NCBI GenBank assembly: GCA_021158525.1
Contig: JAGGUL010000031.1
Span: forward strand, 6,955-70,954
Source of the DNA: Candidatus Hydrothermota bacterium
GTDB lineage: Bacteria; Hydrothermota; Hydrothermia; B15-G9; DRBW01
Direction of reading: 5' to 3'
Length of the DNA stretch: 64,000 bases
Shown: positions 1 through 64,000 of the stretch, piece by piece
How positions within the stretch are numbered: position 1 is the stretch's first letter
Layout of the letters: each line of letters starts with the position of its first letter
The notes under the pieces: generated by a model
Seen by the model: the letters and a program-made list of their open reading frames with translations, nothing else
What the model was told of the DNA's origin: nothing
Databases searched by the model: none
Position numbers and translations under genes: made by a program

Positions 1-199
1 GGGGGCTCTCCAACTGAGGGATATAGGCACCATAATCGGTATCCTGCAAGCTCCTCAGAACCTCCTCGGCATCCTTAGCCTCGAGAAGCCTCTCCACCCG
101 CTGACGGTCGAGCAACCTTGTCTCGAGGGCCCTGATCCTGCCCACCGCATAGGCGTAGTCTGTCTTTTCCTTTCCGAAGGGCGGGTACCTTACGAACAT
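1..199 (-). CDS. A/V-type ATP synthase subunit C (N-terminal part; the gene runs off the left edge of the window)
   Basis: The reverse-strand translation from the ATG at 199 reads MFVRYPPFGKEKTDYAYAVGRIRALETRLLDRQRVERLLEAKDAEEVLRSLQDTDYGAYIPQLES. This resembles the N-termini of V/A-type subunit C. It sits where C is expected in an H-I-K-E-C gene order, and its ATG overlaps the TAG of the E gene. Confidence 0.55.
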   Translation of the reverse strand, partial: MFVRYPPFGKEKTDYAYAVGRIRALETRLLDRQRVERLLEAKDAEEVLRSLQDTDYGAYIPQLESP

Positions 200-200
200 C

Positions 201-1270
<1,070 letters not shown>

Positions 1271-3262
1271 TTAACCTTCCGATTCCTCGTCAAGAAAAAC
1301 CGTGAAATAGGCCCTCTTCGCGAGGGGAGTGAAGGGCTTTCCGCCATTCTCATAAAACTTGGTGAAAAACTCCACATATTGAAGACGAAGGCTGTGAACG
1401 AAACCCCCGAGAGCATTGACGGCGATGCTGAAAATGTGCCCGAAGACGAAAACCAGCCCGGCCAGAACATATCCAATCACCGGGAAACCCATAACGAGGC
1501 CCGCGGTGATGTTGACGGCCATCGCTATCCCCGCCGTGACCATGCCGAGGGCCATCAGCCTTACATAAGACAAAAGGTCACCAACAAAACCGATTCCCCC
1601 ATACAGGTTGTAAAGCCCTTTGAGAATCCTTATAACGGGGTTCCTGCTCTTCCCGCCGCTGAAAAAGATGATCAGAAAAACACCAGCGAAGATAAGGAGA
1701 GTCGCCATGGCCTGAAGAGGCCCTCCGAATAGGAAGCTGCCTCCTTTGCCGGCCTTCACATTGGCGAAAACCAGCAACCCGGCCGAGAGCAGGACGATAA
1801 ACCATGCGAGCTCATTGGAAATACCGCCCAGGGCATCGCCGAACCTGAGCTTGTTATAAAATCCCACGAGAAGGCCGAAGAGAAGCTGAATGTAGCCCAG
1901 CGCCAGGGAAAGGTAGAAGAACTTCATGGGTTCTTTCATCGGATCGAAAAGCATAAGGGAGTTCCTGAAGTCCTTCAAAAAGGGCAAAGGAAGCCTCTCT
2001 GGCAGATCGCCGAACCAGCTCCCGGTCATGGCTCCCGCGAGCACGGTGAAGAAAGCGCCGGCCACCAGGATCCACATGAAGTCTTTTCCTCCCCTCATTT
2101 TCTTCATGAGGATGAATCCCAGGATCAGGAGAACTATGCCGTAGGCAGCGTCGGTGAGACAGAGACCAAAGAAAAAGGCAAAGAAAGGAGCGAGGAGCGG
2201 CGTGGGATCCACCTCGGCGTAATTGGGGAGGCCATAAAGCTCGGTGAGCATCTCGAAGGGCCTGAACACCTTCTTGTTTGCGAGATCGACGGGGGGAACC
2301 TCACCGGGCTGGGGTGCCGAACGAGTTATGTAAACCGTTTCAAAGGAAGAAGCCAATTTCTCAAGCCTGTCCCAGTCGCTTCTCCTCACCCAGCCCTTTA
2401 TGACGACCGCTTCCTCCGTGGCCGCAGCACGGTTCTCAGCTCTGTATTTCTCGAGGACCCCGGAATAATAATCATATAAAACCAGCAATTTGTAGGCATC
2501 TTTAGCCAGTTCTCTCGCTTTCTCGGCTATCTCGCTTCTCCGCTGAGCTATCTCCGAGAGCTTCTCCCTCAGGCCCTCAATGATCTCGGCCGGCCTGCCA
2601 GAAAGCCCCTCGAAATCGGCTTCTTCAAATTCAAGAGCCAGGAGCTCCTTACGGACTTCCTCCTCGTCCTTTATCCTGAAAACGAGAAGGAGATAAGACT
2701 TTTTGGCATCCCTGTTGACCTCGACATACTCCAGGGGAAGCTCCCGAAGCGAGTCAAGCTTTTCTATGGGAATTGTCCCGGCGACGACGACGGCCTCATG
2801 ACTGCAGCCGAGTTCTGCCACGTCCATGTCCAGCTTGCTCCAGGGATCAAGCTGGTCGAGCCGATTGAGTAAAGAATTCTCCTCGACTTTGAGGGCTGAC
2901 AGCTCCCTCTCCATCCCCTCCGTGGTATCGAGAAACTCGTCCATCGGAAAAGAGCTGACGATGTCCATGTATTCCTTTCTCGTGAGCTCTATCTTTCCAC
3001 CGAAAATGCCAGCGAGGAAACCTCTCTTGGGGATATAGGGCTTCAGAAAACCGTGGCTCCTTTTAAGCCTGGAGAGGAGGGCCTCGAGCTCACCCTCATT
3101 CCTCTCCTCCGGGCTGAGAAGCTCCCTGACTTCTTCGATCGAGGTGTCAGACCGGAGATCCGAAATGTGAACGATGGAGGCCTTCTGGAGCTCCTCCAGA
3201 AAGGAATCTTTCTCGCTTTTGTGCAGCAGAATTACGACCTGATCAACCCGGGCGACGGCCAT
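1271..3262 (-). CDS. A/V-type ATP synthase subunit I (a-subunit, 116-kDa family)
   Basis: 663 aa with a soluble coiled-coil N-terminal half and a polytopic C-terminal half. The conserved Arg-containing helix (VHSLRLQYVEFFTKFY) is typical of subunit I. Confidence 0.75.
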   Translation of the reverse strand: MAVARVDQVVILLHKSEKDSFLEELQKASIVHISDLRSDTSIEEVRELLSPEERNEGELEALLSRLKRSHGFLKPYIPKRGFLAGIFGGKIELTRKEYMDIVSSFPMDEFLDTTEGMERELSALKVEENSLLNRLDQLDPWSKLDMDVAELGCSHEAVVVAGTIPIEKLDSLRELPLEYVEVNRDAKKSYLLLVFRIKDEEEVRKELLALEFEEADFEGLSGRPAEIIEGLREKLSEIAQRRSEIAEKARELAKDAYKLLVLYDYYSGVLEKYRAENRAAATEEAVVIKGWVRRSDWDRLEKLASSFETVYITRSAPQPGEVPPVDLANKKVFRPFEMLTELYGLPNYAEVDPTPLLAPFFAFFFGLCLTDAAYGIVLLILGFILMKKMRGGKDFMWILVAGAFFTVLAGAMTGSWFGDLPERLPLPFLKDFRNSLMLFDPMKEPMKFFYLSLALGYIQLLFGLLVGFYNKLRFGDALGGISNELAWFIVLLSAGLLVFANVKAGKGGSFLFGGPLQAMATLLIFAGVFLIIFFSGGKSRNPVIRILKGLYNLYGGIGFVGDLLSYVRLMALGMVTAGIAMAVNITAGLVMGFPVIGYVLAGLVFVFGHIFSIAVNALGGFVHSLRLQYVEFFTKFYENGGKPFTPLAKRAYFTVFLDEESEG

Positions 3263-3573
3263 TATCCGATAATTTCCTTCAGCACCCTCTCCACAGCTTT
3301 TCCTATTCTCTCACGAGCTCTCGCCTCAAGTTCCTTTACCTCATCCGCTTTCTGTGCCCTCAACTTCTCGAGTTCTTTCTCAGCCTCTTTGCGGGCCTTT
3401 TCTATCGCCTCCTGGATGATCGCCTTCTTCTCCTCCTCAGCCTTCTCAGCTATTTCCCTGGCCTTTGACCTTGCCTCGGCGAGAATCTCCTCGGCCTTCG
3501 CCCTGCTCTCATCTACGATCCTCTTTGCCTCTTCTTCGGCCTTTTTGATATCCTTTATCAATTCTACAGGCAT
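3262..3573 (-). CDS. A/V-type ATP synthase small stator subunit (H/G-like)
   Basis: 103 aa, entirely a charged coiled coil (AEEEAKRIVDESRAKAEEILAEARSKAREIAEKAEEEKK). It is the first gene of the operon and its stop/start overlaps the subunit I gene. Confidence 0.5.
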   Translation of the reverse strand: MPVELIKDIKKAEEEAKRIVDESRAKAEEILAEARSKAREIAEKAEEEKKAIIQEAIEKARKEAEKELEKLRAQKADEVKELEARARERIGKAVERVLKEIIG

Positions 3574-3619
3574 GAAAACCTCCGCATGGGCTTTATTTTA
3601 AATAAAAGCCGAAGGGGGG

Positions 3620-4522
3620 TCAAGAAGCCTGGTGAACCACAAGGACATCGGCCCTCGACGCTCTCAGAACTTTCTCCGTTATGCTACCCATGAACAGCCT
3701 CTTGAGGCCCGATTGCCCTCTTTTCCCCATTATTACCAGGTCTGCCCTTTCCGAAGCCTCGGCTATGTTCTTGTCGGCATCGCCCTTTTTGACCTCAGGA
3801 ACGGCCCCAGACAGGCCGAGATCGGCGAGCCAGTCGGTCAGCCTCTTCTCTATCTCTGCCCTCAGCTTTTCCTCGCTCCTGTCGAGCTCGATTTTGCTCT
3901 CCGAGGAAAGGGCGAGTTTGGCGAAATCCGGCATTACATAAAGGGCCCTGACCTTCGACTGAAGCTTATCGGCGAAATAAGCTGCCCATAGGGCCGCTTT
4001 CTTTGAGTTCTCCGAAAAATCGACAGCGAGGAGTATCTCCTGAAATCCATCGGCTCTGTCCTCGAGCTTCTTGACGACCAGCACCGGAAAATCGGCGCCC
4101 CTTATTATTCCCTCAGAAATCCCGCCCAGCGAGAGAAACTTGGGGAGATCCGAATATCCGTGCGAGCCTATAATTCCCATGTCAGCTCCGATCCGCTCTG
4201 CATAGGAAAGGTACCCTTCCTTGGGATTTCCGGTCAAGACGAAGACATCCACTTCCCTGACGCCGTCGGCCTTCAGTTTCTCCGCGAGCTTGAGCAGGGA
4301 CTCCTCGGCCTGTTTCTCGAGTTCTTCCTCGATTGAGAATGAAGTCCAGCCCGATATGATGCCTTCAGGATCGAGGGGAAGCTCCAGGGGCGGGACGATA
4401 TGGACAAGGTGCACCGCAGAGTCAAAAGCCTTCCCCAGCTGGGAGGCCACATGAACCAAAGGGTCGGTGAAGGTAGAAAAATCGATACCCACGAGGATCT
4501 TTTTGACATTAATTTCTGTCAT
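3620..4522 (-). CDS. Universal stress protein, tandem UspA domains
   Basis: 300 aa with two UspA-like halves. Each ends in an ATP-binding-type motif (VLVVKK..., GSHGYSDLPKFLSLGGISEGIIRGADFPVLVV and VIMGKRGQSGLKRLFMGSITEKVLRASRADVLVV). Confidence 0.7.
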   Translation of the reverse strand: MTEINVKKILVGIDFSTFTDPLVHVASQLGKAFDSAVHLVHIVPPLELPLDPEGIISGWTSFSIEEELEKQAEESLLKLAEKLKADGVREVDVFVLTGNPKEGYLSYAERIGADMGIIGSHGYSDLPKFLSLGGISEGIIRGADFPVLVVKKLEDRADGFQEILLAVDFSENSKKAALWAAYFADKLQSKVRALYVMPDFAKLALSSESKIELDRSEEKLRAEIEKRLTDWLADLGLSGAVPEVKKGDADKNIAEASERADLVIMGKRGQSGLKRLFMGSITEKVLRASRADVLVVHQAS

Positions 4523-4659
4523 AATTTCCTCCCTTCAAAATTTTTACGGACAGGAATCCGGAGAGCCCGGGGCCCCGAGTTGAGAGCCCAGATCTGGATA
4601 AGTTCTTCACGTTAAAATTCTAAAGGATGGCCTTTAAAATGACAATGAGGGCATAGATT

Positions 4660-5112
4660 TCAGCGAAGGAAGGCGAGAAAGGCGAAGATGGCCGATAGAC
4701 CCGAGAGGGCAAGGACAAAGTAGATGAGCATTATCGCCCTTTTGATCGATCGCCTGTATTCCTCCCCCATCGATTCGAGACGCCCGGATAGCTCTTCGAG
4801 GCGTTTCAGCGCTTCTCCGGTGACGTTCTCGAGGTCATCGAGCTTCCCCATGGAAACGTCAAGAGCCTCCTCAGATCTCTCGAGTTTCTCTACGATCTCG
4901 GGCCCCTTCAACCCGAGGAAACCATCCACAACTTTAAAATGTCCCCGCGCCACTTCCTCGAGCATGGAAACGATATTTTTCAGGCTTTCCCTTACATCTC
5001 TGAGGTTATCGGAGGTCGTCTTAAAAAGGTCGATCTCTGCCTTCAGCTTCACCAGGGTTTCAGCGAGACTTCTCGCAATCTCCTCGGCCTTGAGAAAATT
5101 TTCCCTGCCCAT
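4660..5112 (-). CDS. Hypothetical coiled-coil protein with a C-terminal membrane anchor
   Basis: 150 aa with heptad-like charged repeats, then a hydrophobic tail (IMLIYFVLALSGLSAIFAFLAFL). I recognise no family. Confidence 0.35.
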   Translation of the reverse strand: MGRENFLKAEEIARSLAETLVKLKAEIDLFKTTSDNLRDVRESLKNIVSMLEEVARGHFKVVDGFLGLKGPEIVEKLERSEEALDVSMGKLDDLENVTGEALKRLEELSGRLESMGEEYRRSIKRAIMLIYFVLALSGLSAIFAFLAFLR

Positions 5113-5152
5113 GATCTTATTATACCGCTAAAAACATCGGCTTAAAACGGCG

Positions 5153-8100
5153 TCATCGGGACAAAATGCCTTCACACAGCTTACCCAGCCTGGAAAGAAG
5201 CTCCCAGGCTGGGATCTCGGAGAGGTCATCGGGAAGTCTCTCTATCCACTTCCTGAGCGACGATCGGGAGCTCTCCGATGCCACGTCCATCATCAAGCGT
5301 AATGCGAACTCTTCATCCCTTTCGGCGATGGCTCTGAGAGCCCAGACTCCGAAATCAACCACTTCCTCATCGCTCCTTGCATATCTCTCGACGGCATTCT
5401 TCAGTGAGGCCAGGAAATCCTCGCGGGCAGTCTCCCTGTCACCCTCCCTGCAGTAGATCTCGGAGATGGCTCTCAACATGAGAAGGGCCGGGTGATCGGG
5501 GTAGCTCTCCAGATAACGGATAACCTGCCCCCTGAGCTCGGCTGCGTCGTTCAGAGACCTGATTTTCCCGAAAAGGTCCCTGCACTTCTGAAATCCGACA
5601 TCGGGAGATGTTATTATATCCTCAAGGTCCTCTGTGAACTCCGTGGCCTCCAGATAGCGCAAAATGCGGTCCCGAATATCCCTGTCGGTGGGGCGACCCT
5701 CGCACAGGAGCAGCATCTCCTGCAACGCCCTCCTTCTGCTTCGCTCTATCACGTCGTATATGAAATTCAAAAGAAGCCCGATCACTCCCATGACAAAATC
5801 GACGTAGGGAAGATGTAGCAAGCTCCTGGCCTTCCCTTCCTCCACCTCCCTCCTCGAGTGAAGGTAGCTCTCTATATATTTGCCGTAGGTCTCGATTATC
5901 TTCTCCCTGTCGTACCCCGAGAGATAAACGGTGAAGATATTCCTTGAGTAATCGATGGTATAATCTGCCACGACGCCTATTAATAGCAGGCGGTGAAGCG
6001 CCTTCTCTATGGCAGGCCTCCTTTCTTCGTCGGCATGAAGGAGCTTCTTGCCTTCCATCGAAATATCCTCGAGCTCTCCGATTACCTTTCTGATCTCCTC
6101 CTTTTCGCTTTTTATACCCCTGAAAGATCTGGTGTGAAGATACAGCACTCTGGTTACGTCGTCATTATCGTCCCATTTCAGCTTCTCCAGCTGGCGCTGG
6201 ATCTCCTCAACGAGCGTATTGGGATCGAGAAGGAATCGGGACCTGCCCGGGTTATCCACGGAAACCATGATCGTGCAATAGGCCTTCTTTCTGTCCCTGC
6301 CCGCCCTGCCGGCCTCCTGATAGAATGCCTCTATGGAGGGCGGAAGGCCGTAATGTACGGTGAAGCGGATGTTTGGTTTATCGATTCCCATACCGAAGGC
6401 CTTTGTGCAAACGAGGAGCGGGATCTCGTTTCTCTTGAATTCCCTGAGCACCCTGCTCTTATAATCCCTGTATTCCTCTGGATCGCGCCCCTTCGGCTCC
6501 TTCCCGCTGTAGATGTCTGCGGGTATCCCGAGCTCCCTCCGAATGTAATCGGCTACCCCCTCTACGCCAAATTCACCGTTGACGTGCAGACAGAAAATAA
6601 GACCCGAATGGGTATCTTTGCCTCGCGGGACGTATAGTTCTTCCGTGCTCAAGCCGAAAAGGGAGGGCAGTTTCCTCATCAGGTAGTCCCTGAGAACCGC
6701 AGGCTTGGCCGCGGATTTCGAATGGATCACGGAGAATCTGAGCTCGGGCCTGTCGAAGGTTCTGGGAGTGATTATGGCCTCGAAATCCTCGATCCCGAGC
6801 TCCCTCTGGATGTCCTTGAGGACGGCGCGCGAGGCGGTCCCCGTCAGGGCGAGAAGGGGCGGCGTCTTCCTGAAAGACCGGCAGTACTCGCGGCTCGTCC
6901 TTCCTATGTTCAGATAGGCCGTCCTGAAATCATGCCCCCATTCGGAAACGCAGTGTGCCTCATCCACCACAATGAGGGCGATGGGCGTGTGTTCGGTCAG
7001 AGACCTGAGGGAATTCCTGAATTCCTGGGTCTGGAACCGCTCAGGAGCGACAAAGGCAAATATATACTCCCCTTTCCCAAAAAGAGAAAGAGCCCGCGCC
7101 CTGTGTTCGGGGCTCTCGAGCTGGCTTGTAATGACTATGCAGCGGCCTATCCCGGCCGCTGACAGGTTATCTATCTGATCTTCCATGAGCGAGATAATAG
7201 GGTCTATCACCACTGTCCTGCCCGGCAGCAACATGGAAGCAAGCTGGTACACCAGGGATTTCCCCGCTCCGGTGGGCAAAAGGAGCAGGGTGTCCCTGCC
7301 TGACATCGCCCTCTTTATCCCCTCAAACTGTCCCTCCCAGAAATCCTCCTTTCGGAAGAGGTAGCGCAGAAAATAGCGCAGGTCCTCGATCGACGGTTCT
7401 TCAAGGTCCCTGATCAGCGGAGAGACCGGAAAAGATCTATGGGCTATGTGAAATGGAAAGTAGGCATCGCCCAATTCTATCGTGGGAAGCCCGGGGTTAT
7501 CGCTGCCCGTGAAGGAAACGAATATCGCGTTTTCCGAGAGGGGGATCCTGCCTTCTTGTATGAGTTCCACCTTAACCTGCGGGATCGGCTCTCTCATTGA
7601 GTAGAAACTCAACAGCCTTGCAAATGTCTCCGCGAAGTCAAAAGCGGCCTCCTCGGCCAGAAAAATCGCCTCGTCGTCATCGAAGAGCCCTGTTCTGTGC
7701 AGATCGGTGTAGATCCTCCACTCCCTGTTTTCCCCAAGGGTCAAAAACCCCTCTGAGATCCCCAGGAAGAGGGCAAATTGCAGCTCGTGGGCAAACTTGA
7801 AGGAATAGGCAAGCCTCGCGAGACCCAGAGGAGGTCTCGATGTCCCCGAAAGCAGACCTCTGATCTCCCCGAGCAGGCCGTACTTCTCTGCAATATCATC
7901 GGCATCCATCTCCATCAGGTCCCGGGCTTTTATTCGAAGGACCTGGTAGCCAGCCCTGGCGAGATCATCATATTTTTTCTCCTCATCGATGGGGGTCCTG
8001 CCCTCTATCTCCACGGCCAGGGGATTCCAGATAAGGGGGTGGAAGAAAGCGAAGTCCACCCTCTGCAATTCCCTCACCCGCGTCGCTGTCTCCTCGTCTA

Positions 8101-8578
8101 TGAGGCTGGAAAGGGAAATTCCCGGAACTACGAACTGAACGAAGTTTCGGCCAAAAACGTAGGGACAAACCTCACCGTAAAAAATAGCTTCTTCAGTCCT
8201 GTCGAAATCCCCGGGATCTCCGCTTCTCTCGTAGCCGGAGAGAAAGGCCGAAAGATACGGATCAGCTTTCAGCTCTGTCCCATCTCCAAACCTCTCCAAA
8301 AGCTCCCCCTCAAGAGAGGGAGACAGAAGAGTGATCCTTCCGCGGGTCAGGATCTTCTCGAGAACCGACAGAACCTGTTTTGTCTTCTCGTCGAGAAAGG
8401 AACCTCCTCTGTCGGGATAATCGATCCGCCACTGGGCAAGGGCATTCAGAAGCCTCTCGTCGATCCCTCCTGCATTGAGGTACTCGAGGATCGTTGCGGG
8501 CACGGCTGCGCTCTCCACAAACCGAACCTTCTTATCCCTTCTCCTGCTCGAAGCCTTTATCGTTCTCGGAAAAAACAT
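5153..8578 (-). CDS. RecQ-family DEAD/DEAH-box helicase with an N-terminal Vsr/DUF559-like (PD-(D/E)XK) nuclease domain and a long C-terminal helical domain
   Basis: 1141 aa. Helicase motif I is LLLLPTGAGKSLVYQL, motif II is VVDEAHCVSEWGHDFR, and motif VI is EAGRAGRD, all of RecQ type. The N-terminus carries a DUF559-type signature (VDFAFF...LAVEIEGRTP...YDDLARAGYQVLRIKARDL). No RQC or HRDC signature is evident after the core. Confidence 0.7.
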   Translation of the reverse strand: MFFPRTIKASSRRRDKKVRFVESAAVPATILEYLNAGGIDERLLNALAQWRIDYPDRGGSFLDEKTKQVLSVLEKILTRGRITLLSPSLEGELLERFGDGTELKADPYLSAFLSGYERSGDPGDFDRTEEAIFYGEVCPYVFGRNFVQFVVPGISLSSLIDEETATRVRELQRVDFAFFHPLIWNPLAVEIEGRTPIDEEKKYDDLARAGYQVLRIKARDLMEMDADDIAEKYGLLGEIRGLLSGTSRPPLGLARLAYSFKFAHELQFALFLGISEGFLTLGENREWRIYTDLHRTGLFDDDEAIFLAEEAAFDFAETFARLLSFYSMREPIPQVKVELIQEGRIPLSENAIFVSFTGSDNPGLPTIELGDAYFPFHIAHRSFPVSPLIRDLEEPSIEDLRYFLRYLFRKEDFWEGQFEGIKRAMSGRDTLLLLPTGAGKSLVYQLASMLLPGRTVVIDPIISLMEDQIDNLSAAGIGRCIVITSQLESPEHRARALSLFGKGEYIFAFVAPERFQTQEFRNSLRSLTEHTPIALIVVDEAHCVSEWGHDFRTAYLNIGRTSREYCRSFRKTPPLLALTGTASRAVLKDIQRELGIEDFEAIITPRTFDRPELRFSVIHSKSAAKPAVLRDYLMRKLPSLFGLSTEELYVPRGKDTHSGLIFCLHVNGEFGVEGVADYIRRELGIPADIYSGKEPKGRDPEEYRDYKSRVLREFKRNEIPLLVCTKAFGMGIDKPNIRFTVHYGLPPSIEAFYQEAGRAGRDRKKAYCTIMVSVDNPGRSRFLLDPNTLVEEIQRQLEKLKWDDNDDVTRVLYLHTRSFRGIKSEKEEIRKVIGELEDISMEGKKLLHADEERRPAIEKALHRLLLIGVVADYTIDYSRNIFTVYLSGYDREKIIETYGKYIESYLHSRREVEEGKARSLLHLPYVDFVMGVIGLLLNFIYDVIERSRRRALQEMLLLCEGRPTDRDIRDRILRYLEATEFTEDLEDIITSPDVGFQKCRDLFGKIRSLNDAAELRGQVIRYLESYPDHPALLMLRAISEIYCREGDRETAREDFLASLKNAVERYARSDEEVVDFGVWALRAIAERDEEFALRLMMDVASESSRSSLRKWIERLPDDLSEIPAWELLSRLGKLCEGILSR

Positions 8579-8797
8579 GACTCATATATCCTGATTTTCT
8601 GGCTATCTCCTCACTCACGCTATTCTATTCAAACTTCTATCTGCTGTCAACTCGATCAGAGCGCCGCCTGCTTCCCTCCAATGGATCTCCGGAACAGACA
8701 GCCTGGCAATCGAGAGCCCTTCCCTTCAGATTGAAATCTGCCATATGAGGGGGCCTTTAAAATTGACTATCTCAAGCCCCGAACTTAAAATAGGCAC

Positions 8798-10237
8798 ATG
8801 GAACTTCATCGGCTCCCCATACATGAGCTCCACGGCCTCCTCAGGAAAGGAGAGGTAAAGGTCTCCGAGATCCTCGAGGATGTCATAACCGTTATCGAAG
8901 AGAGGGAAAAGGAGATCAACGTCTATATCAGCCTCTTTCTCGAGGAGGCCCGGGAGAAGGCACTGGAACTGGATGAGAGGATCAACAGCGACATACACTA
9001 CCTCTTCGGAATCCCTGTCGCCGTGAAGGACAACATCGTCATGAATGTGGGTGAAACCACCTGCGCTTCCAGGATACTTCTGGGATACAAAGCCCCCTAT
9101 ACGGCGACAGCGGTGAAAAAGCTCACGGACAAAAACGCCATCATCACGGGGAAAACCAATCTCGATGAGTTCGCTATGGGCTCCACCGGTGAGTACTCTC
9201 ATTTCGGCCCCACCAGAAACCCCTTGGCACCCGAACGGGTGACCGGCGGTTCCTCAAGCGGTTCGGCTGCAGCCGTGGCTGCAGGGGAGGCGATAGCGGC
9301 CCTGGGCTCCGATACGGGGGGATCGGTCCGTCTGCCGGCTGCTTACACCGGCACTGTTGGCTTTAAACCTACCTACGGCCGTGTTTCCCGCTACGGCCTT
9401 GTAGCTTTTGCCTCTTCACTTGATCAGATCTCGGTCATAACCCGGGACGTGAAAGACGCTGCGATAATGTTCACGGCTATCTCCGGATTCGACCCCCACG
9501 ACTCCACCTCGGCGAAATTCGAGGTTCCTTCTTTCGATGAGATCTTCTCCCAATCCCCCAGGGGATTCAAAGTGGGACTTCCCTCCGAATATTTTGTCGA
9601 GGGAATAGAACCGGAGATAAGGGACAGGGTTCTCAAAGCTGCCGAACTGCTCGCACAAAACGGGTTCACCGTGAAGGAAATATCCATGCCCCACACGAAG
9701 TACGCCGTCGCGGTCTATTACCTGATAGCCACAAGCGAGGCTTCCTCGAATCTCGCCCGGTACGATGGTGTACGTTACGGCTTCAGAGCACCCGATGCCG
9801 ACGACCTCGATTCTCTCTATGAGCTGACCCGTACCGGCGGCTTCGGCGAGGAGGTCAAGCGAAGAATCTTGCTGGGCACCTTCGCCCTGTCGGCCGGCTA
9901 CTACGAGGCATACTACCTCAAAGCCCAAAAGGCCCGTCGCCTCATCAGGGAAGATTTCGACAGGGCCTTCGAGGATGTGGACCTGATTCTGGCGCCCACC
10001 CAGCCCGCTCCTCCACCCCTCATCGGAGAGAAGATAGAAGATCCACTTTCCGTTTATCTCCTCGACATCTACACTGTGACGGCAAACCTGGCTGGTCTGC
10101 CCGCCATATCCATACCCTGTGACAGGACGGAAGATGGATTACCTATCGGCCTTCAGTTCATAGGAAGGGCCTTTGATGAGAAAACCCTGCTCAGGGCGGC
10201 CGCCAGGGCGGAGTCTATTTTCGCTTTTCGTCCTTGA
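8798..10237 (+). CDS. gatA: Glutamyl-tRNA(Gln) amidotransferase subunit A
   Basis: 479 aa with the amidase signature (GGSSSGSAAAVAAGEAIAALGSDTGGSVRLPAAYTG) and a typical GatA N-terminus (HELHGLLRKGEVKVSEI). Confidence 0.85.
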   Translation: MELHRLPIHELHGLLRKGEVKVSEILEDVITVIEEREKEINVYISLFLEEAREKALELDERINSDIHYLFGIPVAVKDNIVMNVGETTCASRILLGYKAPYTATAVKKLTDKNAIITGKTNLDEFAMGSTGEYSHFGPTRNPLAPERVTGGSSSGSAAAVAAGEAIAALGSDTGGSVRLPAAYTGTVGFKPTYGRVSRYGLVAFASSLDQISVITRDVKDAAIMFTAISGFDPHDSTSAKFEVPSFDEIFSQSPRGFKVGLPSEYFVEGIEPEIRDRVLKAAELLAQNGFTVKEISMPHTKYAVAVYYLIATSEASSNLARYDGVRYGFRAPDADDLDSLYELTRTGGFGEEVKRRILLGTFALSAGYYEAYYLKAQKARRLIREDFDRAFEDVDLILAPTQPAPPPLIGEKIEDPLSVYLLDIYTVTANLAGLPAISIPCDRTEDGLPIGLQFIGRAFDEKTLLRAAARAESIFAFRP

Positions 10238-10667
10238 AAAGCTCCTTCTGGCACTCGGAGCAATAGCCATAAACGTTGAAGGAATACCTGCTTACCTTGA
10301 AATTTCTTTCCCTGGCTATTTCGTCCACGACCTTTTCTATGAGGTCGGACTTGAATTCCTCTATTTTCCCACATCTGAGACAGATCAGGTGATTGTGGGA
10401 CTCAAGTCCGAGAATGAACTCGTAAAATTTCTTACCCCTTCCAAAGTCATGCTCCTCGATTATGTGGTTCTCCACAAGAAGGTTGAGAGTCCTGTACACG
10501 GTGGCCCTGGATATCTGCACCCTGTCCTTCAAACTCTCGTAAATATCCTGGGCGCTGAAATGAGACCTCGTGGAAAATATCTTTTTTGCGAGGGCTTCCC
10601 TCTGCTTTGTGAACTTCAAGCCTTTCTCCTTCAGAATGTCCCGAAAAACTCTAAGTGCTGATCGCAT
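10215..10667 (-). CDS. fur: Fur-family transcriptional regulator
   Basis: 150 aa with a winged-helix N-terminus and metal-site motifs (HDHLICLRCGKIEEF ... CSEC). It is divergent from the GGDEF-STAND gene. Confidence 0.8.
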   Translation of the reverse strand: MRSALRVFRDILKEKGLKFTKQREALAKKIFSTRSHFSAQDIYESLKDRVQISRATVYRTLNLLVENHIIEEHDFGRGKKFYEFILGLESHNHLICLRCGKIEEFKSDLIEKVVDEIARERNFKVSRYSFNVYGYCSECQKELFKDEKRK

Positions 10668-10740
10668 AAGGGAAATTTAACATCACACCTTTTCCTTGTC
10701 AAGGGTTCGCGTATTAATTTAAAATAACATTCTAAACCAC

Positions 10741-13700
10741 ATGATGGACACAACTGGAAAATTCACGAGCGCTGCCCTGCTCGATGATCTGACGGGGCTC
10801 TATAACAGGAGGTACTTCTACCTGCGCCTCGATGAGGAGATAAAGAGGTCCAGCAGGTATGGAAGGCCCTTCTGCCTTCTCCTGATGGATCTCGATAACT
10901 TCAAGCTCATAAATGACTCCTTCGGGCACCTCAGGGGCGACAGGGTGCTGGCGGAGTTCGCGAGGCTACTCAGGGAATCCGTGAGGGAAACCGACATAGC
11001 CTGCCGCTATGGGGGCGACGAGTTCGCACTGATTCTCCCCGAGACCGACAGAAAATCCTCGCTGAAAGTTGCCAATAAAATAATGGAAGCACTGAAGAAA
11101 ACCTATTTCGGGGATGATATGCCCCTGAGACTGTCCATCTCTATCGGGATCTCCTCATATCCTGAAGACGGAAACACACCCGAAGAGCTCTTCAACGCGT
11201 CGGACCACGCTCTCTATTTTGCAAAAAGAGAAGGCGGGAACAGAGTAAAGTTCGTGGAGAAAAGAGAGATGCCCGCACAGGAGACGGGCCTGTATCTCTC
11301 GCCGAAGTTCACCGGAAGAGATGACGAACTGGAGTCCCTGAAAAAGTTCTTCGTCAAAGCCCTTCAGAGAAAGACAACAACGGTGGTGATATCGGGCGAG
11401 GCCGGCGTCGGAAAAACGCGCCTTGCCAGAGAATTCCTGAAAGTCGCGAGCCTCCTGGGTGCCGAGATTCTGAAGGGGAAATGCTACGATTTCACGAAGG
11501 ACATCCCCTATCAGCCCATCAAGGAGGCTCTCGCCACTTTTTCAGAGATAGATCCCCTCGAGATCTACAGCATCATCGAGGAGATGCCCGTTCTGATACG
11601 TTCTGAGGTGCTCAAGATTTTGCCTTTTCTTGACATAACCAGGCTGAAGCTCTCCTCGGAACAGATAAAAACGGGCAGAGAGCCCGACGACAAGTGGAGG
11701 CTCTTCGGAGGTATAAAGGAACTCTTCGAGGGGCTCGAGCGGAAGAGGCCTCTCGTCCTCTTCTTCGATGACATCCACTGGGCCGACGAGGCGAGCCTCG
11801 AGCTCATCTCATTCCTAGCACGAAGCATCGAAAACAAGAGGATTCTCTTCCTGCTCGCCTTCAGAGAGGGCGAGAGGGAGAAAAACCCTCTCAGGAGCTT
11901 CCTCAACAGCTTCACCAAGGAGAACAACTACCACGAGATTCACCTCACGAGGCTCAAGGAGGAAGATGTCTCCAGGATGCTCAAGAGCATCCTGGGATTC
12001 AACGCTCCCGCCGAGCTCGTGAATTATCTCTACACCGAAACCGAGGGCAATCCCTTCTTCATCGTGGAGTATGTCCGCAGGATGGCTGACGAGGGGACCA
12101 TCTCTGAGATCAAAAAGGGATCTTTCCAGGTCGAAACCATAAAGAAAACAATCCCTCCTGGCATCAAGGACATAATCCTGGCTCGTATAGCACCCTTACG
12201 AGACATAACCAAGAGGATCCTGAGGATAGCTTCCGTTATCGGCGAGGAAATAGATTTTAACGTCCTCCTGGCGGTCTCCGGGATAAACGAGGGGTTCCTC
12301 TTTGATGTGCTCGACGAGCTTTTAAAATTGAAAATACTCCGCGAGGACCTCAGACTCGGCACCGAGGTATATAGCTTTACCCACGGCAAAATTCGAGATG
12401 TCGTGTATGAGGATATGCCCCATTCCCTCAGAAAGACATTGCACAGGAAAATAGGAAATACCCTGGAAGAGATGAGCCCCGATGCCGAACAGATCGCGGA
12501 GGAGCTGGCGCACCACTTTCTGCAGGCCAGAGAAGAGGAGAAGGCACTGAAATACCTCATGATGTCAGCAAGAAAGGCGGAAAAACTTTACGCTTTCGAA
12601 AACGCTCTCTCTCACTATGAGAAAGCTCTCACCCTCATTCCTCCCTCAAGAAAGGAGCGCCTTGATATCTACATGAGCATGATTCCCCTGCTCCACGTCC
12701 TCGGCAAGAGGAAGAGGGAAAAGTTCATTCTGGAGAAGGCCTTTGCCCTCGCCGACGAGAAAGACGAGCGCTATCGCGAGTTGCTCAGGCACCGAATCAA
12801 GTACCTGATCTCCCTTTCCAGCTATCACGAAGCAAAAGAACTGTGCGAAAGCCTTCTCAACCTGGAAAAGCGCGCAGGAAAGAGCCCCGAGTACGCGGAG
12901 ACCCTCATGCTTCTCGGGAAGGTCCACTACCTTCAGGCTTACTACGACACAGCCCTGAAAGCTTTCGAGGAGGCCGCTGAGATATGGAAAGAGCTGGGAG
13001 ACAACTCGAGCTACGCAAAAACTTTAACACAGACAGCGAGGATACTGAACAAGCGCGGGCAATCGAGAAAATCCACAGAATACCTCAGCAGGGCCTTCGA
13101 GGTTCTCCAGAGGGCCGGGGACAGAAGAGGAATGGCCGAGATTTACTGCGAACAGGGCATTATTCACCTCGATCTGTCGGAGTTCGGGAAGTCCAGGGAG
13201 TTCTTCCAGAAAGCCCATGAACTTTACACTGAGGTCGGCGACAAGGAAGGAGAGGCAAGGGCCCTTCACCTTGAAGGCAATTCGATCCTGAGCGTTTCCG
13301 ATTACGAAGAAGCCCTCTCGAAGTTCGAGAGGGCTCTGGAGATAAGAAAAGCAATAGATGACAAGAGGGGCATGGCAGCGTCCCTCGCCAACATGGGACT
13401 CATATACCAGAGCACAGGGAACAACGAAAAGGCCATAGAGTATTACCGCTCTGCGGCTGCTATAGCGGAGGAGATCGGCGACAGGGATAGCCTGCAGGTG
13501 ATCCTCAACAACATGGGCACGATATACCTGGATGAGTCCAACCTCGGGGAAGCCCGAAAGAGCCTGAACAAGGCCCTCAAGATCGCCCGCGAGATCAAGG
13601 ACAGATCAATGGAATCCACAGTACTGATAAACCTGGGCAACATCGCCTGGCAAAAGGGGAAACTTGACGAGGCCGAAAAGGCTTTTCTCGATGCCCTCAA

Positions 13701-14493
13701 GGTCAAATCCGGCCTTCACGACAGGGAATCCGTGGGACTGATAAACACAAATCTTTCCATTCTCTATCTGGAAAAGGGCAAATTCAAAGAGAGCCTCTCC
13801 CGTATAAAGAGGTCTATAAAAATGCAGAAAGAAATAGGCAGCAAGAGCAGCTATGTAACGGCTCTCTTCACCTATTACCAGGTCCTGAAAGAAATGGGAA
13901 AATACAGGCTTGCCGCCAGCAAGGTGTCTGAGGCCTTGCGGATCTCGAAGGAAATAGGAGCTCTGGAGGAAGAAGCCCTCGGCTATATATTCGCCGCAGA
14001 GGCCAATCTCTACCTCGGGAACACCGATGTGACCAGGGAATACTTGCAGGAAGCCGAAAAGCATGCTGAGGCGCTGAAGAACCCCGTCATCCTCGTGTCG
14101 CTCTATGAGACAAAAAGTCACTTTTACCGGGAATTGAAGAGGACGGAGAGGGCGCTCAATGAGATCAAAAAGGCGTTCAAACTGGCGAGGAAATATGAGC
14201 TCGCCACCGACATCCCCTATATTCTGAAGTCGATGGCCGAGATCGAATACCTGGCCGGCGATAGGGAAAAGGCAAGCGTCCACCTGAAGAAATGCATGGA
14301 TCTATGCGAGAAGTTCGGGATGTACTACCTGCTGTTGAAATGTCTGGCTTTTGCCCAGGAAACCGATCTCTTCCCCGAGAAGGCAGAGGAAATCAGGAAC
14401 AAAATCGAATCATTGTCTGAAGATATTCTGAAAGGGCTCTCGGAGAAGGACAAGGAAAATATACTCCGCACAATGGTCCCCGCTACTCTTTGA
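10741..14493 (+). CDS. GGDEF diguanylate cyclase fused to a STAND (AAA_16-type) NTPase and TPR repeats
   Basis: 1250 aa. The N-terminal GGDEF domain has an intact RYGGDEFAL active site. Walker A is VVISGEAGVGKTRLAREF and Walker B is LVLFFDDIHWADEASLE. After that there are roughly 600 aa of TPR-like helical repeats. Confidence 0.8.
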   Translation: MMDTTGKFTSAALLDDLTGLYNRRYFYLRLDEEIKRSSRYGRPFCLLLMDLDNFKLINDSFGHLRGDRVLAEFARLLRESVRETDIACRYGGDEFALILPETDRKSSLKVANKIMEALKKTYFGDDMPLRLSISIGISSYPEDGNTPEELFNASDHALYFAKREGGNRVKFVEKREMPAQETGLYLSPKFTGRDDELESLKKFFVKALQRKTTTVVISGEAGVGKTRLAREFLKVASLLGAEILKGKCYDFTKDIPYQPIKEALATFSEIDPLEIYSIIEEMPVLIRSEVLKILPFLDITRLKLSSEQIKTGREPDDKWRLFGGIKELFEGLERKRPLVLFFDDIHWADEASLELISFLARSIENKRILFLLAFREGEREKNPLRSFLNSFTKENNYHEIHLTRLKEEDVSRMLKSILGFNAPAELVNYLYTETEGNPFFIVEYVRRMADEGTISEIKKGSFQVETIKKTIPPGIKDIILARIAPLRDITKRILRIASVIGEEIDFNVLLAVSGINEGFLFDVLDELLKLKILREDLRLGTEVYSFTHGKIRDVVYEDMPHSLRKTLHRKIGNTLEEMSPDAEQIAEELAHHFLQAREEEKALKYLMMSARKAEKLYAFENALSHYEKALTLIPPSRKERLDIYMSMIPLLHVLGKRKREKFILEKAFALADEKDERYRELLRHRIKYLISLSSYHEAKELCESLLNLEKRAGKSPEYAETLMLLGKVHYLQAYYDTALKAFEEAAEIWKELGDNSSYAKTLTQTARILNKRGQSRKSTEYLSRAFEVLQRAGDRRGMAEIYCEQGIIHLDLSEFGKSREFFQKAHELYTEVGDKEGEARALHLEGNSILSVSDYEEALSKFERALEIRKAIDDKRGMAASLANMGLIYQSTGNNEKAIEYYRSAAAIAEEIGDRDSLQVILNNMGTIYLDESNLGEARKSLNKALKIAREIKDRSMESTVLINLGNIAWQKGKLDEAEKAFLDALKVKSGLHDRESVGLINTNLSILYLEKGKFKESLSRIKRSIKMQKEIGSKSSYVTALFTYYQVLKEMGKYRLAASKVSEALRISKEIGALEEEALGYIFAAEANLYLGNTDVTREYLQEAEKHAEALKNPVILVSLYETKSHFYRELKRTERALNEIKKAFKLARKYELATDIPYILKSMAEIEYLAGDREKASVHLKKCMDLCEKFGMYYLLLKCLAFAQETDLFPEKAEEIRNKIESLSEDILKGLSEKDKENILRTMVPATL

Positions 14494-14551
14494 TTTTGCA
14501 AGATACTTTTGCAAAATAAAAGACTCCCCTACCCCTCAAGACCTCCAACTT

Positions 14552-16228
14552 GTGGCATATATTTTGCATATCAGATCAGTGATGAGGGGCACCGATATTC
14601 ACCATAAGAGAGGATACCTGATGGCGATACTTATCGTGGCGGGTTCTCTCAACGCTGGGTTCAAGAGATTACCGGCGGATTTCCTGTTAAAGAAAAGGGG
14701 GTCAGGATTTAGCCAGCAGAAGGGAGAAGTCGCGCCTTTCGGGGGCTTTGGCTTCTTCGAGGCGCCGGAGAGAAATATGGCGGTGGGTTCTGGCGACGGA
14801 GAGCTCCTGGCGATCATCTTCAGCTCCCCATCGGGTGACACGCTCAATCCCCTCGGCGGAGTAGCGGTCGCTTACAGTACTGACGGAGGACATAGCTGGA
14901 CTAACCGCATTCTCTCGGATCATATGCTCTACAGAGCTTTCTCCGGGACATTCTGGGGCCCGGGCGGCGATCCCTGTTTCGCCTGGCAGGAAACCGCTCT
15001 CAGCGGGGACAGCCTCACTACGATTCTTTATTTCGCCGAGGATACCTCTTTCCCGGAGGGAAATCTCGCGATTCAGTCCCTGCCGGGGTCTGACATAACC
15101 GAGCCATGGATGCCATCCCTCTCAGTGAGGGATTCCGTCGTCCTGATCACAGCAGTTAACCTGACTGAAAACCGTTTTTCCTACATCTGGAGATCCATTG
15201 ACGGGGGCGCCTCCTTCATCATGGATACGCTCATGACCCCTGGAAACTATGGGGACCTCGGAAACTGGCAGGATCCACCCATAATAGCATTCGGGAGGGA
15301 TGGATTCGTAGCCTGCATCAACAACCTGAAGGTCCAATATGGCGATTACCAGGCAGTAACTCCCTTCTACACGGAATCTACCGATTGGGGTGAAACCTGG
15401 ACGGAGCCATTGAATCTCTGGGATGTAACCGGTGGAATTCCCTACGACTCGGCAGGGGGATGGTGGTATGGGTACAGCCTGGTGGTTGACACTGACAACA
15501 TTCCCCATGCTGTATGGAGATTCGCAAAGGGCGATAACGAATTCGGGGACATATGGGAATTCCACCCCACGGGAGGCGCTCCCGGAAACTGGTCCGGCTG
15601 GACCAGATCCCTGGTGGTAGGAGAGGGCGATGGAACGGAGACGGCAAGCTTCCCGCAGATATCCCTCGATCCGATAACAGACAACCTCGTTGTGACTTAT
15701 CTGAAGCTCGACGCGGCTTCACGCACGGATCCCCTGCTCTACTATGCCGTCTCCGAAGATGGGGCTCAGTGGTATGAAAGGGGACCGCTCAGTGTGGAGG
15801 CCCCCGTCTGGTTCGAGACCGGCATCGTCTCCCCCTATCTGCCTCTCATGGGACCTGTCGCAGAGGGAAATCTGGCTTATGTTTCTGCTGCCGGCGGATT
15901 GCTACATCACTCCTGGTACATCGATTACAGTCCAATGTCTGCGAAAGAGTTGGCGGGTATGCCGAGTCGTAATCAATTCAATGTTGAAATACTGGGAAAA
16001 GGGATCTTCGCCTTCTCTTTCAATCTAAAGGAGGCTGACTATATTGACATCATGCTTTATAATATAAGCGGTCGGTATGTGAGGACCCTGGGATCGGGGT
16101 TATTTGAAAGGGGCGTGCATAGACTCATCTGGGAAGGGGATTGCGGGATAAGTGCAGGAGTTTACATAGCGGTTCTCAGAGGTCGTAAAATCGGATTTAT
16201 ACCTTTGAAATTGATCCTCCCCCTATAG
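14552..16228 (+). CDS. Secreted BNR/Asp-box beta-propeller protein with a FlgD-Ig/T9SS-like C-terminal domain
   Basis: Asp-box motifs are STDGGHSWTN, SIDGGASF and STDWGETWTEP. The C-terminal ~80 aa (ILGKGIFAFSFNLKEADYIDIMLYNISGRYVRTLG...GVYIAVLRG) match the same sorting-domain pattern seen in two other proteins here. The true start is probably an internal Met that precedes the signal peptide. Confidence 0.6.
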   Translation: MAYILHIRSVMRGTDIHHKRGYLMAILIVAGSLNAGFKRLPADFLLKKRGSGFSQQKGEVAPFGGFGFFEAPERNMAVGSGDGELLAIIFSSPSGDTLNPLGGVAVAYSTDGGHSWTNRILSDHMLYRAFSGTFWGPGGDPCFAWQETALSGDSLTTILYFAEDTSFPEGNLAIQSLPGSDITEPWMPSLSVRDSVVLITAVNLTENRFSYIWRSIDGGASFIMDTLMTPGNYGDLGNWQDPPIIAFGRDGFVACINNLKVQYGDYQAVTPFYTESTDWGETWTEPLNLWDVTGGIPYDSAGGWWYGYSLVVDTDNIPHAVWRFAKGDNEFGDIWEFHPTGGAPGNWSGWTRSLVVGEGDGTETASFPQISLDPITDNLVVTYLKLDAASRTDPLLYYAVSEDGAQWYERGPLSVEAPVWFETGIVSPYLPLMGPVAEGNLAYVSAAGGLLHHSWYIDYSPMSAKELAGMPSRNQFNVEILGKGIFAFSFNLKEADYIDIMLYNISGRYVRTLGSGLFERGVHRLIWEGDCGISAGVYIAVLRGRKIGFIPLKLILPL

Positions 16229-16267
16229 CCGGTCTTTGCACACGCTCCACCCCCCTCACAGCCCGGT

Positions 16268-16305
16268 AGCCAGCCCTTCGGGGCTGGCTGCCATTTTATT
16301 ATGCC
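16268..16305 (+). terminator. Rho-independent terminator downstream of the BNR-propeller gene
   Basis: GC hairpin ggtagccagccc-ttcg-gggctggctgcc followed by attttatt. Confidence 0.5.
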
Positions 16306-16401
16306 TTCGACGAACCCTCCGCTGACGAGGCGATCAATGCCTTCCTCGCTGAAATTTTTCGGTTAATGCAAAGTGGCTCTGGATAGGTGGGATTAAAACA
16401 T

Positions 16402-17643
16402 CTAATCGGGGAATATCTTGCCGGGATTCATTATCCCAAGCGGATCGAAGGTCTTTTTCAATGCTTTTTGAAGCTCGATAAGCAACGGTTCCTGTTCGAG
16501 ATGGATGAAATCCTTTTTCAGAATGCCCACGCCGTGTTCCCCCGAGATCGTTCCGTCAAGATCGAGGGCGATCTTGTAAAGTTCGCCCACAGCCTTCAGC
16601 ACTTCTCCCTCCCTATCGCCAGAATAAAGAAAATTGACGTGGAGATTGCCGTCGCCAGCGTGCCCGAAGGTGGCGACGCCGATTCCAAGGCCCGATGCGA
16701 GCTCGCGGATCCTCCTGACGGCTTCGGGGATGTAGCTTCTCGGAACAACTATGTCTTCTGACCTGACCCTCTCGTACTTCTCCTCCAGGCTCGGAAAAAC
16801 CTTCCGCCTCGCATCCCACAGCCTGGCGCGATCCTTCTCGTCCCTCGAGGCGTAAATCTCAAGGGCGCCGTTCTTCTCGCAGATCCCGGCTATCTCCTCC
16901 AGCTCATCAAAGAGATCTCCTCTCCCATCGACTTCAATGAGAAGGAGGGCTTGAGTCCCATCGGGGAGGCTTCCGGGAAGTCTCTCGGCGATGTGAGCCA
17001 CAGATACCCTGTCGAGAAACTCGAGGGCGCGGGGCAGATATCTCCTCCTGATAAGTTCCGTCACCGTCTCCGAGGCTTTGAGCTCGTCGGGGAAGGCAAC
17101 GAGCAGTGTCTCGATCTGAGGTGGATCGGGGATCAGCCTCAACACGGCCTCGGTCAGCACTCCCAATGTGCCCTCAGAGCCCACAAAGGCAGAGACAAGG
17201 TCATAGCCGACGACCCACTTCTTTGTTCTCCTGCCGAACCTGACGACGCGTCCCCCTGGCAGCACCACCTGAAGCTCGAGGGTGTAATGTTTTGTTACAC
17301 CGTACTTGAGGGCTCTCGGGCCACCGGCATTCGTGGCGATGTTTCCGCCTATCATACAGCTGTCTATGCTGGCGGGATCAGGAGGGTAAAAGAGCCCAAC
17401 ATTCCGGACCTCGCGGTCGAGATCGCCCGTGATCACCCCGGGCTCGACCCTCACGTGGAGGTTCTCCGTGTCAATATCCAGGATTCGGTTCATCCTGTCA
17501 AAGACCAGGACGATGCCTCCGAGAAAGGGAACGCACCCGCCGGCAACTCCGGTCCCAGCACCCCGGGGAACCACTGGTATCCTGAACTTTTCTGCGAGAG
17601 AAAGTGCCCTGACCACGTCTTCCAGCCCCTCAGGATGAATCAC
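16402..17643 (-). CDS. FAD-linked oxidase (GlcD / D-lactate dehydrogenase family). The ORF as called begins at a GTG. The conserved N-terminus continues upstream to the ATG at 17772 but is cut by an in-frame TAG at 17665..17667.
   Basis: It has an FAD-binding PCMH domain (PVVPRGAGTGVAGG) and a C-terminal GlcD-type domain (GEHGVGILK). The 35 codons upstream in the same frame (MKGEIIRIFKEEIGENKVFDDEDHRRSYSADESGI*GEYLPDLVIHP) align with GlcD N-termini across the stop codon. Confidence 0.75.
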   Translation of the reverse strand: MIHPEGLEDVVRALSLAEKFRIPVVPRGAGTGVAGGCVPFLGGIVLVFDRMNRILDIDTENLHVRVEPGVITGDLDREVRNVGLFYPPDPASIDSCMIGGNIATNAGGPRALKYGVTKHYTLELQVVLPGGRVVRFGRRTKKWVVGYDLVSAFVGSEGTLGVLTEAVLRLIPDPPQIETLLVAFPDELKASETVTELIRRRYLPRALEFLDRVSVAHIAERLPGSLPDGTQALLLIEVDGRGDLFDELEEIAGICEKNGALEIYASRDEKDRARLWDARRKVFPSLEEKYERVRSEDIVVPRSYIPEAVRRIRELASGLGIGVATFGHAGDGNLHVNFLYSGDREGEVLKAVGELYKIALDLDGTISGEHGVGILKKDFIHLEQEPLLIELQKALKKTFDPLGIMNPGKIFPD

Positions 17644-17783
17644 AAGGTCAGGGAGGTATTCACCCTATATGCCCGACTCGTCAGCAGAATAAGACCTCCT
17701 GTGGTCTTCGTCGTCGAAAACTTTATTCTCGCCGATCTCCTCTTTAAAAATCCTGATGATCTCGCCCTTCATATCGCCGGCCT

Positions 17784-18752
17784 TTAGGATACATTTACGT
17801 TTCTGGCCCACTCCCTGTTATCAAGATACCATTCTACTGCCTTTCTCACGCCTTCCTCAATGGGCACTTCCGGCGTCCATCCGAGAAGCACATGGGCCTT
17901 TCCTATATCGGCCATTGTTCTGGGGACATCGGCGGGATGGGGCGGGAAATACTCGATCCCGGCCTTCTTGCCGAGATATTCCTCTATGAGGCCGATCACG
18001 TAATTGAGCTTTACAGGCCTGTTGTTCCCGAGATTTACAACCTCGTATCCCAACGGCCTGAGGCCGGCGATCGTGCCCCTCGCTATGTCGTCCACATAGG
18101 TGAAATCCCTCTCCTGATTGCCGTCGCCGAAGACGGGTATGGGTTCTCCCTCTGCGATGAGCTTTATGAACTTGAATATGCTCATATCGGGACGCCCGGC
18201 CGGACCGTAGACGGTGAAGTACCTGAAAACCGTCACATCGATGCCGTAAAGGTGGTGATATGAAAAGGTCAATGCCTCGGCCCCCTTTTTCGAAGCCGCA
18301 TAGACCGACAACGGGGTGTCGGTTACCATCGACTCGCTGAAGGGAGGTGAATTAAGCCCATATATGCTTGAGGTCGAGGCCAGTACGAACTTCTTCACCC
18401 CGTGATCCTTCGAGAGCTCCAGGAGGTTCAGGGTGCCCACGGTGTTGGTCTCGACATAAACCCAGGGGTTCTTCACGCTCGCCCTCACCCCCGCGCGGGC
18501 GGCGAGGTTTATGACCGCATCGAACTTCTCCGTCTCGAAAATTTCCTTCATCGCCCGAAAATCCACTATGTCGGCCTTGAGGAAACGGAATCGGTTGAGT
18601 TCCCTCAATTTCGCGAGCCTCCATTCTTTAAGCTTCACGTCATAGGCATCGTTGAGGTTGTCGACACCGAGAACTTCGTCGCCCCTTTCTGCAAGCATCT
18701 CGGCCACTTTATGTCCGATAAATCCCGCTGCCCCTGTGAGTAAAACCCTCAT
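17784..18752 (-). CDS. NAD-dependent nucleotide-sugar epimerase (UDP-glucuronate/UDP-GlcNAc 4-epimerase-like)
   Basis: 322 aa with a Rossmann motif (LLTGAAGFIGHKV) and a YxxxK catalytic motif (YAASKKGAE) of the extended SDR family. It is the first gene of the polysaccharide locus. Confidence 0.75.
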   Translation of the reverse strand: MRVLLTGAAGFIGHKVAEMLAERGDEVLGVDNLNDAYDVKLKEWRLAKLRELNRFRFLKADIVDFRAMKEIFETEKFDAVINLAARAGVRASVKNPWVYVETNTVGTLNLLELSKDHGVKKFVLASTSSIYGLNSPPFSESMVTDTPLSVYAASKKGAEALTFSYHHLYGIDVTVFRYFTVYGPAGRPDMSIFKFIKLIAEGEPIPVFGDGNQERDFTYVDDIARGTIAGLRPLGYEVVNLGNNRPVKLNYVIGLIEEYLGKKAGIEYFPPHPADVPRTMADIGKAHVLLGWTPEVPIEEGVRKAVEWYLDNREWARNVNVS

Positions 18753-19393
18753 GTCTCGACTCCTTTATAGTTAATAACCTTGATATTTCTCTTTTTCCCT
18801 TTTCTCTCGACCTTGTAAGCTATGTCGGCTACTGAAAAAAGAGGAACATCTGAAGAATTATCACTAAATACTTCAATAAAGTAATTATCTCCATTTCCTA
18901 TAAGTCTATGTAGTCTCAGAACTTTAATTTTCCCTCTGCATTCCTCACCAATTTTCCCCGTGAAATATTCACCCCTAATCGTCGCATGTGTGCCAAGTAC
19001 CTCTGCTGATATACCCAGAAACTCGCAAAACTCTTCAACCACAAATGCAAAAGAAGCTGAATTTATTATAACTCTATTTCTTTCCTTTAGATTCTTGTAA
19101 AAAATTGATAGGATTTCGGGATCTACAAATGCAGAAAATTTCGTATGCCAAAATCGCGACGTTAGACGTTTCACTTGGTTTAATCTTCTGCCCCTTAAGA
19201 AAAAAAAAGCAAAAAGTTTTTTTAATGCAAATGTACTCAACAAATTTACCTTATACATAAGAAAGAAAAGCAAAAAGGGCAGTAGTAGATAATGACGCCA
19301 CATTCTCGTAGCAAAGAAGAAAACCAATGGCAAAAAACTATCTCTTTTTGTGATGGTTCCATCAAAATCAAAAACTATTAATTTGTCTTTCAA
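18749..19393 (-). CDS. HAD-superfamily hydrolase (subfamily IB-like) with a hydrophobic segment
   Basis: DxD motif LIVFDFDGTITKRD. The coding sequence is AT-rich, unlike its neighbours. Confidence 0.5.
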   Translation of the reverse strand: MKDKLIVFDFDGTITKRDSFLPLVFFFATRMWRHYLLLPFLLFFLMYKVNLLSTFALKKLFAFFFLRGRRLNQVKRLTSRFWHTKFSAFVDPEILSIFYKNLKERNRVIINSASFAFVVEEFCEFLGISAEVLGTHATIRGEYFTGKIGEECRGKIKVLRLHRLIGNGDNYFIEVFSDNSSDVPLFSVADIAYKVERKGKKRNIKVINYKGVET

Positions 19394-20601
19394 AGTTTGT
19401 CTACCTCCAATAACGCACTCTGTACAGGATTGATACTTCCAGTTCTGAGAAATTTACTACCATAATAGAAAAATTCAAAAATGAAGGGATATAAATCATC
19501 TTTCCAGAAATCATCGTATATGTCGTTTTTAAATTTAAAAAAGTTAAAAATGGCGCGAAATGGATTAAGTGTGTGTTTAATCTCATCAATCACAGCTAAA
19601 ATATCTCCTAAAATCCACCTGGCTTTTACCCCAGTTTTATACTGCAACAAAGGATGAACGTCACCCTCAGCGGCGATCTTATAAAGAAAATAGGGAAAAT
19701 CAACGCCTGAAGCAACAGGTAATGCTAAAGAACCCCAGAAACGTGGGTTAACTTCTATAAGCCAAGCTTTTTTTTGGGCTTCATTATATTTAAACTCCAC
19801 CATTGCCACACCATGCCACTGTAGTGATTCAAGTAAATTAATCGCATATTTCTCAATAATCGGGTTCCTAGTTCCTACTCTCAATGTACTTGTTCCACCT
19901 GTGAAAATCTTTTCCCTCAATCGCTTATGGGTAAAAATTGCTCTTAACTCTCCCTTGTTAAAAAGAAGTGAAACACCATAGCCTGAACCAGCTACATATT
20001 CCTGAAGTATGGGGGGAACTACTGCATCTCTCTTGCCCATTTTGATTCTCCTTAATATTCCCAAAGCTTCTTCTTTAGAATGAGCATAAAAAACGCCTTT
20101 TGCGCTGTTGGTGTTAATTTGCTTGATTACAAGCGGATATCCGCAATTTTCCAGCAACTCCTCTGCTTCATAAAAGTCCTTAGGCATAAAAGTCTTAGGA
20201 ACAGGAATCCCCAAACTTTCCGCATACTTAATAACGCTGTCTTTTCTGTGAACCTTTAGAAGTTTATCAAAATCGGCTATCGGAACAATTATATCTGATT
20301 CTTTAAACAAATCAATAAATCTCGCTGCGACAAAAAGTTCCTCATGAACAGGCAAATAAATTCCGATCTTATTCTTTTTGCAATAATCTATAATTGAAAC
20401 AACAAATCCTCTCGGGTCCTCATAAAACGACGGGTACTTGATAAATCCTTTGCAGTACTTCGACATCCTAGACATAGCTATTGGAGAGCTATCACCAATA
20501 TATACATAAATTCCCTTTGTTGCCAAACTCCTTAAAATTATGTATGCAATCCTATTCCATCCGTAAGTCACAAGGACTTTTTTCCTATCCATTTTATTCA
20601 T
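19390..20601 (-). CDS. ATP-grasp domain protein (carboxylate-amine ligase-like) within the polysaccharide locus
   Basis: 403 aa with an ATP-grasp fold pattern (PLVIKQINTNSAKGVFYAHSKEEA ... MVEFKYNEAQKKAWLIEVNPRF). The coding sequence is AT-rich. Confidence 0.6.
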   Translation of the reverse strand: MNKMDRKKVLVTYGWNRIAYIILRSLATKGIYVYIGDSSPIAMSRMSKYCKGFIKYPSFYEDPRGFVVSIIDYCKKNKIGIYLPVHEELFVAARFIDLFKESDIIVPIADFDKLLKVHRKDSVIKYAESLGIPVPKTFMPKDFYEAEELLENCGYPLVIKQINTNSAKGVFYAHSKEEALGILRRIKMGKRDAVVPPILQEYVAGSGYGVSLLFNKGELRAIFTHKRLREKIFTGGTSTLRVGTRNPIIEKYAINLLESLQWHGVAMVEFKYNEAQKKAWLIEVNPRFWGSLALPVASGVDFPYFLYKIAAEGDVHPLLQYKTGVKARWILGDILAVIDEIKHTLNPFRAIFNFFKFKNDIYDDFWKDDLYPFIFEFFYYGSKFLRTGSINPVQSALLEVDKL

Positions 20602-20636
20602 GTTTCCATCGCCTGATTATTTCCCTGTTTTCACAG

Positions 20637-21872
20637 CTATTCAAAAGCATCGGCTTCATCCCTCTCATGCACTATGTTCGTATAACTAACTTCTCCAGGA
20701 TTCTGGAACAGTCGCTTCCTGCATTCGCTATAAAGCCTTTCAAGTTCTCCAAGAATCACATCAACTGAAAATTCTTTCACAACTCTTTTACGCCCAGCTT
20801 CTCCCATTTTTTTTCTTAAACCCGCATCGCCAATAAGGTTCGAAATCGCCTTTTTCAGAGCATGAGAATCTCCCACCGGTACAAGAAATCCGTTAATTCC
20901 GTCTTTTACCAAATCTTTACATCCCGGAGCATCCGTCGTAACAACGGGTTTCTGCATAGACATAGCCTCTAATATTGTCCGAGATAATCCTTCCCGATAG
21001 GATGGTAGCACATAAATATCAGTAATATAAAGAATTTCTCTGATTTCATCTCTCTTTCCCAAGAATCGAAGCTTTTCTGTACTATATTTTCTTATAAAAC
21101 TCTCTGGAATTGTATCAGGGTTGCCCTTATCTCTCCAGCCTACTACAAGGAAACAAACGTCATCGCGTTCTCCCAATATTTTATTCGCAGCTTCAACATA
21201 CTCCTTTATTCCCTTACCCCAATACATCCTAGCAATCATTGTAACAACCTTTTCTTCTCCAGTAAGCCCTAATTCATCTCTGAGTTTTTCGACTTTCTTT
21301 ACATCAACAGAGCTGGAAGAAAAATAGACTGTATCAACTCCTGATCCCCTGATAAGTCTCAATTTTACCTTCTTATTGCTTACATATTTCGAAAGTAGCT
21401 TAAGATCATCTGTGTTCTGAAAAATGACATAGTCAGCCATATTCAAACTATACCGATAAAAAGCCGTATAAATCCACTTTTTTAACCTTTTTTTATCCGA
21501 TGTACCGCAAGTTGTGTAAACATGCCCGAGGCCGGTTATGGTGTTTATGATGATCGGAATCCCCGCACGACGGCCGGCGAGAGTTCCGTAAAGGTTCGGC
21601 TTGTACGTGAAGGTATGCAGGATATCAAAGTTCTGTTTCTTGAAAATGCGATAAAGTTCGCCTATCGTCCTGGATTCTTTGAGGGGATTGAGGCTCCTCC
21701 TGTCTATCCCGTAGCTGATGACCTGGAAACCATTCCTCCTTAACCTGTCACTGTACTCCCCCTCGGGGACAAGGGCAAACACCTCAAATCCCATCTCCCT
21801 CAACTTTTTCATCCAGGGAAGCCGGAACAGATAGAGGTTCATATCGAGATGTGAGAGAAAGGCGACTCTCAT
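20637..21872 (-). CDS. Glycosyltransferase family 4 (GT-B)
   Basis: C-terminal GT4 motif ILYITDIYVLPSYREGLSRTILEAMSMQKPVVTTDAPG. The 3' half of the gene is AT-rich. Confidence 0.75.
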   Translation of the reverse strand: MRVAFLSHLDMNLYLFRLPWMKKLREMGFEVFALVPEGEYSDRLRRNGFQVISYGIDRRSLNPLKESRTIGELYRIFKKQNFDILHTFTYKPNLYGTLAGRRAGIPIIINTITGLGHVYTTCGTSDKKRLKKWIYTAFYRYSLNMADYVIFQNTDDLKLLSKYVSNKKVKLRLIRGSGVDTVYFSSSSVDVKKVEKLRDELGLTGEEKVVTMIARMYWGKGIKEYVEAANKILGERDDVCFLVVGWRDKGNPDTIPESFIRKYSTEKLRFLGKRDEIREILYITDIYVLPSYREGLSRTILEAMSMQKPVVTTDAPGCKDLVKDGINGFLVPVGDSHALKKAISNLIGDAGLRKKMGEAGRKRVVKEFSVDVILGELERLYSECRKRLFQNPGEVSYTNIVHERDEADAFE

Positions 21873-23011
21873 CGTCTTTCAGCCTCCGTCCTGCTCTCCT
21901 TCCGTAAGAGAAGTTCTCCGTAGAGATCGAGCAGTCTCTGCGCCGTGCTCGATATGGAATAATCCGCTGCGATTTTCATTCTGGCTTTTCTGCCCATCTC
22001 ATCGAGCTCTTCCCGATGTGCAAGGGCATTGAGGATCCTCTCCCGGAGTGCATCGGGATCTCCCGGTTCCACGAGCCAGCCACTAATGCCATCTTCGATA
22101 AGCTCGGGAACGCCCCCGACCCTGGTCGCTATCGCGGGCCTGAAACGTGCCATCGCCTCGAGGAGGACCATCGGAAGGCCCTCCCAGAGAGAGGGCATAA
22201 CCAGGAGGTCAGCGGCATCCATGAGGAGTTCCACATCCCGCCTGAATCCGAGAAAACGGACCGTTGGCTCGAGACCCAGCTCAGCGGCCAGCGCTTTTAG
22301 CCTCTCTTTCAGCGGGCCATCCCCGGCAATCAGACAGAGGAACCGGCCGACCTTCACCCCTGCCAGGGCCCGAATCAGAACGTCGAGGCCCTTCATGGGC
22401 TCCAGCCTGCCCGCGTATAGCAAAAGGAAACCATCGACATCTAATCCGAGCCTCTTCCGCGCCTCAGCCCTGCTCACGGTTTTCTCTGGCAGCTTTACGC
22501 CGTTGGGTATCACCGATGTTTTCCCTTCAAGCCCCGGGATCCAGGCGAGAAGGCCTTCCCTGACGTTCCTGGACACTGCCACGATCCTGTCAAATTTCCT
22601 GTAGACGAAGGCCTCCACGGGCCTCAAAAGCGGGAATTCCCTCCTCCTGTTGTGAACGCTGTGCTCCGTATACACCCACTTCCATCTCTTCCTCGGGACG
22701 GGGAGAAATGCAGCATACCAGCTGGCGGGGAAAAGGTGCACGTGGATGAGATCGTATTCCCTTTCCTCGAGGAGTTTTCTCAACTTCGTAAATCCCGCGA
22801 GGGCATATTTTTTCCTCAGGCCGAGTTCATGTACAGGGATACCGGTCAGCCTGAGCTCCTCGGACAGATACCCCCCATCGTACAGGAGGGCAATCTCCGG
22901 GCGCACGGGAAGACCAGATTCCCTGAAATACTCAACCGTGTTGTACAAAACCCTCTCTGCGCCCCCAGCCCTGAGCGAGTCTATTACGTAGAGGACTCTG
23001 ATATCCCTCAT
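21869..23011 (-). CDS. Glycosyltransferase family 4 (GT-B)
   Basis: EX7E-type motif DLLVMPSLWEGLPMVLLEAMARFRPAIATRVGGVPELIEDGISGWLV. Confidence 0.75.
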   Translation of the reverse strand: MRDIRVLYVIDSLRAGGAERVLYNTVEYFRESGLPVRPEIALLYDGGYLSEELRLTGIPVHELGLRKKYALAGFTKLRKLLEEREYDLIHVHLFPASWYAAFLPVPRKRWKWVYTEHSVHNRRREFPLLRPVEAFVYRKFDRIVAVSRNVREGLLAWIPGLEGKTSVIPNGVKLPEKTVSRAEARKRLGLDVDGFLLLYAGRLEPMKGLDVLIRALAGVKVGRFLCLIAGDGPLKERLKALAAELGLEPTVRFLGFRRDVELLMDAADLLVMPSLWEGLPMVLLEAMARFRPAIATRVGGVPELIEDGISGWLVEPGDPDALRERILNALAHREELDEMGRKARMKIAADYSISSTAQRLLDLYGELLLRKESRTEAERR

Positions 23012-23862
23012 CGGTCCGTTTCCAGGAGGAGCGCCCTGTAGCTCCTCCCCCGGAACAAAGTCCTCCTGAGGAACGTCCTGGCCTCCATGGGGACGAGATA
23101 TCTCACGAGTATCCGAGAGAAGTAAACTGCCGTCTCAGGCGGCATATTGCCTCTCCTCACGTTTTTAATCCAGATCCTGAGAAGATTCATCTCCTGTTGT
23201 CTCTCTCTCTTGAAAGCCACGCTCTCTCTGTTGATCCGATGTTTTACGAGGTAATCGGGCAAATTCGCTGCGTTGTGCCTCCTGAGAAGCCTTATCCAGA
23301 GGTCATAATCCTGAGAATATCTAAAACTCTCGTCATAACCGCCCAGTTCGAGAACGGTTTTCCTTCTGAACATAACCGACGTGTGGAGGAACTGGTTCCC
23401 CCGCAATAACTTCTTTCTTATCAGGGATGGGACAAGGGCTGGCTCCCAGCGGCCGATGATCCTGTCGTCCTCATCGATGATATAGCCTCTCGTGCCGAGA
23501 AGGACTATGTCCGGCCTGTGCCTCATAAAAAGAACCTGCTTTTCAAGCCTATCTGGAAGGGACACGTCGTCAGAATCCTGCCTCGCCACGTATCTGCCCC
23601 TTGCAATTTGCAAGGCCCTGTTCAGCGAACGGGTGAGCCCCAGGTTCTCCCGGTTCCTGAGAACCTTTAGCCTCGCGTCCTTAACCGCATAAACGTCGAG
23701 CACCCTTTTGACGTCATCATCGCTGCTGGCATCGTCCACAACTATAAACTCGAAGTCCTCGAAACTCTGGGAAAGGATACTGGATATCGATGCCTCCAGA
23801 AATGCCGGCGGCGTATTGTATACCGACATGATCACGCTGATTTCAGGCTCTCTCATTCTCAT
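23008..23862 (-). CDS. Glycosyltransferase family 2 (GT-A)
   Basis: ISVIMSVYNT...FEFIVVDDASSDD plus a DSDD motif. The start is probably an internal Met (MRMREPEIS), so the overlap with the upstream gene is short. Confidence 0.7.
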   Translation of the reverse strand: MRMREPEISVIMSVYNTPPAFLEASISSILSQSFEDFEFIVVDDASSDDDVKRVLDVYAVKDARLKVLRNRENLGLTRSLNRALQIARGRYVARQDSDDVSLPDRLEKQVLFMRHRPDIVLLGTRGYIIDEDDRIIGRWEPALVPSLIRKKLLRGNQFLHTSVMFRRKTVLELGGYDESFRYSQDYDLWIRLLRRHNAANLPDYLVKHRINRESVAFKRERQQEMNLLRIWIKNVRRGNMPPETAVYFSRILVRYLVPMEARTFLRRTLFRGRSYRALLLETDR

Positions 23863-25174
23863 ATCTGTTATACAAATTATACAAAATTCCTGCCAGTGAG
23901 AACTGAAGGACGAGCAGGTACCAGAAAACGTATTCACCGGTGCCGAAGGGGCCGGCGTTGTGAAACATCGAATGGGTCAGGTAGGAGACATTTGCGCCCA
24001 GAAGGCCGACGGCGAGAGCGCCGGCAAGGCGCCCTCGCCGTCGGCCAGCCCTGAGCAGAAAACCAAGATGCCTAAATAGCAACACATAGAGGGAAATCAG
24101 AAGCAGAAAGCCCACGATTCCGTTATAAATCCAGGTATTGATGAACTGATTGTGAGCTGTAGTTTGGGTCACGACGAGCGAGGCGAGCTCGGGCCTCGAA
24201 GTTTCGGAGACCGTGCCCGAGGCCACCTCCTGGAATCTCCCGATCCCCACGCCGAGAGGATGGGCGAAGAGCACGTCGGTCGCCGATTGTATCAGGACGA
24301 TCCTCCCCACATCGGTCCTCTCGCCCTCGAGTCTCCTCTGAAACCTCTCGAGCACAAATGGATTGAACTTCAAAAGCAGGTAAACCACGAGGCCCGCTGG
24401 CAGAACGAGAAACACCAGCCTCCTCGTCCATGAGGTTCCCCTGCTCGCATAGAGAACGACGATATGGGCCAGAAAAACCCCGAGGATGGCGCTTCTCATG
24501 AGCGTCATCAGCAAAGCCGTTAATCCGAGAACATAGGCGATTATAAGCCCTCCCCTGAGAAGCGGATTCCTCTCCTCCAGCAGAAGGGCGAAAATGAGGG
24601 GGATTATCGCCGCGAGCTGGTAGGAAAAGGGAACGGAGAAATCGGCGAGACCTCCGACCCTGTAGCTCAATACCCTGCCTCCGGCCTCGAGGTGGAGGGC
24701 CTTCAGCATGGCCGGCTTGATGGACCATCCCAGAGAGGGATCGAGAAGCTGTAGAATGCCCACGACAGAAGAGAAAGCAAGTGTCACAAAGAGAACATAG
24801 ACGAAGATCCTGATCCTGGACTCATCGGCCAGAAAGAATGCAATGCTCAGGAGGAGCAGGGCTCCTCCTATATATCTCGCAAGGATCTTCCTGATGGCCA
24901 CGGACAGGATCTCGCTCTCCTGGTTTACCAGATAATGAGCGAAGTTAATCAGAATGGACCACGCGATGAAGGCCAAAATCAGACCGAGCATGGCCCTCAC
25001 CAGTGGGTCAAATACAAAATCGGGATATCTCTTTCTGATCGTGAGGGTCAAAAGGGCAGTAATAACCAGAAGAATGAGAAGCCAGGACCGCGGCGGCGCC
25101 CCCAAAATATGGGCGTTCGCAAACCACATATCGAAAACAGGCGATAGAAGTGACAGAAGATAGCCCATGGTCAA
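23843..25174 (-). CDS. O-antigen ligase / Wzy-like polysaccharide polymerase (polytopic membrane protein)
   Basis: 443 aa with about 10-12 TM helices and a central periplasmic loop carrying a conserved His/Arg region (TAHNQFINTWIYNG). This is the Wzy_C pattern. Confidence 0.6.
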   Translation of the reverse strand: MTMGYLLSLLSPVFDMWFANAHILGAPPRSWLLILLVITALLTLTIRKRYPDFVFDPLVRAMLGLILAFIAWSILINFAHYLVNQESEILSVAIRKILARYIGGALLLLSIAFFLADESRIRIFVYVLFVTLAFSSVVGILQLLDPSLGWSIKPAMLKALHLEAGGRVLSYRVGGLADFSVPFSYQLAAIIPLIFALLLEERNPLLRGGLIIAYVLGLTALLMTLMRSAILGVFLAHIVVLYASRGTSWTRRLVFLVLPAGLVVYLLLKFNPFVLERFQRRLEGERTDVGRIVLIQSATDVLFAHPLGVGIGRFQEVASGTVSETSRPELASLVVTQTTAHNQFINTWIYNGIVGFLLLISLYVLLFRHLGFLLRAGRRRGRLAGALAVGLLGANVSYLTHSMFHNAGPFGTGEYVFWYLLVLQFSLAGILYNLYNRYENERA

Positions 25175-26298
25175 GATTTTTTCCCTAAAATCTCTCTCAA
25201 TAACTCCGCCTCTTCACTCACGACTCTTTTCAGGGAGAAATTCTCCTCGATAAATTCTCTCGCGCTCCGGCCGAGGCGCGCCCTCAGGGAAGGATTTTCC
25301 ATCAGGTGAATTATGCCCTTCTTTATGCTCTGCGGATCCCTTTCGACAAGCCATCCGTTGTGTCCGTGCCTTATCACCTCTCGGATGCCGGGCACGTTCG
25401 TCCCGAGAACGGCAACGCCACAGGCCATGGCTTCCAGAAGGGCCTTGGGCATACCTTCTGTTAATGAAGGCAACACGAAAAGAGGATATCTATTGATGAT
25501 ACCGGGCAACTCTGAATTTGGGACGCTTCCCATAAATCTGACTTTGGCGCCTATTTTAATCGCGAACTTCCTGAGCTCATCTTCCAGCTCGCCCGTTCCA
25601 AAAAGGTCTAGAGAGTATGGTGTTCCTGAAATAGCTTCAAAAAGTGAAAACAGGTTTTTCATTCCGGTCAATCTCCCCACGAATAAGATTCTATCCTGGT
25701 ATTCATCTCTTTTCAATGGCAGAAATAGCTCAGTATCTACATAATTAGGTATCCACTTTAGCCTATCACTCGAAATGTGGTATTTTTTCATAACATAGAC
25801 TCTATCAGCCTGGCTCGTAACTGAAGCTTTCCTCGAAAATTTAAATGCTACCCATTCGAAAAAAGGCGAAAATTTCTCAAGGATAGACTTCCCTCCTATC
25901 TCCCTCGTGATTAAGCTCCAGGTGTAACCGGTCCTGACATAGAGAGGCTTCCCGTAAAGCATTGAGGCGAGAATCCCGGTCCAGCTGCTTTTCATCTGGT
26001 TCGTCTTTATCACATCGGCTTCTTTGAAGTAGCGAGCCCTCAGAATGGGCATGAGGAGAGAATATAGAAAGGTGAAGAGCTTTCTCTTAAAGATAGCCGG
26101 CTTCGGGATCACTTTGATCCTTCTATCGAGTTCCTCTCCGAAGTCCAGGTCATTAGCTCCGTAGGTGAGCCAGAAAACCTCTTCAACATGTCCGGAAGAG
26201 AGCAATTCCTCGTAGAGCCTTTTTTCCCTGTCCAAAAGCCCTTTCTTTACCCAGGTTTCCAGGCTTACTCCATAAGTGAAGAGAAGGAGCAGCTTCAA
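25171..26298 (-). CDS. Glycosyltransferase family 4 (GT-B)
   Basis: C-terminal motif FVLPSLTEGMPKALLEAMACGVAVLGTNVPGIREVIRHGHNGWLV. Confidence 0.7.
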   Translation of the reverse strand: MKLLLLFTYGVSLETWVKKGLLDREKRLYEELLSSGHVEEVFWLTYGANDLDFGEELDRRIKVIPKPAIFKRKLFTFLYSLLMPILRARYFKEADVIKTNQMKSSWTGILASMLYGKPLYVRTGYTWSLITREIGGKSILEKFSPFFEWVAFKFSRKASVTSQADRVYVMKKYHISSDRLKWIPNYVDTELFLPLKRDEYQDRILFVGRLTGMKNLFSLFEAISGTPYSLDLFGTGELEDELRKFAIKIGAKVRFMGSVPNSELPGIINRYPLFVLPSLTEGMPKALLEAMACGVAVLGTNVPGIREVIRHGHNGWLVERDPQSIKKGIIHLMENPSLRARLGRSAREFIEENFSLKRVVSEEAELLREILGKKS

Positions 26299-27632
26299 GA
26301 GACACCTCCTCTGCGGAATATGCCCTCCAGAAGCAAACCCAGGTCTTTCCAGCTAAAACTGAAAACCTCGGTGGCCCTGAGGCCCCCGCTCTTGAGAAAA
26401 AACAGGCCTCCCAGCAAGGCGTCCACCACGTAGGAAACGAGCGATGCGAGGGCAGCCCCCCTGATCCCATAGGCCGGTATCCAGAATAAGTTCAGAAGGA
26501 TGTTGAGGGCCAGAGCTGCTCCATGAGTGAGAATGTTCACCTTCAGAAGCCCCGTGCTTCTGAAGTATTCATCGAGCAGGTTTCTGAAAGTGAAGACATA
26601 AGTAGCCACCATCAGTATTCTGAAAGGACCTATTGAGGGAGAAAACCTCGGGGAATAGAAGAATTTGATGATCGGCGATGCAAATATCAGGAGAATGAGG
26701 CTCAGGGGCAAAACTGCCAACATCGTCGTTCTCAGAACTCGGGCCGCGACTCTCGCCTTCTCTTCGCCATACAGACGGCTAAGCGTCGGGAGCAGAACAG
26801 CCGAGACCGATGCCGAAACGAGCCATATATTCTGGGCAAGGCCGACGCTGACGGAATAAAAGCCCAATTTTTCGCTTCCTAAAAAATATTTTATCATAAA
26901 CTGATCGGCTTTCAGGACAAAAAACACCAGAAGTATGCCGATTTGATTCAAGATCCCGTATCCGAGAAAAATAGGTACCCAGTTTTTATTCTCTTCCGAA
27001 CTGACCTCATCTCCTCTTTTCTCAACAAGCCCTCTCACCAGGAAGAAAACCCATAGACTTCCAACGAAATTCGCGAATATTCGTGACCCGAGGGCCCAGC
27101 CCACATTGAGGCCCGGGTTGAAAATGAGAGGAAGCAAGAAAAGCAGAAAAAGAAGAGCTATTCCGACCTGCACTATTGAGATATCCCGCATCCGCAGCTC
27201 TGCCTTCAAAAATGCAGCAAACTGCTTTCTGAAGAGTTCCACGGGGACAAGAAACCCGGCTACAATAAGGAAAGATGTCTTAACGTCAGCGAATAGACTG
27301 CCTCGCAGAAAAGCGGCAGCTGCAAGGTATAGGGCCAGAGAAATGAGAACGATAATAAAGTATACGATAAAGGAAGTGCTATAGGCCTTTCGGGCTGATA
27401 GCTTCTTACCTCCGTAAAAATAGACAATGGCATCGGGAATACCAAGTTTCCCGACGATAAATACGCTCGAAGGCAGTAAAATCAAAAGAGAATACAGCCC
27501 TTTGCCCTCAGGGCCAAGCATCCTGGCGATGATTATGCTGCCCGCAAAAGAGAGCAGAAAGCTGAGGGCATTCCCCGAAAAGGCCCACGTGACCCCTCTT
27601 AAAAAGCTTTTTTTCTCCACTTCTTTTCCCAC
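26295..27632 (-). CDS. Wzx-type polysaccharide flippase (MOP superfamily)
   Basis: 445 aa with about 12-14 TM helices and a typical N-terminus (FLRGVTWAFSGNALSFLLSFAGSIIIARMLGPEGKGLYSL). Confidence 0.7.
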   Translation of the reverse strand: MGKEVEKKSFLRGVTWAFSGNALSFLLSFAGSIIIARMLGPEGKGLYSLLILLPSSVFIVGKLGIPDAIVYFYGGKKLSARKAYSTSFIVYFIIVLISLALYLAAAAFLRGSLFADVKTSFLIVAGFLVPVELFRKQFAAFLKAELRMRDISIVQVGIALLFLLFLLPLIFNPGLNVGWALGSRIFANFVGSLWVFFLVRGLVEKRGDEVSSEENKNWVPIFLGYGILNQIGILLVFFVLKADQFMIKYFLGSEKLGFYSVSVGLAQNIWLVSASVSAVLLPTLSRLYGEEKARVAARVLRTTMLAVLPLSLILLIFASPIIKFFYSPRFSPSIGPFRILMVATYVFTFRNLLDEYFRSTGLLKVNILTHGAALALNILLNLFWIPAYGIRGAALASLVSYVVDALLGGLFFLKSGGLRATEVFSFSWKDLGLLLEGIFRRGGVS

Positions 27633-27665
27633 CTGAAAACCGCCTTCGGGAGCAATGGTCTCGAA

Positions 27666-29012
27666 TCAGAGAGAATGAATTTTCTCGTCATAATCATTGA
27701 GGACCAGCCTCAACCTGTCCCTGAAACCTCCGAACAAGAGGCCTATCTCGTGGATGTCAGACAGCCTTGACACGGAGTAACGCAGGACGAGAAGGATACT
27801 GCCGGGAATCCTCAGCATCTCGACCGGAAATCCGGGCGTGAGCATCCCGGGCAGTTCCAACAGGACGAATTCAAACTGAGATGTGAAATGCTCGAGGGCC
27901 GATGCAAGGGCTGTGAAATCTATTGCTCTGCCCTGCCCCGCTGGCAACACACTGAAAGAAAAGCCTTCAGGGGCAGCTATCAGCTCCTTCAGGCTTTCGG
28001 CATCACCCATATCTGAAAGCCCCCTGTTTCCCGAGAGTCCTGTCAGGGCCGTTATCCCTTTCGAGGTCGGGTTCGCATCTATCAGAAGCACCTCATAATT
28101 CGCTGAAAGGTAACGACCCGCACAAAGCGTCAGGAAGGTTTTGCCCTCTTTGCCCCTCGGCCCGGTGAAAGCGAAAAGGCCCCTGCCCATCTCGGTGAAT
28201 TTTTCCAGAAACGGGAAAAGACCCACTGGAGGGAAAGCGGCGTCCGAGGTCCGGAGGGGATCGACACCCTTCAAACGGGGGACTGTTGAGAAAACCTCTA
28301 TTTCGGGGAGCGATTTCTTGGCTGAAAGGGCATCGTTGAGCCTGTCGTCTAAACTGTGCCTCGCAAATACCAGTAGCAGGCCGAGGAAAAAGCCTACAAT
28401 GAGCCCCGCGGCCGTGTTGACGCCCCTCCTCGGTCGGTATTTCCTTTCGGGAGGTACAGCTTTATCCACCACCCTGAGCATGGGCTTCCGAAGAAAAACC
28501 TGCAGCCTTTCGTTTATCTCCTCCGCCTGATTCACCACGAAGTTCGCTATTTGGGCCGCCAGCTCGGGGTCCTTAGATATGGCCTCGACCCTAATTACCC
28601 CCGCATTCTGATCGAAAAATACCCTTAAATCCCGGGAAAATTTCCTGATGACTTTCTCTCTGGAGTCAGCCTCATAGAGGGTATCGAGGCGGAAGTGATC
28701 GATAGCCCTCTCTTTTATCTCCCTGCTCTTCAATATGGCTATAGCCTGAAGGGCATTGCTGGGAACACCTTTCGTAAGCAGTGAGGGGCCTCCGCTTCCA
28801 AAAAGCCCTGCACCCGCGACCTCTGGGGGAAGGGCAGTGAGAGTCGCTTTATAGCTGTTCGGGGTTAAAAAACTCATAATGAGCGCGAGGAGACCCAGCA
28901 AAAGCGTAGGATACAGCCACCACCCTCTGTACCTTACAAAAACCTTCCAGAGGTCTCGGAGGTCATAAGTCCCCGGCCCGATTTCTTTTTCCATTTCCAT
29001 TTTACCTGACAA
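27666..29012 (-). CDS. Wzz/Wzc-like chain-length determinant with a C-terminal P-loop (BY-kinase-like) ATPase domain
   Basis: The N-terminal Wzz-type region has two TM segments flanking a periplasmic domain. The C-terminal part has a Walker A-like FTGPRGKEGKTFLTL and a Walker B-like VLLIDANP. There is no Tyr-rich tail. Confidence 0.6.
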   Translation of the reverse strand: MSGKMEMEKEIGPGTYDLRDLWKVFVRYRGWWLYPTLLLGLLALIMSFLTPNSYKATLTALPPEVAGAGLFGSGGPSLLTKGVPSNALQAIAILKSREIKERAIDHFRLDTLYEADSREKVIRKFSRDLRVFFDQNAGVIRVEAISKDPELAAQIANFVVNQAEEINERLQVFLRKPMLRVVDKAVPPERKYRPRRGVNTAAGLIVGFFLGLLLVFARHSLDDRLNDALSAKKSLPEIEVFSTVPRLKGVDPLRTSDAAFPPVGLFPFLEKFTEMGRGLFAFTGPRGKEGKTFLTLCAGRYLSANYEVLLIDANPTSKGITALTGLSGNRGLSDMGDAESLKELIAAPEGFSFSVLPAGQGRAIDFTALASALEHFTSQFEFVLLELPGMLTPGFPVEMLRIPGSILLVLRYSVSRLSDIHEIGLLFGGFRDRLRLVLNDYDEKIHSL

Positions 29013-31329
29013 GCTGATAGAGGGAGACTATTATTATCGCCATCTGTGAAAGAATAGCAGTGACATCTCTTATTATTAACCTCTTGGGCGTCTTGAGCTT
29101 TGGTGGAACGACAATGGTATCTCCCTCGCGGATTTTCCCCCTGGATGAACGCACGATCCCGGAGGCTCCTATGACATAAAGGGCTTTTCTATCGGCATCC
29201 TCGGAAAAACCGCCGACGCGGTCGACATAGTACATCGCCCCCTTTCCCTCCACGAACATGACTGCTCCTGGATTCCTCACCGCCCCGAGAACCTGAACGC
29301 TGTGGGGCCTCTCCGGCACGTATATGCTGTCACCATCCTGAAGCTCGAGCCCCCAGTTCGAGGTGTCTGAGAAATCGACGAAAATCCTCCCCGGCTGATA
29401 AAGCTTCGTGAGGTCGCTCACGATCTGTTTCTGAAACTGAAAATAAGTCGTCAGATCATAGCCGCCCTGACCTGCTGATGTCCCCGAGGCATAGGGCAGC
29501 GATGCCTGCATCATGGAAGCCCTGAGATAGGTGTTAAACCTCTCGGTTCCCCGCTGTTCCATCTGCTCTATTGACTTCCTTATGAGAACTATCCCCTCGG
29601 GAAAGGCACAGTTTTTGAAGCCCCCCGCCCTTTCCATCACGTCGCGGAAAGTCTGACCTTTTGTTATATAGTACCATCCGGGGAATCGCACACTGCCGCC
29701 CACATAGACCCTCGCCCTGTCGAAATACGCCGGCACAAATTTCACGCTGAGAACGTCGTTTCTCCTCAGGTCCATCTCGAGGGTTAGGCTGTCCCTGAAA
29801 TCGACTTTGATGACATCAAAGCTGTCCTGGCTGACCATCCTGAAAAGCTCTCCCTCGGAAGAATCGGCCTCGGGCAAGAGATTGCCGGCCATGAACAGCA
29901 GGTCTTTGATCTTCATGTTCTCGAGGAGAGGATATCGACCTGGCTTTCGCACGGCCCCCACCACCCTGACTGAATCCTTCGGCAGCACCTCGTCTTCTGA
30001 ATAAATCCTCACGATGTCCCACTGTTCCAGCTCCAGATTCTGGGTGCTGTCGCCCTCCAGAAGTTTTCCCAGATTAAAGGTGAGGAGCTCTCTCCTGCCT
30101 TCACCGAGATACCTGTATATCTCGGCATTTTTGAAAAAAGTGCCTTTCTTCACTCCCAGTGCCGCATCGATAAGATCAAGGACCCTCCATCCCTTTTTCA
30201 ATTCATAATCACCGGGTTTGTGAACATTCCCCTCTATGGTGACGAAATTCCACCTTCCCGGGAGGATCGTCGCAATGGATACCAGGTCACCGTTCTCAAC
30301 GATAAACTTGCCTCCTTTGTTGCGGAAATCCTCCTGATCTCTAAACTCCACGTCTAAAACGGATCTGCGTTCCCCCTCAACAACCCTGTCAACCTGAACC
30401 CGATAGATGAATGCTGTGGGCAACAAACCGCCGGCGAGTTCTATGAGGTCATAAAGGCTCTCTCCATCCTTCAATTCGTAGATGGCGGGCCTCTTAACGG
30501 CACCGGCTATGCCGGCCACATTCCCGATGGGCGGCACGAAAATTATGTCCCCTCCTTCGAGGACCACATCGGGCAGCTCCTTCCCCTCCACGAGAAGCTT
30601 GTAGAGATCGAGGGTAACCCTGCCCCCGGCGGATTTTATAATCTCTATTTTCCTCAGAGAGCCGGTTTTCCTGACTCCCCCCGCGAGAGTCAGAGCCTGA
30701 AGGGGATTAATGAGGGGCGTGACCTTATAGATCCCCGGATTGACCACCTCTCCCATCAGGTAAATGGGAAAGGTCCTGAGAGCCCCCAGGCTGACCTCGA
30801 CAGATATACCAGAATAATGCGACTTGAGCGACTCTATTATCAGGCTCTTGACCTCGGAGAATCTCTTTCCCCATACGTACAGGACCCCGGCTTCGGGAAG
30901 CACTATCTTGCCGTCCCTGTCCACAGTGAGGCTGAGCTGCTGATTTATGTTGCCCCAGATGTATATCACGAGGTTATCGGAAGGCCCAACGACGTAATCG
31001 GGGCTAACGGGTATGTTCTGAAAGGTCAGGGCGATCGGCATGCTCGGGAAGATGTCGTACCCGAACTGAGAGAGCCCACCGCCGATGGATTTTTCTATAA
31101 CCGAACGAGCTTTTGTCTCTGCGAGGGCCGCCTTCCTGGCTTTCTCAACTTCCTTCTTGAGGCCTGCCGTGTCGATCACCTGCGGAGTCTGTAATTTCTC
31201 TGTTTTGAGCTTCTCCAGGATCTCCCTGGGTATCTGCTGGCCCCTTGATATGCCGTTAAAAAACAATAAACCCACTATTAACAGAGCAACAGAGCGCATC
31301 TCACCTCCTCGTCTCCACTTCGAAGTCAA
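29002..31329 (-). CDS. Polysaccharide export protein (Wza/OPX-like) with multiple SLBB domains
   Basis: 775 aa with a signal peptide. An N-terminal Poly_export-like region (VGPSDNLVIYIWGNINQQ) is followed by repeated soluble-ligand-binding beta-grasp modules (GAVRNPG..., GAVKRPAIYELKDG...). Confidence 0.65.
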   Translation of the reverse strand: MTSKWRRGGEMRSVALLIVGLLFFNGISRGQQIPREILEKLKTEKLQTPQVIDTAGLKKEVEKARKAALAETKARSVIEKSIGGGLSQFGYDIFPSMPIALTFQNIPVSPDYVVGPSDNLVIYIWGNINQQLSLTVDRDGKIVLPEAGVLYVWGKRFSEVKSLIIESLKSHYSGISVEVSLGALRTFPIYLMGEVVNPGIYKVTPLINPLQALTLAGGVRKTGSLRKIEIIKSAGGRVTLDLYKLLVEGKELPDVVLEGGDIIFVPPIGNVAGIAGAVKRPAIYELKDGESLYDLIELAGGLLPTAFIYRVQVDRVVEGERRSVLDVEFRDQEDFRNKGGKFIVENGDLVSIATILPGRWNFVTIEGNVHKPGDYELKKGWRVLDLIDAALGVKKGTFFKNAEIYRYLGEGRRELLTFNLGKLLEGDSTQNLELEQWDIVRIYSEDEVLPKDSVRVVGAVRKPGRYPLLENMKIKDLLFMAGNLLPEADSSEGELFRMVSQDSFDVIKVDFRDSLTLEMDLRRNDVLSVKFVPAYFDRARVYVGGSVRFPGWYYITKGQTFRDVMERAGGFKNCAFPEGIVLIRKSIEQMEQRGTERFNTYLRASMMQASLPYASGTSAGQGGYDLTTYFQFQKQIVSDLTKLYQPGRIFVDFSDTSNWGLELQDGDSIYVPERPHSVQVLGAVRNPGAVMFVEGKGAMYYVDRVGGFSEDADRKALYVIGASGIVRSSRGKIREGDTIVVPPKLKTPKRLIIRDVTAILSQMAIIIVSLYQLVR

Positions 31330-31544
31330 TTATATTTTGGACCTTCACGGCTGTCAACCAAAAGAAAGAAGCTAATTGAGAACGGAGCAGCGGCAAATTG
31401 GGCACATAAATCAGGAGTCGCGTCAGGGGATAGGAAAAAATCAAACCTCTTAGCCCGCCACACAACCGGGGATAAAACAAACTCGATCCTCTTAGGCTCG
31501 AAATACTCCCCGGAAAAGTCCTCAGCAAAGGGCCCTCTTAAAGA

Positions 31545-32573
31545 TCAGCCCTTCTTGCTTTTCTCGCTGATCAGCCTCAGTCCGGTATCCTTCATAGATC
31601 GCTCGGCGAGCTCGAGAGCCCTGACAACCCTGAGCCCGTTATAGCCATCGGTCATTGGATTGGTCCTCTCCCTTATGCATTCTATGAAGTGTTGCATCTC
31701 GAGTCTGAGGGGCTCGATGCTGTCTATCTTGGGAGACAGTATGTCCCCCGTCCTGTAGGAAAGCTGAAATTCACCGAAAGTCTCGGGTTCCGAATAGTCA
31801 ACTCCGCTATCGAAAATCCTCACTTTCTCGTAGCTGCTCGTGTCGTCGTAGATGATCATCTTGTCGCTCCCCACCACTGTTATATTTCTCACCTTGCTGG
31901 GGGCAAGCCAGCTGACCTGCAGGTCAGCTATAACGCCGGAGGGAAAAACGACGTGCAGGAAAGCAACATCAGGAACACCGTTCAGGATAAAATCCTTGCC
32001 GACTGTATATACGTAAAGGGGATCCTCGCCGAGCCAGTAAATTATGATAGAGAAATCATGGGCGGCGAGGTCCCAGATGACATTTGCATCTTTCCTGTGT
32101 ATGCCGAGATTTATCCGTGTGGAAGTGATATAGTAGATCTGGCCGAGATCGCCCTTGTCGATAATCTCTTTCACCTTACGAACGGCCGGATTGTAAAGGA
32201 AAGTGTGGCCGACCATGAGAATACGTCCCCTCTCTTCGCAGATCTTTATGAGCTCTTCGGCTTCCTCACTGCTCGCCGTCATCGGCTTCTCAATAAAAAC
32301 ATCCTTGTCGTGCAAAAGGGCTTTCTTCGCGAGCTTATAGTGGGTCTCAACCGGAGTGGCTATGACCACAGCATCTATGTCGGGCCTCCTCAAAAGGATA
32401 TCGCAATCCGTGGTGAACTCGCGGACGTTGGGGAAGCGGCGCATCATCCTCTCGAGCCTTCTTATAGACAGGTCACACCCAGCGATCACCTGTACGTCGG
32501 GGATAAGCGTGAGATTTCTCATCAGATTCGGGCCCCAATAGCCAAGCCCGATAACAGCTACTCTTGTTGCCAT
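31545..32573 (-). CDS. Gfo/Idh/MocA-family NAD-dependent oxidoreductase (WbpB-like UDP-sugar 3-dehydrogenase)
   Basis: Rossmann N-terminus MATRVAVIGLGYWGPNL and a Gfo/Idh/MocA C-terminal domain. It is adjacent to a DegT aminotransferase and an LbH acetyltransferase. Confidence 0.75.
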   Translation of the reverse strand: MATRVAVIGLGYWGPNLMRNLTLIPDVQVIAGCDLSIRRLERMMRRFPNVREFTTDCDILLRRPDIDAVVIATPVETHYKLAKKALLHDKDVFIEKPMTASSEEAEELIKICEERGRILMVGHTFLYNPAVRKVKEIIDKGDLGQIYYITSTRINLGIHRKDANVIWDLAAHDFSIIIYWLGEDPLYVYTVGKDFILNGVPDVAFLHVVFPSGVIADLQVSWLAPSKVRNITVVGSDKMIIYDDTSSYEKVRIFDSGVDYSEPETFGEFQLSYRTGDILSPKIDSIEPLRLEMQHFIECIRERTNPMTDGYNGLRVVRALELAERSMKDTGLRLISEKSKKG

Positions 32574-32583
32574 TTCCTAACCT

Positions 32584-34074
32584 CTAACTGTAAAACTCCT
32601 TTATTGTTTTGGCTACCCTCTCCACCTCATCATCGGTGAGTTCAGGGAACATAGGCAAAGAGAGAACGGAGAGGGCAGCTTCCTCAGCATTGGGGAAATC
32701 ACCCCTTACATAGCCGAGACCCTCATAGGCTTTTTGCAGGTGCAGTGGTATGGGATAGTGAATCCCTGTATCTATTCCCCTCTCAGATAGGAAGCTCCTC
32801 AGAGCATCCCTCCTCTCAGCCCTGATAACATAGAGGTGATACACATGTTTAACGAAAGTGGACTCATAAGGAGTTACCACTTCCTTGACATCCTCAAGAA
32901 GCTCGTTGTAAAGAAAAGCGATTTCCCGTCTCCTGTCGTTCCAGGAGTCGAGATGCTTGAGTTTGACGGAAAGCACCGCTCCCTGGAAGTTTATTGTCCT
33001 CAGGTTGAGTCCTCGGGTGAGATGGAAATATTTCTTCTCGGCACCGTGGTCCCGCAATTTCCTCAGTTTTTCAGCCAACTGATCGTTGTTAGTGGAGACG
33101 GCGCCCGCCTCACCCCAGGACCCGAGGTTTTTGCCCGGGTAAAAACTGAAGGCCGCCGCATCACCGATTGCCCCTGCCCTTTTCCCGCGGTAAAGAGCGC
33201 CATGGGCCTGACAGGCATCTTCGATCACTTTCAGGTCGTATTTCTCGGCCAGCTCCAGAATCGGATTCATGTCAGCAGGTTGGCCATAAAGATGTACCGG
33301 GACTATCGCCCTCGTCCTGTTCGTGATGACTTTCCTGAGCTTCGCAGGATCCATGTTATAGGTAGTGGGATCTATGTCCACGAAAACAGGCGTGGCTCCG
33401 GTATAGACGATAGCTTCCAGTGTGGCTACAAAAGTGAAGGGAACGGTAATAACCTCGTCGCCCTCCCCAATTCCAAGGGCCAGAAGAGCCATGAAGAGAG
33501 CAGTGGTGCCGCTCGACGCTGTCACCACGTGCTTGACCCCCAGGTATTTCGCAAACTCCTCCTCGAATTTCCGGACATAGTCGCCGGCGACAAAGGCGTT
33601 ATGAGTGATGATATCGGTGAACATGGAATCTAACTCGCCGTAAATCGTATGAAGCTGGGCCTTGAGGTCCATAAAGGGAATTCTTTCCCTCCTGGTTATC
33701 TCGCCGCTCCTGAGTTTTCCGAGGAATTCGTCTGGAGTCAGACAGGGAACATCCGTCAAGGCGCTCTTCTCACGGGTCACAACCGCCCTCAATCCGAATT
33801 GTCCGGCGGAGAGGACCTCGAGTGTCCCCAGGCTGAAATCTTCCCTAGAAAGCAGTCCCCTGTTTATGTCAGCCCTCAACGGGATCTCCTGAAAATATTT
33901 CAGAACCTTTTCTGCCTCTCTGCCCCTTTCGGCAAGGAGCCTATACCTGGTTTCCGATGAAATCCACCCCTTGATAGAGCCCTCTTTTATGGCGTCAATT
34001 ACACCTGCCTCGTCCTTACCTCCCTCGAGATAATTCTTCAAAACACTATACGCCACAAGCACATCGGGAACCAT
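32584..34074 (-). CDS. DegT/DnrJ/EryC1/StrS-family PLP aminotransferase (WbpE-like) with an ~125-aa N-terminal extension of unknown function
   Basis: DegT core from FMDLKAQLHTIYGELD onward, with SSGTTAL and the PLP-lysine region FSFYPGKNLGSWGEAGAV. The upstream 125 codons are open in frame, and only 10 nt separate this gene from the preceding one. Confidence 0.75.
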   Translation of the reverse strand: MVPDVLVAYSVLKNYLEGGKDEAGVIDAIKEGSIKGWISSETRYRLLAERGREAEKVLKYFQEIPLRADINRGLLSREDFSLGTLEVLSAGQFGLRAVVTREKSALTDVPCLTPDEFLGKLRSGEITRRERIPFMDLKAQLHTIYGELDSMFTDIITHNAFVAGDYVRKFEEEFAKYLGVKHVVTASSGTTALFMALLALGIGEGDEVITVPFTFVATLEAIVYTGATPVFVDIDPTTYNMDPAKLRKVITNRTRAIVPVHLYGQPADMNPILELAEKYDLKVIEDACQAHGALYRGKRAGAIGDAAAFSFYPGKNLGSWGEAGAVSTNNDQLAEKLRKLRDHGAEKKYFHLTRGLNLRTINFQGAVLSVKLKHLDSWNDRRREIAFLYNELLEDVKEVVTPYESTFVKHVYHLYVIRAERRDALRSFLSERGIDTGIHYPIPLHLQKAYEGLGYVRGDFPNAEEAALSVLSLPMFPELTDDEVERVAKTIKEFYS

Positions 34075-34083
34075 ATCTCCTCC

Positions 34084-34629
34084 TTATTTTAGGTACCTGC
34101 GCACAGTCGCCTTCTGCCCGTATACTACTGCTCCCGCGGGTATGTCGTCAACCACCACAGAACCCATGCCTATAAGGGCTCCCTCTCCTATCGTGATGCC
34201 ACAACGAATTGCGCTTGCGGCCCCTATTGAAGCACCCTTCTTGACGAGGGTCGGGGTTATCTCATATTCGACGATCTGTCCGCCCTCATCATCACACGCC
34301 CTGGGGAGGACATCGTTGGTAAAGATAACCGCAGGCCCTATGAAAACGCAGTCTTCCAACGTAACTCCTTCGGGAAGAAAGGCATATGGCTCTATCTTTA
34401 CGTTGTCCCCGATCCTCACGCCCTTCCTGATCTCGACGAAAGCACCTATCTTAACGTTCCTGCCGATATAGGCTCCGTATATATTCACGTTGCTCCATAT
34501 CAGCGTCCCTTCGCCGATCACGGTATCCTTTATAATTATGTTGAACTCAGGTTTTATGATCGTAGCGGGTTTCCCTTCCTCTATCTCGTATCTATCCCCC
34601 CTAATGAGTATGAATGAAGTGGCCACCAC
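34084..34629 (-). CDS. Left-handed beta-helix (hexapeptide) N-acetyltransferase, WbpD-like
   Basis: 181 aa with hexapeptide repeats (IGDNVKIEPYAFL ... IGPAVIFTNDV ... IGEGALIGMGSVV). Confidence 0.7.
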   Translation of the reverse strand: MVATSFILIRGDRYEIEEGKPATIIKPEFNIIIKDTVIGEGTLIWSNVNIYGAYIGRNVKIGAFVEIRKGVRIGDNVKIEPYAFLPEGVTLEDCVFIGPAVIFTNDVLPRACDDEGGQIVEYEITPTLVKKGASIGAASAIRCGITIGEGALIGMGSVVVDDIPAGAVVYGQKATVRRYLK

Positions 34630-34641
34630 ATCCTCCTTGTT

Positions 34642-35265
34642 TTAATAAGCCCCCTTGCCCGCTATAATAGCGGGGATCGTCTTTATTAGGATATAAAGGT
34701 CCAGCGCAAATGACCTCTTTTTACTGTACTCAATGTCAAGGCGCACCATCTCGTCAAAGGGCAAAAGGGTTCGGCCGGAGACTTGCCACAGGCCTGTGAT
34801 GCCCGGTTTGGTCTCGAGCCGTTGGAAATGCCAGTCCTTGTAGTACCTGAGCTCATAGGGAATCGGCGGACGTGGGCCGATAACGCTCATGTCGCCTTTG
34901 AGAACATTGAAAAACTGAGGAAGCTCGTCGAGGCTTGTTCTCCTCAAAAACCTGCCTATGGGAGTAACCCTCGGATCCTTCTCTATCTTATATGCGTTTC
35001 CAGCCTTTTTATTGCTTGTGATCAGCTCCTTCACGTATTCCTTGTGGAGGTCATGGTTGTTGTTCATGTACATGGTTCTGAACTTATAGAAAACAAAGGG
35101 TTTCTTCTTCTCACCTATCCTCACCTGTTTGAACAATACGGGGCCTTTTGAGGACAATTTGACTATTAGCCCCAATATGAGAAAAAGGGGGAAACCGAAA
35201 ACCAACACCGTATAAGAAAAGATTATGTCAAATGCTCTCTTTGCTATATCCGCATCTCTTGCCAT
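34642..35265 (-). CDS. Undecaprenyl-phosphate sugar phosphotransferase (small PglC/WbaP C-domain type)
   Basis: 207 aa with one N-terminal TM segment and the bacterial sugar-transferase motif (KRAFDIIFS ... GPRPP ... TGLWQVSGR). Confidence 0.75.
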   Translation of the reverse strand: MARDADIAKRAFDIIFSYTVLVFGFPLFLILGLIVKLSSKGPVLFKQVRIGEKKKPFVFYKFRTMYMNNNHDLHKEYVKELITSNKKAGNAYKIEKDPRVTPIGRFLRRTSLDELPQFFNVLKGDMSVIGPRPPIPYELRYYKDWHFQRLETKPGITGLWQVSGRTLLPFDEMVRLDIEYSKKRSFALDLYILIKTIPAIIAGKGAY

Positions 35266-35407
35266 GAGTAAAATCCTTGCTGTGGGACGTGTGATAATAA
35301 AAGCTCCTATTTTGTAATTAATATAACTCTTTATGCAAGTTTTGGCAACCGTGTGCGCTTTTTCGCTTGACTACTGCACGGATTTTCAGTATATAGAAGG
35401 CCTGACC

Positions 35408-36700
35408 ATGAAATTCTTCATCCGCACATTCGGCTGTCAGATGAACGTATACGATTCGGAGTTGATATCAGAACTCCTCCTCAAGGAAGGCCTCAAAGAA
35501 GCCCCCTCCCCTGGAGAAGCCGATGTAATTCTGGTCAACACCTGCACGGTCAGGCAGAAAGCCGAGGAAAGGGGTCACGAGTACGCCAGATTCTGGAAAA
35601 AGAGGGGGAAAAAGGTCGTAATGCTCGGATGCCTTGCCCAACAGGAAAAGGAAAGGCTCATGGATGCCGCCGATTTGGTGATTGGAACAAGAAGTTACAC
35701 GCTCTTGCCGAAAACTATCAGGGAGCTATTGGGAAAAAGGAGAAAGGCCGTCCTGACAGAGGACAGCGGGCTGATCGACCTCACCGAAATTTCTCTCTCG
35801 AGATCGCCCAGGCTTAGCGGATTTTCGGAGTTCGTCACCATAATGCGGGGATGCGACAATTTCTGCAGCTATTGCATAGTCCCCTATGTCAGGGGAAGGG
35901 AGACAAGCCGGCCGCCGGAGATGATCATCTCCGAGATCAAAAACCTCGAATCCAGAGGAATTATAGAGGTGACCCTCCTGGGGCAGAATGTGAATTCCTA
36001 CTTCTACAAAGGTACCGATTTTGCGGAATTGCTCGATATGATAGACAGGAATACCTCGCTTTACAGGCTGCGTTTCACGACCTCACATCCGAGAGATATG
36101 TCATACAAAACAGTAAAAACCATTATGAATTCGAGGAGAATAACCCACTGGTTCCACCTCCCTCTCCAGGCCGGCTCTACCAGGGTCCTTCGCCTCATGA
36201 GGCGGGGCTACACCAAGGAAGAATACCTCGATCTCGTCGAGACTATCAGAAAGCTTGACCCGGAAGCCTCGATAACGACCGACATCATGGTCGGGTTCCC
36301 CGGCGAAGAGGAGGTCGATTTTCTCGAGACACTGGACGTCGTTGAAAAAGCCGGCTTTGACCACGCCTATACCTTCGTCTTCACAAAGAGGCCTCACACT
36401 GCTGCTTTTTACCTAAAAGAAACGCTATCTCCTGGCGAAAAGGGCAAAAGGCTGAGAAGGCTCATCGACTGCCTGAATAAAACCATATGGCATAGGCGAC
36501 AGAGAATGCTCGGCAGGGTCTACGAATTGCTAATAGAGGGCCCCTCAAGAAAGAATAAAAGGCTGTCCAAAGGCAGGACAGACGGAAACATCACGGTCGT
36601 GGTAACCAGAGAACTGAAACCGGGAATGCGAGTTCTGGCAAAAGTCAGGGAGATAAAGGGACTAACCCCGATTGCCGACGTCGTTGAAATGCTCGAATAA
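35408..36700 (+). CDS. miaB: tRNA methylthiotransferase, MiaB-like (radical SAM, MTTase family)
   Basis: An N-terminal MTTase domain starts at MKFFIRTFGCQMNVYDSE. The radical-SAM motif is CDNFCSYC, and there is a C-terminal TRAM-like domain. The ORF as called begins 25 codons earlier, which seems unlikely. Confidence 0.65.
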   Translation: MKFFIRTFGCQMNVYDSELISELLLKEGLKEAPSPGEADVILVNTCTVRQKAEERGHEYARFWKKRGKKVVMLGCLAQQEKERLMDAADLVIGTRSYTLLPKTIRELLGKRRKAVLTEDSGLIDLTEISLSRSPRLSGFSEFVTIMRGCDNFCSYCIVPYVRGRETSRPPEMIISEIKNLESRGIIEVTLLGQNVNSYFYKGTDFAELLDMIDRNTSLYRLRFTTSHPRDMSYKTVKTIMNSRRITHWFHLPLQAGSTRVLRLMRRGYTKEEYLDLVETIRKLDPEASITTDIMVGFPGEEEVDFLETLDVVEKAGFDHAYTFVFTKRPHTAAFYLKETLSPGEKGKRLRRLIDCLNKTIWHRRQRMLGRVYELLIEGPSRKNKRLSKGRTDGNITVVVTRELKPGMRVLAKVREIKGLTPIADVVEMLE

Positions 36701-36841
36701 AAGGATCTATCCGGGCAATTCATAAATCCCGAATCACCATCCAGATTGTCAAAATTGGCACAAGGGGATCCGCACGCCCCATCGGGGTACCTCAAGAAGG
36801 TTGACAAAATCGTTGAACACATCGATAATATTTACGCTCGC

Positions 36842-36915
36842 GCGCCCGTAGCTCAATTGGACAGAGCGGCGGACTACGAATCCGTAGGCTGGGGGTTCGA
36901 GTCCCTCCGGGCGCG
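36842..36915 (+). tRNA. tRNA-Arg (anticodon ACG)
   Basis: I folded the cloverleaf by hand. The acceptor is GCGCCCG/CGGGCGC, the D-arm is GCTC..GAGC, the anticodon arm is GCGGA-CTACGAA-TCCGT, and the T-arm is GGGGG-TTCGAGT-CCCTC. The discriminator is G and CCA is not encoded. Confidence 0.8.
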
Positions 36916-36925
36916 CTTTTTGCGT

Positions 36926-37387
36926 ATGACTGACGATGAGAAATTCATGAAAGAGGCCCTGGTAGAGGCCCAGAAAGCCCTGGAGGAGGGTGAGGTCCCT
37001 GTTGGTGCCGTTGTGGTCCACGAGGGCAGGATCATAGGAAGGGGACACAACATGACCGAAACCCTCAAGGACCCCACGGCCCACGCCGAGATAATAGCCA
37101 TCACCGCGTCAGCGGCATACCTCAAAAACTGGAGGCTCGAGGGCGCGAAGCTCTACGTCACCCTGGAGCCCTGCATCATGTGTGCGGGAGCCTCTGTGCT
37201 GGCTCGCCTCGAGGAGATCGTTTTCGCGCTGCCGGATCCCAAGTTCGGCGGTTGCGTTTCTCTGTATAAAATACCCGAGGATGCCCGCCTCAATCACAGA
37301 GTGCGCGTCCGACAGGGGCCTCTGTCCGAGGAAGTTCAAAAACTAATGAAATCATTTTTTCAAAAACTAAGGGCAAAAAAATCTTGA
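36926..37387 (+). CDS. tadA: tRNA-specific adenosine(34) deaminase
   Basis: CDA-fold zinc motifs HAE (TAHAEIIAI) and PCxxC (LEPCIMCAGA). The start is MTDDEKFMKEALVEAQKA, 10 nt after the tRNA. The longer ORF as called reads through the tRNA. Confidence 0.85.
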   Translation: MTDDEKFMKEALVEAQKALEEGEVPVGAVVVHEGRIIGRGHNMTETLKDPTAHAEIIAITASAAYLKNWRLEGAKLYVTLEPCIMCAGASVLARLEEIVFALPDPKFGGCVSLYKIPEDARLNHRVRVRQGPLSEEVQKLMKSFFQKLRAKKS

Positions 37388-37436
37388 AAATTTTGAAAAC
37401 CCACCTTAATATAAATCCAAAAGCGGGAGGTGTACA

Positions 37437-38759
37437 ATGATAAGCTTTAAAAAAGCAATGTTAAGTGTTGCAGTATGCGCTCTCCTGGTCTCCCCTCTGT
37501 TCAGTCTGAACTGGGCTTTCTATGCTCCCTCCGGAAGAGACGGAGCCGCATTGATCTATGACGCTATGGACAATCAAATGGTGCTGTTCGGCGGAAGAGG
37601 TTATGTGGATGCCCATATGAACGATGTCTGGCTGTTAAACACAAATAATGCCTACCCGATGTGGACCAGGTTAGATTTAGACGATCCTCCTCCAGCGCGG
37701 AGATTTCCTGTCGCTATATATAGAAGTACCACTGACGAAATGGTGATATACGGCGGCAGAGATTATATTCAATTTTTCGATGACCTTTGGGTGCTGAAAT
37801 TAAGCCCTGGCAGCGAAGAGTGGGACCATTTAACCCCCTCGGGTGCAAGGCCGGACCCAAAATCTGAAGCATCGGCAATATACGATCCTGTAAACGATAG
37901 ACTCATATTGTTCGGCGGTTTCAATGGATCTGTCCACCAGAATGACCTGTGGGCTTTTGACTTCAACAGTGAGACCTGGGAACAAATATCCCCCTCAGGC
38001 TCGATACCTCCGGCGAGGAGAGGAGCAATGGCTGTTCATGATCCCAACGGCCATCGATTAATTCTCTTCGGCGGGTTAGGCGATGTGGATAATTTCAACG
38101 ATGTCTGGGTATTCGATCTGAACAGCGAGGAATGGACTCAGCTCAGCCCGTCTGGAACGATTCCACCCGGCAGGGGTGGAGGAGCAGCGTTCTTCGATTC
38201 GGACAATAACCGCCTGATAATCCACGGGGGTTGGGCTTACGATGGCGCATGGATTTACTATTATAACGACCTCTGGGCTCTCGATATGGAAAGCCTGACC
38301 TGGACCGAATTATCACCCGTGGGTCCCGCGCCCGAACCCAGGAGAAATATGGCCTATGCGTATGACACCCAGAATCACCGCCTGATAGTCTTCGGAGGAA
38401 ATCAGTACCCGAATTATTATTTCGGCGATCTATATGCTGTAGAAGATTGGGGTCCCACTGCTAAGAAAGAGTTTGACGTTCCCGAAACACGCGCTTCTGC
38501 CGTAAAGATTTACCCTAATCCTGGCCGTGGGCCCTTTAAGATAGAATTCTCCCTTGTGAAACCGGGACCGGTCACTATCAGTGTCATAGACCTGCAGGGC
38601 AGAACTCTGGACCAAATGCACATAAAGAACGCCACTGCCGGCCTGAACGTGTTCACATGGGACCCGAAAGCAGGTACAGAATTACCAGCTGGAACGTATT
38701 TCTTCCGTCTCGTAACGCCCTACAGGACAACCGTCGTCCCCTTCGAAGCCCTCAGGTGA
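37437..38759 (+). CDS. Secreted Kelch-repeat beta-propeller protein with a FlgD-Ig/T9SS-like C-terminal domain
   Basis: Signal peptide, then about six Kelch-like blades (repeated LILFGG...NDLWAFD, NDVWVFD, NDLWALD). The C-terminal 80 aa (IYPNPGRGPFKIEFSL...ISVIDLQGRTL...GTYFFRL) are the sorting-domain pattern. Confidence 0.65.
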   Translation: MISFKKAMLSVAVCALLVSPLFSLNWAFYAPSGRDGAALIYDAMDNQMVLFGGRGYVDAHMNDVWLLNTNNAYPMWTRLDLDDPPPARRFPVAIYRSTTDEMVIYGGRDYIQFFDDLWVLKLSPGSEEWDHLTPSGARPDPKSEASAIYDPVNDRLILFGGFNGSVHQNDLWAFDFNSETWEQISPSGSIPPARRGAMAVHDPNGHRLILFGGLGDVDNFNDVWVFDLNSEEWTQLSPSGTIPPGRGGGAAFFDSDNNRLIIHGGWAYDGAWIYYYNDLWALDMESLTWTELSPVGPAPEPRRNMAYAYDTQNHRLIVFGGNQYPNYYFGDLYAVEDWGPTAKKEFDVPETRASAVKIYPNPGRGPFKIEFSLVKPGPVTISVIDLQGRTLDQMHIKNATAGLNVFTWDPKAGTELPAGTYFFRLVTPYRTTVVPFEALR

Positions 38760-38865
38760 AGTAATCCGAAATTCTTGCGGGGCCCTTCCTTACGGAAGGG
38801 CCCCTTTTTAATTTCTCGCGCGACCTTGAAAATCTCGTCATAGAAAGGTATAATATTTCAGTGGG

Positions 38866-39693
38866 GTGGGGAAAGGTATTACTATGGTTTTTCATCCGGA
38901 CGATCTGGATTTTGATCTGTTCGAAGCAAAATACGCAGCCCTGGATATAGAAACCACCGGCGTATCTTTCAGGAACGATAGGATATGCGAGATAGCTATC
39001 GTAACCTGGCGGGTCGGTGAGAAAACGGAGGAATTTTCGAGTCTCGTCAACCCGGGGTTATCTATATCCGAGATGTCCTATTCTGTCCATGGAATCACAA
39101 ATTCCATGGTGACCCATTCCCCCACTTTTCGCGAGATAGCCGACAAGGTCTACGAAATGCTGAAGGATTCTGTCATCATAGGGCACAACGTCCTCTCGGT
39201 GGACCTCAGCTTTCTCAACAAGGAACTCCGGGAAGCCGGAAAAAAACCTCTTTATAACTTCTTCATAGACACCTATCTCATGTCCAAAAAAATAGTACCG
39301 GGCCTGAAAAGGCGTTCTCTAAAGTGCCTCGCCCAGGCCCTTGACATCAAGGTAGATACGCTTCACCGGGCCCTTCCCGACGCCCAGCTGGTCATGAAGA
39401 TCTGGCGGAAGATACTCGACAGATTTCGCCGCGAAGGAATCACCAGGCTGAAGGATATGAGAGAGATGGGGCTTCTCGACGGGAAGGTCAAAAAGAAGGC
39501 AAAGGACATCATGGAACTGGCGAGAATTCACGGATTGGTGAGAATAGTCTATCTTTCGCCTTTCAGCGGAAGGACCATGAGAAACATAGAACCCCTCAGC
39601 GTGAGGGGCAACAAGCTGGACGCTTATTGCCACCTCAGGGAAGATTTCAGAACATTTGAATTAAACCGAATAATCGATTACAGGATCCCTTGA
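38866..39693 (+). CDS. DnaQ-like (DEDDh) 3'-5' exonuclease fused to a C-terminal WYL-like domain
   Basis: Exo I is LDIETTG, Exo II is IIGHNVLSVDLSFL and Exo III is HRALPDAQL. The C-terminus (LVRIVYLSPFSGRTMRNIEPLSVRGNKLDAYCHLREDFRTFELNRI) follows the WYL-domain consensus (R.iEP...AYC..R.FRL.RI). Confidence 0.65.
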   Translation: MGKGITMVFHPDDLDFDLFEAKYAALDIETTGVSFRNDRICEIAIVTWRVGEKTEEFSSLVNPGLSISEMSYSVHGITNSMVTHSPTFREIADKVYEMLKDSVIIGHNVLSVDLSFLNKELREAGKKPLYNFFIDTYLMSKKIVPGLKRRSLKCLAQALDIKVDTLHRALPDAQLVMKIWRKILDRFRREGITRLKDMREMGLLDGKVKKKAKDIMELARIHGLVRIVYLSPFSGRTMRNIEPLSVRGNKLDAYCHLREDFRTFELNRIIDYRIP

Positions 39694-40095
39694 TCAGAAT
39701 TCTTCTTCCCCGTAATCGAAGTCCTCTTCGTAATCGGGTTCGAGCTCAAGCTCGAGGACTTCCGCCTCAATGGCGGAAAGAGCTTCACCCGCATCCCTGA
39801 ACGCATTCTCGAGGTCCTCGGGTGACATCTCCCCATCCCGGGCTGACTCGACGATCTCGTCGATCTCTATCCTAAGCTTCTGTAGCTTTTTAGCTATCTC
39901 ATCGATCTTGTCCTTGGTCAGGGCATCGGTCAAACCGAGCCTGAGATCGTCCAGCCTGGAAAACAGCTCAGCGATAGCTTCCTGCCAACCTTCGGTGAAA
40001 TCCGTCACACTCTCCCACGTTGCGAGGATTTCCTCATCGCTCAGCCCTGACATATCAAACACCTCCTTTGATGAATAGGGATTTAATATACGCAC
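39694..40095 (-). CDS. Hypothetical acidic protein
   Basis: 133 aa. It is strongly acidic, with a helical C-terminus ending EEDFDYGEEEF. I recognise no family. Confidence 0.35.
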   Translation of the reverse strand: MRILNPYSSKEVFDMSGLSDEEILATWESVTDFTEGWQEAIAELFSRLDDLRLGLTDALTKDKIDEIAKKLQKLRIEIDEIVESARDGEMSPEDLENAFRDAGEALSAIEAEVLELELEPDYEEDFDYGEEEF

Positions 40096-40156
40096 ATCCC
40101 CATATTAAGTCAATATGGTATTTTTCAGCCTCCTGGTCCCTAAGGGGATAGACTTG

Positions 40157-40609
40157 ATGAGAAGGCAAGGGAAATGTTATAATGAGCGCATGGAAAAGCC
40201 TTTTCTGGACGAAAAGGGCAAGGAAGAGGTTAAAAAATACCTCAAGCCCATTCCCGACAGCCATCCCGACAGGGAATACCTTGTCGAACTCGTAACCGAC
40301 GAACTCACAGCTATATGCCCTTTTTACGGAAATCCCGACTTTTACAGGCTGAGGATTCTCTATGTCCCCGACAAGACGGTGGTGGAACTCAAGTCATTGA
40401 AGTTCTACATAACGGCGTTCAGGGACTACAGGACGACCCACGAGAACCTGCTCAACACCATCTTCGACCAGCTACAGGAACTGATGAAACCGCGCTATAT
40501 GCTGATTGAGCTCGACGTTGCGGTAAGAGGGGGCATAAAAACCAGGATACTCAGGGAATCGGGGGAAAGGCCCCGGATCTTTGAGGTAGAAACAAAGCTC
40601 AGGATTTAA
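40157..40609 (+). CDS. queF: NADPH-dependent 7-cyano-7-deazaguanine (preQ0) reductase
   Basis: QueF type-I motifs include the Cys-containing CPFYGNPDF and the (SLKFYITAFRDYRTTHE) E/SLK-Y..F...H motif. I placed the start at MRRQGK, which has an upstream GGGGA Shine-Dalgarno. Confidence 0.8.
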   Translation: MRRQGKCYNERMEKPFLDEKGKEEVKKYLKPIPDSHPDREYLVELVTDELTAICPFYGNPDFYRLRILYVPDKTVVELKSLKFYITAFRDYRTTHENLLNTIFDQLQELMKPRYMLIELDVAVRGGIKTRILRESGERPRIFEVETKLRI

Positions 40610-40610
40610 A

Positions 40611-41330
40611 ATGATCCCGATAGTCTGGATTTACTGGGTGGTCTCTCTAACGTTGGTCACACTTGCGAGCGCCTACATAGTGAAGAACCACGAAGATGTG
40701 GGCTTCGCGGCCCTCACTGCTTTTTACTCCCTCTATCTGGCCGCCTCACAGATACTCGCCTCCAGAATTATCTATTTCGACATCGGGATCTACAAATTCA
40801 CGGCCCCCTCAGCTGTGTTCATATATCCCTTTATAGCCCAGGCCATAGACATGATAAACGAGGCGTACGGCAGGAAAAAGGCCCAGCTCTCGATTCTCAT
40901 AGCTTTTCTCACCCAGGTCCTCCTGATCACCTTCATACTCATGGTGAACACGTTAAAACCTGCCCCTTTCTTCAAATTTGAAGCGGCCTGGAAAAGTCTC
41001 TTCGGGCTCAGCATAAGGATAACGGCGGCAAGCTGGCTTTCTTTCCTCATCTGTCAGAACGTGGATGCCCACATTTTCTCGTTTCTGAAGAGGAAATACG
41101 AAAAACAGGTGATCCTGAGAAGCGTAACTTCGGATATCCTTGACCTCACTCTGGACAGCGTCATCTTTGTGACCCTTGCCTTTTACGGCGTCATGCCGCT
41201 ACTGCCCCTGATAATCGGCCAGATAGTGAGCAAGAACATCATAGGATTTATCGATACCCCCTGGTTCCTTCTCTATAAGAAGATCATAGGCAGGGGGTAC
41301 GTATTCACCGAAGCCCCGGCCCCACAATAG
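40611..41330 (+). CDS. yhhQ: Queuosine-precursor transporter (YhhQ/DUF165, Vut family)
   Basis: 239 aa, polytopic, with the YhhQ pattern (VFIYPFIAQAIDMINEAYGRKKA). It lies immediately downstream of queF. Confidence 0.7.
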   Translation: MIPIVWIYWVVSLTLVTLASAYIVKNHEDVGFAALTAFYSLYLAASQILASRIIYFDIGIYKFTAPSAVFIYPFIAQAIDMINEAYGRKKAQLSILIAFLTQVLLITFILMVNTLKPAPFFKFEAAWKSLFGLSIRITAASWLSFLICQNVDAHIFSFLKRKYEKQVILRSVTSDILDLTLDSVIFVTLAFYGVMPLLPLIIGQIVSKNIIGFIDTPWFLLYKKIIGRGYVFTEAPAPQ

Positions 41331-41360
41331 AAAGAAACCCTGTTTTAAAGGAGGCCCGTT

Positions 41361-41663
41361 ATGAGTGAGCTCGATATAGAAAGGCTCAGGACTCTCGAGA
41401 GAATACTTTTGAGGATCTTCCTCTACGGCTTCATCCTGCTGGTTATCTGGTACATTATCCTGCTGCTCCTCCAGGGTCCCATTGGAGCGGGCGAGAACAG
41501 AAGGCTCCTCGAGATCATCTACGGCGAGTGGGGAACGCCTTTAAGGCTCCATCTCCTGAGCTTCCTCGCCATTATGGCCACCAAAATACTCCTTTTCTTC
41601 TTCGTATTCATCCCCTGGTTCTCAGTCAGACAGGTCAGAAAGAGCCTCGAGAGAAAACTCTGA
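41361..41663 (+). CDS. Hypothetical small membrane protein (2 TM)
   Basis: 100 aa with two hydrophobic helices. I recognise no family. Confidence 0.35.
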   Translation: MSELDIERLRTLERILLRIFLYGFILLVIWYIILLLLQGPIGAGENRRLLEIIYGEWGTPLRLHLLSFLAIMATKILLFFFVFIPWFSVRQVRKSLERKL

Positions 41664-41664
41664 G

Positions 41665-42741
41665 CTACTCCGCCCCGACGGGCGGCGGCACGACGAAGTC
41701 GAAGGTTGTGTCAGGCTCAGTTTCGCCCAGCCTGTAAATGTGACCCTTTATGAATCCAGTGGAATCGGCCTCGAAGAGCACAATGTGGTAAAAAGACCCA
41801 CCGTAGGGAGTTTCCTGAAGCGGACGCTTGAGCGGGGCGCCAGCTCCGCCGCTCACGATGTATGTAACGCCGTCATAGACGTAGCGGTCGTAGAGATGCT
41901 GGTGCGAAAAGAGCCCCAGGGAAACGTGATACTTCGCCAGCAGATCCGTGAACTCCTTCGTATGACTCTTCTCATAGTTCGGCTTGGGGTAATAATAGGG
42001 GGCACCGAGACAATGTTTTGTGTTGTGGTCGGGAATATATGGGGGCACGTGAGCCACAACAACTTTGAAAAGTCCGAGAGAATCGGCTTCTTTGAGCCTC
42101 TTTTCGAGCCATTTTATCTGTTTTTCCGAGAGGTAATAGTTGACGTAGTATCCGCCCTTCGGACTTTTTTTCGGACTCTGATGGTTGTCGACGAGAAAGA
42201 TAAACCTGTATCCCGCGTAGTCAAAATAATAATCACAGGGATCGTTAAAACGCCTCAAGCCCTCCGATACGTTAAAGGGATTGAGGAAGAATGCCTTCAA
42301 ATGGTTCCAGAACCCGCCGGGCGGACATATTTTTGATTGGAAGATCTTACGAAACATATAGGGCCCCTCCGGCGCATAAAGCTCGTGATTGCCTGCCACC
42401 GGCAGCAGGTTGACGTCGAAGGAGTCTATCATGGACACGAAGTGTTCGTACTCGCTCCTGTAACCTCGAAGGCAGAAATCACCGCCGTGAATGACGAAAG
42501 CGGGATTTAACCTTTCCAGCACACGGAGGTGCAACCTGAAAATGCTGTCAGCATCAGGGTCTCCCGGCCTGAAAGATTTCCTGCTGTCGCCGATAAAAGC
42601 AAACCTGAAGGGATAGGAAACCTCGCGGGACTTGATCCTCTCGATGACCTCGCTTACGGGATGATTTTCATAGGAAAGGCCCGTCCCAACCGCCGCAAAA
42701 ATCAAGATGAGAAGCAGGAATTTCTTGATCATGGCGAACAC
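41665..42741 (-). CDS. Secreted calcineurin-like metallophosphoesterase
   Basis: Signal peptide plus metallophosphatase motifs (FAFIGDSR, HGGDF, AGNHE, VAHVPP). Confidence 0.65.
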   Translation of the reverse strand: MFAMIKKFLLLILIFAAVGTGLSYENHPVSEVIERIKSREVSYPFRFAFIGDSRKSFRPGDPDADSIFRLHLRVLERLNPAFVIHGGDFCLRGYRSEYEHFVSMIDSFDVNLLPVAGNHELYAPEGPYMFRKIFQSKICPPGGFWNHLKAFFLNPFNVSEGLRRFNDPCDYYFDYAGYRFIFLVDNHQSPKKSPKGGYYVNYYLSEKQIKWLEKRLKEADSLGLFKVVVAHVPPYIPDHNTKHCLGAPYYYPKPNYEKSHTKEFTDLLAKYHVSLGLFSHQHLYDRYVYDGVTYIVSGGAGAPLKRPLQETPYGGSFYHIVLFEADSTGFIKGHIYRLGETEPDTTFDFVVPPPVGAE

Positions 42742-42810
42742 TCTCCTTTTTCGTAATGATATCGCCCCCTCATCGCGGGTTCAACTACGAAAAAGGAGGA
42801 AAATCTTCGT

Positions 42811-42906
42811 TCAGGACCTCGCCGCCCTGACGATGCAGTACGCGATCCCTCCGAAGAAAACCAGCGAGGCCAGTATGAATGTTATCCAGCCCGATATAGG
42901 CATCAT
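42811..42906 (-). CDS. Small single-TM protein translationally coupled to the NSS transporter (MetS-like small subunit?)
   Basis: 31 aa (MMPISGWITFILASLVFFGGIAYCIVRAARS). An AGGAGG Shine-Dalgarno lies 1 nt upstream. Its ATG overlaps the transporter's TGA (ATGATGA). Confidence 0.4.
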   Translation of the reverse strand: MMPISGWITFILASLVFFGGIAYCIVRAARS

Positions 42907-44417
42907 GCCTCCTTGCTTTTTCTTCTCGAAAGTACAAAAGCTATAACGAGAAATCCGATAACCAAAAGCCAGCCTCCGAGTATCTCGGCTACACGCGGAT
43001 AACCGCCATAGGGTTTCAGGAGAACCTGCCTGAAAGAATAAATAAGCAGGACAAAGGAAGCTGCCGGCACGAGGGCCGTTATGGAAAGGCTCCACCAACG
43101 TCCCACTTTCAGCTCGGAAACCGAATTGGCATAATTTCTGAGATTCTCCGCCCCATACACGTATGCGATGACCAGCGACTCAAGCAGAGCCACGACGAAA
43201 AGGCCGAAATTGTTCATGAAGTGATCGACGAGGTCGAGCCAGTAGAGCCCGGCTCCCGTAGTGTAAAGAATGCCTATCACGAAGGCCACCACTGCGATTC
43301 CGATGTTCGCCTTCTTGCGGGGAAAGTGGAACTTGTCGATCAAAGCGGCTGCGCTGCCCTCCACCATCGAGAAAGCGGAATCAACGGCCAGGGTGAGGAG
43401 CATCAGGAAAAACAACACTCCGAAAAGAGGGGCGAGGGGAAGATGGTTTATTATCGTGGGATAGGTGACAAAGGCGAGCTCCGGGCCGCTTTTCATCACC
43501 TTGTCCACCGTTGTGCCGAGTATCCTGGCGTAATAGCCCAGAGCCGAAAATACCGCGAAACCTCCCACATAGGCCGTGGCTGCATCGGAAAAAGCCACTA
43601 GGAAAGCGTTGTTGAGGACATCTGATCCCGGCGGCAGAAAGCTGGCATAGGCTATCATAATCCCGAATCCCACCGAAAGGGAGAAGAAAACCTGACTAAT
43701 GGCGGCGTGCCATAGGGCTGGGTTCAGGAGAAATTCAAATCTCGGCGTCAGATAATACTTTACGCCATCCATGGCACCGGGAAGGGTCAGGCCCCTTATC
43801 ACGAAGACGAGGAGCAGTAACCAGGGAAGGACCACCGTCACGTAGACCACCTTTCCGACTGTCTTGGCTCCCTTCCAGATAGAGAGAACTATCCAGATCC
43901 AGCTGACGGCGAGTCCCAGAACGATGGGCCATTGAATCCTTCCGAAGTTAAAAATGCCATCAGAAAGTTCCAATACGTGCTGATAAAAAAATGACCTCGG
44001 GTCCGATCCCCAGGAGAGCTTGAAGGAATAAACCAGATAATTCGTCGCCCAACCCATTATCACTGCATAATAGGTCACGATTCCGAAAGAAACCAGAAGC
44101 GCAAACCAGCCGATCCATTCGAATTTCCCCTTTCGCTGCATTCTTTCCTCGTTCTCCTCGTACCCGACGAGGTTGTACCTGAGCTTGCCGAGGGAATAGG
44201 GCGCCGACCCTTTGAGCTTGTAACCTATGGCAAATTCGAGGGCCAGGAGGGGAATGCCGATCAGAACGAGGGCAATGACGTAGGCGAAAAGAAAGGCACC
44301 GCCTCCGAATTTGTAGCAGATATAAGGGAACCTCCACACGTTCCCCAGACCGATAGCTGAACCGATCGAGGCTAAGACAAAGGCCCTCCTGCTCTCCCAG
44401 AGAGTGTGTTGAGCCAT
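42903..44417 (-). CDS. Sodium-dependent transporter, neurotransmitter:sodium symporter (NSS/SNF) family
   Basis: 504 aa with 12 TM helices and NSS hallmarks (LGNVWRFPYICYKFGGGAFL, GLAVSW). Confidence 0.8.
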   Translation of the reverse strand: MAQHTLWESRRAFVLASIGSAIGLGNVWRFPYICYKFGGGAFLFAYVIALVLIGIPLLALEFAIGYKLKGSAPYSLGKLRYNLVGYEENEERMQRKGKFEWIGWFALLVSFGIVTYYAVIMGWATNYLVYSFKLSWGSDPRSFFYQHVLELSDGIFNFGRIQWPIVLGLAVSWIWIVLSIWKGAKTVGKVVYVTVVLPWLLLLVFVIRGLTLPGAMDGVKYYLTPRFEFLLNPALWHAAISQVFFSLSVGFGIMIAYASFLPPGSDVLNNAFLVAFSDAATAYVGGFAVFSALGYYARILGTTVDKVMKSGPELAFVTYPTIINHLPLAPLFGVLFFLMLLTLAVDSAFSMVEGSAAALIDKFHFPRKKANIGIAVVAFVIGILYTTGAGLYWLDLVDHFMNNFGLFVVALLESLVIAYVYGAENLRNYANSVSELKVGRWWSLSITALVPAASFVLLIYSFRQVLLKPYGGYPRVAEILGGWLLVIGFLVIAFVLSRRKSKEA

Positions 44418-44452
44418 CTTCTACCTCCTATTCAGTCTGCGCTATTATCAGC

Positions 44453-45532
44453 TTAATTTTCTACCTTTTCAAGGAATTTCTTCAGTTGCTCTATGCCCTC
44501 CTCGTATCGGAGGAGAACCGTGTGAACACAGCTCGCCCCCTTCTTCCTCCTCTCCATATTAGCGCTGAAATCCCTGACATCCTGACTAACTTTGAGCGAA
44601 TCACCCCAGGATATATTGACCACCTCGTCCCAGAAACGCCAGTTCCCCATAGCACTTTCGAATCTGAGGATCGCCTTCTCGAGGATTTTCTTCTCGTCTC
44701 CCTTCACCTGGTCGTAAAGCTCCGTCAGATAAACGATGGTTCCCTGAAGGCTCGTCCATTGAGGTTCGAGAGATGGACCGAGCCATCTGTAGCTGGGGCC
44801 GTCCGCCCACGAAACTGCCGGATTCTTGAGATCTGCAATGAACGCCTCATAGGCACGCTTCCCGCAGACGACGGATCTGTCGTTCAGAGAAATGGAATTT
44901 CTTTCGAAATTGCCCACGATCTTCCTGAGCACGCGTAAGGCAATGTCCCTGCTGAAGATCTCCTTCCTCGTGGCCTCATCGATAGGGCCGGGAACTTTCA
45001 TCTTCAGGAGATGAAGGTCGCCATTGGACAGCATCTCCTCGAGTCGATCGGGTCCGAGCCTGCTCCCGCTCTCCCCCAGGAGGGTGTTGCCCTCGATGCC
45101 GTAAACGATCTCGCTTTTATCGGAAATGAGCAGGATCGGATTCCCCTCCTTCACGTTTTCCACAGCGAAACGCAGAACTTCGTCTACATCGCGGGGCGCG
45201 ACAGTTTCGAAATCCATCGCGGCATTTTCCCTGAGGTTGTCCAGCAGATAATCCACATCGCTTCTGTAAACTCCAGGATCTGACCTTTTGTAGAGGAAAA
45301 GCGATGAGTAAAGGGAGAGCGCGTTGATCTCACCGACCTCCAGAACTCCTCTGTAAAACCGATGCAACTTATAAATGTCAACCAGGAAGTCATAGCGCGG
45401 CACACCCGGATTCTCGGCGTAGTCCTTAATGATCTTCTCCATCTCACCGATCGTGATTTTCCCGTCTGCTCCGAAGAGCAGAGCCCCAAAGACAAAAAAC
45501 AAACCAGCCGCCCACCTATTCAAAGCTCTCAT
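44453..45532 (-). CDS. Hypothetical secreted protein
   Basis: 359 aa with an N-terminal signal peptide. I recognise no domain. Confidence 0.4.
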   Translation of the reverse strand: MRALNRWAAGLFFVFGALLFGADGKITIGEMEKIIKDYAENPGVPRYDFLVDIYKLHRFYRGVLEVGEINALSLYSSLFLYKRSDPGVYRSDVDYLLDNLRENAAMDFETVAPRDVDEVLRFAVENVKEGNPILLISDKSEIVYGIEGNTLLGESGSRLGPDRLEEMLSNGDLHLLKMKVPGPIDEATRKEIFSRDIALRVLRKIVGNFERNSISLNDRSVVCGKRAYEAFIADLKNPAVSWADGPSYRWLGPSLEPQWTSLQGTIVYLTELYDQVKGDEKKILEKAILRFESAMGNWRFWDEVVNISWGDSLKVSQDVRDFSANMERRKKGASCVHTVLLRYEEGIEQLKKFLEKVEN

Positions 45533-45544
45533 GGGATCTCCTTT

Positions 45545-46138
45545 CTATAGCTTCCTCCTTCCGAGGAGAGCCTCTTTTAATGTGGTGACGTCGGAAAGCG
45601 AGAGGTCGCTGCCCGTGGGCAGGCCCCGCGCTATCCGGGTTACCTTAATCCCCCTTGGTTTCAAAAGATCCGCGATATAATATGCGGTCGTGTCCCCTTC
45701 AACCGTCGGGCTCAGGGCGAGGATAACCTCTATTATGCCCTCCCTCTCTATCCTCTCGACGAGATCGGCTATAGACAGATCCTCGGGGCTCACGTTATCG
45801 AGAGGTGAAATCACGCCGCCGAGGACGTGATATTTCCCGTTGAAAAACCCGATTTTCTCGAGCAAGAAAACATCCTGGGGACGCTCTACGACGCAGAGAA
45901 GGGAGCTGTCCCTCTTCGGATCCCTGCAAATTGGACAGGGGTCTTCGTCGGTTATAACGTGACAAACCGAACAAAAAGTCAGATTTTCCCGTGCCTCTTC
46001 CAGCACCTTTTTCAGCTCCTCAAGCTGATTCCGCTCCCTCAAAAGGTAAAATGCTATCCTCTCAGCGCTCCTCTGTCCGATGCCGGGAAGCTTTTTCAGA
46101 GCTTCCACCAGATTAAGAAGGGAAGAAGGAACCCACAT
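45545..46138 (-). CDS. recR: Recombination protein RecR
   Basis: It has a helix-hairpin-helix (LPGIGQRSAERIAFYLL), a C4 zinc finger (CSVCHVITDEDPCPIC) and a Toprim domain. Confidence 0.85.
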   Translation of the reverse strand: MWVPSSLLNLVEALKKLPGIGQRSAERIAFYLLRERNQLEELKKVLEEARENLTFCSVCHVITDEDPCPICRDPKRDSSLLCVVERPQDVFLLEKIGFFNGKYHVLGGVISPLDNVSPEDLSIADLVERIEREGIIEVILALSPTVEGDTTAYYIADLLKPRGIKVTRIARGLPTGSDLSLSDVTTLKEALLGRRKL

Positions 46139-46445
46139 CTCCCAGTCCCTGCGAGAGGTCTCCCAGAACTTTCTTCATCTCTTCCTGAGCCGCTTCCTGC
46201 GATTTCTTCCTCGCGTCGTTGATCGCGGACAACAGCAGATCTTCGAGAAACTTCCGGTCCCCCCTCTTGATGAGCTCATCGTCAATCGAGATCTTGAGGA
46301 CTTTTTGCTGTCCATCCATCAGTACCCTGACCATTCCTCCTCCTGACTCTCCCTCTATCTTCATCTTTTTGAGGGCTTTCTCGAGCTTCGACATTTTGCC
46401 CTTGAGCGCCAGGGCATCCTTCATCATCTCTGCGAATTTGAACAT
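46113..46445 (-). CDS. ybaB: Nucleoid-associated protein YbaB/EbfC
   Basis: 110 aa. It fits the YbaB family pattern and lies between dnaX and recR, the canonical context. Confidence 0.8.
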   Translation of the reverse strand: MFKFAEMMKDALALKGKMSKLEKALKKMKIEGESGGGMVRVLMDGQQKVLKISIDDELIKRGDRKFLEDLLLSAINDARKKSQEAAQEEMKKVLGDLSQGLGDVGSFFPS

Positions 46446-46446
46446 C

Positions 46447-48048
46447 CTATATCACCTCCAGATCAAATTTTTCTATCAACCTGAGAAGCAGTGGATCAGG
46501 TTCTTTCCTGTGCTCTTCACCCTTCTCAACGTGTATCTCGAGGGGCCTCCCGATAACCTCTTTTGCCTTTTCCCTAATGAAATCTTCGTGGTGTTTTATC
46601 ATATCCATCTGAAAGGGATCCTGCACCGTCAGGGTGAGGTCATCGCCCTTTAACTCCAACCTCGCGTAGGCAAGTATGCCTGCAAGAAGCGGATTTTCCC
46701 GTTCAATGACCCGCGTGAGACCAGCTATTTCATTCCCGGACTGCCTTTCCCCCTCCGAAAGGGGCTCGCTGAATGAGGCCTGTTCCTCGCGGATCTCCCC
46801 GGAAAGGGCTTCCCCTTCCGCCGTTCCGCCATCAGCGGGCGGGATCTCCTCGAAAACCTTTCCGCCGGTTGACGTCCCTTGCTCCAGGATTAACTCCTCT
46901 TCCCGCGGGTGTACTTCTTCCACAGCTCTCGGTCTCATCGCCGACTCCCTCTCGAAAATGTTGTACCCCGATTTCTTCAGCATCTCTGCAATATCTACGG
47001 CAGAAGGAAGGAGGGTCAACCTCATGATCTGATAATCCAAAAGAAGGCGCGGGTTGGAGGTGTATCTGATACCGCTCTGAAGATCGAGAGCGACGCGAAG
47101 AAAGGGAACGATATCGCCGTCGGTCACCCTTTTCCCCAGATCCGAAAAAGAGCTTCCCTCAAGCCCATAATGGGCCCTGAGCAATTTCTCCGAGGCCTCA
47201 CCGAACCCCCTCACGAATTGCTGCGGACTGTAGCCTTTTGCCATTATCTCATCGAGAATCTCTATGGCCCTCACGGTATCTCTTTCCAGTACGGCTTCAA
47301 ATAACCTCAGATAATAGGCCTCCTCGACCACGCCGAGCAGGTGATCGACATCTGAGCTCTTTATAGAATTTTCCGCATAGACCGCAAGCTGTTCGAGCAA
47401 CGCTATCCCGTCCCTGAGGCTGCCTTCGGCATGCCGTGCTATCTTGATTATCGCTTCATCCTCAATGGAAATGCCCTCGAGTTCCGCGACTTTCCTTATT
47501 CTCTGGGCAATAAGTTCCTCACTCACGGGCCTGAAATCGAACCTCTGTGTCCTGGAAACGATGGTCTCCGGGACCTTCCTGGGCTCGGTTGTTGCCATAA
47601 TGAATACGACGTTGGGCGGGGGCTCCTCCAGCGTCTTGAGGAGAGCGTTGAAGGCCTCCTGGGTCAGCATGTGAACCTCATCGATGATGATAACCCTGTA
47701 TCGGCCTCTCTGCGGGGCAAATCTCACCTTTTCCTGCAGACTTCGAACCTGATCGATGCCCCTATTTGAAGCGCCGTCCACCTCAATGACATCAAGGCTG
47801 CGAGAGCTATCGATCTCCCTGCAGCTCTGACACACGTTGCATGGCTCAGGAGTGATCCCCTTTTCGCAATTAAGCCCCTTTGAGAGCAGCCTGGCGACGG
47901 TGGTCTTACCGACCCCTCGTGGCCCTGTGAAGAGATATGCTGTCGAGATCTCCTTTTTCTTCAGGGCGTTCTTCAGGGTCCTGGTGACGTGTTCCTGACC
48001 TAGAACCTCGTCAAAAAGTTTGGGCCTGTATTTTACCGGCAAATTCAT
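46447..48048 (-). CDS. dnaX: DNA polymerase III subunit gamma/tau
   Basis: AAA+ Walker A GPRGVGKTT, a zinc module CNVCQSC, and a sensor region. It is 533 aa. Confidence 0.85.
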   Translation of the reverse strand: MNLPVKYRPKLFDEVLGQEHVTRTLKNALKKKEISTAYLFTGPRGVGKTTVARLLSKGLNCEKGITPEPCNVCQSCREIDSSRSLDVIEVDGASNRGIDQVRSLQEKVRFAPQRGRYRVIIIDEVHMLTQEAFNALLKTLEEPPPNVVFIMATTEPRKVPETIVSRTQRFDFRPVSEELIAQRIRKVAELEGISIEDEAIIKIARHAEGSLRDGIALLEQLAVYAENSIKSSDVDHLLGVVEEAYYLRLFEAVLERDTVRAIEILDEIMAKGYSPQQFVRGFGEASEKLLRAHYGLEGSSFSDLGKRVTDGDIVPFLRVALDLQSGIRYTSNPRLLLDYQIMRLTLLPSAVDIAEMLKKSGYNIFERESAMRPRAVEEVHPREEELILEQGTSTGGKVFEEIPPADGGTAEGEALSGEIREEQASFSEPLSEGERQSGNEIAGLTRVIERENPLLAGILAYARLELKGDDLTLTVQDPFQMDMIKHHEDFIREKAKEVIGRPLEIHVEKGEEHRKEPDPLLLRLIEKFDLEVI

Positions 48049-48393
48049 CCCACCATATTATATTCTGCCCTTCGGGAAGGGTCAATCTGCCGACATTACT
48101 GCAAAATTCCCCGGAGAAAAGCGGCCCTTTCCAACCGCCGTGACGACCGGACCAGATGATAAAAGCAACGAAAACGGGGCGGCAGGTAAAGCTCATGGTG
48201 AGTCATATGGGCCAGAACAAAGAGGAAGTCCTTGTTCGTAAAGCAGTGGGCAGAGTGGGGGCAAAGCCAGCCTGAAAATAGCCAGCAGGACGGATCAGAT
48301 AGGGATGGGTGATCGGGACCGGGAAACGAGCTGCAAACAATATCGGGGCGAAGGGCCACATAGCGATAAGCCACAGCCGGAATTGACAGGCGT

Positions 48394-48404
48394 GGGGTCG
48401 GGAC
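48394..48404. repeat. Partial copy (GGGGTCGGGAC) of the palindromic element
   Basis: It shares the 5' arm of the 34-nt palindrome found at 48439 and 48695. Confidence 0.3.
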
Positions 48405-48438
48405 AGATAAACGTTGCGGTCAGATTAATGGTTAGCTT

Positions 48439-48472
48439 GGGGTCGGGTCGTGCAACCTGCACGACCCGACCC
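48439..48472. repeat. 34-nt GC-rich perfect palindrome (copy 1): GGGGTCGGGTCGTGCAACCTGCACGACCCGACCC
   Basis: A 15-bp stem with a 3-nt loop. An identical copy sits 256 bp downstream in the same non-coding region. Confidence 0.6.
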
Positions 48473-48694
48473 TAACTAAATTCCTGTATACCAAAGGCTT
48501 CAAGAAGCGTTGGGCGTGCATAACTCGCAACTCACCAATCCCGCATGGGAAGCCCATCAGAGCCGACAATTCTTTACGGCCGATATCATTGGGACACAAT
48601 AAATTAGTCAACTTCTGATCGCCTAAAAAGCCGAAAAATTTTTAGGTGCACATGATCATATTTGCCAATCCCCTCGGCATCAAGAGCTTTCAAT

Positions 48695-48729
48695 GGGGTC
48701 GGGTCGTGCAACCTGCACGACCCGACCCC
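48695..48729. repeat. GC-rich perfect palindrome (copy 2, 35 nt)
   Basis: Identical to 48439..48472, with one extra C. Confidence 0.6.
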
Positions 48730-48745
48730 ATCACAGGATTAAAGA

Positions 48746-48778
48746 CAAAATAAAAAAGCTCCTCCAGCTGGAGGAGCT
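48746..48778 (-). terminator. Rho-independent terminator downstream of the FmdB-like gene
   Basis: Hairpin agctcctccagctggaggagct. On the transcribed minus strand it is followed by TTTTTTATTTT. Confidence 0.55.
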
Positions 48779-48809
48779 GAACGAAGAAAAAGACCTCCCT
48801 GAATGGAAC

Positions 48810-49148
48810 TCAGCTCTTCTTCTTGTCGCCGCCCGTTCCGCTTTTTCCTCGGGCGCTCGCCTCTTCCCTGGCCTTGGCTTTCTCCTCTTTCTTTTTGTAG
48901 TCATTCACGTAGAAGCCTGAGCCCTTGAAAACAAAACCCACGTGCTGGGGCGGAAGCTTGACGAGCCTGCCCCCACAGTATCTACAGGTAAGGGGCTCCT
49001 TCTCACCGGGCAACACCAGGAACTCTTCGACCCTTCCGCACTTCTCGCACTTGTATTCGAAGATCGGCAACTCGATCGCCTCCTTAAGTTTGGTACTGGA
49101 GGGAAGGCCTGCCCGACTGGGTCGGGCAGGCCTTCCCTCCAGACACAC
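48810..49148 (-). CDS. FmdB-family zinc-ribbon protein with a Lys/Gly-rich tail
   Basis: CxxC...CxxC motif (YKCEKCGRVEEF...CRYCGG). It lies immediately downstream of groEL. Confidence 0.55.
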   Translation of the reverse strand: MCLEGRPARPSRAGLPSSTKLKEAIELPIFEYKCEKCGRVEEFLVLPGEKEPLTCRYCGGRLVKLPPQHVGFVFKGSGFYVNDYKKKEEKAKAREEASARGKSGTGGDKKKS

Positions 49149-49150
49149 CT

Positions 49151-50773
<1,623 letters not shown>

Positions 50774-50788
50774 TTCTCGCTCCCTCCT

Positions 50789-51088
50789 TTATTCCTCGAT
50801 AACAGCCAGTATATCGTCTTCCCTCATTATGAGGTACTCCTCACCTTCGATCTTCACCTCGTTCCCGGCGTACTTGGAGAAGAGTATTTTGTCTCCCACC
50901 TTCACCTCCATGGGGACCCTCTGACCCTTCTCATCGAGCCTGCCAGGCCCAACAGCTATAACTTCCCCCCTCTGGGGCTTTTCCTTCGCTGTGTCCGGAA
51001 TGATTATTCCGCTTTTCTTGACTTCTTCCTCCTCAATCCTCTTCACCAACACTCTGTCTGCAAGCGGTCTGACCTTCATCGGTCCCAC
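50789..51088 (-). CDS. groES: Co-chaperonin GroES
   Basis: 99 aa. The sequence [20 protein letters not shown] ... [13 protein letters not shown] is typical of GroES. Confidence 0.9.
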
Positions 51089-51115
51089 CTCCTTTTTTCC
51101 TTGGGAAAGCGATAT

Positions 51116-51145
51116 AATTTACTGTGGAAGCTGGGCTTTGTCAAG
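51116..51145 (-). promoter_or_regulatory. Sigma70-like promoter for groES-groEL (TTGACA-N17-TAAATT); no CIRCE element
   Basis: On the minus strand the sequence reads TTGACAaagcccagcttccacagTAAATT. It is about 30 nt upstream of an AAGGAGG Shine-Dalgarno and the groES ATG. Confidence 0.4.
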
Positions 51146-51260
51146 TCTGCTTAAATTCTCATATAAATTTTTCCTAAAAGCCCCTCTTCAAATTTCCTGA
51201 AATCAAAAGGTTGCATTACGGCGTGGGCAATCCTGTTTCGTCTTTCTTGAGAAAGGCCGC

Positions 51261-51770
51261 TCAGAAGGCGTCGTAGGAGACTATTTCCGATAGAGGTTTC
51301 CTCGGCGGAGGTTCCGGGGACTCAGCGGGATAACCGATGGGAAGGAGGGCCACCACCTTGCAGCAGGATGGTATGCCGAGGATCTCCCTGACCTTTTCCT
51401 GCTCAAAGGCTCCGATCCAGCAGCTTCCCAGACCTTTATCGCACGCGGCGAGCACCATGTGCTCGACGGCAATGGCAAGGTCCACAGCATAGGCCGGAAC
51501 GCCGCAGGACATCACGTGACCGGGGTCAAGAGCAACGGCCGCTATAACCAGCGGGGCTTCGGCGATAAAATTCTGATCGAAGGAGGCCTTTGCCAAAGCC
51601 TTTTTCTTATCGGGATCCCTCACAACCACGAATTTCCACATCTGAAGGTTCTTGGCCGAAGGCGCCCAGCGGGCAGCTTCGAGTATCTCCTTCAAAATCC
51701 TTTCCTCAACCTCCCTGGACTTATAAGCCCTGATGCTCCTTCTCCTCCTGACCACCTCCATGAATTCCAT
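51261..51770 (-). CDS. Nitroreductase-family flavoprotein
   Basis: Begins RRRRSIRAY and is 169 aa. It has the nitroreductase fold pattern. Confidence 0.75.
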   Translation of the reverse strand: MEFMEVVRRRRSIRAYKSREVEERILKEILEAARWAPSAKNLQMWKFVVVRDPDKKKALAKASFDQNFIAEAPLVIAAVALDPGHVMSCGVPAYAVDLAIAVEHMVLAACDKGLGSCWIGAFEQEKVREILGIPSCCKVVALLPIGYPAESPEPPPRKPLSEIVSYDAF

Positions 51771-51788
51771 GGCACAGCACCTCCCTCA

Positions 51789-52199
51789 TCAAAAACTTTT
51801 GAAAACCCGGGCCAGGGGATGGCCCGGGGCTCTGACTTCCAGGTCGAGGAAAAATCCGAAGGGAGTCTCGTAGACCTCATAGCCCGCGTTTTCGAGGCGC
51901 TCTCTCGCCTTATCGAGGACTTCCCTGACGAAGGCCGGGTCGGCCTTGCTCTCAGAGAGATGTGCGAAGGAGTGAAGAACAATCCTCTTCGTGCCGTTCT
52001 TGCCCCCAAGCCACTTCAGGTTCTTTATGAGTTTGGTGACGATGGCGCCGCCTTTCTCCCTGTCCTCGGCTTCCACGTGGATAAACCCGACTATGGCATC
52101 CTCGATAGATGCTTCCTCGTGATCGCACTCGGCCTCGGGCAAAGCCTTCTTACCGAGTCTGTACTTGAAAAGCTCCGCGTGGATTGTAAGCAGTTTCAT
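51789..52199 (-). CDS. Free-standing homologue of the archaeal-type threonyl-tRNA synthetase editing domain (tRNA-Thr_ED / D-aminoacyl-tRNA-deacylase-like fold)
   Basis: 136 aa. It aligns along its full length with the N-terminal editing domain of archaeal ThrRS: MKLLTIHAELFKYRLGKKAL, AIVGFIHVEAED, IVLHSFAHLSESKADP and ETPFGFFLDLEVRAPGHPLA match the archaeal N-domain blocks. Confidence 0.65.
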   Translation of the reverse strand: MKLLTIHAELFKYRLGKKALPEAECDHEEASIEDAIVGFIHVEAEDREKGGAIVTKLIKNLKWLGGKNGTKRIVLHSFAHLSESKADPAFVREVLDKARERLENAGYEVYETPFGFFLDLEVRAPGHPLARVFKSF

Positions 52200-52210
52200 T
52201 CCCTGTCAGT

Positions 52211-53122
52211 TCACCAGCTCGCTCCTACTGAGATCCTGTGCGAGGGGCCGAGAACATCCCGGTCGGCCACAAAAGCATAGTCAATGTTATAATGGCCCAG
52301 CCCCTGTGTCAACCTAATCCCGAAGCCAGCGCTGAAGATGTTCCTCTTGTCGTATTCGCTCATCTTGTGAATTAATCCGCCCCTCAATGCGAAAACCTCC
52401 GGAACAGGCCAGACCTCGACGCCAAATCTGACATCGGCAAGGGGCAGGCTGCTTTCCCCTGAGATGTCGAGCTCGGCGTTGATCCTCGACGCGAGAAGCG
52501 AATAGGATGCGCCCATCTGATAAGAGGGGGGGAGGGACTCCTTGGTGCCCGTTCCCCATTTCAGGCGGGAGATCAGGTCTCTTATGATCATTCCGAAGCG
52601 AAAGGCTCCCATAACTCCAAGGAAGGCAGCATCGGCACTTCCTCCAGAAACGTCGGCGCCCTCTATGTCCGTCTTGTTGAAGAGGAACTTGAGCCTTCCC
52701 CCAACGGCTATGCCCGGAGAGAACTCGCGGGCGAAAGCATAACTGACGCAGTTCTCGTTCCATTTTACCGTCTCGTCGTAGGCCTTAAGCCCCACGAACT
52801 CCCAGGAGAGAGCTCCACCCCCGTATCCCTTATCCTCCTGTGCGACAGCGGCAAAGCCGCCCTTGAGCGGAAGGTCCCCGAAATGGGCATACATCCCCGT
52901 GAAATCATAGCCCTTGAGGAAAGCCAACGCTGCGGGATTCCAGTAGGCGGATGGCGCGCCCTGGACCAGGGCAGTGAAAGCCCCTCCCATGGCCAACCCT
53001 CTTGCATCGACTCCCAAAAGGGGAAAGGCGCCTCTCGCCGAGGCCCCCTGTCCCCAGAGGGTGGCTGTGGTGATCACGAAAATCGCCGTTAACTTCCCCA
53101 TGGCAAGCATTCTCTTCCTCAT
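52211..53122 (-). CDS. Outer-membrane beta-barrel protein (PorV/FadL-like, possibly associated with the T9SS-like cargo)
   Basis: Signal peptide, an N-terminal motif AYWNPAALAF, alternating beta-strand pattern, and a C-terminal aromatic residue (SW). Confidence 0.5.
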   Translation of the reverse strand: MRKRMLAMGKLTAIFVITTATLWGQGASARGAFPLLGVDARGLAMGGAFTALVQGAPSAYWNPAALAFLKGYDFTGMYAHFGDLPLKGGFAAVAQEDKGYGGGALSWEFVGLKAYDETVKWNENCVSYAFAREFSPGIAVGGRLKFLFNKTDIEGADVSGGSADAAFLGVMGAFRFGMIIRDLISRLKWGTGTKESLPPSYQMGASYSLLASRINAELDISGESSLPLADVRFGVEVWPVPEVFALRGGLIHKMSEYDKRNIFSAGFGIRLTQGLGHYNIDYAFVADRDVLGPSHRISVGASW

Positions 53123-53134
53123 GATATTCCTCCT

Positions 53135-56100
53135 TTAACGCACAACGGCGAAGAAATCCTTTTTCTTTGACTGAGTTCCATCGGAATAACGCGCCTCAAC
53201 TATGTAGAGATAAACGCCGTTCTTGACTTCGCTTCCGGCAGCATTCTTGAGGCCATCCCAGGCTATTTCTCGGTCGCTCCCGGCCTGCAGATCGGCCTCT
53301 GCCCTCCAGACAAAGTTGCCCGAGAGGTTGTAAACGGATATCCTGACATGGGCATCTTTGGGGAGGGAGATCCTGAACTTGTTGTCAGTCAGGTTCATGG
53401 GCTTGGGTGCCGAGACCTCGAACTCCGGAGGTCCCACAAATACGGTGAACCTGACGGTATCGGAGCTGTTGCCAAAATCATCGAGCGAGAAGAGCCAGAT
53501 CTCGTTGGGAATCCCATAGGTCAGCTGTACGTCGGTAAAGGTGAAGGTGCTGTCTATAGCCGCCCTCGTCGAATCTCTGAACTCGGAGTTGACGAAAAGC
53601 ATGACGAGGGCATAGGGCTCTGTCTTCCCCGAAATGGTGAGGGTGTCGTTCGACGTCCGGTCGGGTATGTTCATCGAGGCCGGTGCGGGAGGCGGAACTG
53701 TGTCCACGAGATAGATGAACCTGTTTTTGACGAGAAGGGAATCTCCAACGGAATTCTTGGCACTCACGATTATATAGAAGGCCCCATTATCCGAGCCATC
53801 GACGGCCAGCGGGACATCGATATACCAGGCATAGGTACTGTCATTGAGCGTGTCGGCAACGCCATCGAGAGTATCGTTGAGGCCCTTCGTGAGATACACC
53901 GAGATATCCAGCAGGCCAGCTCCGACCCTGTCGCGCAAAACGGCGACCGCCCCATCGATCTGAACCCACACCGTGTCTCCATTTCCGACTTCGATGAGGT
54001 CACCGTGGGTCGGCTTCACATAGGTAATGGCACTGAGGGGTTTCCAGTAATAGAAATCAAGCGTGTCTATGCGAATATTGCTTGCGAGATCGCCGAACAT
54101 GCGGAAAAGATGGTAGGCCCCCTCGGCGACGAAATTGCCGACGATGTCGAGAAGGACGGTATCGCCCATAAACCTCGTTTCGAGGGCTACGCTATCATAA
54201 GCTGCGTCCCAGAGGGCAAAGCGAGTGTGAGACGTGTCAAGGCCCGACAGATCGCTGACCACGAAGAGAAAACTATCGGGCACTGTGTAAAGCGTGTCGC
54301 CCTCCTGAATCGATGCGAAGACAATCTGAGGCAAACCCGTATCCAAGAGAAAGTGGGATTCGTAGACATCTCCCGCCGTGGAATCATTGGCCAGAGGGAA
54401 AACCTTCATGCTGTAGGTGCCATTTGCGGTAAGAGGGCCTGAAAGTTCCAGGGTGAAAGTCCAAAGGCTATCTTCGGCGCTGAAACTCATCTGTCCGTCG
54501 ATGAGGGAATCAGATGGATCGAAAAGCTGTATGTAAGAATTGGCCGTATCTATGCCGCTTCCCGTCCTGTCCAGAACAAGGGCGGAGACCGAGCTCACCG
54601 AGTTCACAACAGCCCCATCTGCCGGAGAAGTCGAGATGACAATGGGCTCCCTGTCGGGTACGGTAAAGGTGTACACGAGATCTACCGAATGGCCGGCTCT
54701 GTCAGAGAGGTGGAGGGAAAGGCTGTATTCCCCGCCGGGGAAGCCGGCTCCGGGATCTATGTGCCAGACGAGGCGTCCCTCGCCGTTTCCGAGATCGACC
54801 CTCGAGAGATAACCGGGCACACCGGTGGAATCGGGGTAAAGCAGGACGAGGTAAGAAGCTTCCAGGTTAACCCCCGAAACCGCTGAAATCCCCTGATAGA
54901 GATCGCTTACCACCGCATAAACGCTGTCCCGGGGTACGACTCCGATGGCTCCAGAATCGGGATAGATCTCAACCACATGGGGCGGCCTCGAGTCGTAGAT
55001 AAAGACGAATGTATCGGGGTTCGAAGGGCTCAGAAGATGGCCTGCCAGATCCTGTGCGTAAACGAGAAAGCGATAGAGCCCATCGGCCGCTCCGTTGGGC
55101 AAAATGGGAGAGGAAAGAGTGAACGTTATAGTATCTCCCGAAAGGCTGTTCGCACCTGGGACAGCCTGACCGTTGTAGTTCTCCAATTCCACCCGGGTCA
55201 GCGTTGTGTCTGGATTTATTCCGCTCCCCGACTGATCCTCGAGAATGACCTGTACGAAATAAAGGGTGTCAGCGACGAAGCCCGAATCGGAAGGGTAAGT
55301 TGCCAAAACGTAAGGAGCGCTGACATCGAGCAGGAAAGACCAGCTCGAACTATCCTCGTTGAACACGTTATCGAACAGCCTGACCGAAATGGTGTAGTTT
55401 CCGCCGACTGTCAGAGGAGATGAGAGAATGTAATAAAGTGTGTCGCCGTGGGTTTCGGCCGTGCCAGGAAGGCTATCGCCATTTTCAGTGATCACATATA
55501 TCTCAGAGGCCTGGTAGTTCACGCCCGAGGGCTCCCTTCCGGAAACGACAGAGTCGCTCGGCAGTATCCAGACCCAGCTCACCTGTTCGCCAACGGTGGC
55601 ATTGGGTGCCGGGAAGCTTGCCACGACAACCGGAGGCCTCGTGTCGAATATAAAGGTGGTCTCCAGAGTATCGGAGTTCCCCGCGTTATCGGCGGCCGTC
55701 GCGGTTATAAAGTACCTGCCGTCATCGGAGCCATCGGTCCTCAGCGGAGGATAGGGAATAAATGTGACCGTGCTCTCTGCCATCGACGTGTTGCCGTTGA
55801 CAGGTCCCTGAGGTCCTGTCAAAAACAGGGACGAAAGGGATGTGTTGGGCCCCGAGAGCTGATCCCGCAGCACCATCAGCACGCTGTCTACCCTGCTCAG
55901 ATAGGAGGAATCCTCGGGGTACAGGTAAATCTGCGGGGGTGTCCTGTCGAGGGTAAACTGAGTGCTGTCGGTCCCTATGTTTCCAGCGGAGTCAACGGCA
56001 GTGACCACGGTGTAGTAATTGCCATCGGCTAAATCGAGAATGCCGCTTCCCGCCTTGCCGGACTTCGATTTCATGTTCGTGACTGCACCGCTCACGACAA

Positions 56101-59100
56101 AGAGAAGCGTATCGGGCTCAAGCCTTATGACCTGCCCTGGCACCAACGAACCATCCCTTTTGAGCGATATGTTGCTCGCGCCGAGATTGACCCCGGAAGT
56201 GAGGTCGCTTATCCTCGCCCACACCGTATCCATCTGAGCCAGATTCACGAGTCCCTGGGGATAGAACTCGACCGCGCTCGGGGCCTGAGTGTCATAGGTA
56301 AATCTCAGGGTCGTCGGGTTCTGGGGTTCGAGGGGCCAGCCGGCGGCATCGGTAGCTGTGACGACGACTGTGTAGCTGCCGTCGTCGGATCCGTCCTCAG
56401 AGAGCGGCACGGTGAATTGATAAACTGCGCTGTCTCCCTCGAGGCTCAGGCTGCCGGGCACCGATTGGCCTCCCGGGCCTATTACAGTCATGGTCACCGA
56501 TTCAACGCCGCTGCCGTTGCCGTCATCGAAACGCACAACCACGCGGTCGATGCTTTCCACGACATAGCTGCCGTCGGAAGGAAAGCTGGAAGAGATAACA
56601 GGGCCTTGGAGGTCGAGCAAAAAGCCCATGGACAGGGAATCACGGTTGCCGGCGTTATCGACTGCCCTAACGAAGACCTCGTAATTTCCATCCTCGCTCA
56701 GAGTGTCGCTCAGAACCCAGAAAACGGTATCTCCTGAGGTGACTTTCTGCCCCGATACGGGAAGGCTGTCCCTGTAGAGCCTGACGGAACTCGCCGAAAA
56801 ATCGATTCCGGAACTCTCCCTCCCGGGATTGATATCAGAGAGAACCGCGAAAACAGCCGATATAGGTGTTGAAACCAGCCCTCCCGATGGATTGACCTCT
56901 GCTATGACTGGTTTCTTGGTATCATAGATGAACTCCCCCTCAAGTGTATCTGTGTTTCCGGCGACGTCCGATGCCGTAAGGGTGACGTGATAGCTGCCGT
57001 CTTCAGTGCCGTCAGTCGCAAGCGGCGGGTCGGGGACAAAGATGATGACGGTATCCCTCACGTAGGTGCTTCCGGCCACCGCGCCGAGGGGACCCGTGAG
57101 CTGAAGGACAGCCGCGGACATGTCCACACCCGAAAGCTCGTCGTGGAGGACCGCGTAAGAGCTGTCAAGGACATTAACAAAATCAGAGTCTGAAGGATAA
57201 ATCGAGGCTATCGGAGGCCGGGTATCAAAGGTGAACGTCAGCGTGTCTTCCTCAACGTTTCCCGCACTATCGCGCATTTCAACCCGTATATCATAGATGC
57301 CATCGTCTTCTCCACCGGGCACGAGGGGCTCCGTGAGGACGTATTTCAGCGTATCGGGAGGAAGGCGGTTCAGGGTCCCCGCGACCAGAACCTCGTCCTT
57401 TAGCAGCCTCAGATCCGACGAATCGAGATTCACGCCCGATAACTCATCCCACATCGCGGTCCTTATATCGCTGAGTGTATCGGTAACATAGCTGCTATCT
57501 GAAGGAGTCGAAAACAAGAGAACCGGTGCCGTGCTGTCGTAGAGGACATAGAGCGTATCGGACGACGTTCCTCTGTTCATAACCTCGTCGTACGGAACGG
57601 CGAAAATGTAGTTATCGCCCTCCACGTAGGAAACGATGTAGCTGAAGTATCCCGTCAGAGTGTCGGCATTAGCCGTGCCGAGAAGATGGCCGTTCCTCAT
57701 GATATCAAGGCGGCTTCCGGGCTCGGAGAACCCCTTCAGGGTATCGGTGGAATCCGATGTGGGAGTTGAGAGTGAAAGCGTATCGAGATCAGGCGCTCCA
57801 GGGGGCAGGTTATCGATCCCCACCTCAGTGGTGGCCTGGAAACCATCGCCTGTCAGGGGATCGTAGAGGTCGACGACGATCGTATACGTGGTATCGCTTC
57901 CGGGCGCGAGATAATCGCCCTCATCGTTCTTCCCGTCGAAGGGGACAGAGTGAGTCCCTCCCGATTGGCTCTCGGACTCTATGAGGGTTCTGACCAGCGT
58001 CGTCGAATCGAAAACCGAGGAGGAATTGTAGATCTTGATCGTAACCTGGGCGTCCTCGGAGAGGTTATAGGAAATCGTAGCGACGTCGAACTGGCCGTCG
58101 TGGTTCTCAGGCGATATGACTGGTGGAGTCACGGTCAGGTCTGACAGGGAAGTCGGAACCGAATTTGCCACAACAGAACCCGTGAACTGGTCAAGGTTGT
58201 AGGCATCGTCCTCAAGGAATATCTTGTAAGTGTAAAGCCCATCGGGATAGGGGCCAGGCCCCCAGAGCACGGAATAGGTATCGTCGCCGTGAAATTCCTG
58301 ATAAAAATTGTGCTGAAAGACCTCATTGCCCGTGCTGTCAAGGATCGTTACGGTGGCGTTTCCGGTGAAAGCGTAAAGGTAAAGTATGGCAGTATCGCCT
58401 TCCGCCAGCTCATCGGCCCAGTAATCGAGGCTCTCAAACCTGTTGGAAAGGTCTCCAACCCTGTTGAGAAGGGCCGGTGTTTCCTCGACCGTGACATCGA
58501 CTATGGTGTTGTTCCAGTCTATGAAGTGAAGGGTCACGTTATCCGTGGTGAAATGGTGGGGCAGAAGGGTAAAATAAACAGGGAAAGGCGGCATCGTCGG
58601 GGAATTATCGGGAGTGGTGATGTACGTGTTGCCGGAGGCGGTTCCGATGACGGTCAAAACCGCTATCCTCCCCGAAGGCAGAAGATAGGAATCGTAGCCC
58701 GGCGGGCTGGTGTTGGACGCCGTGAATTCTATCCTCAGATAATCGTCAACCCCGTCGTTGTCAGGACTGAAGGGATTGGGAACCGCGGAAATAGAACTGA
58801 GAGAGGGAGGAGTCTTGTCGATGACCACCATACTGGAAACGGTGTCGATGGGTGTGCCCAGAGTGTCCCAGCCAAATATGAGGAAGGTATAGCTCCCGTC
58901 AGCATAGCCGCCCCCATCCCAGAGAAGGCTATGCGAACCGGAGCTCAGCAAAGTGCTGTCGATGAGAGTGTCGGGCGGAGAACCCTGGACAATGAGCCTT
59001 ATATAGGCCGGACCCGAAAGGCTGAAGCCGATCTGGGTTGTATCAGCCCTGCCGTCGCCGTTGGGAGAAAATGGATTGGGATTCACATAAACCCCGTTAA

Positions 59101-59164
59101 CCTGTGGCAGGGCGCTCAGAGCGCCCGCAACTGCCAAAAGGATCAAAAACTTACCCCATCTCAT
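53135..59164 (-). CDS. Giant (2009-aa) secreted cell-surface protein with many Ig-like/cadherin-like repeats and a FlgD-Ig/T9SS-like C-terminal sorting domain
   Basis: Signal peptide, then about 100-aa repeats (…DT.PP…S..P.D…SG.D…, repeated more than 12 times). The C-terminus (FRISLPKDAHVRISVYNLSGNFVWRAEADLQAGSDREIAWDGLKNAAGSEVKNGVYLYIVEARY) matches the CTDs of the BNR and Kelch proteins. Confidence 0.7.
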   Translation of the reverse strand: MRWGKFLILLAVAGALSALPQVNGVYVNPNPFSPNGDGRADTTQIGFSLSGPAYIRLIVQGSPPDTLIDSTLLSSGSHSLLWDGGGYADGSYTFLIFGWDTLGTPIDTVSSMVVIDKTPPSLSSISAVPNPFSPDNDGVDDYLRIEFTASNTSPPGYDSYLLPSGRIAVLTVIGTASGNTYITTPDNSPTMPPFPVYFTLLPHHFTTDNVTLHFIDWNNTIVDVTVEETPALLNRVGDLSNRFESLDYWADELAEGDTAILYLYAFTGNATVTILDSTGNEVFQHNFYQEFHGDDTYSVLWGPGPYPDGLYTYKIFLEDDAYNLDQFTGSVVANSVPTSLSDLTVTPPVISPENHDGQFDVATISYNLSEDAQVTIKIYNSSSVFDSTTLVRTLIESESQSGGTHSVPFDGKNDEGDYLAPGSDTTYTIVVDLYDPLTGDGFQATTEVGIDNLPPGAPDLDTLSLSTPTSDSTDTLKGFSEPGSRLDIMRNGHLLGTANADTLTGYFSYIVSYVEGDNYIFAVPYDEVMNRGTSSDTLYVLYDSTAPVLLFSTPSDSSYVTDTLSDIRTAMWDELSGVNLDSSDLRLLKDEVLVAGTLNRLPPDTLKYVLTEPLVPGGEDDGIYDIRVEMRDSAGNVEEDTLTFTFDTRPPIASIYPSDSDFVNVLDSSYAVLHDELSGVDMSAAVLQLTGPLGAVAGSTYVRDTVIIFVPDPPLATDGTEDGSYHVTLTASDVAGNTDTLEGEFIYDTKKPVIAEVNPSGGLVSTPISAVFAVLSDINPGRESSGIDFSASSVRLYRDSLPVSGQKVTSGDTVFWVLSDTLSEDGNYEVFVRAVDNAGNRDSLSMGFLLDLQGPVISSSFPSDGSYVVESIDRVVVRFDDGNGSGVESVTMTVIGPGGQSVPGSLSLEGDSAVYQFTVPLSEDGSDDGSYTVVVTATDAAGWPLEPQNPTTLRFTYDTQAPSAVEFYPQGLVNLAQMDTVWARISDLTSGVNLGASNISLKRDGSLVPGQVIRLEPDTLLFVVSGAVTNMKSKSGKAGSGILDLADGNYYTVVTAVDSAGNIGTDSTQFTLDRTPPQIYLYPEDSSYLSRVDSVLMVLRDQLSGPNTSLSSLFLTGPQGPVNGNTSMAESTVTFIPYPPLRTDGSDDGRYFITATAADNAGNSDTLETTFIFDTRPPVVVASFPAPNATVGEQVSWVWILPSDSVVSGREPSGVNYQASEIYVITENGDSLPGTAETHGDTLYYILSSPLTVGGNYTISVRLFDNVFNEDSSSWSFLLDVSAPYVLATYPSDSGFVADTLYFVQVILEDQSGSGINPDTTLTRVELENYNGQAVPGANSLSGDTITFTLSSPILPNGAADGLYRFLVYAQDLAGHLLSPSNPDTFVFIYDSRPPHVVEIYPDSGAIGVVPRDSVYAVVSDLYQGISAVSGVNLEASYLVLLYPDSTGVPGYLSRVDLGNGEGRLVWHIDPGAGFPGGEYSLSLHLSDRAGHSVDLVYTFTVPDREPIVISTSPADGAVVNSVSSVSALVLDRTGSGIDTANSYIQLFDPSDSLIDGQMSFSAEDSLWTFTLELSGPLTANGTYSMKVFPLANDSTAGDVYESHFLLDTGLPQIVFASIQEGDTLYTVPDSFLFVVSDLSGLDTSHTRFALWDAAYDSVALETRFMGDTVLLDIVGNFVAEGAYHLFRMFGDLASNIRIDTLDFYYWKPLSAITYVKPTHGDLIEVGNGDTVWVQIDGAVAVLRDRVGAGLLDISVYLTKGLNDTLDGVADTLNDSTYAWYIDVPLAVDGSDNGAFYIIVSAKNSVGDSLLVKNRFIYLVDTVPPPAPASMNIPDRTSNDTLTISGKTEPYALVMLFVNSEFRDSTRAAIDSTFTFTDVQLTYGIPNEIWLFSLDDFGNSSDTVRFTVFVGPPEFEVSAPKPMNLTDNKFRISLPKDAHVRISVYNLSGNFVWRAEADLQAGSDREIAWDGLKNAAGSEVKNGVYLYIVEARYSDGTQSKKKDFFAVVR

Positions 59165-59321
59165 GAACTAATCCTCCTTTTTCCACTTTTTCCAAGGGTG
59201 TGAAAGGCCCGCTTGTGATAACAGCGGGAAAAACGAGGGACATCGTTATCGGAGAAGAGAACGGTGGAAAAGCGAGAAATTGAACAAGGCCTTCAGGATT
59301 GCCTAAAGGATAAAAATAAAG

Positions 59322-59396
59322 CGGGGCCGACGAGATTTGAACTCGCGACCTCTGGCGTGACAGGCCAGCGTTCTCACCAGGCTGAACTACGGCCCC
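59322..59396 (-). tRNA. tRNA-Asp (anticodon GTC)
   Basis: I folded the cloverleaf by hand on the minus strand. The acceptor is GGGGCCG/CGGCCCC with U8, the D-arm is GTTC..GAAC, the anticodon arm is CTGGC-CTGTCAC-GCCAG, and the T-arm is GCGAG-TTCAAAT-CTCGT. The discriminator is G and CCA is not encoded. Confidence 0.8.
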
Positions 59397-59445
59397 GCTT
59401 GTGAGTGCTATTATGTTAACTGCCTTTTCTACGTATGTCAAGCCT

Positions 59446-62055
59446 TTAAATCTTATCATATACAAGCTCCGGGGTTTTCGCCTCGCCCTTCTCGGACCAC
59501 CTGAATCCCTTCTCGAAGACCCTGAGGCAGGCTTTCACGACTTCGGGATCATAGAGGATTCCGCTGTATTTCTTGATCTCCTCCAGGGCCTTATCGATAC
59601 CCATGGCGGGCCTATAGGGCCTGTGAGATGCCATGGCCTCCACAACATCGGCCACCCCCAGTATCCTGGCTTCGAGCAATATCTCCTCTCCCTTCAATCC
59701 CCTGGGGTATCCGGAACCGTCGAGCCTCTCATGGTGCTGAAGCACTATATCTGCCACGGGGCCATCGAAGTCGATGTTCTTCAAAATATCATAGCCCACC
59801 ACGGGGTGTGTCTTTATTATGTTCGTCTCGGCCTCGGTGAGAGCGCTTGGCTTGCTCAGGATCTCCGCGGGTATGTGTATCTTGCCTATATCGTGTAGCA
59901 TTCCCGCTACATAGATGGTCCTGACCCTTTTCTTGTCGAGTCCCATCTCTCGGGCGATCGCAACCGCAAGCTCAGCCACCTTCATCTGGTGGCCGGCGGT
60001 ATAGGGATCCCGTGCCTCAACGATCCTCACCACCATCTTAACCACATCGTCCAGTGTTTTCCTCAACCTTTTGTAACTTTCTCTAAGCATTTTCTCGCCC
60101 TTCTTTCTCTCACTCACATCTCTTATTATGGCCAGTGCCTCCCACTCCTCTTCGATCTGAACGGTTGTAACTGAGATCTCAAGGGGAACCGTTGAGCCGT
60201 CTTTTCTGAGGCCTATCACTTCCATGGTTCTGTTGGTGTGGGGTTTGTTTTTCCCCTCGAACATTGCCCTGCGGAATGCCTTAAGGAACCTCTCTCTGTC
60301 CTTTTCCGGAACGATCAACCTGTGAATTTCCCTTCTCAGCGCCTCTTTCTCGGCATAGCCGAAAAGCCTCTCGGCCGCCCTGTTCCACATCTTGACACGA
60401 CCTCTCGAATCCACCCAAATGATCGCATCCGAAGCCGACCGAGTGAGAAGCCTGTATCTTCTCTCCGACAGCCTTATGCTCTGTATAAGCTGAAGGTTTT
60501 CCATGGCAGTCCCGATGCCCGCTGCCAGTATTTCCAGCAGTTTCAGGTCATCTTCATCGAAGGCTTTGAGCCGGGGAGACTCGGCATTTATGACGCCCAC
60601 CACCCTGTCTCTGATCTTTATGGGAACAGCGATCTCCGAAAGCATCCCCTTTATACCCTCCACATAGCGGGGGTCCTTCCTCGTATCATTAACTATGAGG
60701 GGCTTCCTGTGGTTGGCCACCCAGACCGTTATACCCTTTCCGTCAAGGGGCAACCTTATATTGGCATGAGTTCCCCTGATGCTCTTGACGTAAAGCTCTT
60801 TTCTCTCGTCATCAACGAAAAAAACGCTGGCGTTCTCCAGATGAATTATGCTTACTATGGCGTCCAGGGCTATCTCGACCAGCTCGTCGATGTCCTTGAG
60901 AACAGGCATCCTGGTGATAATCTCATAGAGGGCCGAAAGCTTCTTCTCCAGATTACTTTCCTTTGTCCGATCTTTCCCAAAACAGATAGCTCCCTTTACC
61001 TTCGATCCCTCCTTGAGGGGAACGGCCATAAAGGAAACTACCAGAATGCCGCCATCTCTCTTGAAGATCCTGGTCTCACGCCGGATCTTTTCACCCCTGA
61101 GCACCGCTCCGAAAATCTGACGGGCTTTATCGAGCTCTTCCGGCAGAAGAAGCGACGAGAACGGCTTCCCGATCCACTCTCTGAGTTTGTAACCCGTTAT
61201 CTCCAGGGCCTTCCTGTTGGCGAAGAGAATCCTGCCCCTATCGTCCAGGATCAAAATCAGATCGTTGGCGTTTTCCACCACTGTCCTGAATCTTTTCTCG
61301 GAAGACTTTATCTTCTCGAACATCCTGCGGCGCTCGGTGATGTCCAGGAGGGTTCCAAGAACGGCGGGTTTTCCCTTATAGAGAACGCGGGTGCCCAGGA
61401 ACTCAACTTCGATCACCTTTCCGTCCTTCCTCAGCCCGCGGAAAGAGTACCTCACCTGATCCACCTGTCCCTCGAGCCGTTTCTTTGTGTTTTCCACCAC
61501 AAGCTCGCGGTCTTCGGGATGGGTAAGATCCAGTGGTCCAAGCCTGCCGACGATCTCCTCCCGCCTGTAGCCGAAGATCGCAGCCAGGGTGGGGTTCACG
61601 TATCGGAATAGGCCGTCCTGAACGAGATAGACCCCTACAAGGGCATTTTCCGAGAGTATCCTGAAGAGATCTGACGCCTCATCCCCGTCGCTCCCTTCCT
61701 TCTCGCTTTTAGCCTCTCTCAGGGCACCACAATACAGGTCTTCGGCGTCAGAAATACCTTCGAGAAAGATGACAGCGAGCTCGGCTGGATTCCCTCTGAG
61801 CGCCACGCCGTCGACAACACATCTTCTCTTATTGCATCTTTTCAGCTCATCCAGTATCAGACGTAGGTCATCATCGCCGAAGTGCAGGACATCCGTGATC
61901 TTCCTGCCCTCGAGGGTGTCAAGCCCGGTCATCCCCGCAAAAACCCTGTTGGCCAGGAGAATCCTCCCCTCTTTATCCATGAGGAAAAGAGGTTCCTCGA
62001 GAAAATCAAAAAGGAGCCCCAGGCTTTTCAGGTCAATTGAAGTCCCCACTTTCAC
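59446..62055 (-). CDS. Multi-PAS/GAF sensor protein with a C-terminal HD-GYP c-di-GMP phosphodiesterase domain
   Basis: 869 aa with several PAS/GAF-like modules. The C-terminal HD-GYP region reads HQMKVAELAVAIA...MLHDIGKIHIP...HHERLDGSGYPRGL. Confidence 0.8.
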   Translation of the reverse strand: MKVGTSIDLKSLGLLFDFLEEPLFLMDKEGRILLANRVFAGMTGLDTLEGRKITDVLHFGDDDLRLILDELKRCNKRRCVVDGVALRGNPAELAVIFLEGISDAEDLYCGALREAKSEKEGSDGDEASDLFRILSENALVGVYLVQDGLFRYVNPTLAAIFGYRREEIVGRLGPLDLTHPEDRELVVENTKKRLEGQVDQVRYSFRGLRKDGKVIEVEFLGTRVLYKGKPAVLGTLLDITERRRMFEKIKSSEKRFRTVVENANDLILILDDRGRILFANRKALEITGYKLREWIGKPFSSLLLPEELDKARQIFGAVLRGEKIRRETRIFKRDGGILVVSFMAVPLKEGSKVKGAICFGKDRTKESNLEKKLSALYEIITRMPVLKDIDELVEIALDAIVSIIHLENASVFFVDDERKELYVKSIRGTHANIRLPLDGKGITVWVANHRKPLIVNDTRKDPRYVEGIKGMLSEIAVPIKIRDRVVGVINAESPRLKAFDEDDLKLLEILAAGIGTAMENLQLIQSIRLSERRYRLLTRSASDAIIWVDSRGRVKMWNRAAERLFGYAEKEALRREIHRLIVPEKDRERFLKAFRRAMFEGKNKPHTNRTMEVIGLRKDGSTVPLEISVTTVQIEEEWEALAIIRDVSERKKGEKMLRESYKRLRKTLDDVVKMVVRIVEARDPYTAGHQMKVAELAVAIAREMGLDKKRVRTIYVAGMLHDIGKIHIPAEILSKPSALTEAETNIIKTHPVVGYDILKNIDFDGPVADIVLQHHERLDGSGYPRGLKGEEILLEARILGVADVVEAMASHRPYRPAMGIDKALEEIKKYSGILYDPEVVKACLRVFEKGFRWSEKGEAKTPELVYDKI

Positions 62056-62214
62056 CCTCCGACTTTTGTATTTTGCAAAATAGTTTTAATCTCACAATCA
62101 CGCGGATTTTACCCATATCTGCCCCGGCATCGGTCAATCTTACCTTTTCAAATTGCAATGAATTGCAGTTTGCAAAATAGCCGTTCATTTTTATCTTTAC
62201 AGTACCAGCGCTTC

Positions 62215-62253
62215 GGCTGTGGGGAGGCCGCCAAAGGCGGCCTCCCCACAGCC
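62215..62253. other. Perfect 18-bp stem-loop (GGCTGTGGGGAGGCCGCC-AAA-GGCGGCCTCCCCACAGCC) between hldD and the HD-GYP gene
   Basis: Perfect inverted repeat. It is followed by TTAAAAAT on the plus strand and is not flanked by a clean T-run on either strand. Confidence 0.4.
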
Positions 62254-62315
62254 TTAAAAATGCAAAAACCCTGCCAAATCTACTGGGGATAAAAGGATTT
62301 CGGCCGTGTTCAGAT

Positions 62316-63293
62316 TTACAGAGAACTCAGATGGGCTTCTTTCTCGAGATATTCGAGGACATACTCCCTGACGGCGTCCTCGAGGGGCGTCGTCTCAATC
62401 GGTCCCCCGGCCGCTCTCAACTTGTCCAACTCGGCCTGCGTGAAATATTGATACTGATCCCTCAACTCTGGGGGCATGTCGAAGTATTCTATCCTCGGCT
62501 CGAGGCCGAGGGCGTCGAAGACCGCCTTCACCAGATCGTTAAAAGTGCGAGCTTTGCCCGTCCCCACGTTAAATATCCCGTTGACATCCCTGTTGTCCAT
62601 GAAAAACAGGGTCATCCTCACGGCGTCTTTGACGTAGATGAAGTCCCTCCTCTGTTCCCCGTCCCTGAAATCGGGCCTGTGGGATTTGAAGAGCCTGACA
62701 TATCCGACGTCTTTGATCTGCTCGTACGCCTTGAGCACCATGCTCCTCATTTCGCCTTTGTGGTATTCATTGGGACCGTAAACATTAAAATATTTAAGGC
62801 CCGCGATCTTGTCAAGAAGTCCCTTTCTCAGCGCCCAGAGGTCAAAGAGGTGCTTGGAATAGGCATAAGGATTAATGGGGACAAGGCGTTCCAGCTCCTC
62901 GTGATCGTCAGAAAAACCCTGGCTGCCATCTCCGTAGGTGGCGGCGCTTGAGGCGTAAATAAATCGGATTCCCTTCTTTATCGCGTATAGAGCGAGCTCC
63001 TTGGTGTATTCGTAGTTGTTCCAGAGGAGATAGCCCGCGTCCATCTCCGTTGTATCGGTGCAGGCGCCGAGGTGAAATATGGTCTCCACATCGCCCCTTA
63101 TGCATCCGCTCTTGACGAGTTCCAGGAAATCGGACTTGTCCAAGTAATCGGCGAATTTCAGACTTCTCAGGTTCTTCCATTTCTCGTCCTCGCCAAGATC
63201 GTCGACCACCAGGATATCGTGAATGCCCCTCTGATTCAGCCCCCATATGATAGCGCTGCCTATAAAACCGGCTCCGCCCGTGACTATAATCAT
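62316..63293 (-). CDS. hldD: ADP-L-glycero-D-manno-heptose-6-epimerase
   Basis: It matches HldD/RfaD along its length (MIIVTGGAGFIGS..., YASSAATYG, YFNVYGPNE.HKG.M.S, FNVGTG.A). The likely start is MIIVTGG, 8 codons inside the ORF as called. Confidence 0.85.
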   Translation of the reverse strand: MIIVTGGAGFIGSAIIWGLNQRGIHDILVVDDLGEDEKWKNLRSLKFADYLDKSDFLELVKSGCIRGDVETIFHLGACTDTTEMDAGYLLWNNYEYTKELALYAIKKGIRFIYASSAATYGDGSQGFSDDHEELERLVPINPYAYSKHLFDLWALRKGLLDKIAGLKYFNVYGPNEYHKGEMRSMVLKAYEQIKDVGYVRLFKSHRPDFRDGEQRRDFIYVKDAVRMTLFFMDNRDVNGIFNVGTGKARTFNDLVKAVFDALGLEPRIEYFDMPPELRDQYQYFTQAELDKLRAAGGPIETTPLEDAVREYVLEYLEKEAHLSSL

Positions 63294-63510
63294 CTCAACC
63301 TCCAGGTTAAGTTCCAATTTTAGCGCAAGATATGGAAATCTGTCAAAACTTGAGCGTCTTACAAAGCCTCTTTCATCAGGTTCAATTCTTCAGGGAGATC
63401 CAGCAAAACTTCGGTAACAGACAAGTTTTTCCCTCTGCGAAAATAAAATTGTAAAATTGACATTGAGAGAAAGCTGGCTTATAGTAAATCCTTTGAAAAG
63501 GAGGCTTGAA

Positions 63511-64000
63511 TTGAGAGATCCCAGGATCGAGAAGCTCGCAGAAGTGTTGCTTCACTATTCCATCGGCATAAAGGAAGGCGACCTCCTGATGATCAGGGGC
63601 AATTATTTGACCCTCCCCCTCATAAAAGAGCTCTACAAAAAGGCCCTGCTCGCTGGAGCCAATCCCTACACGAAGATCGGCGTCGACGGAATAGAGGAGA
63701 TCTTCTACTCGATAGCGAGCGAAGAACAGCTCAAATTTATCTCCAAGATATCCTGGACCGAGGTGGAGGAGATCGATGCCCTCATAACCATCTGGGGAGA
63801 GTGGAACACGAAAAAACTCTCGAACGTGGACCCGAAGAGGATCGCCCTCGCCCAGGGGGCGCGGAGGCCGCTCTTTCAGAAGTTGATGGAAAGGATCGCC
63901 GATGGTTCCGTGAGGTGGGTGGGCACCCAGTATCCGGCCCACGCCAACGCCCAGGATGCCGTTATGTCCACCGAGGAGTACGAAGAATTCGTCTTCAGGG
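63511..64000 (+). CDS. M29-family aminopeptidase (AmpS/PepS-like), N-terminal part; runs off the right edge of the window
   Basis: TTG start with an upstream AAAGGAGG Shine-Dalgarno. The translation LRDPRIEKLAEVLLHYSIGIKEGDLLMIRGNYLTLPLIKELYKKALLAGANPY resembles aminopeptidase T/II N-termini. I could not list any alternative in-frame start. Confidence 0.45.
   Translation, partial: MRDPRIEKLAEVLLHYSIGIKEGDLLMIRGNYLTLPLIKELYKKALLAGANPYTKIGVDGIEEIFYSIASEEQLKFISKISWTEVEEIDALITIWGEWNTKKLSNVDPKRIALAQGARRPLFQKLMERIADGSVRWVGTQYPAHANAQDAVMSTEEYEEFVFR

Follow-up and report, generated by a model that had tools for sequence, protein, structure and literature searches.

Results

The Gene and Its Neighborhood

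The window analyzed here, 64,000 nucleotides of contig JAGGUL010000031.1 (assembly GCA_021158525.1) from a Candidatus Hydrothermota bacterium, carries an open reading frame that starts with ATG and encodes a 1250-residue protein (Table 1). The product is identical to MCD6086712.1 from Candidatus Hydrothermae, whose public label is merely "TPR protein," and orthologs of 1250 and 1247 residues start and end at the same positions. A canonical GGDEF domain is followed by a disordered linker, a STAND NTPase composed of NBD, HD, and WHD (the NOD), and ∼33 TPR-type helices that continue up to the C terminus. The initial annotation had given the reading frame and its length exactly, and the three motifs that it quoted, RYGGDEF (residues 89–95), GEAGVGKT (219–226), and LFFDDIHWADE (340–350), are present in the translation. 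The layout that it proposed, an effector followed by an NTPase switch and a repeat sensor, was borne out by Pfam matches to GGDEF, AAA_16, TPR_12, and TPR_MalT; NB-ARC (18.1 versus a cutoff of 23.5) and nSTAND3 (23.1 versus 27.2) stayed below their cutoffs. Because the full-length predicted structure has a pTM of 0.58, the arrangement of the domains relative to one another is unreliable in this model.

Table 1. Coordinates of the Features Discussed in the Text
Feature	Position (nt)	Strand	Basis
GGDEF-STAND(NOD)-TPR protein, 1250 aa	10741..14493	+	ORF, domain matches, exact database match MCD6086712.1
GGDEF diguanylate cyclase domain (residues 11–172)	10771..11256	+	PF00990, TIGR00254, model superposition
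I-site RxxD (R82-E-T-D85), presumed allosteric product-inhibition site	10984..10995	+	R82 and D85 in 36/36 family members
A-site R89-Y-G-G-D-E-F95, catalytic GGDEF motif	11005..11025	+	invariant save G91
Flexible linker between effector and NTPase (residues 173–189)	11257..11307	+	pLDDT, low ortholog identity
NBD of NOD (residues 190–380)	11308..11880	+	AAA_16 99.7 bits, column counts, strand order in models
Walker A G219-EAGVGK-T226	11395–11418	+	motif
Walker B VLFFD343-D344 (from V339)	11755–11772	+	motif
HD and WHD of NOD (residues 381–558)	11881..12414	+	GxP motif, WHD His
GxP motif G436-N-P438 (HD)	12046–12054	+	invariant
WHD position F546-T-H548; His	12382–12384	+	present in query
Arm and TPR solenoid (residues 559–1250), putative ligand sensor	12415..14490	+	TPR_12, TPR_MalT, DSSP of full-length model, LGN/Pins and PH0952 structural matches
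Sigma-70-like promoter candidate for cyclase gene, TTGTCA-N18-TAAAAT	10696..10725	+	consensus scan, 10/12 matches
Sigma-70-like promoter candidate for divergent fur, TTGACA-N17-TAAATT	10674..10702	−	consensus scan
Fur-family regulator, divergent neighbor	10215..10667	−	PF01475, E 2.3e-33
PAS x3-GAF-HD-GYP c-di-GMP phosphodiesterase (context only, not linked)	59446..62055	−	Pfam HD_5, PAS, GAF; motifs

The gene context is of a housekeeping kind (gatA, divergent fur, glcD, and an exopolysaccharide [EPS] cluster) and is syntenic with that of an ortholog of 59% identity. The EPS cluster, of the Wzx/Wzy type, occupies 17.8–31.3 kb on the strand opposite to the cyclase gene, from which it is separated by two genes. 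A RecQ/DpdF/PsyrT-like helicase gene located 2.2 kb upstream is not kept at the orthologous locus. The only other c-di-GMP gene identified in the window encodes an HD-GYP protein with three PAS domains, one GAF domain, and HD_5 (E 3.6e-45), in which HD721, HHE774, and GYP782 are intact. The initial annotation had pointed to this gene; it is indeed present, but at a distance of ∼45 kb it does not count as evidence for a link between the two. The window holds no second GGDEF or NOD gene.

The divergent pairing with fur was confirmed and is kept among the Hydrothermae orthologs. Models of Fur and PerR score about equally on the neighboring product, both below their cutoffs. The promoter candidate of the cyclase gene, a consensus match only, ends 15 nt before the ATG, and its two hexamers are retained in the intergenic region of the 59% ortholog. 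Its −35 element overlaps that of the fur promoter candidate in a near-palindrome, CCTTGTCAAGG, and this block aligns with that of the same ortholog almost without differences. A Fur box was sought in the intergenic region, with a negative result.

An Intact GGDEF Domain

PF00990 matches residues 12–168 over its entire length (profile positions 1–161 of 161; E 2.7e-50; 170.7 bits versus a cutoff of 23.8), and TIGR00254 is likewise above its cutoff (183.5 versus 37.4 bits). Superposition of the modeled domain on solved structures of active cyclases gives 1.2–1.8 Å, and the best sequence matches in the PDB include PleD (E 6.8e-34). Conservation was counted in 36 relatives that are ∼29%–30% identical to the query. 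D50, D52, N58, D59, H63, G66, D67, and K162, which we map onto the metal- and substrate-binding residues of PleD, are invariant, as are R89, Y90, G92, D93, E94, and F95 of the A-site; the remaining A-site position, G91, is Gly in 27 and Ala in 9 members. The Asp at the GD position (D67) is presumably that of a c-di-GMP-specific enzyme as opposed to Hypr-type cGAMP enzymes. Five residues upstream of the GGDEF motif lies the RxxD sequence that we take, from established knowledge of PleD and WspR, to be the I-site. Degeneracy of the domain, which the initial annotation had considered, is not seen: both sites are complete and, G91 apart, do not vary among the family members. Judged by its sequence, the GGDEF domain is apparently a c-di-GMP synthase and is predicted to be active.

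The strict conservation of the I-site, equal to that of the A-site, could also be read as that of a receptor, in which the GGDEF domain is mainly an input that senses GTP or c-di-GMP through either site and regulates a STAND hub, the real output being protein recruitment by the TPR array. GGDEF domains that serve as c-di-GMP or GTP sensors are known, for example in PelD and PopA. Such domains normally have degenerate A-sites, however, whereas here the catalytic and the metal- and substrate-binding residues do not vary among relatives of ∼29% identity, and the N-terminal slot of the nearest NOD relatives is taken by catalytic or DNA-binding output domains. A receptor role is thus improbable.

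The STAND Module and the TPR Array

The linker is disordered in the full-length model (pLDDT <50 for residues 174–184) and is only 41% identical to that of the 59% ortholog. Beyond it, AAA_16 matches residues 189–370 with 99.7 bits (cutoff 32.6). The Walker A motif in the form G-E-x-G-x-G-K-[TS], W347, R375, and G436-N-P438 are invariant or nearly so in the 36 relatives; the sensor-1-like R375 is present in 35 of them and sits at a strand end in the model. The WHD histidine is more variable. H548 is shared by the query and 13 of the 36, and in 19 the Walker B motif reads D-N together with a Glu at the His position, the query having Walker B DD and H548. The equivalence of R375, GxP, and H548 to residues of Apaf-1 and AfsR is inferred from position. 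The NOD model (pLDDT 89) has the three-part NBD-HD-WHD fold and is matched in Foldseek by Apaf-1 (E 8e-10), MalT, and CED-4. The NTPase is therefore, as had been proposed, a true STAND NOD by its sequence motifs as well as by its fold. The Walker B D-N and Glu combination indicates that part of the family may not cycle ATP canonically.

DSSP of the full-length model yields ∼33 helices in the TPR solenoid, with a 40-residue repeat period from ∼695 to 1151. TPR_12 matches nine stretches (E 2.1e-65), TPR_MalT is matched too, and the best sequence matches of the array are 40-residue TPRs of the LGN/Pins type. A C-terminal HTH that might have been overlooked was sought by Pfam and in the full-length model: neither GerE nor any other HTH matched at E ≤ 0.1, TPR helices continue in the model as far as residue 1200, and nothing matches the final 50 residues. 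The TPR sensor evolves more rapidly than the remainder of the protein, being 46% identical between the query and the 59% ortholog as compared with 87% for GGDEF and 79% for the NBD.

Distribution and Relatives

The architecture proved to be common rather than rare: it is found in 119 of the best 120 database matches and in at least eight phyla. There are often several copies per genome, annotated just as "TPR protein"; tandem paralogs occur, with three copies in 17 kb in one instance. Genes for PAS-HD-GYP and GAF-GGDEF proteins and histidine kinases adjoin the relatives. That the architecture is uncharacterized, as the initial annotation stated, agrees with our literature search, in which no published characterization of a GGDEF-STAND-TPR protein was found.

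The NOD groups with the signaling STANDs of the MalT/PH0952/AfsR type. The best full-length structural match is PH0952 of Pyrococcus horikoshii, a MalT-clade STAND with a TPR sensor (PDB 6mfv, E 4e-14), and the top matches of the NOD include MalT and PAB2304/SSO1545. PH0952 and MalT (PDB 6mfv and 8bob) share the NBD-HD-WHD-arm-TPR layout, although the similarity of these chains to MCD6086712.1 was not detectable by sequence search. In TPR-sensor STANDs of this kind, an ADP-closed form that is autoinhibited by arm and sensor switches to an ATP-open form (PMC6468293). The effector of MalT is a C-terminal LuxR HTH, whereas that of MCD6086712.1 is an N-terminal GGDEF enzyme; in the absence of a LuxR/GerE HTH, a MalT/LAL regulator is ruled out.

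Among the 20 nearest NOD relatives without GGDEF, the effector is a class III cyclase in nine, a Ser/Thr kinase in five, and a SARP in five; these effectors are dimerization dependent or form side-by-side dimers. The class III cyclase-AAA_16-TPR proteins (M. tuberculosis Rv0386/Rv1358/Rv2488c type, with homologs in Leptospira and rhizobia; TIGR03903) combine an N-terminal cyclase that requires dimerization with a homologous AAA_16 NOD (26%–33% identical to that of MCD6086712.1) and TPRs. They produce cAMP or cGMP, in contrast to the predicted c-di-GMP of MCD6086712.1, which is also without their C-terminal LuxR domain. TIGR03903 (TOMM kinase/cyclase fusion) is the best NCBIfam match on residues 189–630 but scores 198.5 against a cutoff of 705.75, and PF00211 (Guanylate_cyc) does not match; only the NOD is homologous, and membership of this class is excluded. 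GGDEF and class III cyclase domains are described as having a common fold (Pei and Grishin, 2001, as cited in PMC7159879). The open-access papers examined on Rv0386 deal only with the cyclase domain and the infection phenotype and do not cover regulation by the NOD (PMC3466318).

AfsR, a large SARP of Streptomyces, has the same order with the effector first (SARP-NOD-arm-TPR). Its NOD and TPR inhibit the N-terminal effector, ATP binding relieves this inhibition, and ATP is bound in vitro without a change of oligomeric state (PMC10936776). A His-Asp motif in its NOD serves as an activation switch (10.64898/2026.09.02.748808); the corresponding pair in MCD6086712.1 would be H548-G549, the correspondence of H548 being one of position. 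The AfsR effector has no enzymatic role but binds DNA. Since the N terminus of MCD6086712.1 is GGDEF and not SARP (Trans_reg_C and BTAD), which occurs only in sister relatives, an AfsR-type large SARP is ruled out; the AfsR model of NCBIfam matches the TPR region alone, far below its cutoff.

Signaling versus Antiviral Defense

The initial annotation had likened the protein to Avs and NLR immune receptors, and the layout of effector, NOD, and repeats is indeed common to them. On that account the TPR array would sense a phage or foreign protein, and an Avs/NLR-like oligomerization would release a burst of c-di-GMP as a defense or alarm signal. Paralog expansion, as with the three copies in 17 kb, is also seen in immune receptor families, and the fast evolution of the sensor and the nearby helicase gene point the same way. 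Against it, the PADLOC profile search yielded, besides a generic TPR model, only three weak matches to unrelated models, with no Avs model among them, and the best structural and sequence kin of the NOD are signaling STANDs, so that of the two placements considered for the NTPase the MalT-like one holds and the Avs-like one does not. Instead of a defense island, the survey of homologs found a housekeeping neighborhood that is syntenic across genera; no defense genes were present in the six contexts examined, those of five relatives among them, the unconserved helicase apart. The fusion is absent from the plasmid records examined, in which the annotated matches are class III cyclase-AAA_16-TPR proteins, and phages gave a single weak match to the NOD only. 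The effector is GGDEF rather than one that kills the cell or degrades NAD or DNA, its invariant I-site limits cyclase output, and the HD-GYP protein shows that this organism already uses c-di-GMP as a housekeeping messenger. Membership of the Avs family is rejected, and a defense function is highly unlikely; the protein looks like one of ordinary signaling.

Discussion

Cyclases of the PleD/WspR/DgcZ type are controlled through the regulated pairing of their GGDEF domains. MCD6086712.1 has the canonical GGDEF and RxxD I-site in common with them, but where their pairing is driven by REC phosphorylation or other small sensor domains, the presumed driver here is a STAND oligomerization module with a TPR sensor of ∼690 residues. 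On balance, we favor a cytoplasmic sensory diguanylate cyclase gated by the STAND nucleotide switch, a reading that is somewhat better than an even bet. Taking the switch of PH0952 and MalT as the model, we infer the following course, from ligand gating and nucleotide exchange to GGDEF pairing induced by oligomerization and a downstream target. The resting protein would be a monomer. Binding of a cytoplasmic ligand (a small molecule, peptide, or protein) to the TPR sensor would release autoinhibition, ADP would be exchanged for ATP, and the NODs would assemble head to tail. The N-terminal GGDEF domains, on their flexible linkers of ∼15 residues, could then form the antiparallel dimer needed for c-di-GMP synthesis. 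ATP hydrolysis, for which Walker B D343-D344 is intact, would reset the switch, and c-di-GMP bound at the I-site would cap the output. The invariance of this site argues for feedback-limited signaling rather than the unrestrained burst that had been suggested. The product would enter the ordinary c-di-GMP network of the cell; from proximity and synteny only, the adjacent Wzx/Wzy exopolysaccharide cluster is a plausible target.

The unchanged oligomeric state of AfsR on ATP binding in vitro (PMC10936776) suggests that activation in this clade of STANDs may be conformational and not driven by assembly. It also fits a static scaffold, in which the NOD keeps the protein constitutively dimeric or oligomeric and the nucleotide serves as structural cofactor, the TPRs are a docking platform that localizes c-di-GMP synthesis to partners, and output is set mainly by expression, from the promoter region shared with fur, and by I-site feedback. 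The Walker B D-N and Glu substitutions in more than half of the sampled relatives suggest that much of the family can do without hydrolysis; LGN/Pins-type repeats, the best match of the array, are protein-docking scaffolds; and the overlapping −35 elements of the divergent promoters are conserved. The query, however, retains all canonical switch residues (Walker A, Walker B DD, R375, GxP, and H548), these are strongly conserved in its sub-clade, in which the NBD is 79% identical to that of the ortholog, and the search for a Fur box in the intergenic region was negative. We consider a static scaffold unlikely and retain the nucleotide-gated cyclase as the preferred reading.

A far-reaching version of the immune analogy extends to the expanded family in WOR-3, Hydrothermae, TA06, and Fermentibacteria. 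Its paralogs with fast-diverging TPR sensors might form an NLR-like receptor repertoire, each specific to an intracellular protein or peptide, possibly of phage or kin, and assembling into resistosome-like hubs whose burst of c-di-GMP would lead to a protected, matrix-embedded, or dormant state. This is very doubtful; if it held, STAND immunity or alarm would here take a non-lethal form that relies on a second messenger.

Central to c-di-GMP biology is the question of how GGDEF enzymes become activated, and to our knowledge the well-studied cases all involve small sensor domains such as REC, PAS, GAF, and CZB. The promiscuous fusion of STAND modules to dimerization-dependent effectors is well known, and to a specialist a GGDEF-STAND-TPR protein is logical rather than startling. 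A STAND NTPase as the gate of a diguanylate cyclase would extend the means of GGDEF pairing by one that depends on ATP, is cooperative, and potentially acts like a threshold, with the induced-proximity logic of apoptosomes and resistosomes and a reversible second messenger as its output. Uncultivated FCB-related phyla (WOR-3, Hydrothermae, TA06, and Fermentibacteria), whose signaling is almost unexplored, have the family in abundance. The cyclase-ATPase-TPR proteins of mycobacteria and Leptospira are its sister case and no better studied, and to them a mechanism established for the GGDEF-STAND-TPR proteins would probably apply as well.

Domain Organization and Predicted Structure

The open reading frame of the initial annotation was borne out and encodes a protein of 1250 aa, an identical sequence of which is already public under the name "TPR protein" (MCD6086712.1). 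The motifs RYGGDEF, GEAGVGKT, and LFFDDIHWADE, cited initially for the GGDEF domain and the STAND NTPase of a proposed fusion with a TPR array, were all found in the translation. Matches to NB-ARC and nSTAND3 in Pfam stayed under the cutoffs. The AlphaFold model of residues 1–1200 has a mean pLDDT of 86.6 and a pTM of 0.58, and a second model of residues 180–710 alone has a pLDDT of 89.1. No C-terminal HTH or other C-terminal domain was found, either by Pfam or in the model of residues 1–1200, and the helix-turn-helix that the initial annotation feared it had overlooked is therefore not seen.

Features of the cyclase protein and of the window. Identities are to the ortholog from a Hydrothermae relative that is 59% identical overall (59% ortholog).
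Feature	Position	Strand	Basis or content	Identity
Cyclase gene	10741–14493	+	1250 aa	
GGDEF, full-length	residues 12–168		Pfam, E 2.7e-50	87%
GGDEF domain in model	residues 11–172		Canonical fold	
Linker	residues 174–184		pLDDT <50	
AAA_16	residues 189–370		Pfam, 99.7 bits (cutoff 32.6)	
NOD (NBD, helical domain, winged helix)	residues ∼190–558		Model; β-hairpin wing at 533–546	
NBD				79%
HD-WHD				66%
Arm				57%
Helical solenoid	residue 561 to C terminus		Model; ∼33 helices; 40-residue period ∼695 to ∼1151	
TPR array, long			Pfam; TPR_12 in nine stretches plus TPR_MalT	46%
C-terminal tail				31%
V-type ATPase subunit I homolog	1271–3262	−		
Universal stress protein, tandem	3620–4522	−		
RecQ-family helicase	5153–8578	−	1141 aa; recQ_fam 268.8 bits, above cutoff	
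558-aa ORF	14552–16228	+		
Wzx/Wzy exopolysaccharide (or capsule) synthesis and export cluster, complete	17784–31329	−		
Ig-like/CHU_C protein	53135–59164	−	2009 aa	

Catalytic and Inhibitory Sites of the GGDEF Domain

An alignment of 36 family members, just ∼29% identical overall, was used to assess the integrity of the GGDEF domain. The A-site R-Y-[GA]-G-D-E-F and the I-site RxxD (R82 and D85) are kept in 36/36 members, and D50, D52, N58, D59, H63, G66, D67, and K162 are invariant. By comparison with PleD and WspR, these conserved residues are the metal, GTP, and product-inhibition positions; the Asp at D67 (the "GD" position) is the c-di-GMP-type residue, not the Hypr/cGAMP type. The modeled domain superposes at 1.2–1.8 Å on solved, active GGDEF domains. 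The domain is thus intact, as initially proposed, with none of the degeneracy at the A-site or I-site that would have spoken against catalysis, and judging from its residues the protein is very probably a competent cyclase. Full conservation of the A-site argues against the domain working as a receptor, which appears very unlikely.

Placement of the NTPase

Across the family alignment, Walker A and the G-N-P-F-F "GxP" motif are invariant, and the sensor-1-like Arg R375 is present in 35/36 members. Walker B in the query is D343-D344, and its winged helix bears an F-x-H motif (H548). Because the NTPase region by itself had no significant match among PDB sequences, fold comparison was required; STAND clades are inseparable by fold alone, and sequence relatives were therefore examined. 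In NCBIfam, residues 189–630 match the TOMM kinase/cyclase fusion family best, at a score far under its cutoff. Among 20 genomic loci encoding a NOD of 26%–33% identity without GGDEF, the N-terminal domain is a class III adenylate/guanylate cyclase in nine, a Ser/Thr kinase in five, and a SARP (BTAD plus Trans_reg_C) in five. A tblastn search of plasmids agrees, with adenylate/guanylate cyclase-domain proteins of Leptospira, Microvirga, and Cupriavidus among the matches, as well as Streptomyces LuxR-family regulators and AAA ATPases.

The Avs models of PADLOC do not match the query. Because of its cyclase-, kinase-, and SARP-fused kin and this lack of an Avs match, the NTPase is classified by sequence as an AAA_16 signaling STAND in the neighborhood of AfsR, PknK, Rv0386, and MalT, not as an antiviral Avs. 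In a neighbor-joining tree of NODs, which carries no support values and whose sampling is biased by the search pattern used for the genome scans, the main GGDEF clade lies apart from the one formed by cyclase-, kinase-, and SARP-fused NODs, and deep branches are seen for some GGDEF-fused proteins of other phyla.

Distribution and Divergence of the Family

The GGDEF-AAA_16-TPR architecture is common, widespread, and visible in databases. It was found, at 1000–1260 aa, in 119 of the best 120 database matches, which come from Hydrothermae, WOR-3, TA06, and Fermentibacteria (Aegiribacteria and Sabulitectum). Genome scans added GGDEF-NOD proteins in Gemmatimonadota, Planctomycetia, Bradymonadales, Aminicenantes, and Desulfobacteraceae and, with a weakly detected NOD, in Polyangiaceae. 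More than one copy occurs in several genomes, and several contigs carry two; family HMMs for GGDEF, NOD, and TPR detected no paralog in the window. On a WOR-3-type contig (GCA_975851905.1, 3310–17204 of the locus), three GGDEF-AAA_16-TPR paralogs lie within 17 kb, with T9SS-cargo genes (Por_Secre_tail) between them.

Two co-varying sub-types were observed. In 12/36 members, including the query, Walker B [DE]-D is paired with the WHD His; in 19/36, Walker B D-N is paired with Glu at the His position. This strong covariation of the Walker B residues (343–344) with position 548 suggests that members of the D-N/Glu sub-clade may bind ATP without hydrolyzing it canonically, hydrolysis being altered or lost. 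Identity to the 59% ortholog falls along the protein (see table), as is usual for STANDs, in which the engine is conserved and the sensor evolves faster.

Gene Neighborhood and the Question of Defense

The cyclase gene is flanked by the expected divergent fur-family gene and by a GlcD-like oxidase, with gatA upstream, and the 59% ortholog retains the order gatA, fur, cyclase, glcD, epimerase, and glycan genes. The 73 bp between fur and the cyclase gene hold two divergent sigma-70-like candidate promoters with overlapping −35 hexamers that form a near-palindrome, a block nearly invariant between the lineages of the query and the 59% ortholog. No Fur box (7-1-7 consensus, ≤3 mismatches) was found in the intergenic region, and four matches elsewhere are at chance level. 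Leaders are nearly absent at 10665–10741: the candidate fur −10 ends 6 nt before the annotated start codon, and that of the cyclase gene ends 15 nt before the ATG, which lacks an evident Shine-Dalgarno sequence. These spacings would mean either transcripts with short leaders or none, or a fur start 16 codons farther downstream, where it is called at the locus of a relative (L084, 134 aa).

The exopolysaccharide (EPS) cluster, partly syntenic at the locus of the 59% ortholog, encodes an epimerase, a HAD hydrolase, an ATP-grasp enzyme, glycosyltransferases (three GT4 and one GT2), a Wzx flippase, Wzz, and a Wza/SLBB exporter. As a target of c-di-GMP, it is a reasonable guess only. Within it, GC is 0.41–0.42 at 18001–22000 (HAD, ATP-grasp, and GT4 genes) versus 0.50–0.55 elsewhere, suggesting a glycan-variable segment subject to horizontal exchange. 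The 558-aa ORF begins 58 nt past the cyclase gene, and no terminator-like site separates the two; the ORF has no match in Pfam, NCBIfam, or PADLOC, and is kept in a closer, 92% identical relative, an unrelated 174-aa ORF taking its place in the 59% ortholog.

The distant PAS-GAF-HD-GYP phosphodiesterase noted initially is present, with HD, HHE, and GYP motifs intact. Its gene directly adjoins that of a protein in which numerous bacterial Ig-like domains accompany a CHU_C/T9SS sorting domain at the C terminus. Distant family members adjoin PAS-HD-GYP, GAF-GGDEF, PAS histidine kinase, or T9SS cargo genes, and others housekeeping genes such as clpC/mcsB, rapZ, and hprK; no defense genes were found in the contexts examined.

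The RecQ-family helicase is the sole defense-flavored neighbor in the window. Its core (residues ∼400–800) matches the PADLOC DpdF and PsyrT models strongly (E down to 5e-88), and ∼400 N-terminal and ∼340 C-terminal residues are without a family match. Upstream of it lie the genes for the V-type ATPase subunit I homolog and universal stress protein. A defense island was rejected because neither the protein nor its neighbors match an Avs model and the helicase, which matches DpdF and PsyrT through its RecQ core, has no counterpart at the locus of the 59% ortholog. Among the 5000 plasmid records with the best scores, none spans GGDEF and NOD together. In a phage collection, the NOD alone gave one weak match (23% identity, covering 91% of the query, E 4e-18), at 1794–2978 of MT837056.1, a 7.8-kb contig from human feces that is labeled "Bacteriophage sp." and carries no annotation.

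The Avs-like slant of the initial annotation was not supported, given signaling STANDs as kin of the NOD and a conserved housekeeping neighborhood. Paralog expansion and sensor divergence are the sole points that keep an Avs-like alarm alive; the NOD clade, gene context, and I-site all count against it, making it very improbable. Ordinary signaling rather than defense is highly likely.

A Proposed Model for Gated c-di-GMP Synthesis

GGDEF enzymes make c-di-GMP only upon pairing of two GTP-loaded domains. The AfsR-, cyclase-, and kinase-type sisters carry a SARP, class III cyclase, or kinase at the N-terminal position where the query has GGDEF, and these effectors also need pairing or act as side-by-side dimers. 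In STAND NODs, a ligand bound at the repeat sensor leads to exchange of ADP for ATP and to head-to-tail assembly (PMC6468293). The N-terminal effector of AfsR is inhibited by the NOD and TPR until relieved by ATP binding (PMC10936776), with the His-Asp motif of the WHD as the switch (bioRxiv 10.64898/2026.09.02.748808). By analogy, the GGDEF domains, each on a flexible linker N-terminal to the NOD module, would be paired by ligand- and ATP-gated assembly; hydrolysis of ATP would return the switch to rest, with the I-site setting a ceiling on the output.

Assembly-gated pairing is, we infer, the most economical model. Control of the cyclase by the NOD is probable, and the scheme as a whole is somewhat favored. 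The D-N/Glu sub-clade and the unchanged oligomeric state of AfsR would fit a NOD and TPR that serve as a static scaffold or for docking, a role that is nevertheless unlikely.

The components are all known already, as is the STAND logic of the whole, and the cyclase-ATPase-TPR analog entered catalogs two decades ago (PMC2447327, PMC3466318). No paper describing or testing a GGDEF-STAND/AAA_16/NB-ARC/P-loop-TPR architecture was found in the open-access literature; a 2026 STAND survey does not mention the fusion (PMC13581612), and a tangential mention describes GGDEF domains as rare in vWA-MoxR conflict systems (PMC7159879). The protein would not surprise a specialist, and it offers a good, testable model for oligomerization-gated c-di-GMP synthesis.

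Follow-up and report, generated by a model that had tools for sequence, protein, structure and literature searches.

Reinitiation of translation is known to occur after early amber mutations in Escherichia coli lacI, where it gives rise to restart proteins. Among the GlcD-like FAD-linked oxidases, no enzyme is known to depend on pyrrolysine. Solved structures from this group include LctD (7qh2_C) and a glycolate oxidase (9qgz_A), and both can be aligned with the product of a gene from an uncultured hydrothermal 'Candidatus Hydrothermae' bacterium, which is the subject of this report. When the single stop codon inside this gene is masked, the resulting protein aligns with LctD over residues 6 to 453 (E = 1.6e-90) and with the glycolate oxidase from residue 11 onward (E = 3.3e-84); since the LctD alignment runs from residue 6 to residue 453, the homology crosses the internal stop. 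The gene lies in a 64-kb stretch of DNA (64,000 nucleotides), referred to below as the window. We consider it very probable that the internal stop is a genuine nonsense mutation of very recent origin (K36amber), carried by one clonal genotype of the bacterium, and that the allele is a null or a strong hypomorph.

Layout of the interrupted oxidase gene

The features of the locus, defined by translation and by Pfam searches, are as follows.

16402..17772, minus strand: GlcD-like FAD-linked oxidase gene, whole; 456 codons plus stop, broken at codon 36
17668..17772, minus strand: the 35 codons 5' of the internal TAG, encoding conserved N-terminal helices and part of a loop
17667..17665, minus strand: internal TAG, codon 36 of the oxidase; the sole in-frame interruption
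17643..17641, minus strand: GTG, the first in-frame start past the internal TAG; start of a 413-aa product according to gene callers
16404..16402, minus strand: the oxidase's own terminator, also TAG
17784..18752, minus strand: NAD-dependent sugar epimerase/dehydratase-family gene, upstream of the oxidase; 322 aa

The oxidase frame starts at an ATG (17772..17770, minus strand), 11 nt past the stop of the preceding epimerase-type gene; given this spacing, the two genes are probably cotranscribed. The downstream GTG lies 21 nt past the internal TAG and corresponds to residue 44 of the full-length oxidase. A sequence-only reading of this DNA had described a single TAG inside a GlcD-family frame, with the ATG at 17772, the GTG at 17643, and the 11-nt spacing from the epimerase stop, and both the coordinates and the translation agree with that description. 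It had also held that conservation of the reading frame spans the stop, which is borne out by the LctD alignment and by intact orthologues of 455 to 456 aa that align end to end.

In the stop-masked 456-aa product, Pfam identified FAD_binding_4 (PF01565) at residues 41 to 179 (E = 1.1e-40; 139 bits against a cut-off of 26.4) and the C-terminal cap domain FAD-oxidase_C (PF02913) at residues 217 to 453 (E = 7.2e-63; 213 bits against a cut-off of 21.2). Judged by homology, the 35 codons upstream of the stop are coding sequence and not a chance open frame.

Gene neighborhood

The neighbors of the oxidase gene are the epimerase gene upstream and, downstream, a convergent gene for a 558-aa protein without a family match. 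At orthologous loci the epimerase gene is likewise immediately upstream, and downstream there are a convergent gene for a protein of 548 to 561 aa and one for a large GGDEF/TPR protein. The epimerase-oxidase junction is kept in relatives.

Several further observations were made on this region. The 558-aa ORF (14552..16228, plus strand) gave no match in Pfam (precomputed) or NCBIfam. Its counterpart, of 548 to 561 aa, holds the same position in close strains and in the sister lineage; the more distant locus L005 has a 174-aa gene instead. Upstream of the epimerase gene, polysaccharide-synthesis genes vary by lineage (18749..23011, minus strand, in the window versus L001:1-5026 and L005:1-5015). 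The window carries HAD, ATP-grasp, and GT4 genes at this place, and the sister lineages carry GFO_IDH_MocA, heparinase II/III-like, and GT4 (plus acetyltransferase) genes. As the upstream genes vary and the epimerase-oxidase junction is conserved, the region resembles a surface-polysaccharide cluster that varies in content but has a constant border. The HAD-family gene (18749..19393, minus strand) is a 214-aa ORF starting at TTG in the window and in the closely related contig L176, and it is called as only 97 aa on identical DNA in two other contigs, L007 (1602-1895) and L010, so its start codon is uncertain. In L014:502-1478 (JGI 3300005098), from a strain with AAG at oxidase codon 36, the epimerase is called in two pieces of 175 and 150 aa; this could be due to a frameshift or a sequencing error. 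Elsewhere in the window, a very large ORF of 2009 aa (53135..59164, minus strand) has a canonical GGAGG site before its ATG.

Predicted enzyme type

From its sequence, the gene product is predicted to be a stand-alone FAD-linked oxidase of the VAO/PCMH superfamily, within the GlcD/LctD/D-lactate dehydrogenase branch, with a putative activity as an FAD-linked 2-hydroxyacid dehydrogenase of the D-lactate or glycolate type. Scored on the intact allele P0126, the protein is below the cut-offs of both the TIGR00387 glcD equivalog (413.2 bits versus 567.9) and NF008408 (308 bits versus 897). No glcE/glcF or EtfAB-type partner genes adjoin the oxidase gene in the window, and the same is true at the orthologous loci. 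A tblastn search of the 64-kb window with the intact protein found no paralogue able to compensate for a loss of the enzyme.

Codon 36 in relatives

A database search with the oxidase returned thousands of full-length relatives, of which 120 homologues were listed; none of the 120 is shorter than 438 aa. The best relatives, P0001 (92% identity, 456 aa) and P0002 (75% identity, 455 aa), each cover 100% of the query, and the intact orthologues that are 92 to 99% identical share the gene neighborhood. In an alignment of 21 sequences, D31 is invariant and S33 and P41 are invariant or nearly so, and these residues lie on either side of the stop. The stop's own column is hypervariable, and relatives have P, A, G, K, E, S, T, or D in it, never a stop. 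The proposal that the stop sits inside conserved coding sequence thus holds for the residues on both sides, but the stop codon itself occupies a loop position at which relatives differ widely.

The sequence-only reading had suggested that orthologues be compared at codon 36. This comparison, made at the DNA level, gave the following result.

L176 (99.06% DNA identity to the window over 7232 nt): AAG (Lys)
L013 to L015 (about 96 to 97% DNA identity to the window): AAG (Lys)
L001 to L004, sister lineage (about 83% DNA identity to the window): GCC (Ala)
L005 and L006, next relative (protein 75% identical): GGA (Gly)

Lys 36 is present in four distinct protein alleles of one 90% cluster (P0126, P0130, P0131, and P0132), and the others have Ala or Gly. 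Because AAG is found in close strains, and GCC or GGA farther out, the TAG is the derived state, one A-to-T transversion away from AAG. On these comparisons, the TAG arose within a lineage that differs by under 1% from a strain with the gene intact.

A pattern scan of genome and metagenome contig collections, using a 48-nt context with NNN at the codon, gave no match, and the collections apparently lack these contigs. A related-locus search of the same two collections with P0126 was uninformative on the allele; among the matches listed, identity did not exceed 48%, and generic FGHAGDGN-type motifs dominated. As a separate observation, codon 140 of the oxidase (17354..17356, minus strand), right after the near-invariant Cys139, encodes Met in the window allele and in its closest relative, P0131. 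Residue 140 is Thr or Ser in every other aligned relative; the Met is a change specific to this lineage, at a conserved place in the FAD-binding domain.

Age of the allele and selection

The window oxidase gene differs from that of L176 at 20 of 1371 nt and from that of L013 at 30 of 1371 nt, in both cases by substitutions only. Substitutions were polarized with outgroups and other alleles, over about 1038 nonsynonymous and 330 synonymous sites. Besides the stop, the window branch carries about five or six nonsynonymous and five to nine synonymous changes, numbers too small for a relaxation of selection to show. The low nonsynonymous ratio for these numbers of sites indicates that the branch was mostly under purifying selection and that the stop is very young. 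There are no further lesions in the gene, and the contigs that bear the TAG are all identical, with zero divergence among them since the mutation. A very recent pseudogenizing mutation had been among the explanations put forward from the sequence alone, and it has gained support from the AAG codon in a strain that is 99% identical over 7.2 kb and from the undamaged remainder of the gene.

Predicted consequence for the protein and possible restart at the downstream GTG

If the TAG is a nonsense mutation, codon 36 would have changed from AAG (Lys) to TAG by a single A-to-T transversion, and ribosomes starting at the ATG at 17772 would be expected to stop after 35 residues. Full-length enzyme would then be absent, or would be made in trace amounts through ordinary stop-codon leakage. 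Truncation after 35 residues would make the allele a null or a strong hypomorph, that is, a pseudogene that has only just begun to form. A minority of the terminating ribosomes may reinitiate at the GTG at 17643.

The structural context was taken from an AlphaFold model of the intact orthologue P0001 (mean pLDDT, 93; pTM, 0.90). Residues 1 to 42 of the model (pLDDT, 89 to 97) consist of two helices (residues 2 to 13 and 22 to 26) and an ordered loop, and codon 36 falls in this N-terminal loop. The first β-strand of the FAD-binding domain comprises residues 43 to 45, so the GTG, at residue 44, lies inside the strand. An N terminus that is both ordered and conserved, with its helices and with D31, S33, and P41, supports loss of function.

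The same observations bear on the alternative that the mutation is real and the gene still works, through reinitiation at the GTG at 17643, giving a 413-aa enzyme without residues 1 to 43 that is active enough to be maintained. We regard this as unlikely, but it is the alternative that survives best. The GTG is the first in-frame start and lies just 21 nt past the stop; the truncated product would lose only the first three positions of Pfam FAD_binding_4, and, as the TIGR00387 glcD model has its first position at residue 44, it would retain the whole span of that model. PGAP and other gene callers annotate precisely this 413-aa protein, and elsewhere the gene shows no damage; undamaged downstream sequence, however, is expected equally of a brand-new pseudogene. 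No Shine-Dalgarno motif was found at working distance before the GTG: the preceding 25 nt are ATAGGGTGAATACCTCCCTGACCTT, and the sequence directly before the GTG ends in ...GGGTGAATACCTCCCTGACCTT. In this respect the GTG is unlike the starts of many window genes, which have GGAGG 5 to 9 nt upstream, and it could be used solely by termination-coupled reinitiation. The restart product would also be deprived of two well-ordered helices, D31, S33, P41, and the first residue of the strand at 43 to 45, and it would be shorter than any of the 120 listed homologues. That the gene is otherwise perfectly intact is also compatible with an allele that gives some functional product. On balance, loss or strong reduction of enzyme function is the most likely outcome of the K36amber mutation, and a functional restart product is the less probable one.

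Occurrence of the TAG in other assemblies

The TAG allele was found in six other contigs (L007 to L012), all of which are 100% identical to the window over 2.1 to 7.2 kb. They derive from ENA ERZ23499535 and ERZ23499525 (BioSamples SAMN18353074 and SAMN18353078), Logan SRR14000036, and JGI 3300016457 (two contigs) and 3300017593. Five of the six also have a separate call for the 35-codon ORF that precedes the stop; the sixth (L009) begins inside the gene, upstream of the stop. The identical 413-aa product, starting from the GTG at 17643, is MCD6086714.1 in the NCBI MAG and was called by PGAP and by other gene callers. The TAG datasets probably sample one clonal population, and they may share the same few physical samples, which leaves a small residual doubt over a systematic error common to them.

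These findings weigh against the possibility that the TAG is a sequencing or assembly artefact and that the organism truly carries the sense codon AAG at this site, as the sequence-only reading had considered. A one-base difference from AAG is the kind of change that an error makes; against this, the same TAG is present in contigs from the JGI, ENA, and Logan pipelines, the NCBI MAG encodes the same 413-aa product, and the site is outside any homopolymer or repeat. Since different pipelines and accessions agree on the TAG, an assembly error is unlikely, and we consider an artefact of either kind highly improbable.

Possible decoding of the TAG

Stop usage was counted on a greedily chosen set of 52 ORFs in the window. 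TGA ends 25 of these, TAA 17, and TAG 10, with the oxidase gene itself among the TAG enders. Other genes had been said to terminate normally at TAG, so that the code would not be globally altered, and these counts agree on both points; global reassignment of TAG is ruled out by the stop usage and by the oxidase's own TAG terminator. A frameshift, an intein, or an intron is likewise ruled out, as the alignment to intact alleles is colinear and of equal length (1371 nt), with substitutions only. Searches of the whole window with ARAGORN and with Rfam (gathering threshold) found only tRNA-Arg(ACG) and tRNA-Asp(GTC), and no suppressor tRNA, tRNA-Pyl, or other RNA family. Folding of 121 nt around and after the stop was no better than that of shuffled sequence (z = +0.92 for the downstream 100 nt). 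A literature search found no paper linking Hydrothermae with pyrrolysine.

Programmed decoding of the TAG into a full-length enzyme, whether through insertion of pyrrolysine, a naturally occurring amber suppressor tRNA, or read-through driven by the sequence context, is consistent with the intact frame on either side of the stop, but it is the least credible of the explanations. No relative has the stop, not even a 99% identical strain, and a special residue would have no plausible purpose at the hypervariable loop position where the stop lies. TAG is a frequent genuine terminator in the window and ends the oxidase gene too. The window holds no tRNA-Pyl, suppressor tRNA, or Rfam element, the RNA past the stop forms no stable structure, and no paper was found that links Hydrothermae to pyrrolysine. 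The earlier suggestion of programmed read-through or recoding at this one site finds no support here. A specific form of it, in which an amber-decoding tRNA (suppressor or tRNA-Pyl) is encoded elsewhere in the genome and codon 36 is read through enough to give a functional oxidase, seems just as far from probable; if true, such a tRNA would explain the abundance of an early stop in the population.

Discussion

A recent nonsense mutation is an ordinary explanation, and the significance of the finding is small beyond annotation. For MCD6086714.1, annotated as a 413-aa "FAD-binding protein", a better description is what remains of a 456-aa gene disrupted by a nonsense mutation. Recoding of a stop codon would be of note in a candidate phylum, and the evidence here is against it. 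As this case shows, a comparison of near-identical strains in public metagenomes can quickly tell a fresh nonsense allele from genuine recoding.

The locus can be compared with several known systems. With the GlcD/LctD/D-lactate dehydrogenase branch, the oxidase shares FAD_binding_4 and FAD-oxidase_C domains, a full length of about 456 aa, and an N-terminal extension that is conserved among homologues. It differs in falling under the glcD equivalog cut-off, in having no adjoining GlcE/GlcF or EtfAB-type partners, and in following a sugar epimerase gene at the edge of a polysaccharide-synthesis cluster. As in pyrrolysine decoding, an in-frame UAG lies inside an otherwise intact enzyme gene; unlike the UAG of that system, the codon here is not conserved in orthologues and serves freely as a stop, and the 64-kb window contains no pyl genes or tRNA-Pyl. 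The resemblance to lacI restart in E. coli lies in an early amber codon with an in-frame GTG within about 20 nt as a possible restart site. In contrast to lacI, the GTG in the window has no Shine-Dalgarno site, a restart product would be missing structural elements that are conserved, and restart is here a prediction from sequence.

The closest match is with strain-specific nonsense (amber) pseudogene alleles, which share with the window oxidase a one-base change from sense to stop early in the gene, confined to one genotype with intact sister strains, and in which, as here, no further lesions have yet accumulated. We see no substantive difference from such alleles; the only oddity is the identical recovery of the TAG in several metagenome assemblies, which indicates that the allele is abundant in its habitat and is not a rare variant.

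Follow-up and report, generated by a model that had tools for sequence, protein, structure and literature searches.

A predicted DEDDh exonuclease with a C-terminal WYL domain in a Candidatus Hydrothermota genome, and a possible substrate-holding role for the WYL domain

Introduction

What does a WYL domain do when it is joined directly to a nuclease? The question bears on how WYL annotations are read, because the presence of a WYL domain is often taken to indicate defence regulation. It is raised here by a 64,000-nucleotide stretch of a Candidatus Hydrothermota genome (contig JAGGUL010000031.1, positions 6,955 to 70,954; hereafter the window), in which a sequence-only reading had described the open reading frame at 38866..39693 as a DEDDh 3'-5' exonuclease fused to a WYL domain, and had gone on to suggest that the exonuclease is ligand-gated and that the protein is a small stand-alone defence or DNA-damage effector with little precedent.

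Results

The gene and its transcription signals

The open reading frame at 38866..39693 on the forward strand is real; it is open from end to end with no interruption in translation, its GC content is ordinary, and its base composition is not atypical. The GTG at 38866, from which the sequence-only reading began the protein, probably lies six codons too early. We prefer the ATG at 38884 on the basis of a Shine-Dalgarno-like stretch and of the N-termini of the homologues, all of which start with MIF or MVF at the position of this ATG. Residue numbers throughout follow the GTG 38866 start. The features of the gene and of the DNA before it are as follows.

38779..38804, forward strand: strong intrinsic terminator of the upstream Kelch gene, an 11-bp G+C-rich stem and then a T-run
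38826..38854, forward strand: sigma-70-type promoter-like site, TTGAAA-17-TATAAT, 11 of 12 matches
38868..38876, forward strand: putative Shine-Dalgarno-like purine-rich stretch GGGGAAAGG, read from the sequence, 7 nt before ATG 38884
38884..39693, forward strand: DEDDh-WYL coding sequence, 269 aa plus stop

Five promoter-like sites were found where 1.5 were expected, and the best of these, at 38826..38854, is probably the promoter of the DEDDh-WYL gene itself. The Kelch-gene terminator cuts the exonuclease gene off from upstream transcription; together with the promoter-like site, the purine-rich stretch and the MIF/MVF starts, it delimits the gene to 38884..39693. The DEDDh-WYL gene appears to form its own transcription unit in this Candidatus Hydrothermota genome. 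We considered whether tadA, the Kelch gene and the exonuclease gene form one operon and rejected this for this genome, as the terminator and the promoter-like site lie in between.

Domain architecture and structural model

The protein divides into a catalytic domain, a linker and a C-terminal module.

38938..39402, forward strand: DEDDh (DnaQ / PolC-exo-like) 3'-5' exonuclease domain, residues 25-179
39403..39492, forward strand: helical linker, residues 180-209, in which the last exonuclease helix finishes, with a short helix (195-200) and a basic KVKKK stretch
39493..39690, forward strand: WYL module, residues 210-275, an N-terminal helix and a five-stranded Sm-like beta-barrel, without WCX

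Profile searches bear out the proposed direct fusion of a DEDDh 3'-5' exonuclease to a WYL domain without an HTH, both Pfam domains scoring above their curated cut-offs. RNase_T (PF00929) matches residues 25-179 at 114.2 bits against a cut-off of 24 (E 1.2e-32), and the NCBIfam TIGR00573 dnaq domain is passed at 100.4 bits against 71.5. The C-terminus does score as WYL (PF13280), at 26.9 bits against 21.8 (E 4.7e-6, residues 224-273). Pfam and NCBIfam scans found no HTH family in the protein, the N-terminus of which is the exonuclease domain, and no WCX extension is present, the protein ending two residues past the last WYL strand.

The motifs quoted in the sequence-only reading are all in place: DIETTG at residues 27-32, GHNVLSVD at 106-113, HRALPDAQL at 167-175 and, at the C-terminus, RIVYLSPFSGRTMRNIEPLSVRGNKLDAYCHLREDFRTFELNRI. 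They supply every residue of Exo I (D-x-E), Exo II (N/D...D) and Exo III (H-x4-D), with D27, E29, D113, H167 and D172 as the catalytic residues and N108 also present. Among 16 close homologues the catalytic residues, N108, the WYL core and the linker residue G191 are invariant. Across 104 relatives at 26-81% identity, the catalytic D, E and H are invariant and the remaining D positions are at least 90% conserved; RNase_T is matched in all 104 of these relatives and WYL in 103, with a best WYL E of 7.4e-21. By these signatures the protein belongs to the DEDDh superfamily and is a predicted 3'-5' exonuclease.

The nearest relatives of the catalytic domain, by sequence and by fold, are the PolC exonuclease, the DinG N-terminal exonuclease, the structure of which has ssDNA bound, and epsilon. 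Sequence matches in the PDB are to these same three (E 1e-12 to 1e-19), and the best sequence and profile matches, which also include Cho-like DEDD proteins, are all DNA enzymes. The fold is RNase H-like alpha/beta (Foldseek E 1.6e-14, TM (target) 0.86 to the DnaQ domain 8h2f). The epsilon, PolC and DinG domains sit inside a polymerase or helicase or bind alpha via a C-terminal peptide, whereas the partner of the catalytic domain in the window protein is a WYL barrel.

Structure prediction of the fusion gave confident AlphaFold2 models with a DnaQ fold and a WYL barrel (full length pLDDT 87, pTM 0.85; residues 186-275 pLDDT 84). In the C-terminal model a helix leads into a five-stranded barrel, and in the fold comparison Hfq and other Sm proteins come next, at about 6-7. 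Conservation among the homologues, the matches in 103 of 104 relatives and the confident models make the predicted WYL domain more than a marginal profile match.

Breadth and precedent of the family

We searched 1.84 billion cluster representatives exhaustively with HMMER, using the family profile, and obtained 811 matches at E <= 1e-30; most of the best 150 of these are 250-310 aa long and aligned end to end. A family-specific HMM detects WYL in 123 of 167 sequences, these being the best 150 of the 811 together with close matches from a separate search. The RNase_T and WYL fusion accounts for at least about 100 clusters at 50% identity, carried by MAGs of WOR-3 and Hydrothermota (which together contain the close clade), Myxococcota, NC10 and Chloroflexota (Anaerolineae, Chloroflexaceae); the window itself is 96-97% identical, gene for gene, to contig DRBW01000190 of the WOR-3 MAG HyVt-237. 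Two profile searches by word index were less informative, that with the full-family profile being swamped by DnaQ and GIY-YIG proteins and that with the C-terminus alone returning mostly gene fragments, with Pif1-type and stand-alone WYL proteins as the nearest outsiders.

The suggestion of little precedent does not survive this survey, since the same architecture of about 270 aa is found in most of the best 150 of the 811 matches and the fusion is already in print: Makarova et al. 2014 lists WYL fused to a '3'->5' exoRNase' (PMC4012209). No RNase_T class appears in the supplement to Müller 2019, and the figure there leaves out any architecture represented by under 100 sequences. In the literature searched for WYL together with DnaQ, DEDD or exonuclease, we came across no experimental work on the fusion. 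Judged by profile matches, the fusion is not rare or unusual; its family is large, already catalogued and uncharacterised. In public sources the members go by the names 'exonuclease domain-containing protein' or 'DNA polymerase III epsilon subunit family exonuclease'.

The window protein shares with these uncharacterised RNase_T and WYL proteins the same domain order, length (about 260-300 aa), end-to-end colinearity, catalytic residues and WYL-core residues. The WOR-3/Hydrothermota clade is a divergent branch, 26-36% identical to most of the other RNase_T and WYL proteins, and has a weaker Pfam WYL score (27 bits; family best E 7e-21). It departs from the family at two WYL-core positions, with K250 for Tyr and E265 for Arg. 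Further, the W-Y-L triad reads N-K-L in the window protein.

Four proteins that lie near the WOR-3 clade in the exonuclease-domain tree (P0026, P0031, P0033 and P0089, 241-268 aa) keep the C-terminal module and have lost the WYL signature residues (Cys, Arg), which suggests that the barrel can persist without the canonical ligand site.

Correspondence with ssDNA-binding WYL domains

Most of the WYL ligands established so far are ssDNA, and the ligands are not uniform. [quoted passage not shown] WYL1 is described as linked to Cas13d RNA cleavage, and one WYL regulator is described as a sensor of c-di-GMP (PMC11880434). Outside the family, the WYL domains nearest to that of the window protein occur at Pif1 C-termini and in stand-alone WYL proteins, and not in HTH regulators. 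We mapped residues by profile alignment to PDB sequences and counted conservation in the 104 relatives.

Rl CapW S144 (Ec S158), mutation abolishes ssDNA binding: S231; Ser in 52 of 104, nearly invariant in the WOR-3 clade
Rl CapW R184 (Ec R200), mutation abolishes ssDNA binding: R268; Arg in 87 of 104
DdPif1 R464, modelled ssDNA-backbone contact: R239; Arg in 103 of 104
DdPif1 R491, modelled ssDNA-backbone contact: R258; Arg in 89 of 104
DdPif1 R495, modelled ssDNA-backbone contact: R262; Arg in 103 of 104
DdPif1 R501, modelled ssDNA-backbone contact: R268; Arg in 87 of 104
DdPif1 R498, modelled ssDNA-backbone contact: E265 in the window protein; Arg in 71 of 104

Four of the five DdPif1 WYL arginines that are modelled on ssDNA have Arg counterparts in the window protein, and S231, R239, R258, R262 and R268 make up a putative nucleic-acid site. 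With C255 added, these supply the conserved basic and Ser/Cys positions of the ligand groove and align to ligand residues of CapW and Pif1. The counterpart of CapW R168 is Asp252. Y229, R239, C255, R262 and F264 are conserved in 103-104 of the 104 relatives, and the linker and WYL tail have a pI of 10.2, against 6.5 for the catalytic domain.

Cys255 (nt 39628..39630), within 'AYCHLR', is invariant in 104 of 104 family members; the AYCH motif is common to CapW and BrxR.

Comparison with named systems

A parallel in design is with the bacterial Pif1 helicases (TePif1; DdPif1 and SsPif1, PDB 8BNV and 8BNS), which likewise join a nucleic-acid enzyme to a single C-terminal WYL domain without HTH or WCX, and the WYL domains of which align with that of the window protein, including four of the five arginines modelled on ssDNA. 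Pif1 differs in having an SF1B helicase as the partner and the other strand polarity at the enzyme, and the weak E-values to Pif1 chains (0.06-0.14) limit the relationship to the level of the domain. The HTH-WYL-WCX factors (PafBC, DriD, CapW, BrxR) act by transcription, whereas the predicted output of the window protein is catalysis; it has no HTH, WCX or dimeric allosteric scaffold. E. coli exonuclease I (SbcB) is a protein of 475 aa with a third helical domain, which the window protein lacks, and its SH3-like domain is not a WYL domain, so that the window protein resembles the first two domains of exonuclease I at the level of the fold only. Outside the exonuclease core there is no detectable similarity to exonuclease I, which is not among the phmmer matches in the PDB; the likeness is one of analogous design, not of family membership.

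Features that define HTH-WYL-WCX regulators, epsilon proper, exonuclease I and the PADLOC systems were tested and are lacking, so the window protein is none of these. It belongs to a divergent WOR-3 branch of the uncharacterised RNase_T and WYL family, marked by the K250 and E265 substitutions in the WYL core.

Genomic neighbourhoods of the homologues

We compared 20 related loci with the genes neighbouring the window gene by tblastn, and 11 of the 20 also through Pfam-annotated gene lists. The neighbours are housekeeping and variable: miaB, tadA, queF with a Vut_1 transporter, shikimate genes, jag-yidC-yidD, lpxB, selA, efp and glycosyltransferases, among others. The DEDDh-WYL gene itself holds a core-genome position across the WOR-3 relatives. 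Two regularities of context, an upstream tadA and adjacent TPR proteins, are weak. The former is seen in five WOR-3/Hydrothermota loci (44-81% identity), with variable inserts before the gene, and the other WOR-3 subclade is without tadA synteny.

Discussion

We tentatively read the window protein as a housekeeping single-strand exonuclease, probably acting on ssDNA, with a WYL tail that holds the substrate, and we put the likelihood of this reading somewhat below even. A 3'->5' exonuclease of DnaQ / PolC-exo type, chromosomal and transcribed as a unit of its own, would have gained a C-terminal WYL domain as a module for binding single-stranded nucleic acid. The basic face of that domain (S231, R239, R258, R262, R268) would grip the strand a few nucleotides 5' of the digested end, while the 3' end enters the DEDDh two-metal site, and this grip would raise the affinity, and probably the processivity or selectivity, for ssDNA tails and gaps that arise from repair and recombination. 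The logic of such a design would be that of the Thermotoga elfii Pif1 WYL domain and of the E. coli exonuclease I SH3-like domain.

The intact DEDDh residues, the DNA enzymes among the relatives, the residues shared with the CapW and Pif1 sites, the basic tail and the housekeeping context support a holding role. Because most of the WYL domains solved or assayed bind ssDNA, which is the likely substrate of the nuclease, holding is at least as likely as gating. Counted against it are the varied ligands of WYL domains (the Cas13d-linked WYL1, the c-di-GMP sensor), the departures at K250, E265 and Asp252, and the recurrence of tadA and other tRNA-related genes as neighbours, which keeps an RNA substrate possible. 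We infer all three of its elements, namely the ssDNA substrate, the holding and not gating role of the WYL domain, and the function in repair or recombination.

A ligand-gated exonuclease, as first suggested for this gene, would use the WYL domain as an allosteric sensor, the nuclease being inhibited or weak until a signal binds, and would thereby combine sensor and effector in one polypeptide; the signal could be free ssDNA derived from damage, an RNA fragment or a nucleotide second messenger. The extreme conservation of the WYL ligand-site residues and of the invariant Cys (103-104 of 104) would fit such a sensor, as would the full-length pTM of 0.85, which suggests a fixed two-domain arrangement and not beads on a string, and the c-di-GMP sensing described for one WYL regulator (PMC11880434). 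Yet the known allosteric cases signal through a dimeric HTH-WYL-WCX scaffold, of which both the HTH and the WCX are absent here. Relatives of about 200 aa that consist of the catalytic domain without WYL interleave with the WYL-bearing ones in the exonuclease-domain tree, although some may be truncated gene calls, and no signal-producing enzyme (e.g. a cyclase) is among the conserved neighbours of the loci examined. Simple substrate binding explains the same conservation, since ssDNA is both the commonest WYL ligand and the likely substrate, and we regard gating as unlikely. Its more specific form, a self-contained damage sensor-effector in which ssDNA or a small nucleotide at the WYL domain allosterically switches the exonuclease on, is slightly less likely still; it would be the first WYL domain to gate a catalytic domain directly instead of a transcription factor, with the invariant Cys255 and the clade-specific K250 and E265 tuning the ligand. 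An RNA-directed 3'-5' exoribonuclease, trimming the 3' ends of tRNAs or small RNAs in the manner of RNase T with the Sm-like barrel binding RNA, strikes us as about as doubtful as gating in general. [quoted passage not shown] As for context, tRNA and translation genes are so common that, by our estimate, chance alone would place one in a set of 12-14 neighbours. The tadA synteny does not extend to the other WOR-3 subclade, and in the window a terminator insulates the gene, which has a promoter-like site of its own, from tadA and the Kelch gene. The RNA reading is weakened by this insulation and by catalytic relatives that act on DNA.

The remaining two alternatives are decided largely by scores and by context. 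That the protein is the Pol III epsilon of its lineage, a replicative proofreading subunit with WYL in place of the polymerase-binding tail, might be gathered from the epsilon-subunit name that public sources give to relatives, from the NCBIfam dnaq domain model, which passes its cut-off, and from dnaX-ybaB-recR about 6 kb downstream in the window and in the related loci L005 and L084. The equivalog models are, however, far below their cut-offs (TIGR01406 92.3 against 222.7, PRK05711 83.6 against 196, PRK06310 103 against 236), and no clamp- or alpha-binding tail is evident, as the C-terminus is a folded WYL barrel. The sequence-only reading had named a dnaE or polC context as the mark of an ordinary proofreading paralogue; neither gene adjoins the exonuclease gene in any examined locus (20 loci, 11 with gene lists). 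The recR-ybaB-dnaX cluster (45545..48048, reverse strand) lies on the opposite strand with six genes between, and its placement is common only to the closest relatives (L005, L084, L085) and absent from more distant ones. We rejected the epsilon reading, now very improbable, on the equivalog scores and the want of a conserved replicase linkage. Equally improbable is a stand-alone anti-phage or anti-plasmid effector. WYL domains and DEDDh nucleases are both known from CRISPR, CBASS and BREX contexts, and generic DEDDh and WYL models of PADLOC match the protein, as does the N-terminal part of the candidate PDC-S48. Those matches are at the level of the domain only, PDC-S48 being covered over 172 of 411 positions, and no system component in PADLOC-DB is matched at full length. 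The neighbourhood analysis of homologues turned up housekeeping context and no link to defence, with no cas, CBASS, BREX, restriction-modification or toxin genes in the neighbourhoods examined (20 loci, 11 with gene lists). None of 50,697 phage records covers at least 80% of the protein, the position of the gene is stable in the core genome across WOR-3 relatives, and its composition is ordinary. The proposal of a defence effector thus loses its footing: as part of a large catalogued family amid housekeeping genes, the protein is most likely to be a nuclease of the repair type with a substrate grip built in, rather than a novel weapon of defence.

Exonuclease I is missing from many bacteria. 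Should the substrate-holding exonuclease be confirmed, it would represent a widespread way for some of them to give a small DnaQ-type nuclease a grip on ssDNA. Pif1 would then no longer be the only example in which a WYL domain is an accessory module for binding substrate instead of a sensor for regulation. The fusion opens no new category of system and is weak as a defence lead. At 269 aa, probably thermostable and confidently modelled, the protein is convenient for asking whether a WYL domain holds substrate or gates activity.

Neighbouring genes in the window and in related loci

Upstream, miaB (35333..36700) precedes a tRNA-Arg(ACG) gene (36842..36916, forward strand), which is followed by tadA (36920..37387, forward strand). 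The tadA deaminase edits A34 of tRNA-Arg(ACG). The N-terminal extension of a mechanical open reading frame at 36746..37387 is spurious, since that frame runs across the tRNA gene. The protein of the Kelch beta-propeller gene (37437..38759, forward strand) has a signal-like segment at its N-terminus and a FlgD_ig / Por_Secre_tail region at its C-terminus. For Por_Secre_tail, which is a sorting signal for type IX secretion, the score is close to the cut-off or under it.

The Kelch gene fills a slot that TPR or thioesterase genes hold in related loci. TPR-protein genes adjoin the DEDDh-WYL gene in five loci of different lineages, at the following positions.

L004, 5669..7570: TPR neighbour
L014, about 2800..4490: TPR neighbour
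L087, 6162..7004: TPR neighbour
L088, 5008..7023: TPR neighbour
L090, 4820..5548: TPR neighbour

The stop and start codons of the TPR and DEDDh-WYL genes overlap in L087 and L088, and a 4HBT thioesterase overlaps the start of the DEDDh-WYL gene in L004 and L086. The Myxococcota TPR protein has no detectable homology to the WOR-3 TPR proteins.

Downstream, 39694..40095 on the reverse strand encodes a very acidic, coiled-coil-like protein of 133 aa with no family above cut-off. This gene ends on the base beside the exonuclease stop codon, so the two genes converge without a spacer. It is kept only in L005, L084 and L085, the closest relatives, and this narrow conservation, together with its opposite orientation, led us to reject it as a partner. 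Beyond it, at 40115..41330 on the forward strand, lies queF (preQ0 reductase) with a Vut_1 / YhhQ-type transporter gene immediately after it; the two, conserved together in L005 and L084, are likely a pair for making and salvaging queuosine precursors.

Follow-up and report, generated by a model that had tools for sequence, protein, structure and literature searches.

The gene considered here lies on the minus strand at 51789..52199 of a 64,000-nt stretch of DNA (the window) from Candidatus Hydrothermota bacterium. It begins with ATG, ends with TGA and encodes 136 amino acids, and its translation is identical to the one given in the first-pass annotation. The start codon at 52199 is supported by the N-terminus of the product, MKLL.I., which is kept family-wide in an alignment of homologues. 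A dN/dS ratio of 0.048 relative to a 93%-identical orthologue in L001, the closest WOR-3 relative, shows that purifying selection on the gene is strong and that it is no chance ORF.

Upstream on the same strand are the genes for a giant surface protein of 2009 aa (53135..59164), in which Pfam finds Ig-like repeats (Big_13, Big_3, FlgD_ig) and a type IX secretion C-terminal domain (CHU_C), and for a 303-aa outer-membrane protein of the PorV/PorQ family (52211..53122), whose NCBIfam score of 85.4 bits falls slightly below the cut-off of 90. Downstream, also on the minus strand, is the gene for a 169-aa nitroreductase-family protein (51261..51770; PF00881, E 6.8e-33). All three had been named as neighbours before, and the tight packing described for them (12–19 nt) holds, the gaps measuring 12, 11 and 18 nt. 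A promoter-like site, TTGACA-17-TAACAT (52312..52284, minus strand), is located within the 3' end of the PorV-like gene. The window is bacterial, as had been supposed: gatA, recR, dnaX, miaB and tadA are present, and the start of groES could be read directly. Pfam and NCBIfam identified no thrS, dtd or pth among the approximately 27 larger ORFs scanned, all of which lie on either side of the block from 17.8 to 31.3 kb. The GC content is flat (0.52–0.59) across 48–60 kb and gives no sign of a recent horizontal-transfer island, and PADLOC, which would point to a link with anti-phage defence, matched neither the gene nor its two small neighbours.

[quoted passage not shown] The protein matches that profile (PF08915, tRNA-Thr_ED) from end to end, residues 1–135 aligning with positions 1–136 of 137, at E=9.7e-42 and 142.7 bits (cut-off 30.2). 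A phmmer search of PDB sequences likewise brings up, at E 4e-17 to 1e-9, the N-terminal editing domains of ThrRS from P. abyssi, M. jannaschii and A. pernix, aligned in the same blocks that were initially noted. The only other hits in a Pfam scan at E<=1 were four insignificant ones, the DTD and DTD2 profiles not being among them. The NCBIfam models for threonine--tRNA ligase (97.5 bits, cut-off 484) and Ser-tRNA(Thr) hydrolase (60.5 bits, cut-off 362) are matched over their N-terminal 135 or so positions only. The protein is indeed free-standing: the ORF has its own stop codon and encodes no ThrRS catalytic or anticodon-binding domain, and the nitroreductase gene starts 18 nt on. That it might be the 5' fragment of a split thrS is ruled out by the length of about 136 aa that recurs in hundreds of homologues and by a signature specific to their clade.

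The fold agrees with the sequence. An AF2 model of the protein (pLDDT 90.1, pTM 0.86) was compared by Foldseek with known structures, of which those of the P. abyssi domain (PabNTD) superimpose with TM 0.88–0.92 and rmsd 1.5–2.1 Å (the best, TM 0.92, at 1.8 Å). D-aminoacyl-tRNA deacylase (DTD) ranks second, with TM of about 0.6–0.7 and an identity of 10–15%. The DTD-like fold first proposed for the protein is thus borne out.

A stand-alone copy of this domain in a bacterium had been considered unexpected. It is not. At least 484 matching stretches are found in a collection of one genome per species, mostly from anaerobic bacterial phyla, and homologues fall into 980 clusters at 50% identity (E<=1e-3; archaeal ThrRS included in the count). 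Near-full-length homologues number 691, most of them 132–137 aa long, and NCBI names the family 'threonyl-tRNA synthetase editing domain-containing protein'. The family is strongly conserved, the window protein being roughly 50–63% identical to homologues over more than 10 phyla, and the 80 loci that I compared with the window come from WOR-3, Ignavibacteriota, Bacteroidales, Cloacimonadota, Aminicenantes, Thermotogae, Atribacterota, Caldiserica, Bipolaricaulota, Desulfobacterota and others. The family seems to be largely limited to anaerobic bacteria and archaea. Moreover, free-standing 'tRNA-Thr-ED' proteins have already been described as widely spread among prokaryotes by Mukai et al. (2017, mBio 8:e00561-17; their Text S1, Figure S4 and Data Set S1), who proposed that they hydrolyze aminoacyl- or hydroxyacyl-tRNA. 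The proteins that those authors named, from UASB270 (GAK55471), Prolixibacter bellariivorans (WP_025865235) and Desulfobacterium autotrophicum (WP_012663148), are 44–58% identical to the window protein and share with it the stand-alone length of about 136 aa and the signature LHSFAHLS...TPFGYFLDL...LAR. The focus of Mukai et al., however, was on SepCysS-associated archaeal members that keep the Tyr-Lys pair of ThrRS, another type than the protein considered here. Neither SepRS, SepCysS nor tRNA-Cys appears among the annotated ORFs of the window or among recurrent neighbours. Literature searches for a characterised bacterial member led to nothing beyond two papers by Mukai et al., both of them purely bioinformatic.

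A neighbour-joining tree (midpoint-rooted, no bootstrap) places the window protein with those of UASB270 (58% identity), Prolixibacter (50%) and D. autotrophicum, apart from the ThrRS NTD and from ThrRS-ed, which has an anticodon-binding domain; to these its identity is 27–34%. Bacterial and archaeal stand-alone members fall together in one clade of this tree, an arrangement that does not fit the simple picture, offered at first, of an archaeal module in a bacterium. The gene belongs, as a representative from WOR-3, to the group that had already been described, and nothing essential differs.

Gene neighbourhoods were compared over the window and the 80 other species-level loci: ORFs were called, searched all against all with BLASTP and clustered. 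Beyond the window, the arrangement of adhesin, PorV-like and nitroreductase genes was found in only one of the 80, that of L001, and the nitroreductase forms no cluster among the remaining loci. A functional operon with these genes, or a link to envelope stress, had been suggested; the place of the gene behind the adhesin and PorV-like genes is instead a lineage-specific accident of gene order, without functional signal. A 2-hydroxyacid dehydrogenase, which would have backed the hydroxyacyl idea, lies near two more distant members of the family, but phmmer found it at just 1 of the 81 loci.

The only recurrent neighbour is a sirtuin, an NAD-dependent deacylase of the CobB type (Pfam SIR2, E 3.5e-46; NCBIfam subfamily, 271 bits with the cut-off at 243), encoded downstream on the same strand at 15 of the 69 loci with enough downstream sequence. 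The gap between the two genes is 0–8 nt in nine of the 15, and at least six named bacterial lineages are represented. The pairwise identities of the tRNA-Thr-ED proteins correlate with those of the CobB proteins (r=0.70, Mantel p=2e-4). In the window, no sirtuin was detected with a profile made from these 15 CobB sequences.

What the protein might do is best approached through its active site. Residues were scored for invariance over the same 81 loci, and those that never vary are E43, K59, K62, W63, K67, H76, F78, H80, L81, K85, T112, G115, F117, L118, P125, G126 and R131. With the archaeal ThrRS editing domain the protein shares 25–30% identity and the conserved E43/D46, FAHLS, PFG and G126; it differs in being unfused, in four active-site replacements (Tyr79-Pro80 by His-Ser, Tyr120 by Phe, Lys121 by Leu and Glu134 by Arg) and in having extra invariant residues (K59, K62, W63, K67, K85, R101 and T112). 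Four of the latter lie in a family-specific helix, KLIKNLKWLGGK (residues 56–67; 51999..52034, minus strand); the archaeal domains are not fixed at these positions, where PabNTD has E, S, K and Q. An overall gain of positive charge, as might serve the protein in binding tRNA on its own, is unsupported: the median pI is 7.1 in the stand-alone clade as against 7.7 in ThrRS editing domains, and the net charge 0 as against +1, leaving only the local set of invariant Lys and Arg residues.

The remaining changes fall in three segments, all on the minus strand. The active-site strand LHSFAHLS (residues 75–82; 51954..51977) corresponds to VYPFAHLS of PabNTD (V78–S85). F78, A79 and H80 are equivalent to F81, A82 and H83 of PabNTD, the His of the FAHLS motif thus being retained, and clade-specific H76-S77 takes the place of Y79-P80. 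The loop TPFGFFLD (residues 112–119; 51843..51866) aligns ungapped with APFGYYKA (A115–A122) of PabNTD, where residues 117–120 form the RNA-protein interface and the 2'-OH of A76 is catalytic (PMC4491819). Here F117 takes the place of Tyr120 and L118 that of Lys121, and position 118 is never Lys in representatives of the stand-alone clade. The C-terminal segment PGHPLAR (residues 125–131; 51807..51827) corresponds to K128–E134 of PabNTD, putting R131 in the position of Glu134. The same departure from the archaeal residue (Glu134 in Pab, Glu135 in Mj) was also recorded by Mukai et al. (2017) in their Text S1. Over the family as a whole, representatives of the ThrRS type are almost all Y-P...Y-K...E, and stand-alone representatives almost all have H-S, a variable pair at 117/118 (FL, FN, SC, TC, VC and others, according to subfamily) and, nearly always, R or K at 131. 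The window protein falls in the FLDL..R subgroup of the stand-alone clade. The residues that contact aminoacyl-adenosine, F78-A79-H80-L81-S82 and P113-F114-G115, are kept.

The roles of the replaced residues are known from PabNTD (PMC4491819). Glu134 holds the alpha-NH2 of the substrate across the dimer. Lys121 positions the water, and both K121M PabNTD and K116M ApNTD are inactive, the former mutant still binding substrate tightly. Tyr120 and Glu134, which are conserved and contact the seryl moiety, can lose their side chains without harm to activity or to the discrimination between Ser and Thr; it is main-chain atoms, together with the RNA-protein interface, that tell the two apart. The domain is active on Gly-tRNA as well. 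It follows from the tolerance of Y120A and E134A that replacement of these two residues is by itself no proof of a new specificity, and, having no equivalent of Lys121, the protein may have lost catalysis instead of having changed its substrate.

With these qualifications, a generic trans-deacylase role is my best guess for the protein. More specifically, I give an even chance to its being a free-standing tRNA-Thr-ED member that most likely acts in trans as an acyl-tRNA ester hydrolase with a changed, non-canonical acyl specificity. Such an enzyme would hydrolyze the ester by which an acyl group is attached to the 3'-terminal adenosine of tRNA, probably as a homodimer and with the assistance of a tRNA 2'-OH, by analogy with the NTD. 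The aminoacyl-adenosine contacts would be retained and the acyl pocket remodelled by the changes at Tyr120, Lys121 and Glu134. From the alignment with Glu134 I infer that R131 reaches the acyl site, in which case a cation where the archaeal domain has a carboxylate would favour substrates without a free alpha-ammonium group and may shut out ordinary L-aminoacyl-tRNAs. Candidate substrates would be alpha-hydroxyacyl-tRNA, an idea that goes back to Mukai et al. (2017), or aminoacyl-tRNA whose amino group is blocked or modified.

A broader version of this idea, which I consider unlikely, is that the stand-alone clade with a basic residue at 131 represents a class, not described before, of esterases with which anaerobes carry out quality control or repair, removing amine-free acyl groups from the 2'- or 3'-OH of ribose. 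Arg or Lys at 131 would repel the alpha-ammonium group and so reject ordinary aminoacyl-tRNAs, and the variable residues at 117/118 would tune the acyl specificity. Candidate substrates would be alpha-hydroxyacyl-tRNAs or N-acylated or N-alkylated aminoacyl-tRNAs arising from fermentative metabolism or, CobB being a recurrent partner, the O-acyl-ADP-ribose that sirtuins produce.

The first-pass annotation favoured the clearing of Ser-tRNA(Thr), and a canonical trans-editor of this kind, backing or replacing the editing site of the organism's own ThrRS, would account for the homology and fold that the protein has in common with the Ser-tRNA(Thr)-editing NTD, for the retained FAHLS and PFG motifs and, since the NTD discriminates through its main chain and the RNA, even for the changes at Tyr120 and Glu134. 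The replacement of Lys121, together with those two changes, nevertheless makes canonical Ser-tRNA(Thr) editing improbable: the residue whose mutation inactivates both archaeal domains is never Lys in the clade. The NCBIfam scores for the hydrolase and the ligase are far below their cut-offs, and the anticodon-binding domain is missing. The family is present, furthermore, in Bacteroidales and Desulfobacterota. In these groups ThrRS is the usual bacterial enzyme, which carries an N2 editing domain.

The comparison with DTD bears on a further alternative, that the protein is a chiral or achiral proofreader of anaerobic lineages, deacylating D-aminoacyl-tRNA or Gly-tRNA. DTD and its animal paralogue ATD are likewise free-standing, trans-acting tRNA deacylases of the same general fold, and the activity of PabNTD on Gly-tRNA would be in line with such a role. 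The identity to DTD structures is nonetheless low, and Pfam gives no match to DTD or DTD2. The hallmarks of DTD are the SQFTL and cross-subunit Gly-cisPro motifs (PMC5802732, PMC3845328), neither of which was seen when the sequence of the window protein was read by eye. Free-amine substrates are also disfavoured by the Arg that stands where the NTD binds the alpha-NH2, and I consider this alternative very improbable.

I give just as little credence to a catalytically dead binder, which would bind or sequester the 3' end of tRNA or a nucleotide after losing the Lys that positions water. The tight-binding, inactive K121M mutant is a precedent for the Leu found here. Against a dead enzyme stand the low dN/dS and the invariance, in more than 10 phyla, of the entire pocket and of H80, the counterpart of His83. 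Catalysis by the NTD is in any case largely RNA-assisted, so that the water could be positioned by a different residue, for instance R131 or K85.

Finally, the protein might be no tRNA enzyme at all but a ribose-ester hydrolase partnering CobB, for example a 2'/3'-O-acyl-ADP-ribose deacylase. This reading draws on the adjacency and correlated identities of the two proteins and on the analogous chemistry, in which the acyl ester is carried by a ribose cis-diol next to a 5'-phosphate. A hydrophobic Phe/Leu pocket and an Arg would fit a phosphate and an acyl group without charge, and ADP is bound in DTD crystals (entries 3KO3–3KO5). The reading is nevertheless highly improbable: 78% of the loci, and the window, have no adjacent sirtuin; the residues recognizing aminoacyl-adenosine are conserved although O-acyl-ADP-ribose has no adenine on its acylated ribose; and the correlation could reflect plain shared ancestry. 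A role in tRNA proofreading leaves the recurrence of CobB unexplained.

The observation with which this analysis began is therefore confirmed and its interpretation supported in part. For the window, the gene is an ordinary member of the tRNA-Thr-ED family, and the type IX secretion adhesin cassette next door carries no functional signal. The family resembles AlaX, ProXp/YbaK and CtdA (B3/B4 fold) in being a synthetase editing domain freed as an independent deacylase, although those proteins have unrelated folds and experimentally defined substrates. Time and again, free-standing editing domains (DTD, AlaX, ProXp and CtdA among them) have proved to guard translation against specific metabolites. 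The active-site changes in the present protein (Lys to Leu and Glu to Arg) predict a specificity unlike that of any characterised member of the fold, and this makes the tRNA-Thr-ED family a well-defined target for biochemistry.

The gene at 51789..52199 (minus strand, ATG start, TGA stop) encodes 136 amino acids, matching the translation quoted in the first-pass annotation, and its product is covered end to end by PF08915 (tRNA-Thr_ED, Pfam title "Archaea-specific editing domain of threonyl-tRNA synthetase"; Pfam scan, E = 9.7e-42, 142.7 bits against a cut-off of 30.2). The sole significant phmmer matches among PDB sequences are the N-terminal editing domains (NTDs) of archaeal threonyl-tRNA synthetases (ThrRS), that of P. 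abyssi first (E about 4e-17), followed by M. jannaschii and A. pernix ThrRS-2, and these alignments contain the same blocks that had been picked out from the sequence alone. AlphaFold2, given an alignment of 31 sequences, produced a confident model (pLDDT 90.1, pTM 0.86), which Foldseek places on structures of the P. abyssi domain (PabNTD) with TM 0.88-0.92, rmsd 1.5-2.1 Å and 25-30% identity. Neither phmmer on PDB sequences nor Foldseek found a solved structure nearer to the protein than the archaeal NTDs. The dN/dS ratio against the orthologue in the closest relative (L001) is 0.048, indicating strong purifying selection.

Free-standing proteins of this kind were defined as tRNA-Thr-ED by Mukai et al. 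(2017, mBio, PMC5424206), who noted "a wide distribution ... among prokaryotes" and conservation of the residues that recognize aminoacyl-adenosine, save the equivalent of Glu135 in the M. jannaschii domain, and who suggested aminoacyl- or hydroxyacyl-tRNA as the target of hydrolysis. Their bacterial members bacterium UASB270, Prolixibacter bellariivorans and Desulfobacterium autotrophicum share the signature of the window protein, while their archaeal members (methanogens, Thorarchaeota, DPANN) have a related signature ending in Lys. A follow-up in 2022, concerned with SepRS fusions and the idea of Ser-tRNACys, treats the canonical type only (PMC8762117). In a midpoint-rooted neighbor-joining tree, the window protein clusters with a bacterial group marked by FLDL..R (58%, 50% and 44% identity), the next group combines archaeal and bacterial members and has Lys at position 131, and both groups with a basic residue there lie apart from the ThrRS NTD, ThrRS-ed and SepCysS-associated archaeal proteins. 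The window gene is a WOR-3 member of the basic-131 clade of the free-standing family, and its identity is secure. I found no experimental work on this clade in the literature; the window gene adds one member to a known family.

Against 5.8 billion proteins, a word-indexed search produced 691 matches. Among those listed, most are 132-137 amino acids long with PF08915 as the only domain and 54-71% identity (two near-identical copies excepted); where NCBI gives a name, it is "threonyl-tRNA synthetase editing domain-containing protein", in Aminicenantes, Cloacimonadota, Zixibacteria, Bipolaricaulota and Deltaproteobacteria. When 1.84 billion 50% representatives were searched exhaustively with a profile, 980 clusters matched at E<=1e-3 and 460 at E<=1e-10; archaeal ThrRS of full length (613-734 amino acids) enters the list at about 1e-22. 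In a scan of one genome from each of 185,579 species, the matching stretches numbered at least 484, the best being L001 (93% identical), from a metagenome-assembled genome (MAG) of candidate division WOR-3 from a hydrothermal sample; this match reveals the lineage of the window. The 80 loci retained for analysis come from WOR-3, Ignavibacteriota/Melioribacteraceae, Bacteroidales (including a Paludibacter propionicigenes MAG), Cloacimonadota, Aminicenantes, Thermotogae, Atribacterota, Caldiserica, Bipolaricaulota, Calditrichota, Marinimicrobia, Zixibacteria and Desulfobacterota, lineages that are essentially all anaerobic. Melioribacteraceae MAG S014_15 has two separate loci (L023 and L027), so some genomes may carry paralogues, unless that bin is mixed.

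The 150 best representatives were aligned to the family profile and scored at the key positions of PabNTD, and they split almost perfectly in two. The ThrRS type has Tyr79-Pro80, Leu88, Tyr120-Lys121 and Glu134 (P. abyssi numbering). The stand-alone type has His76-Ser77, the shared residues K59, K62, W63, K67, K85, R101 and T112, Arg or Lys at position 131, and a variable pair at 117/118 (FL, FN, SC, TC, VC, MN and others). Within the subgroup of the window protein, 81 loci are invariant at E43, K59, K62, W63, K67, H76, F78, H80, L81, K85, T112, G115, F117, L118, P125, G126 and R131. Since the C-terminal half aligns without gaps and is anchored by PFG and G...LA, the equivalences of Tyr120 with Phe117, Lys121 with Leu118 and Glu134 with Arg131 are secure. 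Judged by these residues, the stand-alone proteins are a distinct clade and not a detached ThrRS domain. Another kind of free-standing copy is represented by P0206 and its cluster (P0291-P0303), 137-amino acid proteins, one of them labelled Candidatus Bathyarchaeota, with the canonical Tyr-Lys...Glu of ThrRS editing domains; some may be pieces of longer genes truncated on short contigs.

In the NTD, the 2'-OH of A76 is the catalytic group, and the catalytic water is positioned by Lys121. Tyr120 borders the seryl pocket, the RNA-protein interface consists of residues 117-120, and the alpha-NH2 of the substrate is held by Glu134 from the partner subunit (Ahmad et al., 2015, PMC4491819). The side chains of Tyr120 and Glu134 are dispensable, while K121M (P. 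abyssi) and K116M (A. pernix) abolish activity, the mutants still binding substrate (PMC4491819). The window protein retains the adenosine/ester-binding scaffold (FAHLS, PFG), lacks the Lys121 equivalent and, by sequence alignment, has the charge at the alpha-amine site reversed. Canonical editing of Ser-tRNA(Thr), to which that scaffold would be suited, is unlikely given such a pocket. D-aminoacyl-tRNA deacylases rank second in Foldseek (TM about 0.6-0.7), bearing out the DTD-like fold proposed earlier; chiral proofreading of the DTD type is more doubtful still, and equally so a protein that binds, as the Lys mutants do, and catalyzes nothing. I give roughly even odds to a re-specified acyl-tRNA hydrolase acting on amine-free or N-blocked substrates. 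The protein would be a dimeric, trans-acting enzyme that hydrolyzes an acyl ester at the 3'-terminal adenosine of tRNA by the RNA-assisted chemistry of the fold, and its acyl pocket would no longer be tuned to serine. Three features, a cation replacing the carboxylate that binds the alpha-amine, the substitution of hydrophobic Phe-Leu for Tyr-Lys and the differences in that pair among subfamilies, together suggest substrates without a free alpha-ammonium group, such as hydroxyacyl- or N-blocked aminoacyl-tRNA, and electrostatic exclusion of normal aminoacyl-tRNAs. This reading is tempered by the dispensability of the Tyr120 and Glu134 side chains in the NTD and by an overall charge no different from that of ThrRS editing domains.

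The neighbors named by the first-pass annotation are present: a giant Ig-repeat protein (2009 amino acids, with a CHU_C type IX secretion C-terminal domain), a PorV/PorQ-family protein (303 amino acids; 85.4 bits, below the NCBIfam cut-off of 90), then tRNA-Thr-ED and a nitroreductase (169 amino acids), separated by 12, 11 and 18 nt. Its envelope-linked reading of this operon fares less well: across the 80 loci and the window, the arrangement is shared with L001 only, and the neighbors already differ in L011, another WOR-3 MAG. A promoter-like TTGACA-17 nt-TAACAT lies at 52284..52312 (minus strand), within the 3'-terminal part of the PorV-like gene and about 85 nt upstream of the tRNA-Thr-ED start, and also in L001; by its sequence it may be an internal promoter. 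A second copy at 59413..59441 (minus strand) precedes tRNA-Asp and the adhesin gene. The scan total of such sites shows no enrichment over shuffles, and with the neighbor set limited to L001 the envelope-linked reading is unsupported; the immediate operon setting is incidental. Around the locus the GC content is even, and the window is clearly bacterial (gatA, recR, dnaX, miaB, tadA).

Elsewhere in the window, a mechanical ORF at 36746..37387 (plus strand) matches TadA, the tRNA adenosine(34) deaminase, over residues 62-212 and contains tRNA-Arg(ACG) at 36842..36916. The real tadA start is probably just after the tRNA, which would put the gene of a substrate tRNA directly upstream of that of its enzyme. 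Other large genes encode V-type ATPase subunit I (1271..3262, minus strand), a RecQ-family helicase of 1141 amino acids with a long N-terminal extension (5153..8578, minus strand), a GGDEF-plus-TPR protein of 1250 amino acids (10741..14493, plus strand) and, adjoining the adhesin cassette, a PAS/GAF/HD-domain (HD_5) protein of 869 amino acids (59446..62055, minus strand). ORFs at 14552..16228 and 37437..38759 (plus strand) and at 41665..42741 and 44453..45532 (minus strand), of 358-558 amino acids, have no NCBIfam match at E<=1e-10.

ORFs called in the 80 loci and the window were clustered by all-against-all BLASTP and assessed for recurrence near the gene. Only one partner recurs notably, a CobB-type NAD-dependent protein deacylase of about 245 amino acids (Pfam SIR2, E 3.5e-46; NCBIfam subfamily, 271 bits against a cut-off of 243). 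Of the 69 loci whose downstream sequence extends for 800 bp or more, 15 have it downstream in the same orientation (L013, L018, L021, L022, L033, L038, L047, L052, L055, L056, L065, L068, L075, L076 and L080), nine of them after a gap of 0-8 nt. These loci belong to Cloacimonadota, Ignavibacteriota, Bacteroidales, Caldiserica, Marinimicrobia, Desulfobacteraceae and unclassified bins, and the pairwise identities of tRNA-Thr-ED correlate with those of its sirtuin partner (r=0.70, Mantel p=2e-4). The pairing might evoke an O-acyl-ADP-ribose esterase linked to the sirtuin, the least probable of the readings; no sirtuin was found in the window. Rarer neighbors are SAM-dependent methyltransferase, NifX-like proteins, MFS transporter and OYE/FAD oxidoreductases, and on Pfam-annotated contigs other members lie among housekeeping genes, such as aspS, gyrA/gyrB, TsaE and YjeF. 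In two Bipolaricaulota loci (L090 and L091), a free-standing protein at 10068..10411, about 4.7 kb downstream of tRNA-Thr-ED, has the B3_4 domain, a fold that the PheRS editing domain and the canavanyl-tRNA deacylase CtdA also have; its proximity may be coincidence.

A role of the acyl-tRNA hydrolase in tRNA proofreading leaves the CobB pairing unexplained. That pairing, with the loss of the Lys121 equivalent and the family-specific invariant set, goes beyond the published observation and makes the family a reasonable biochemical target.
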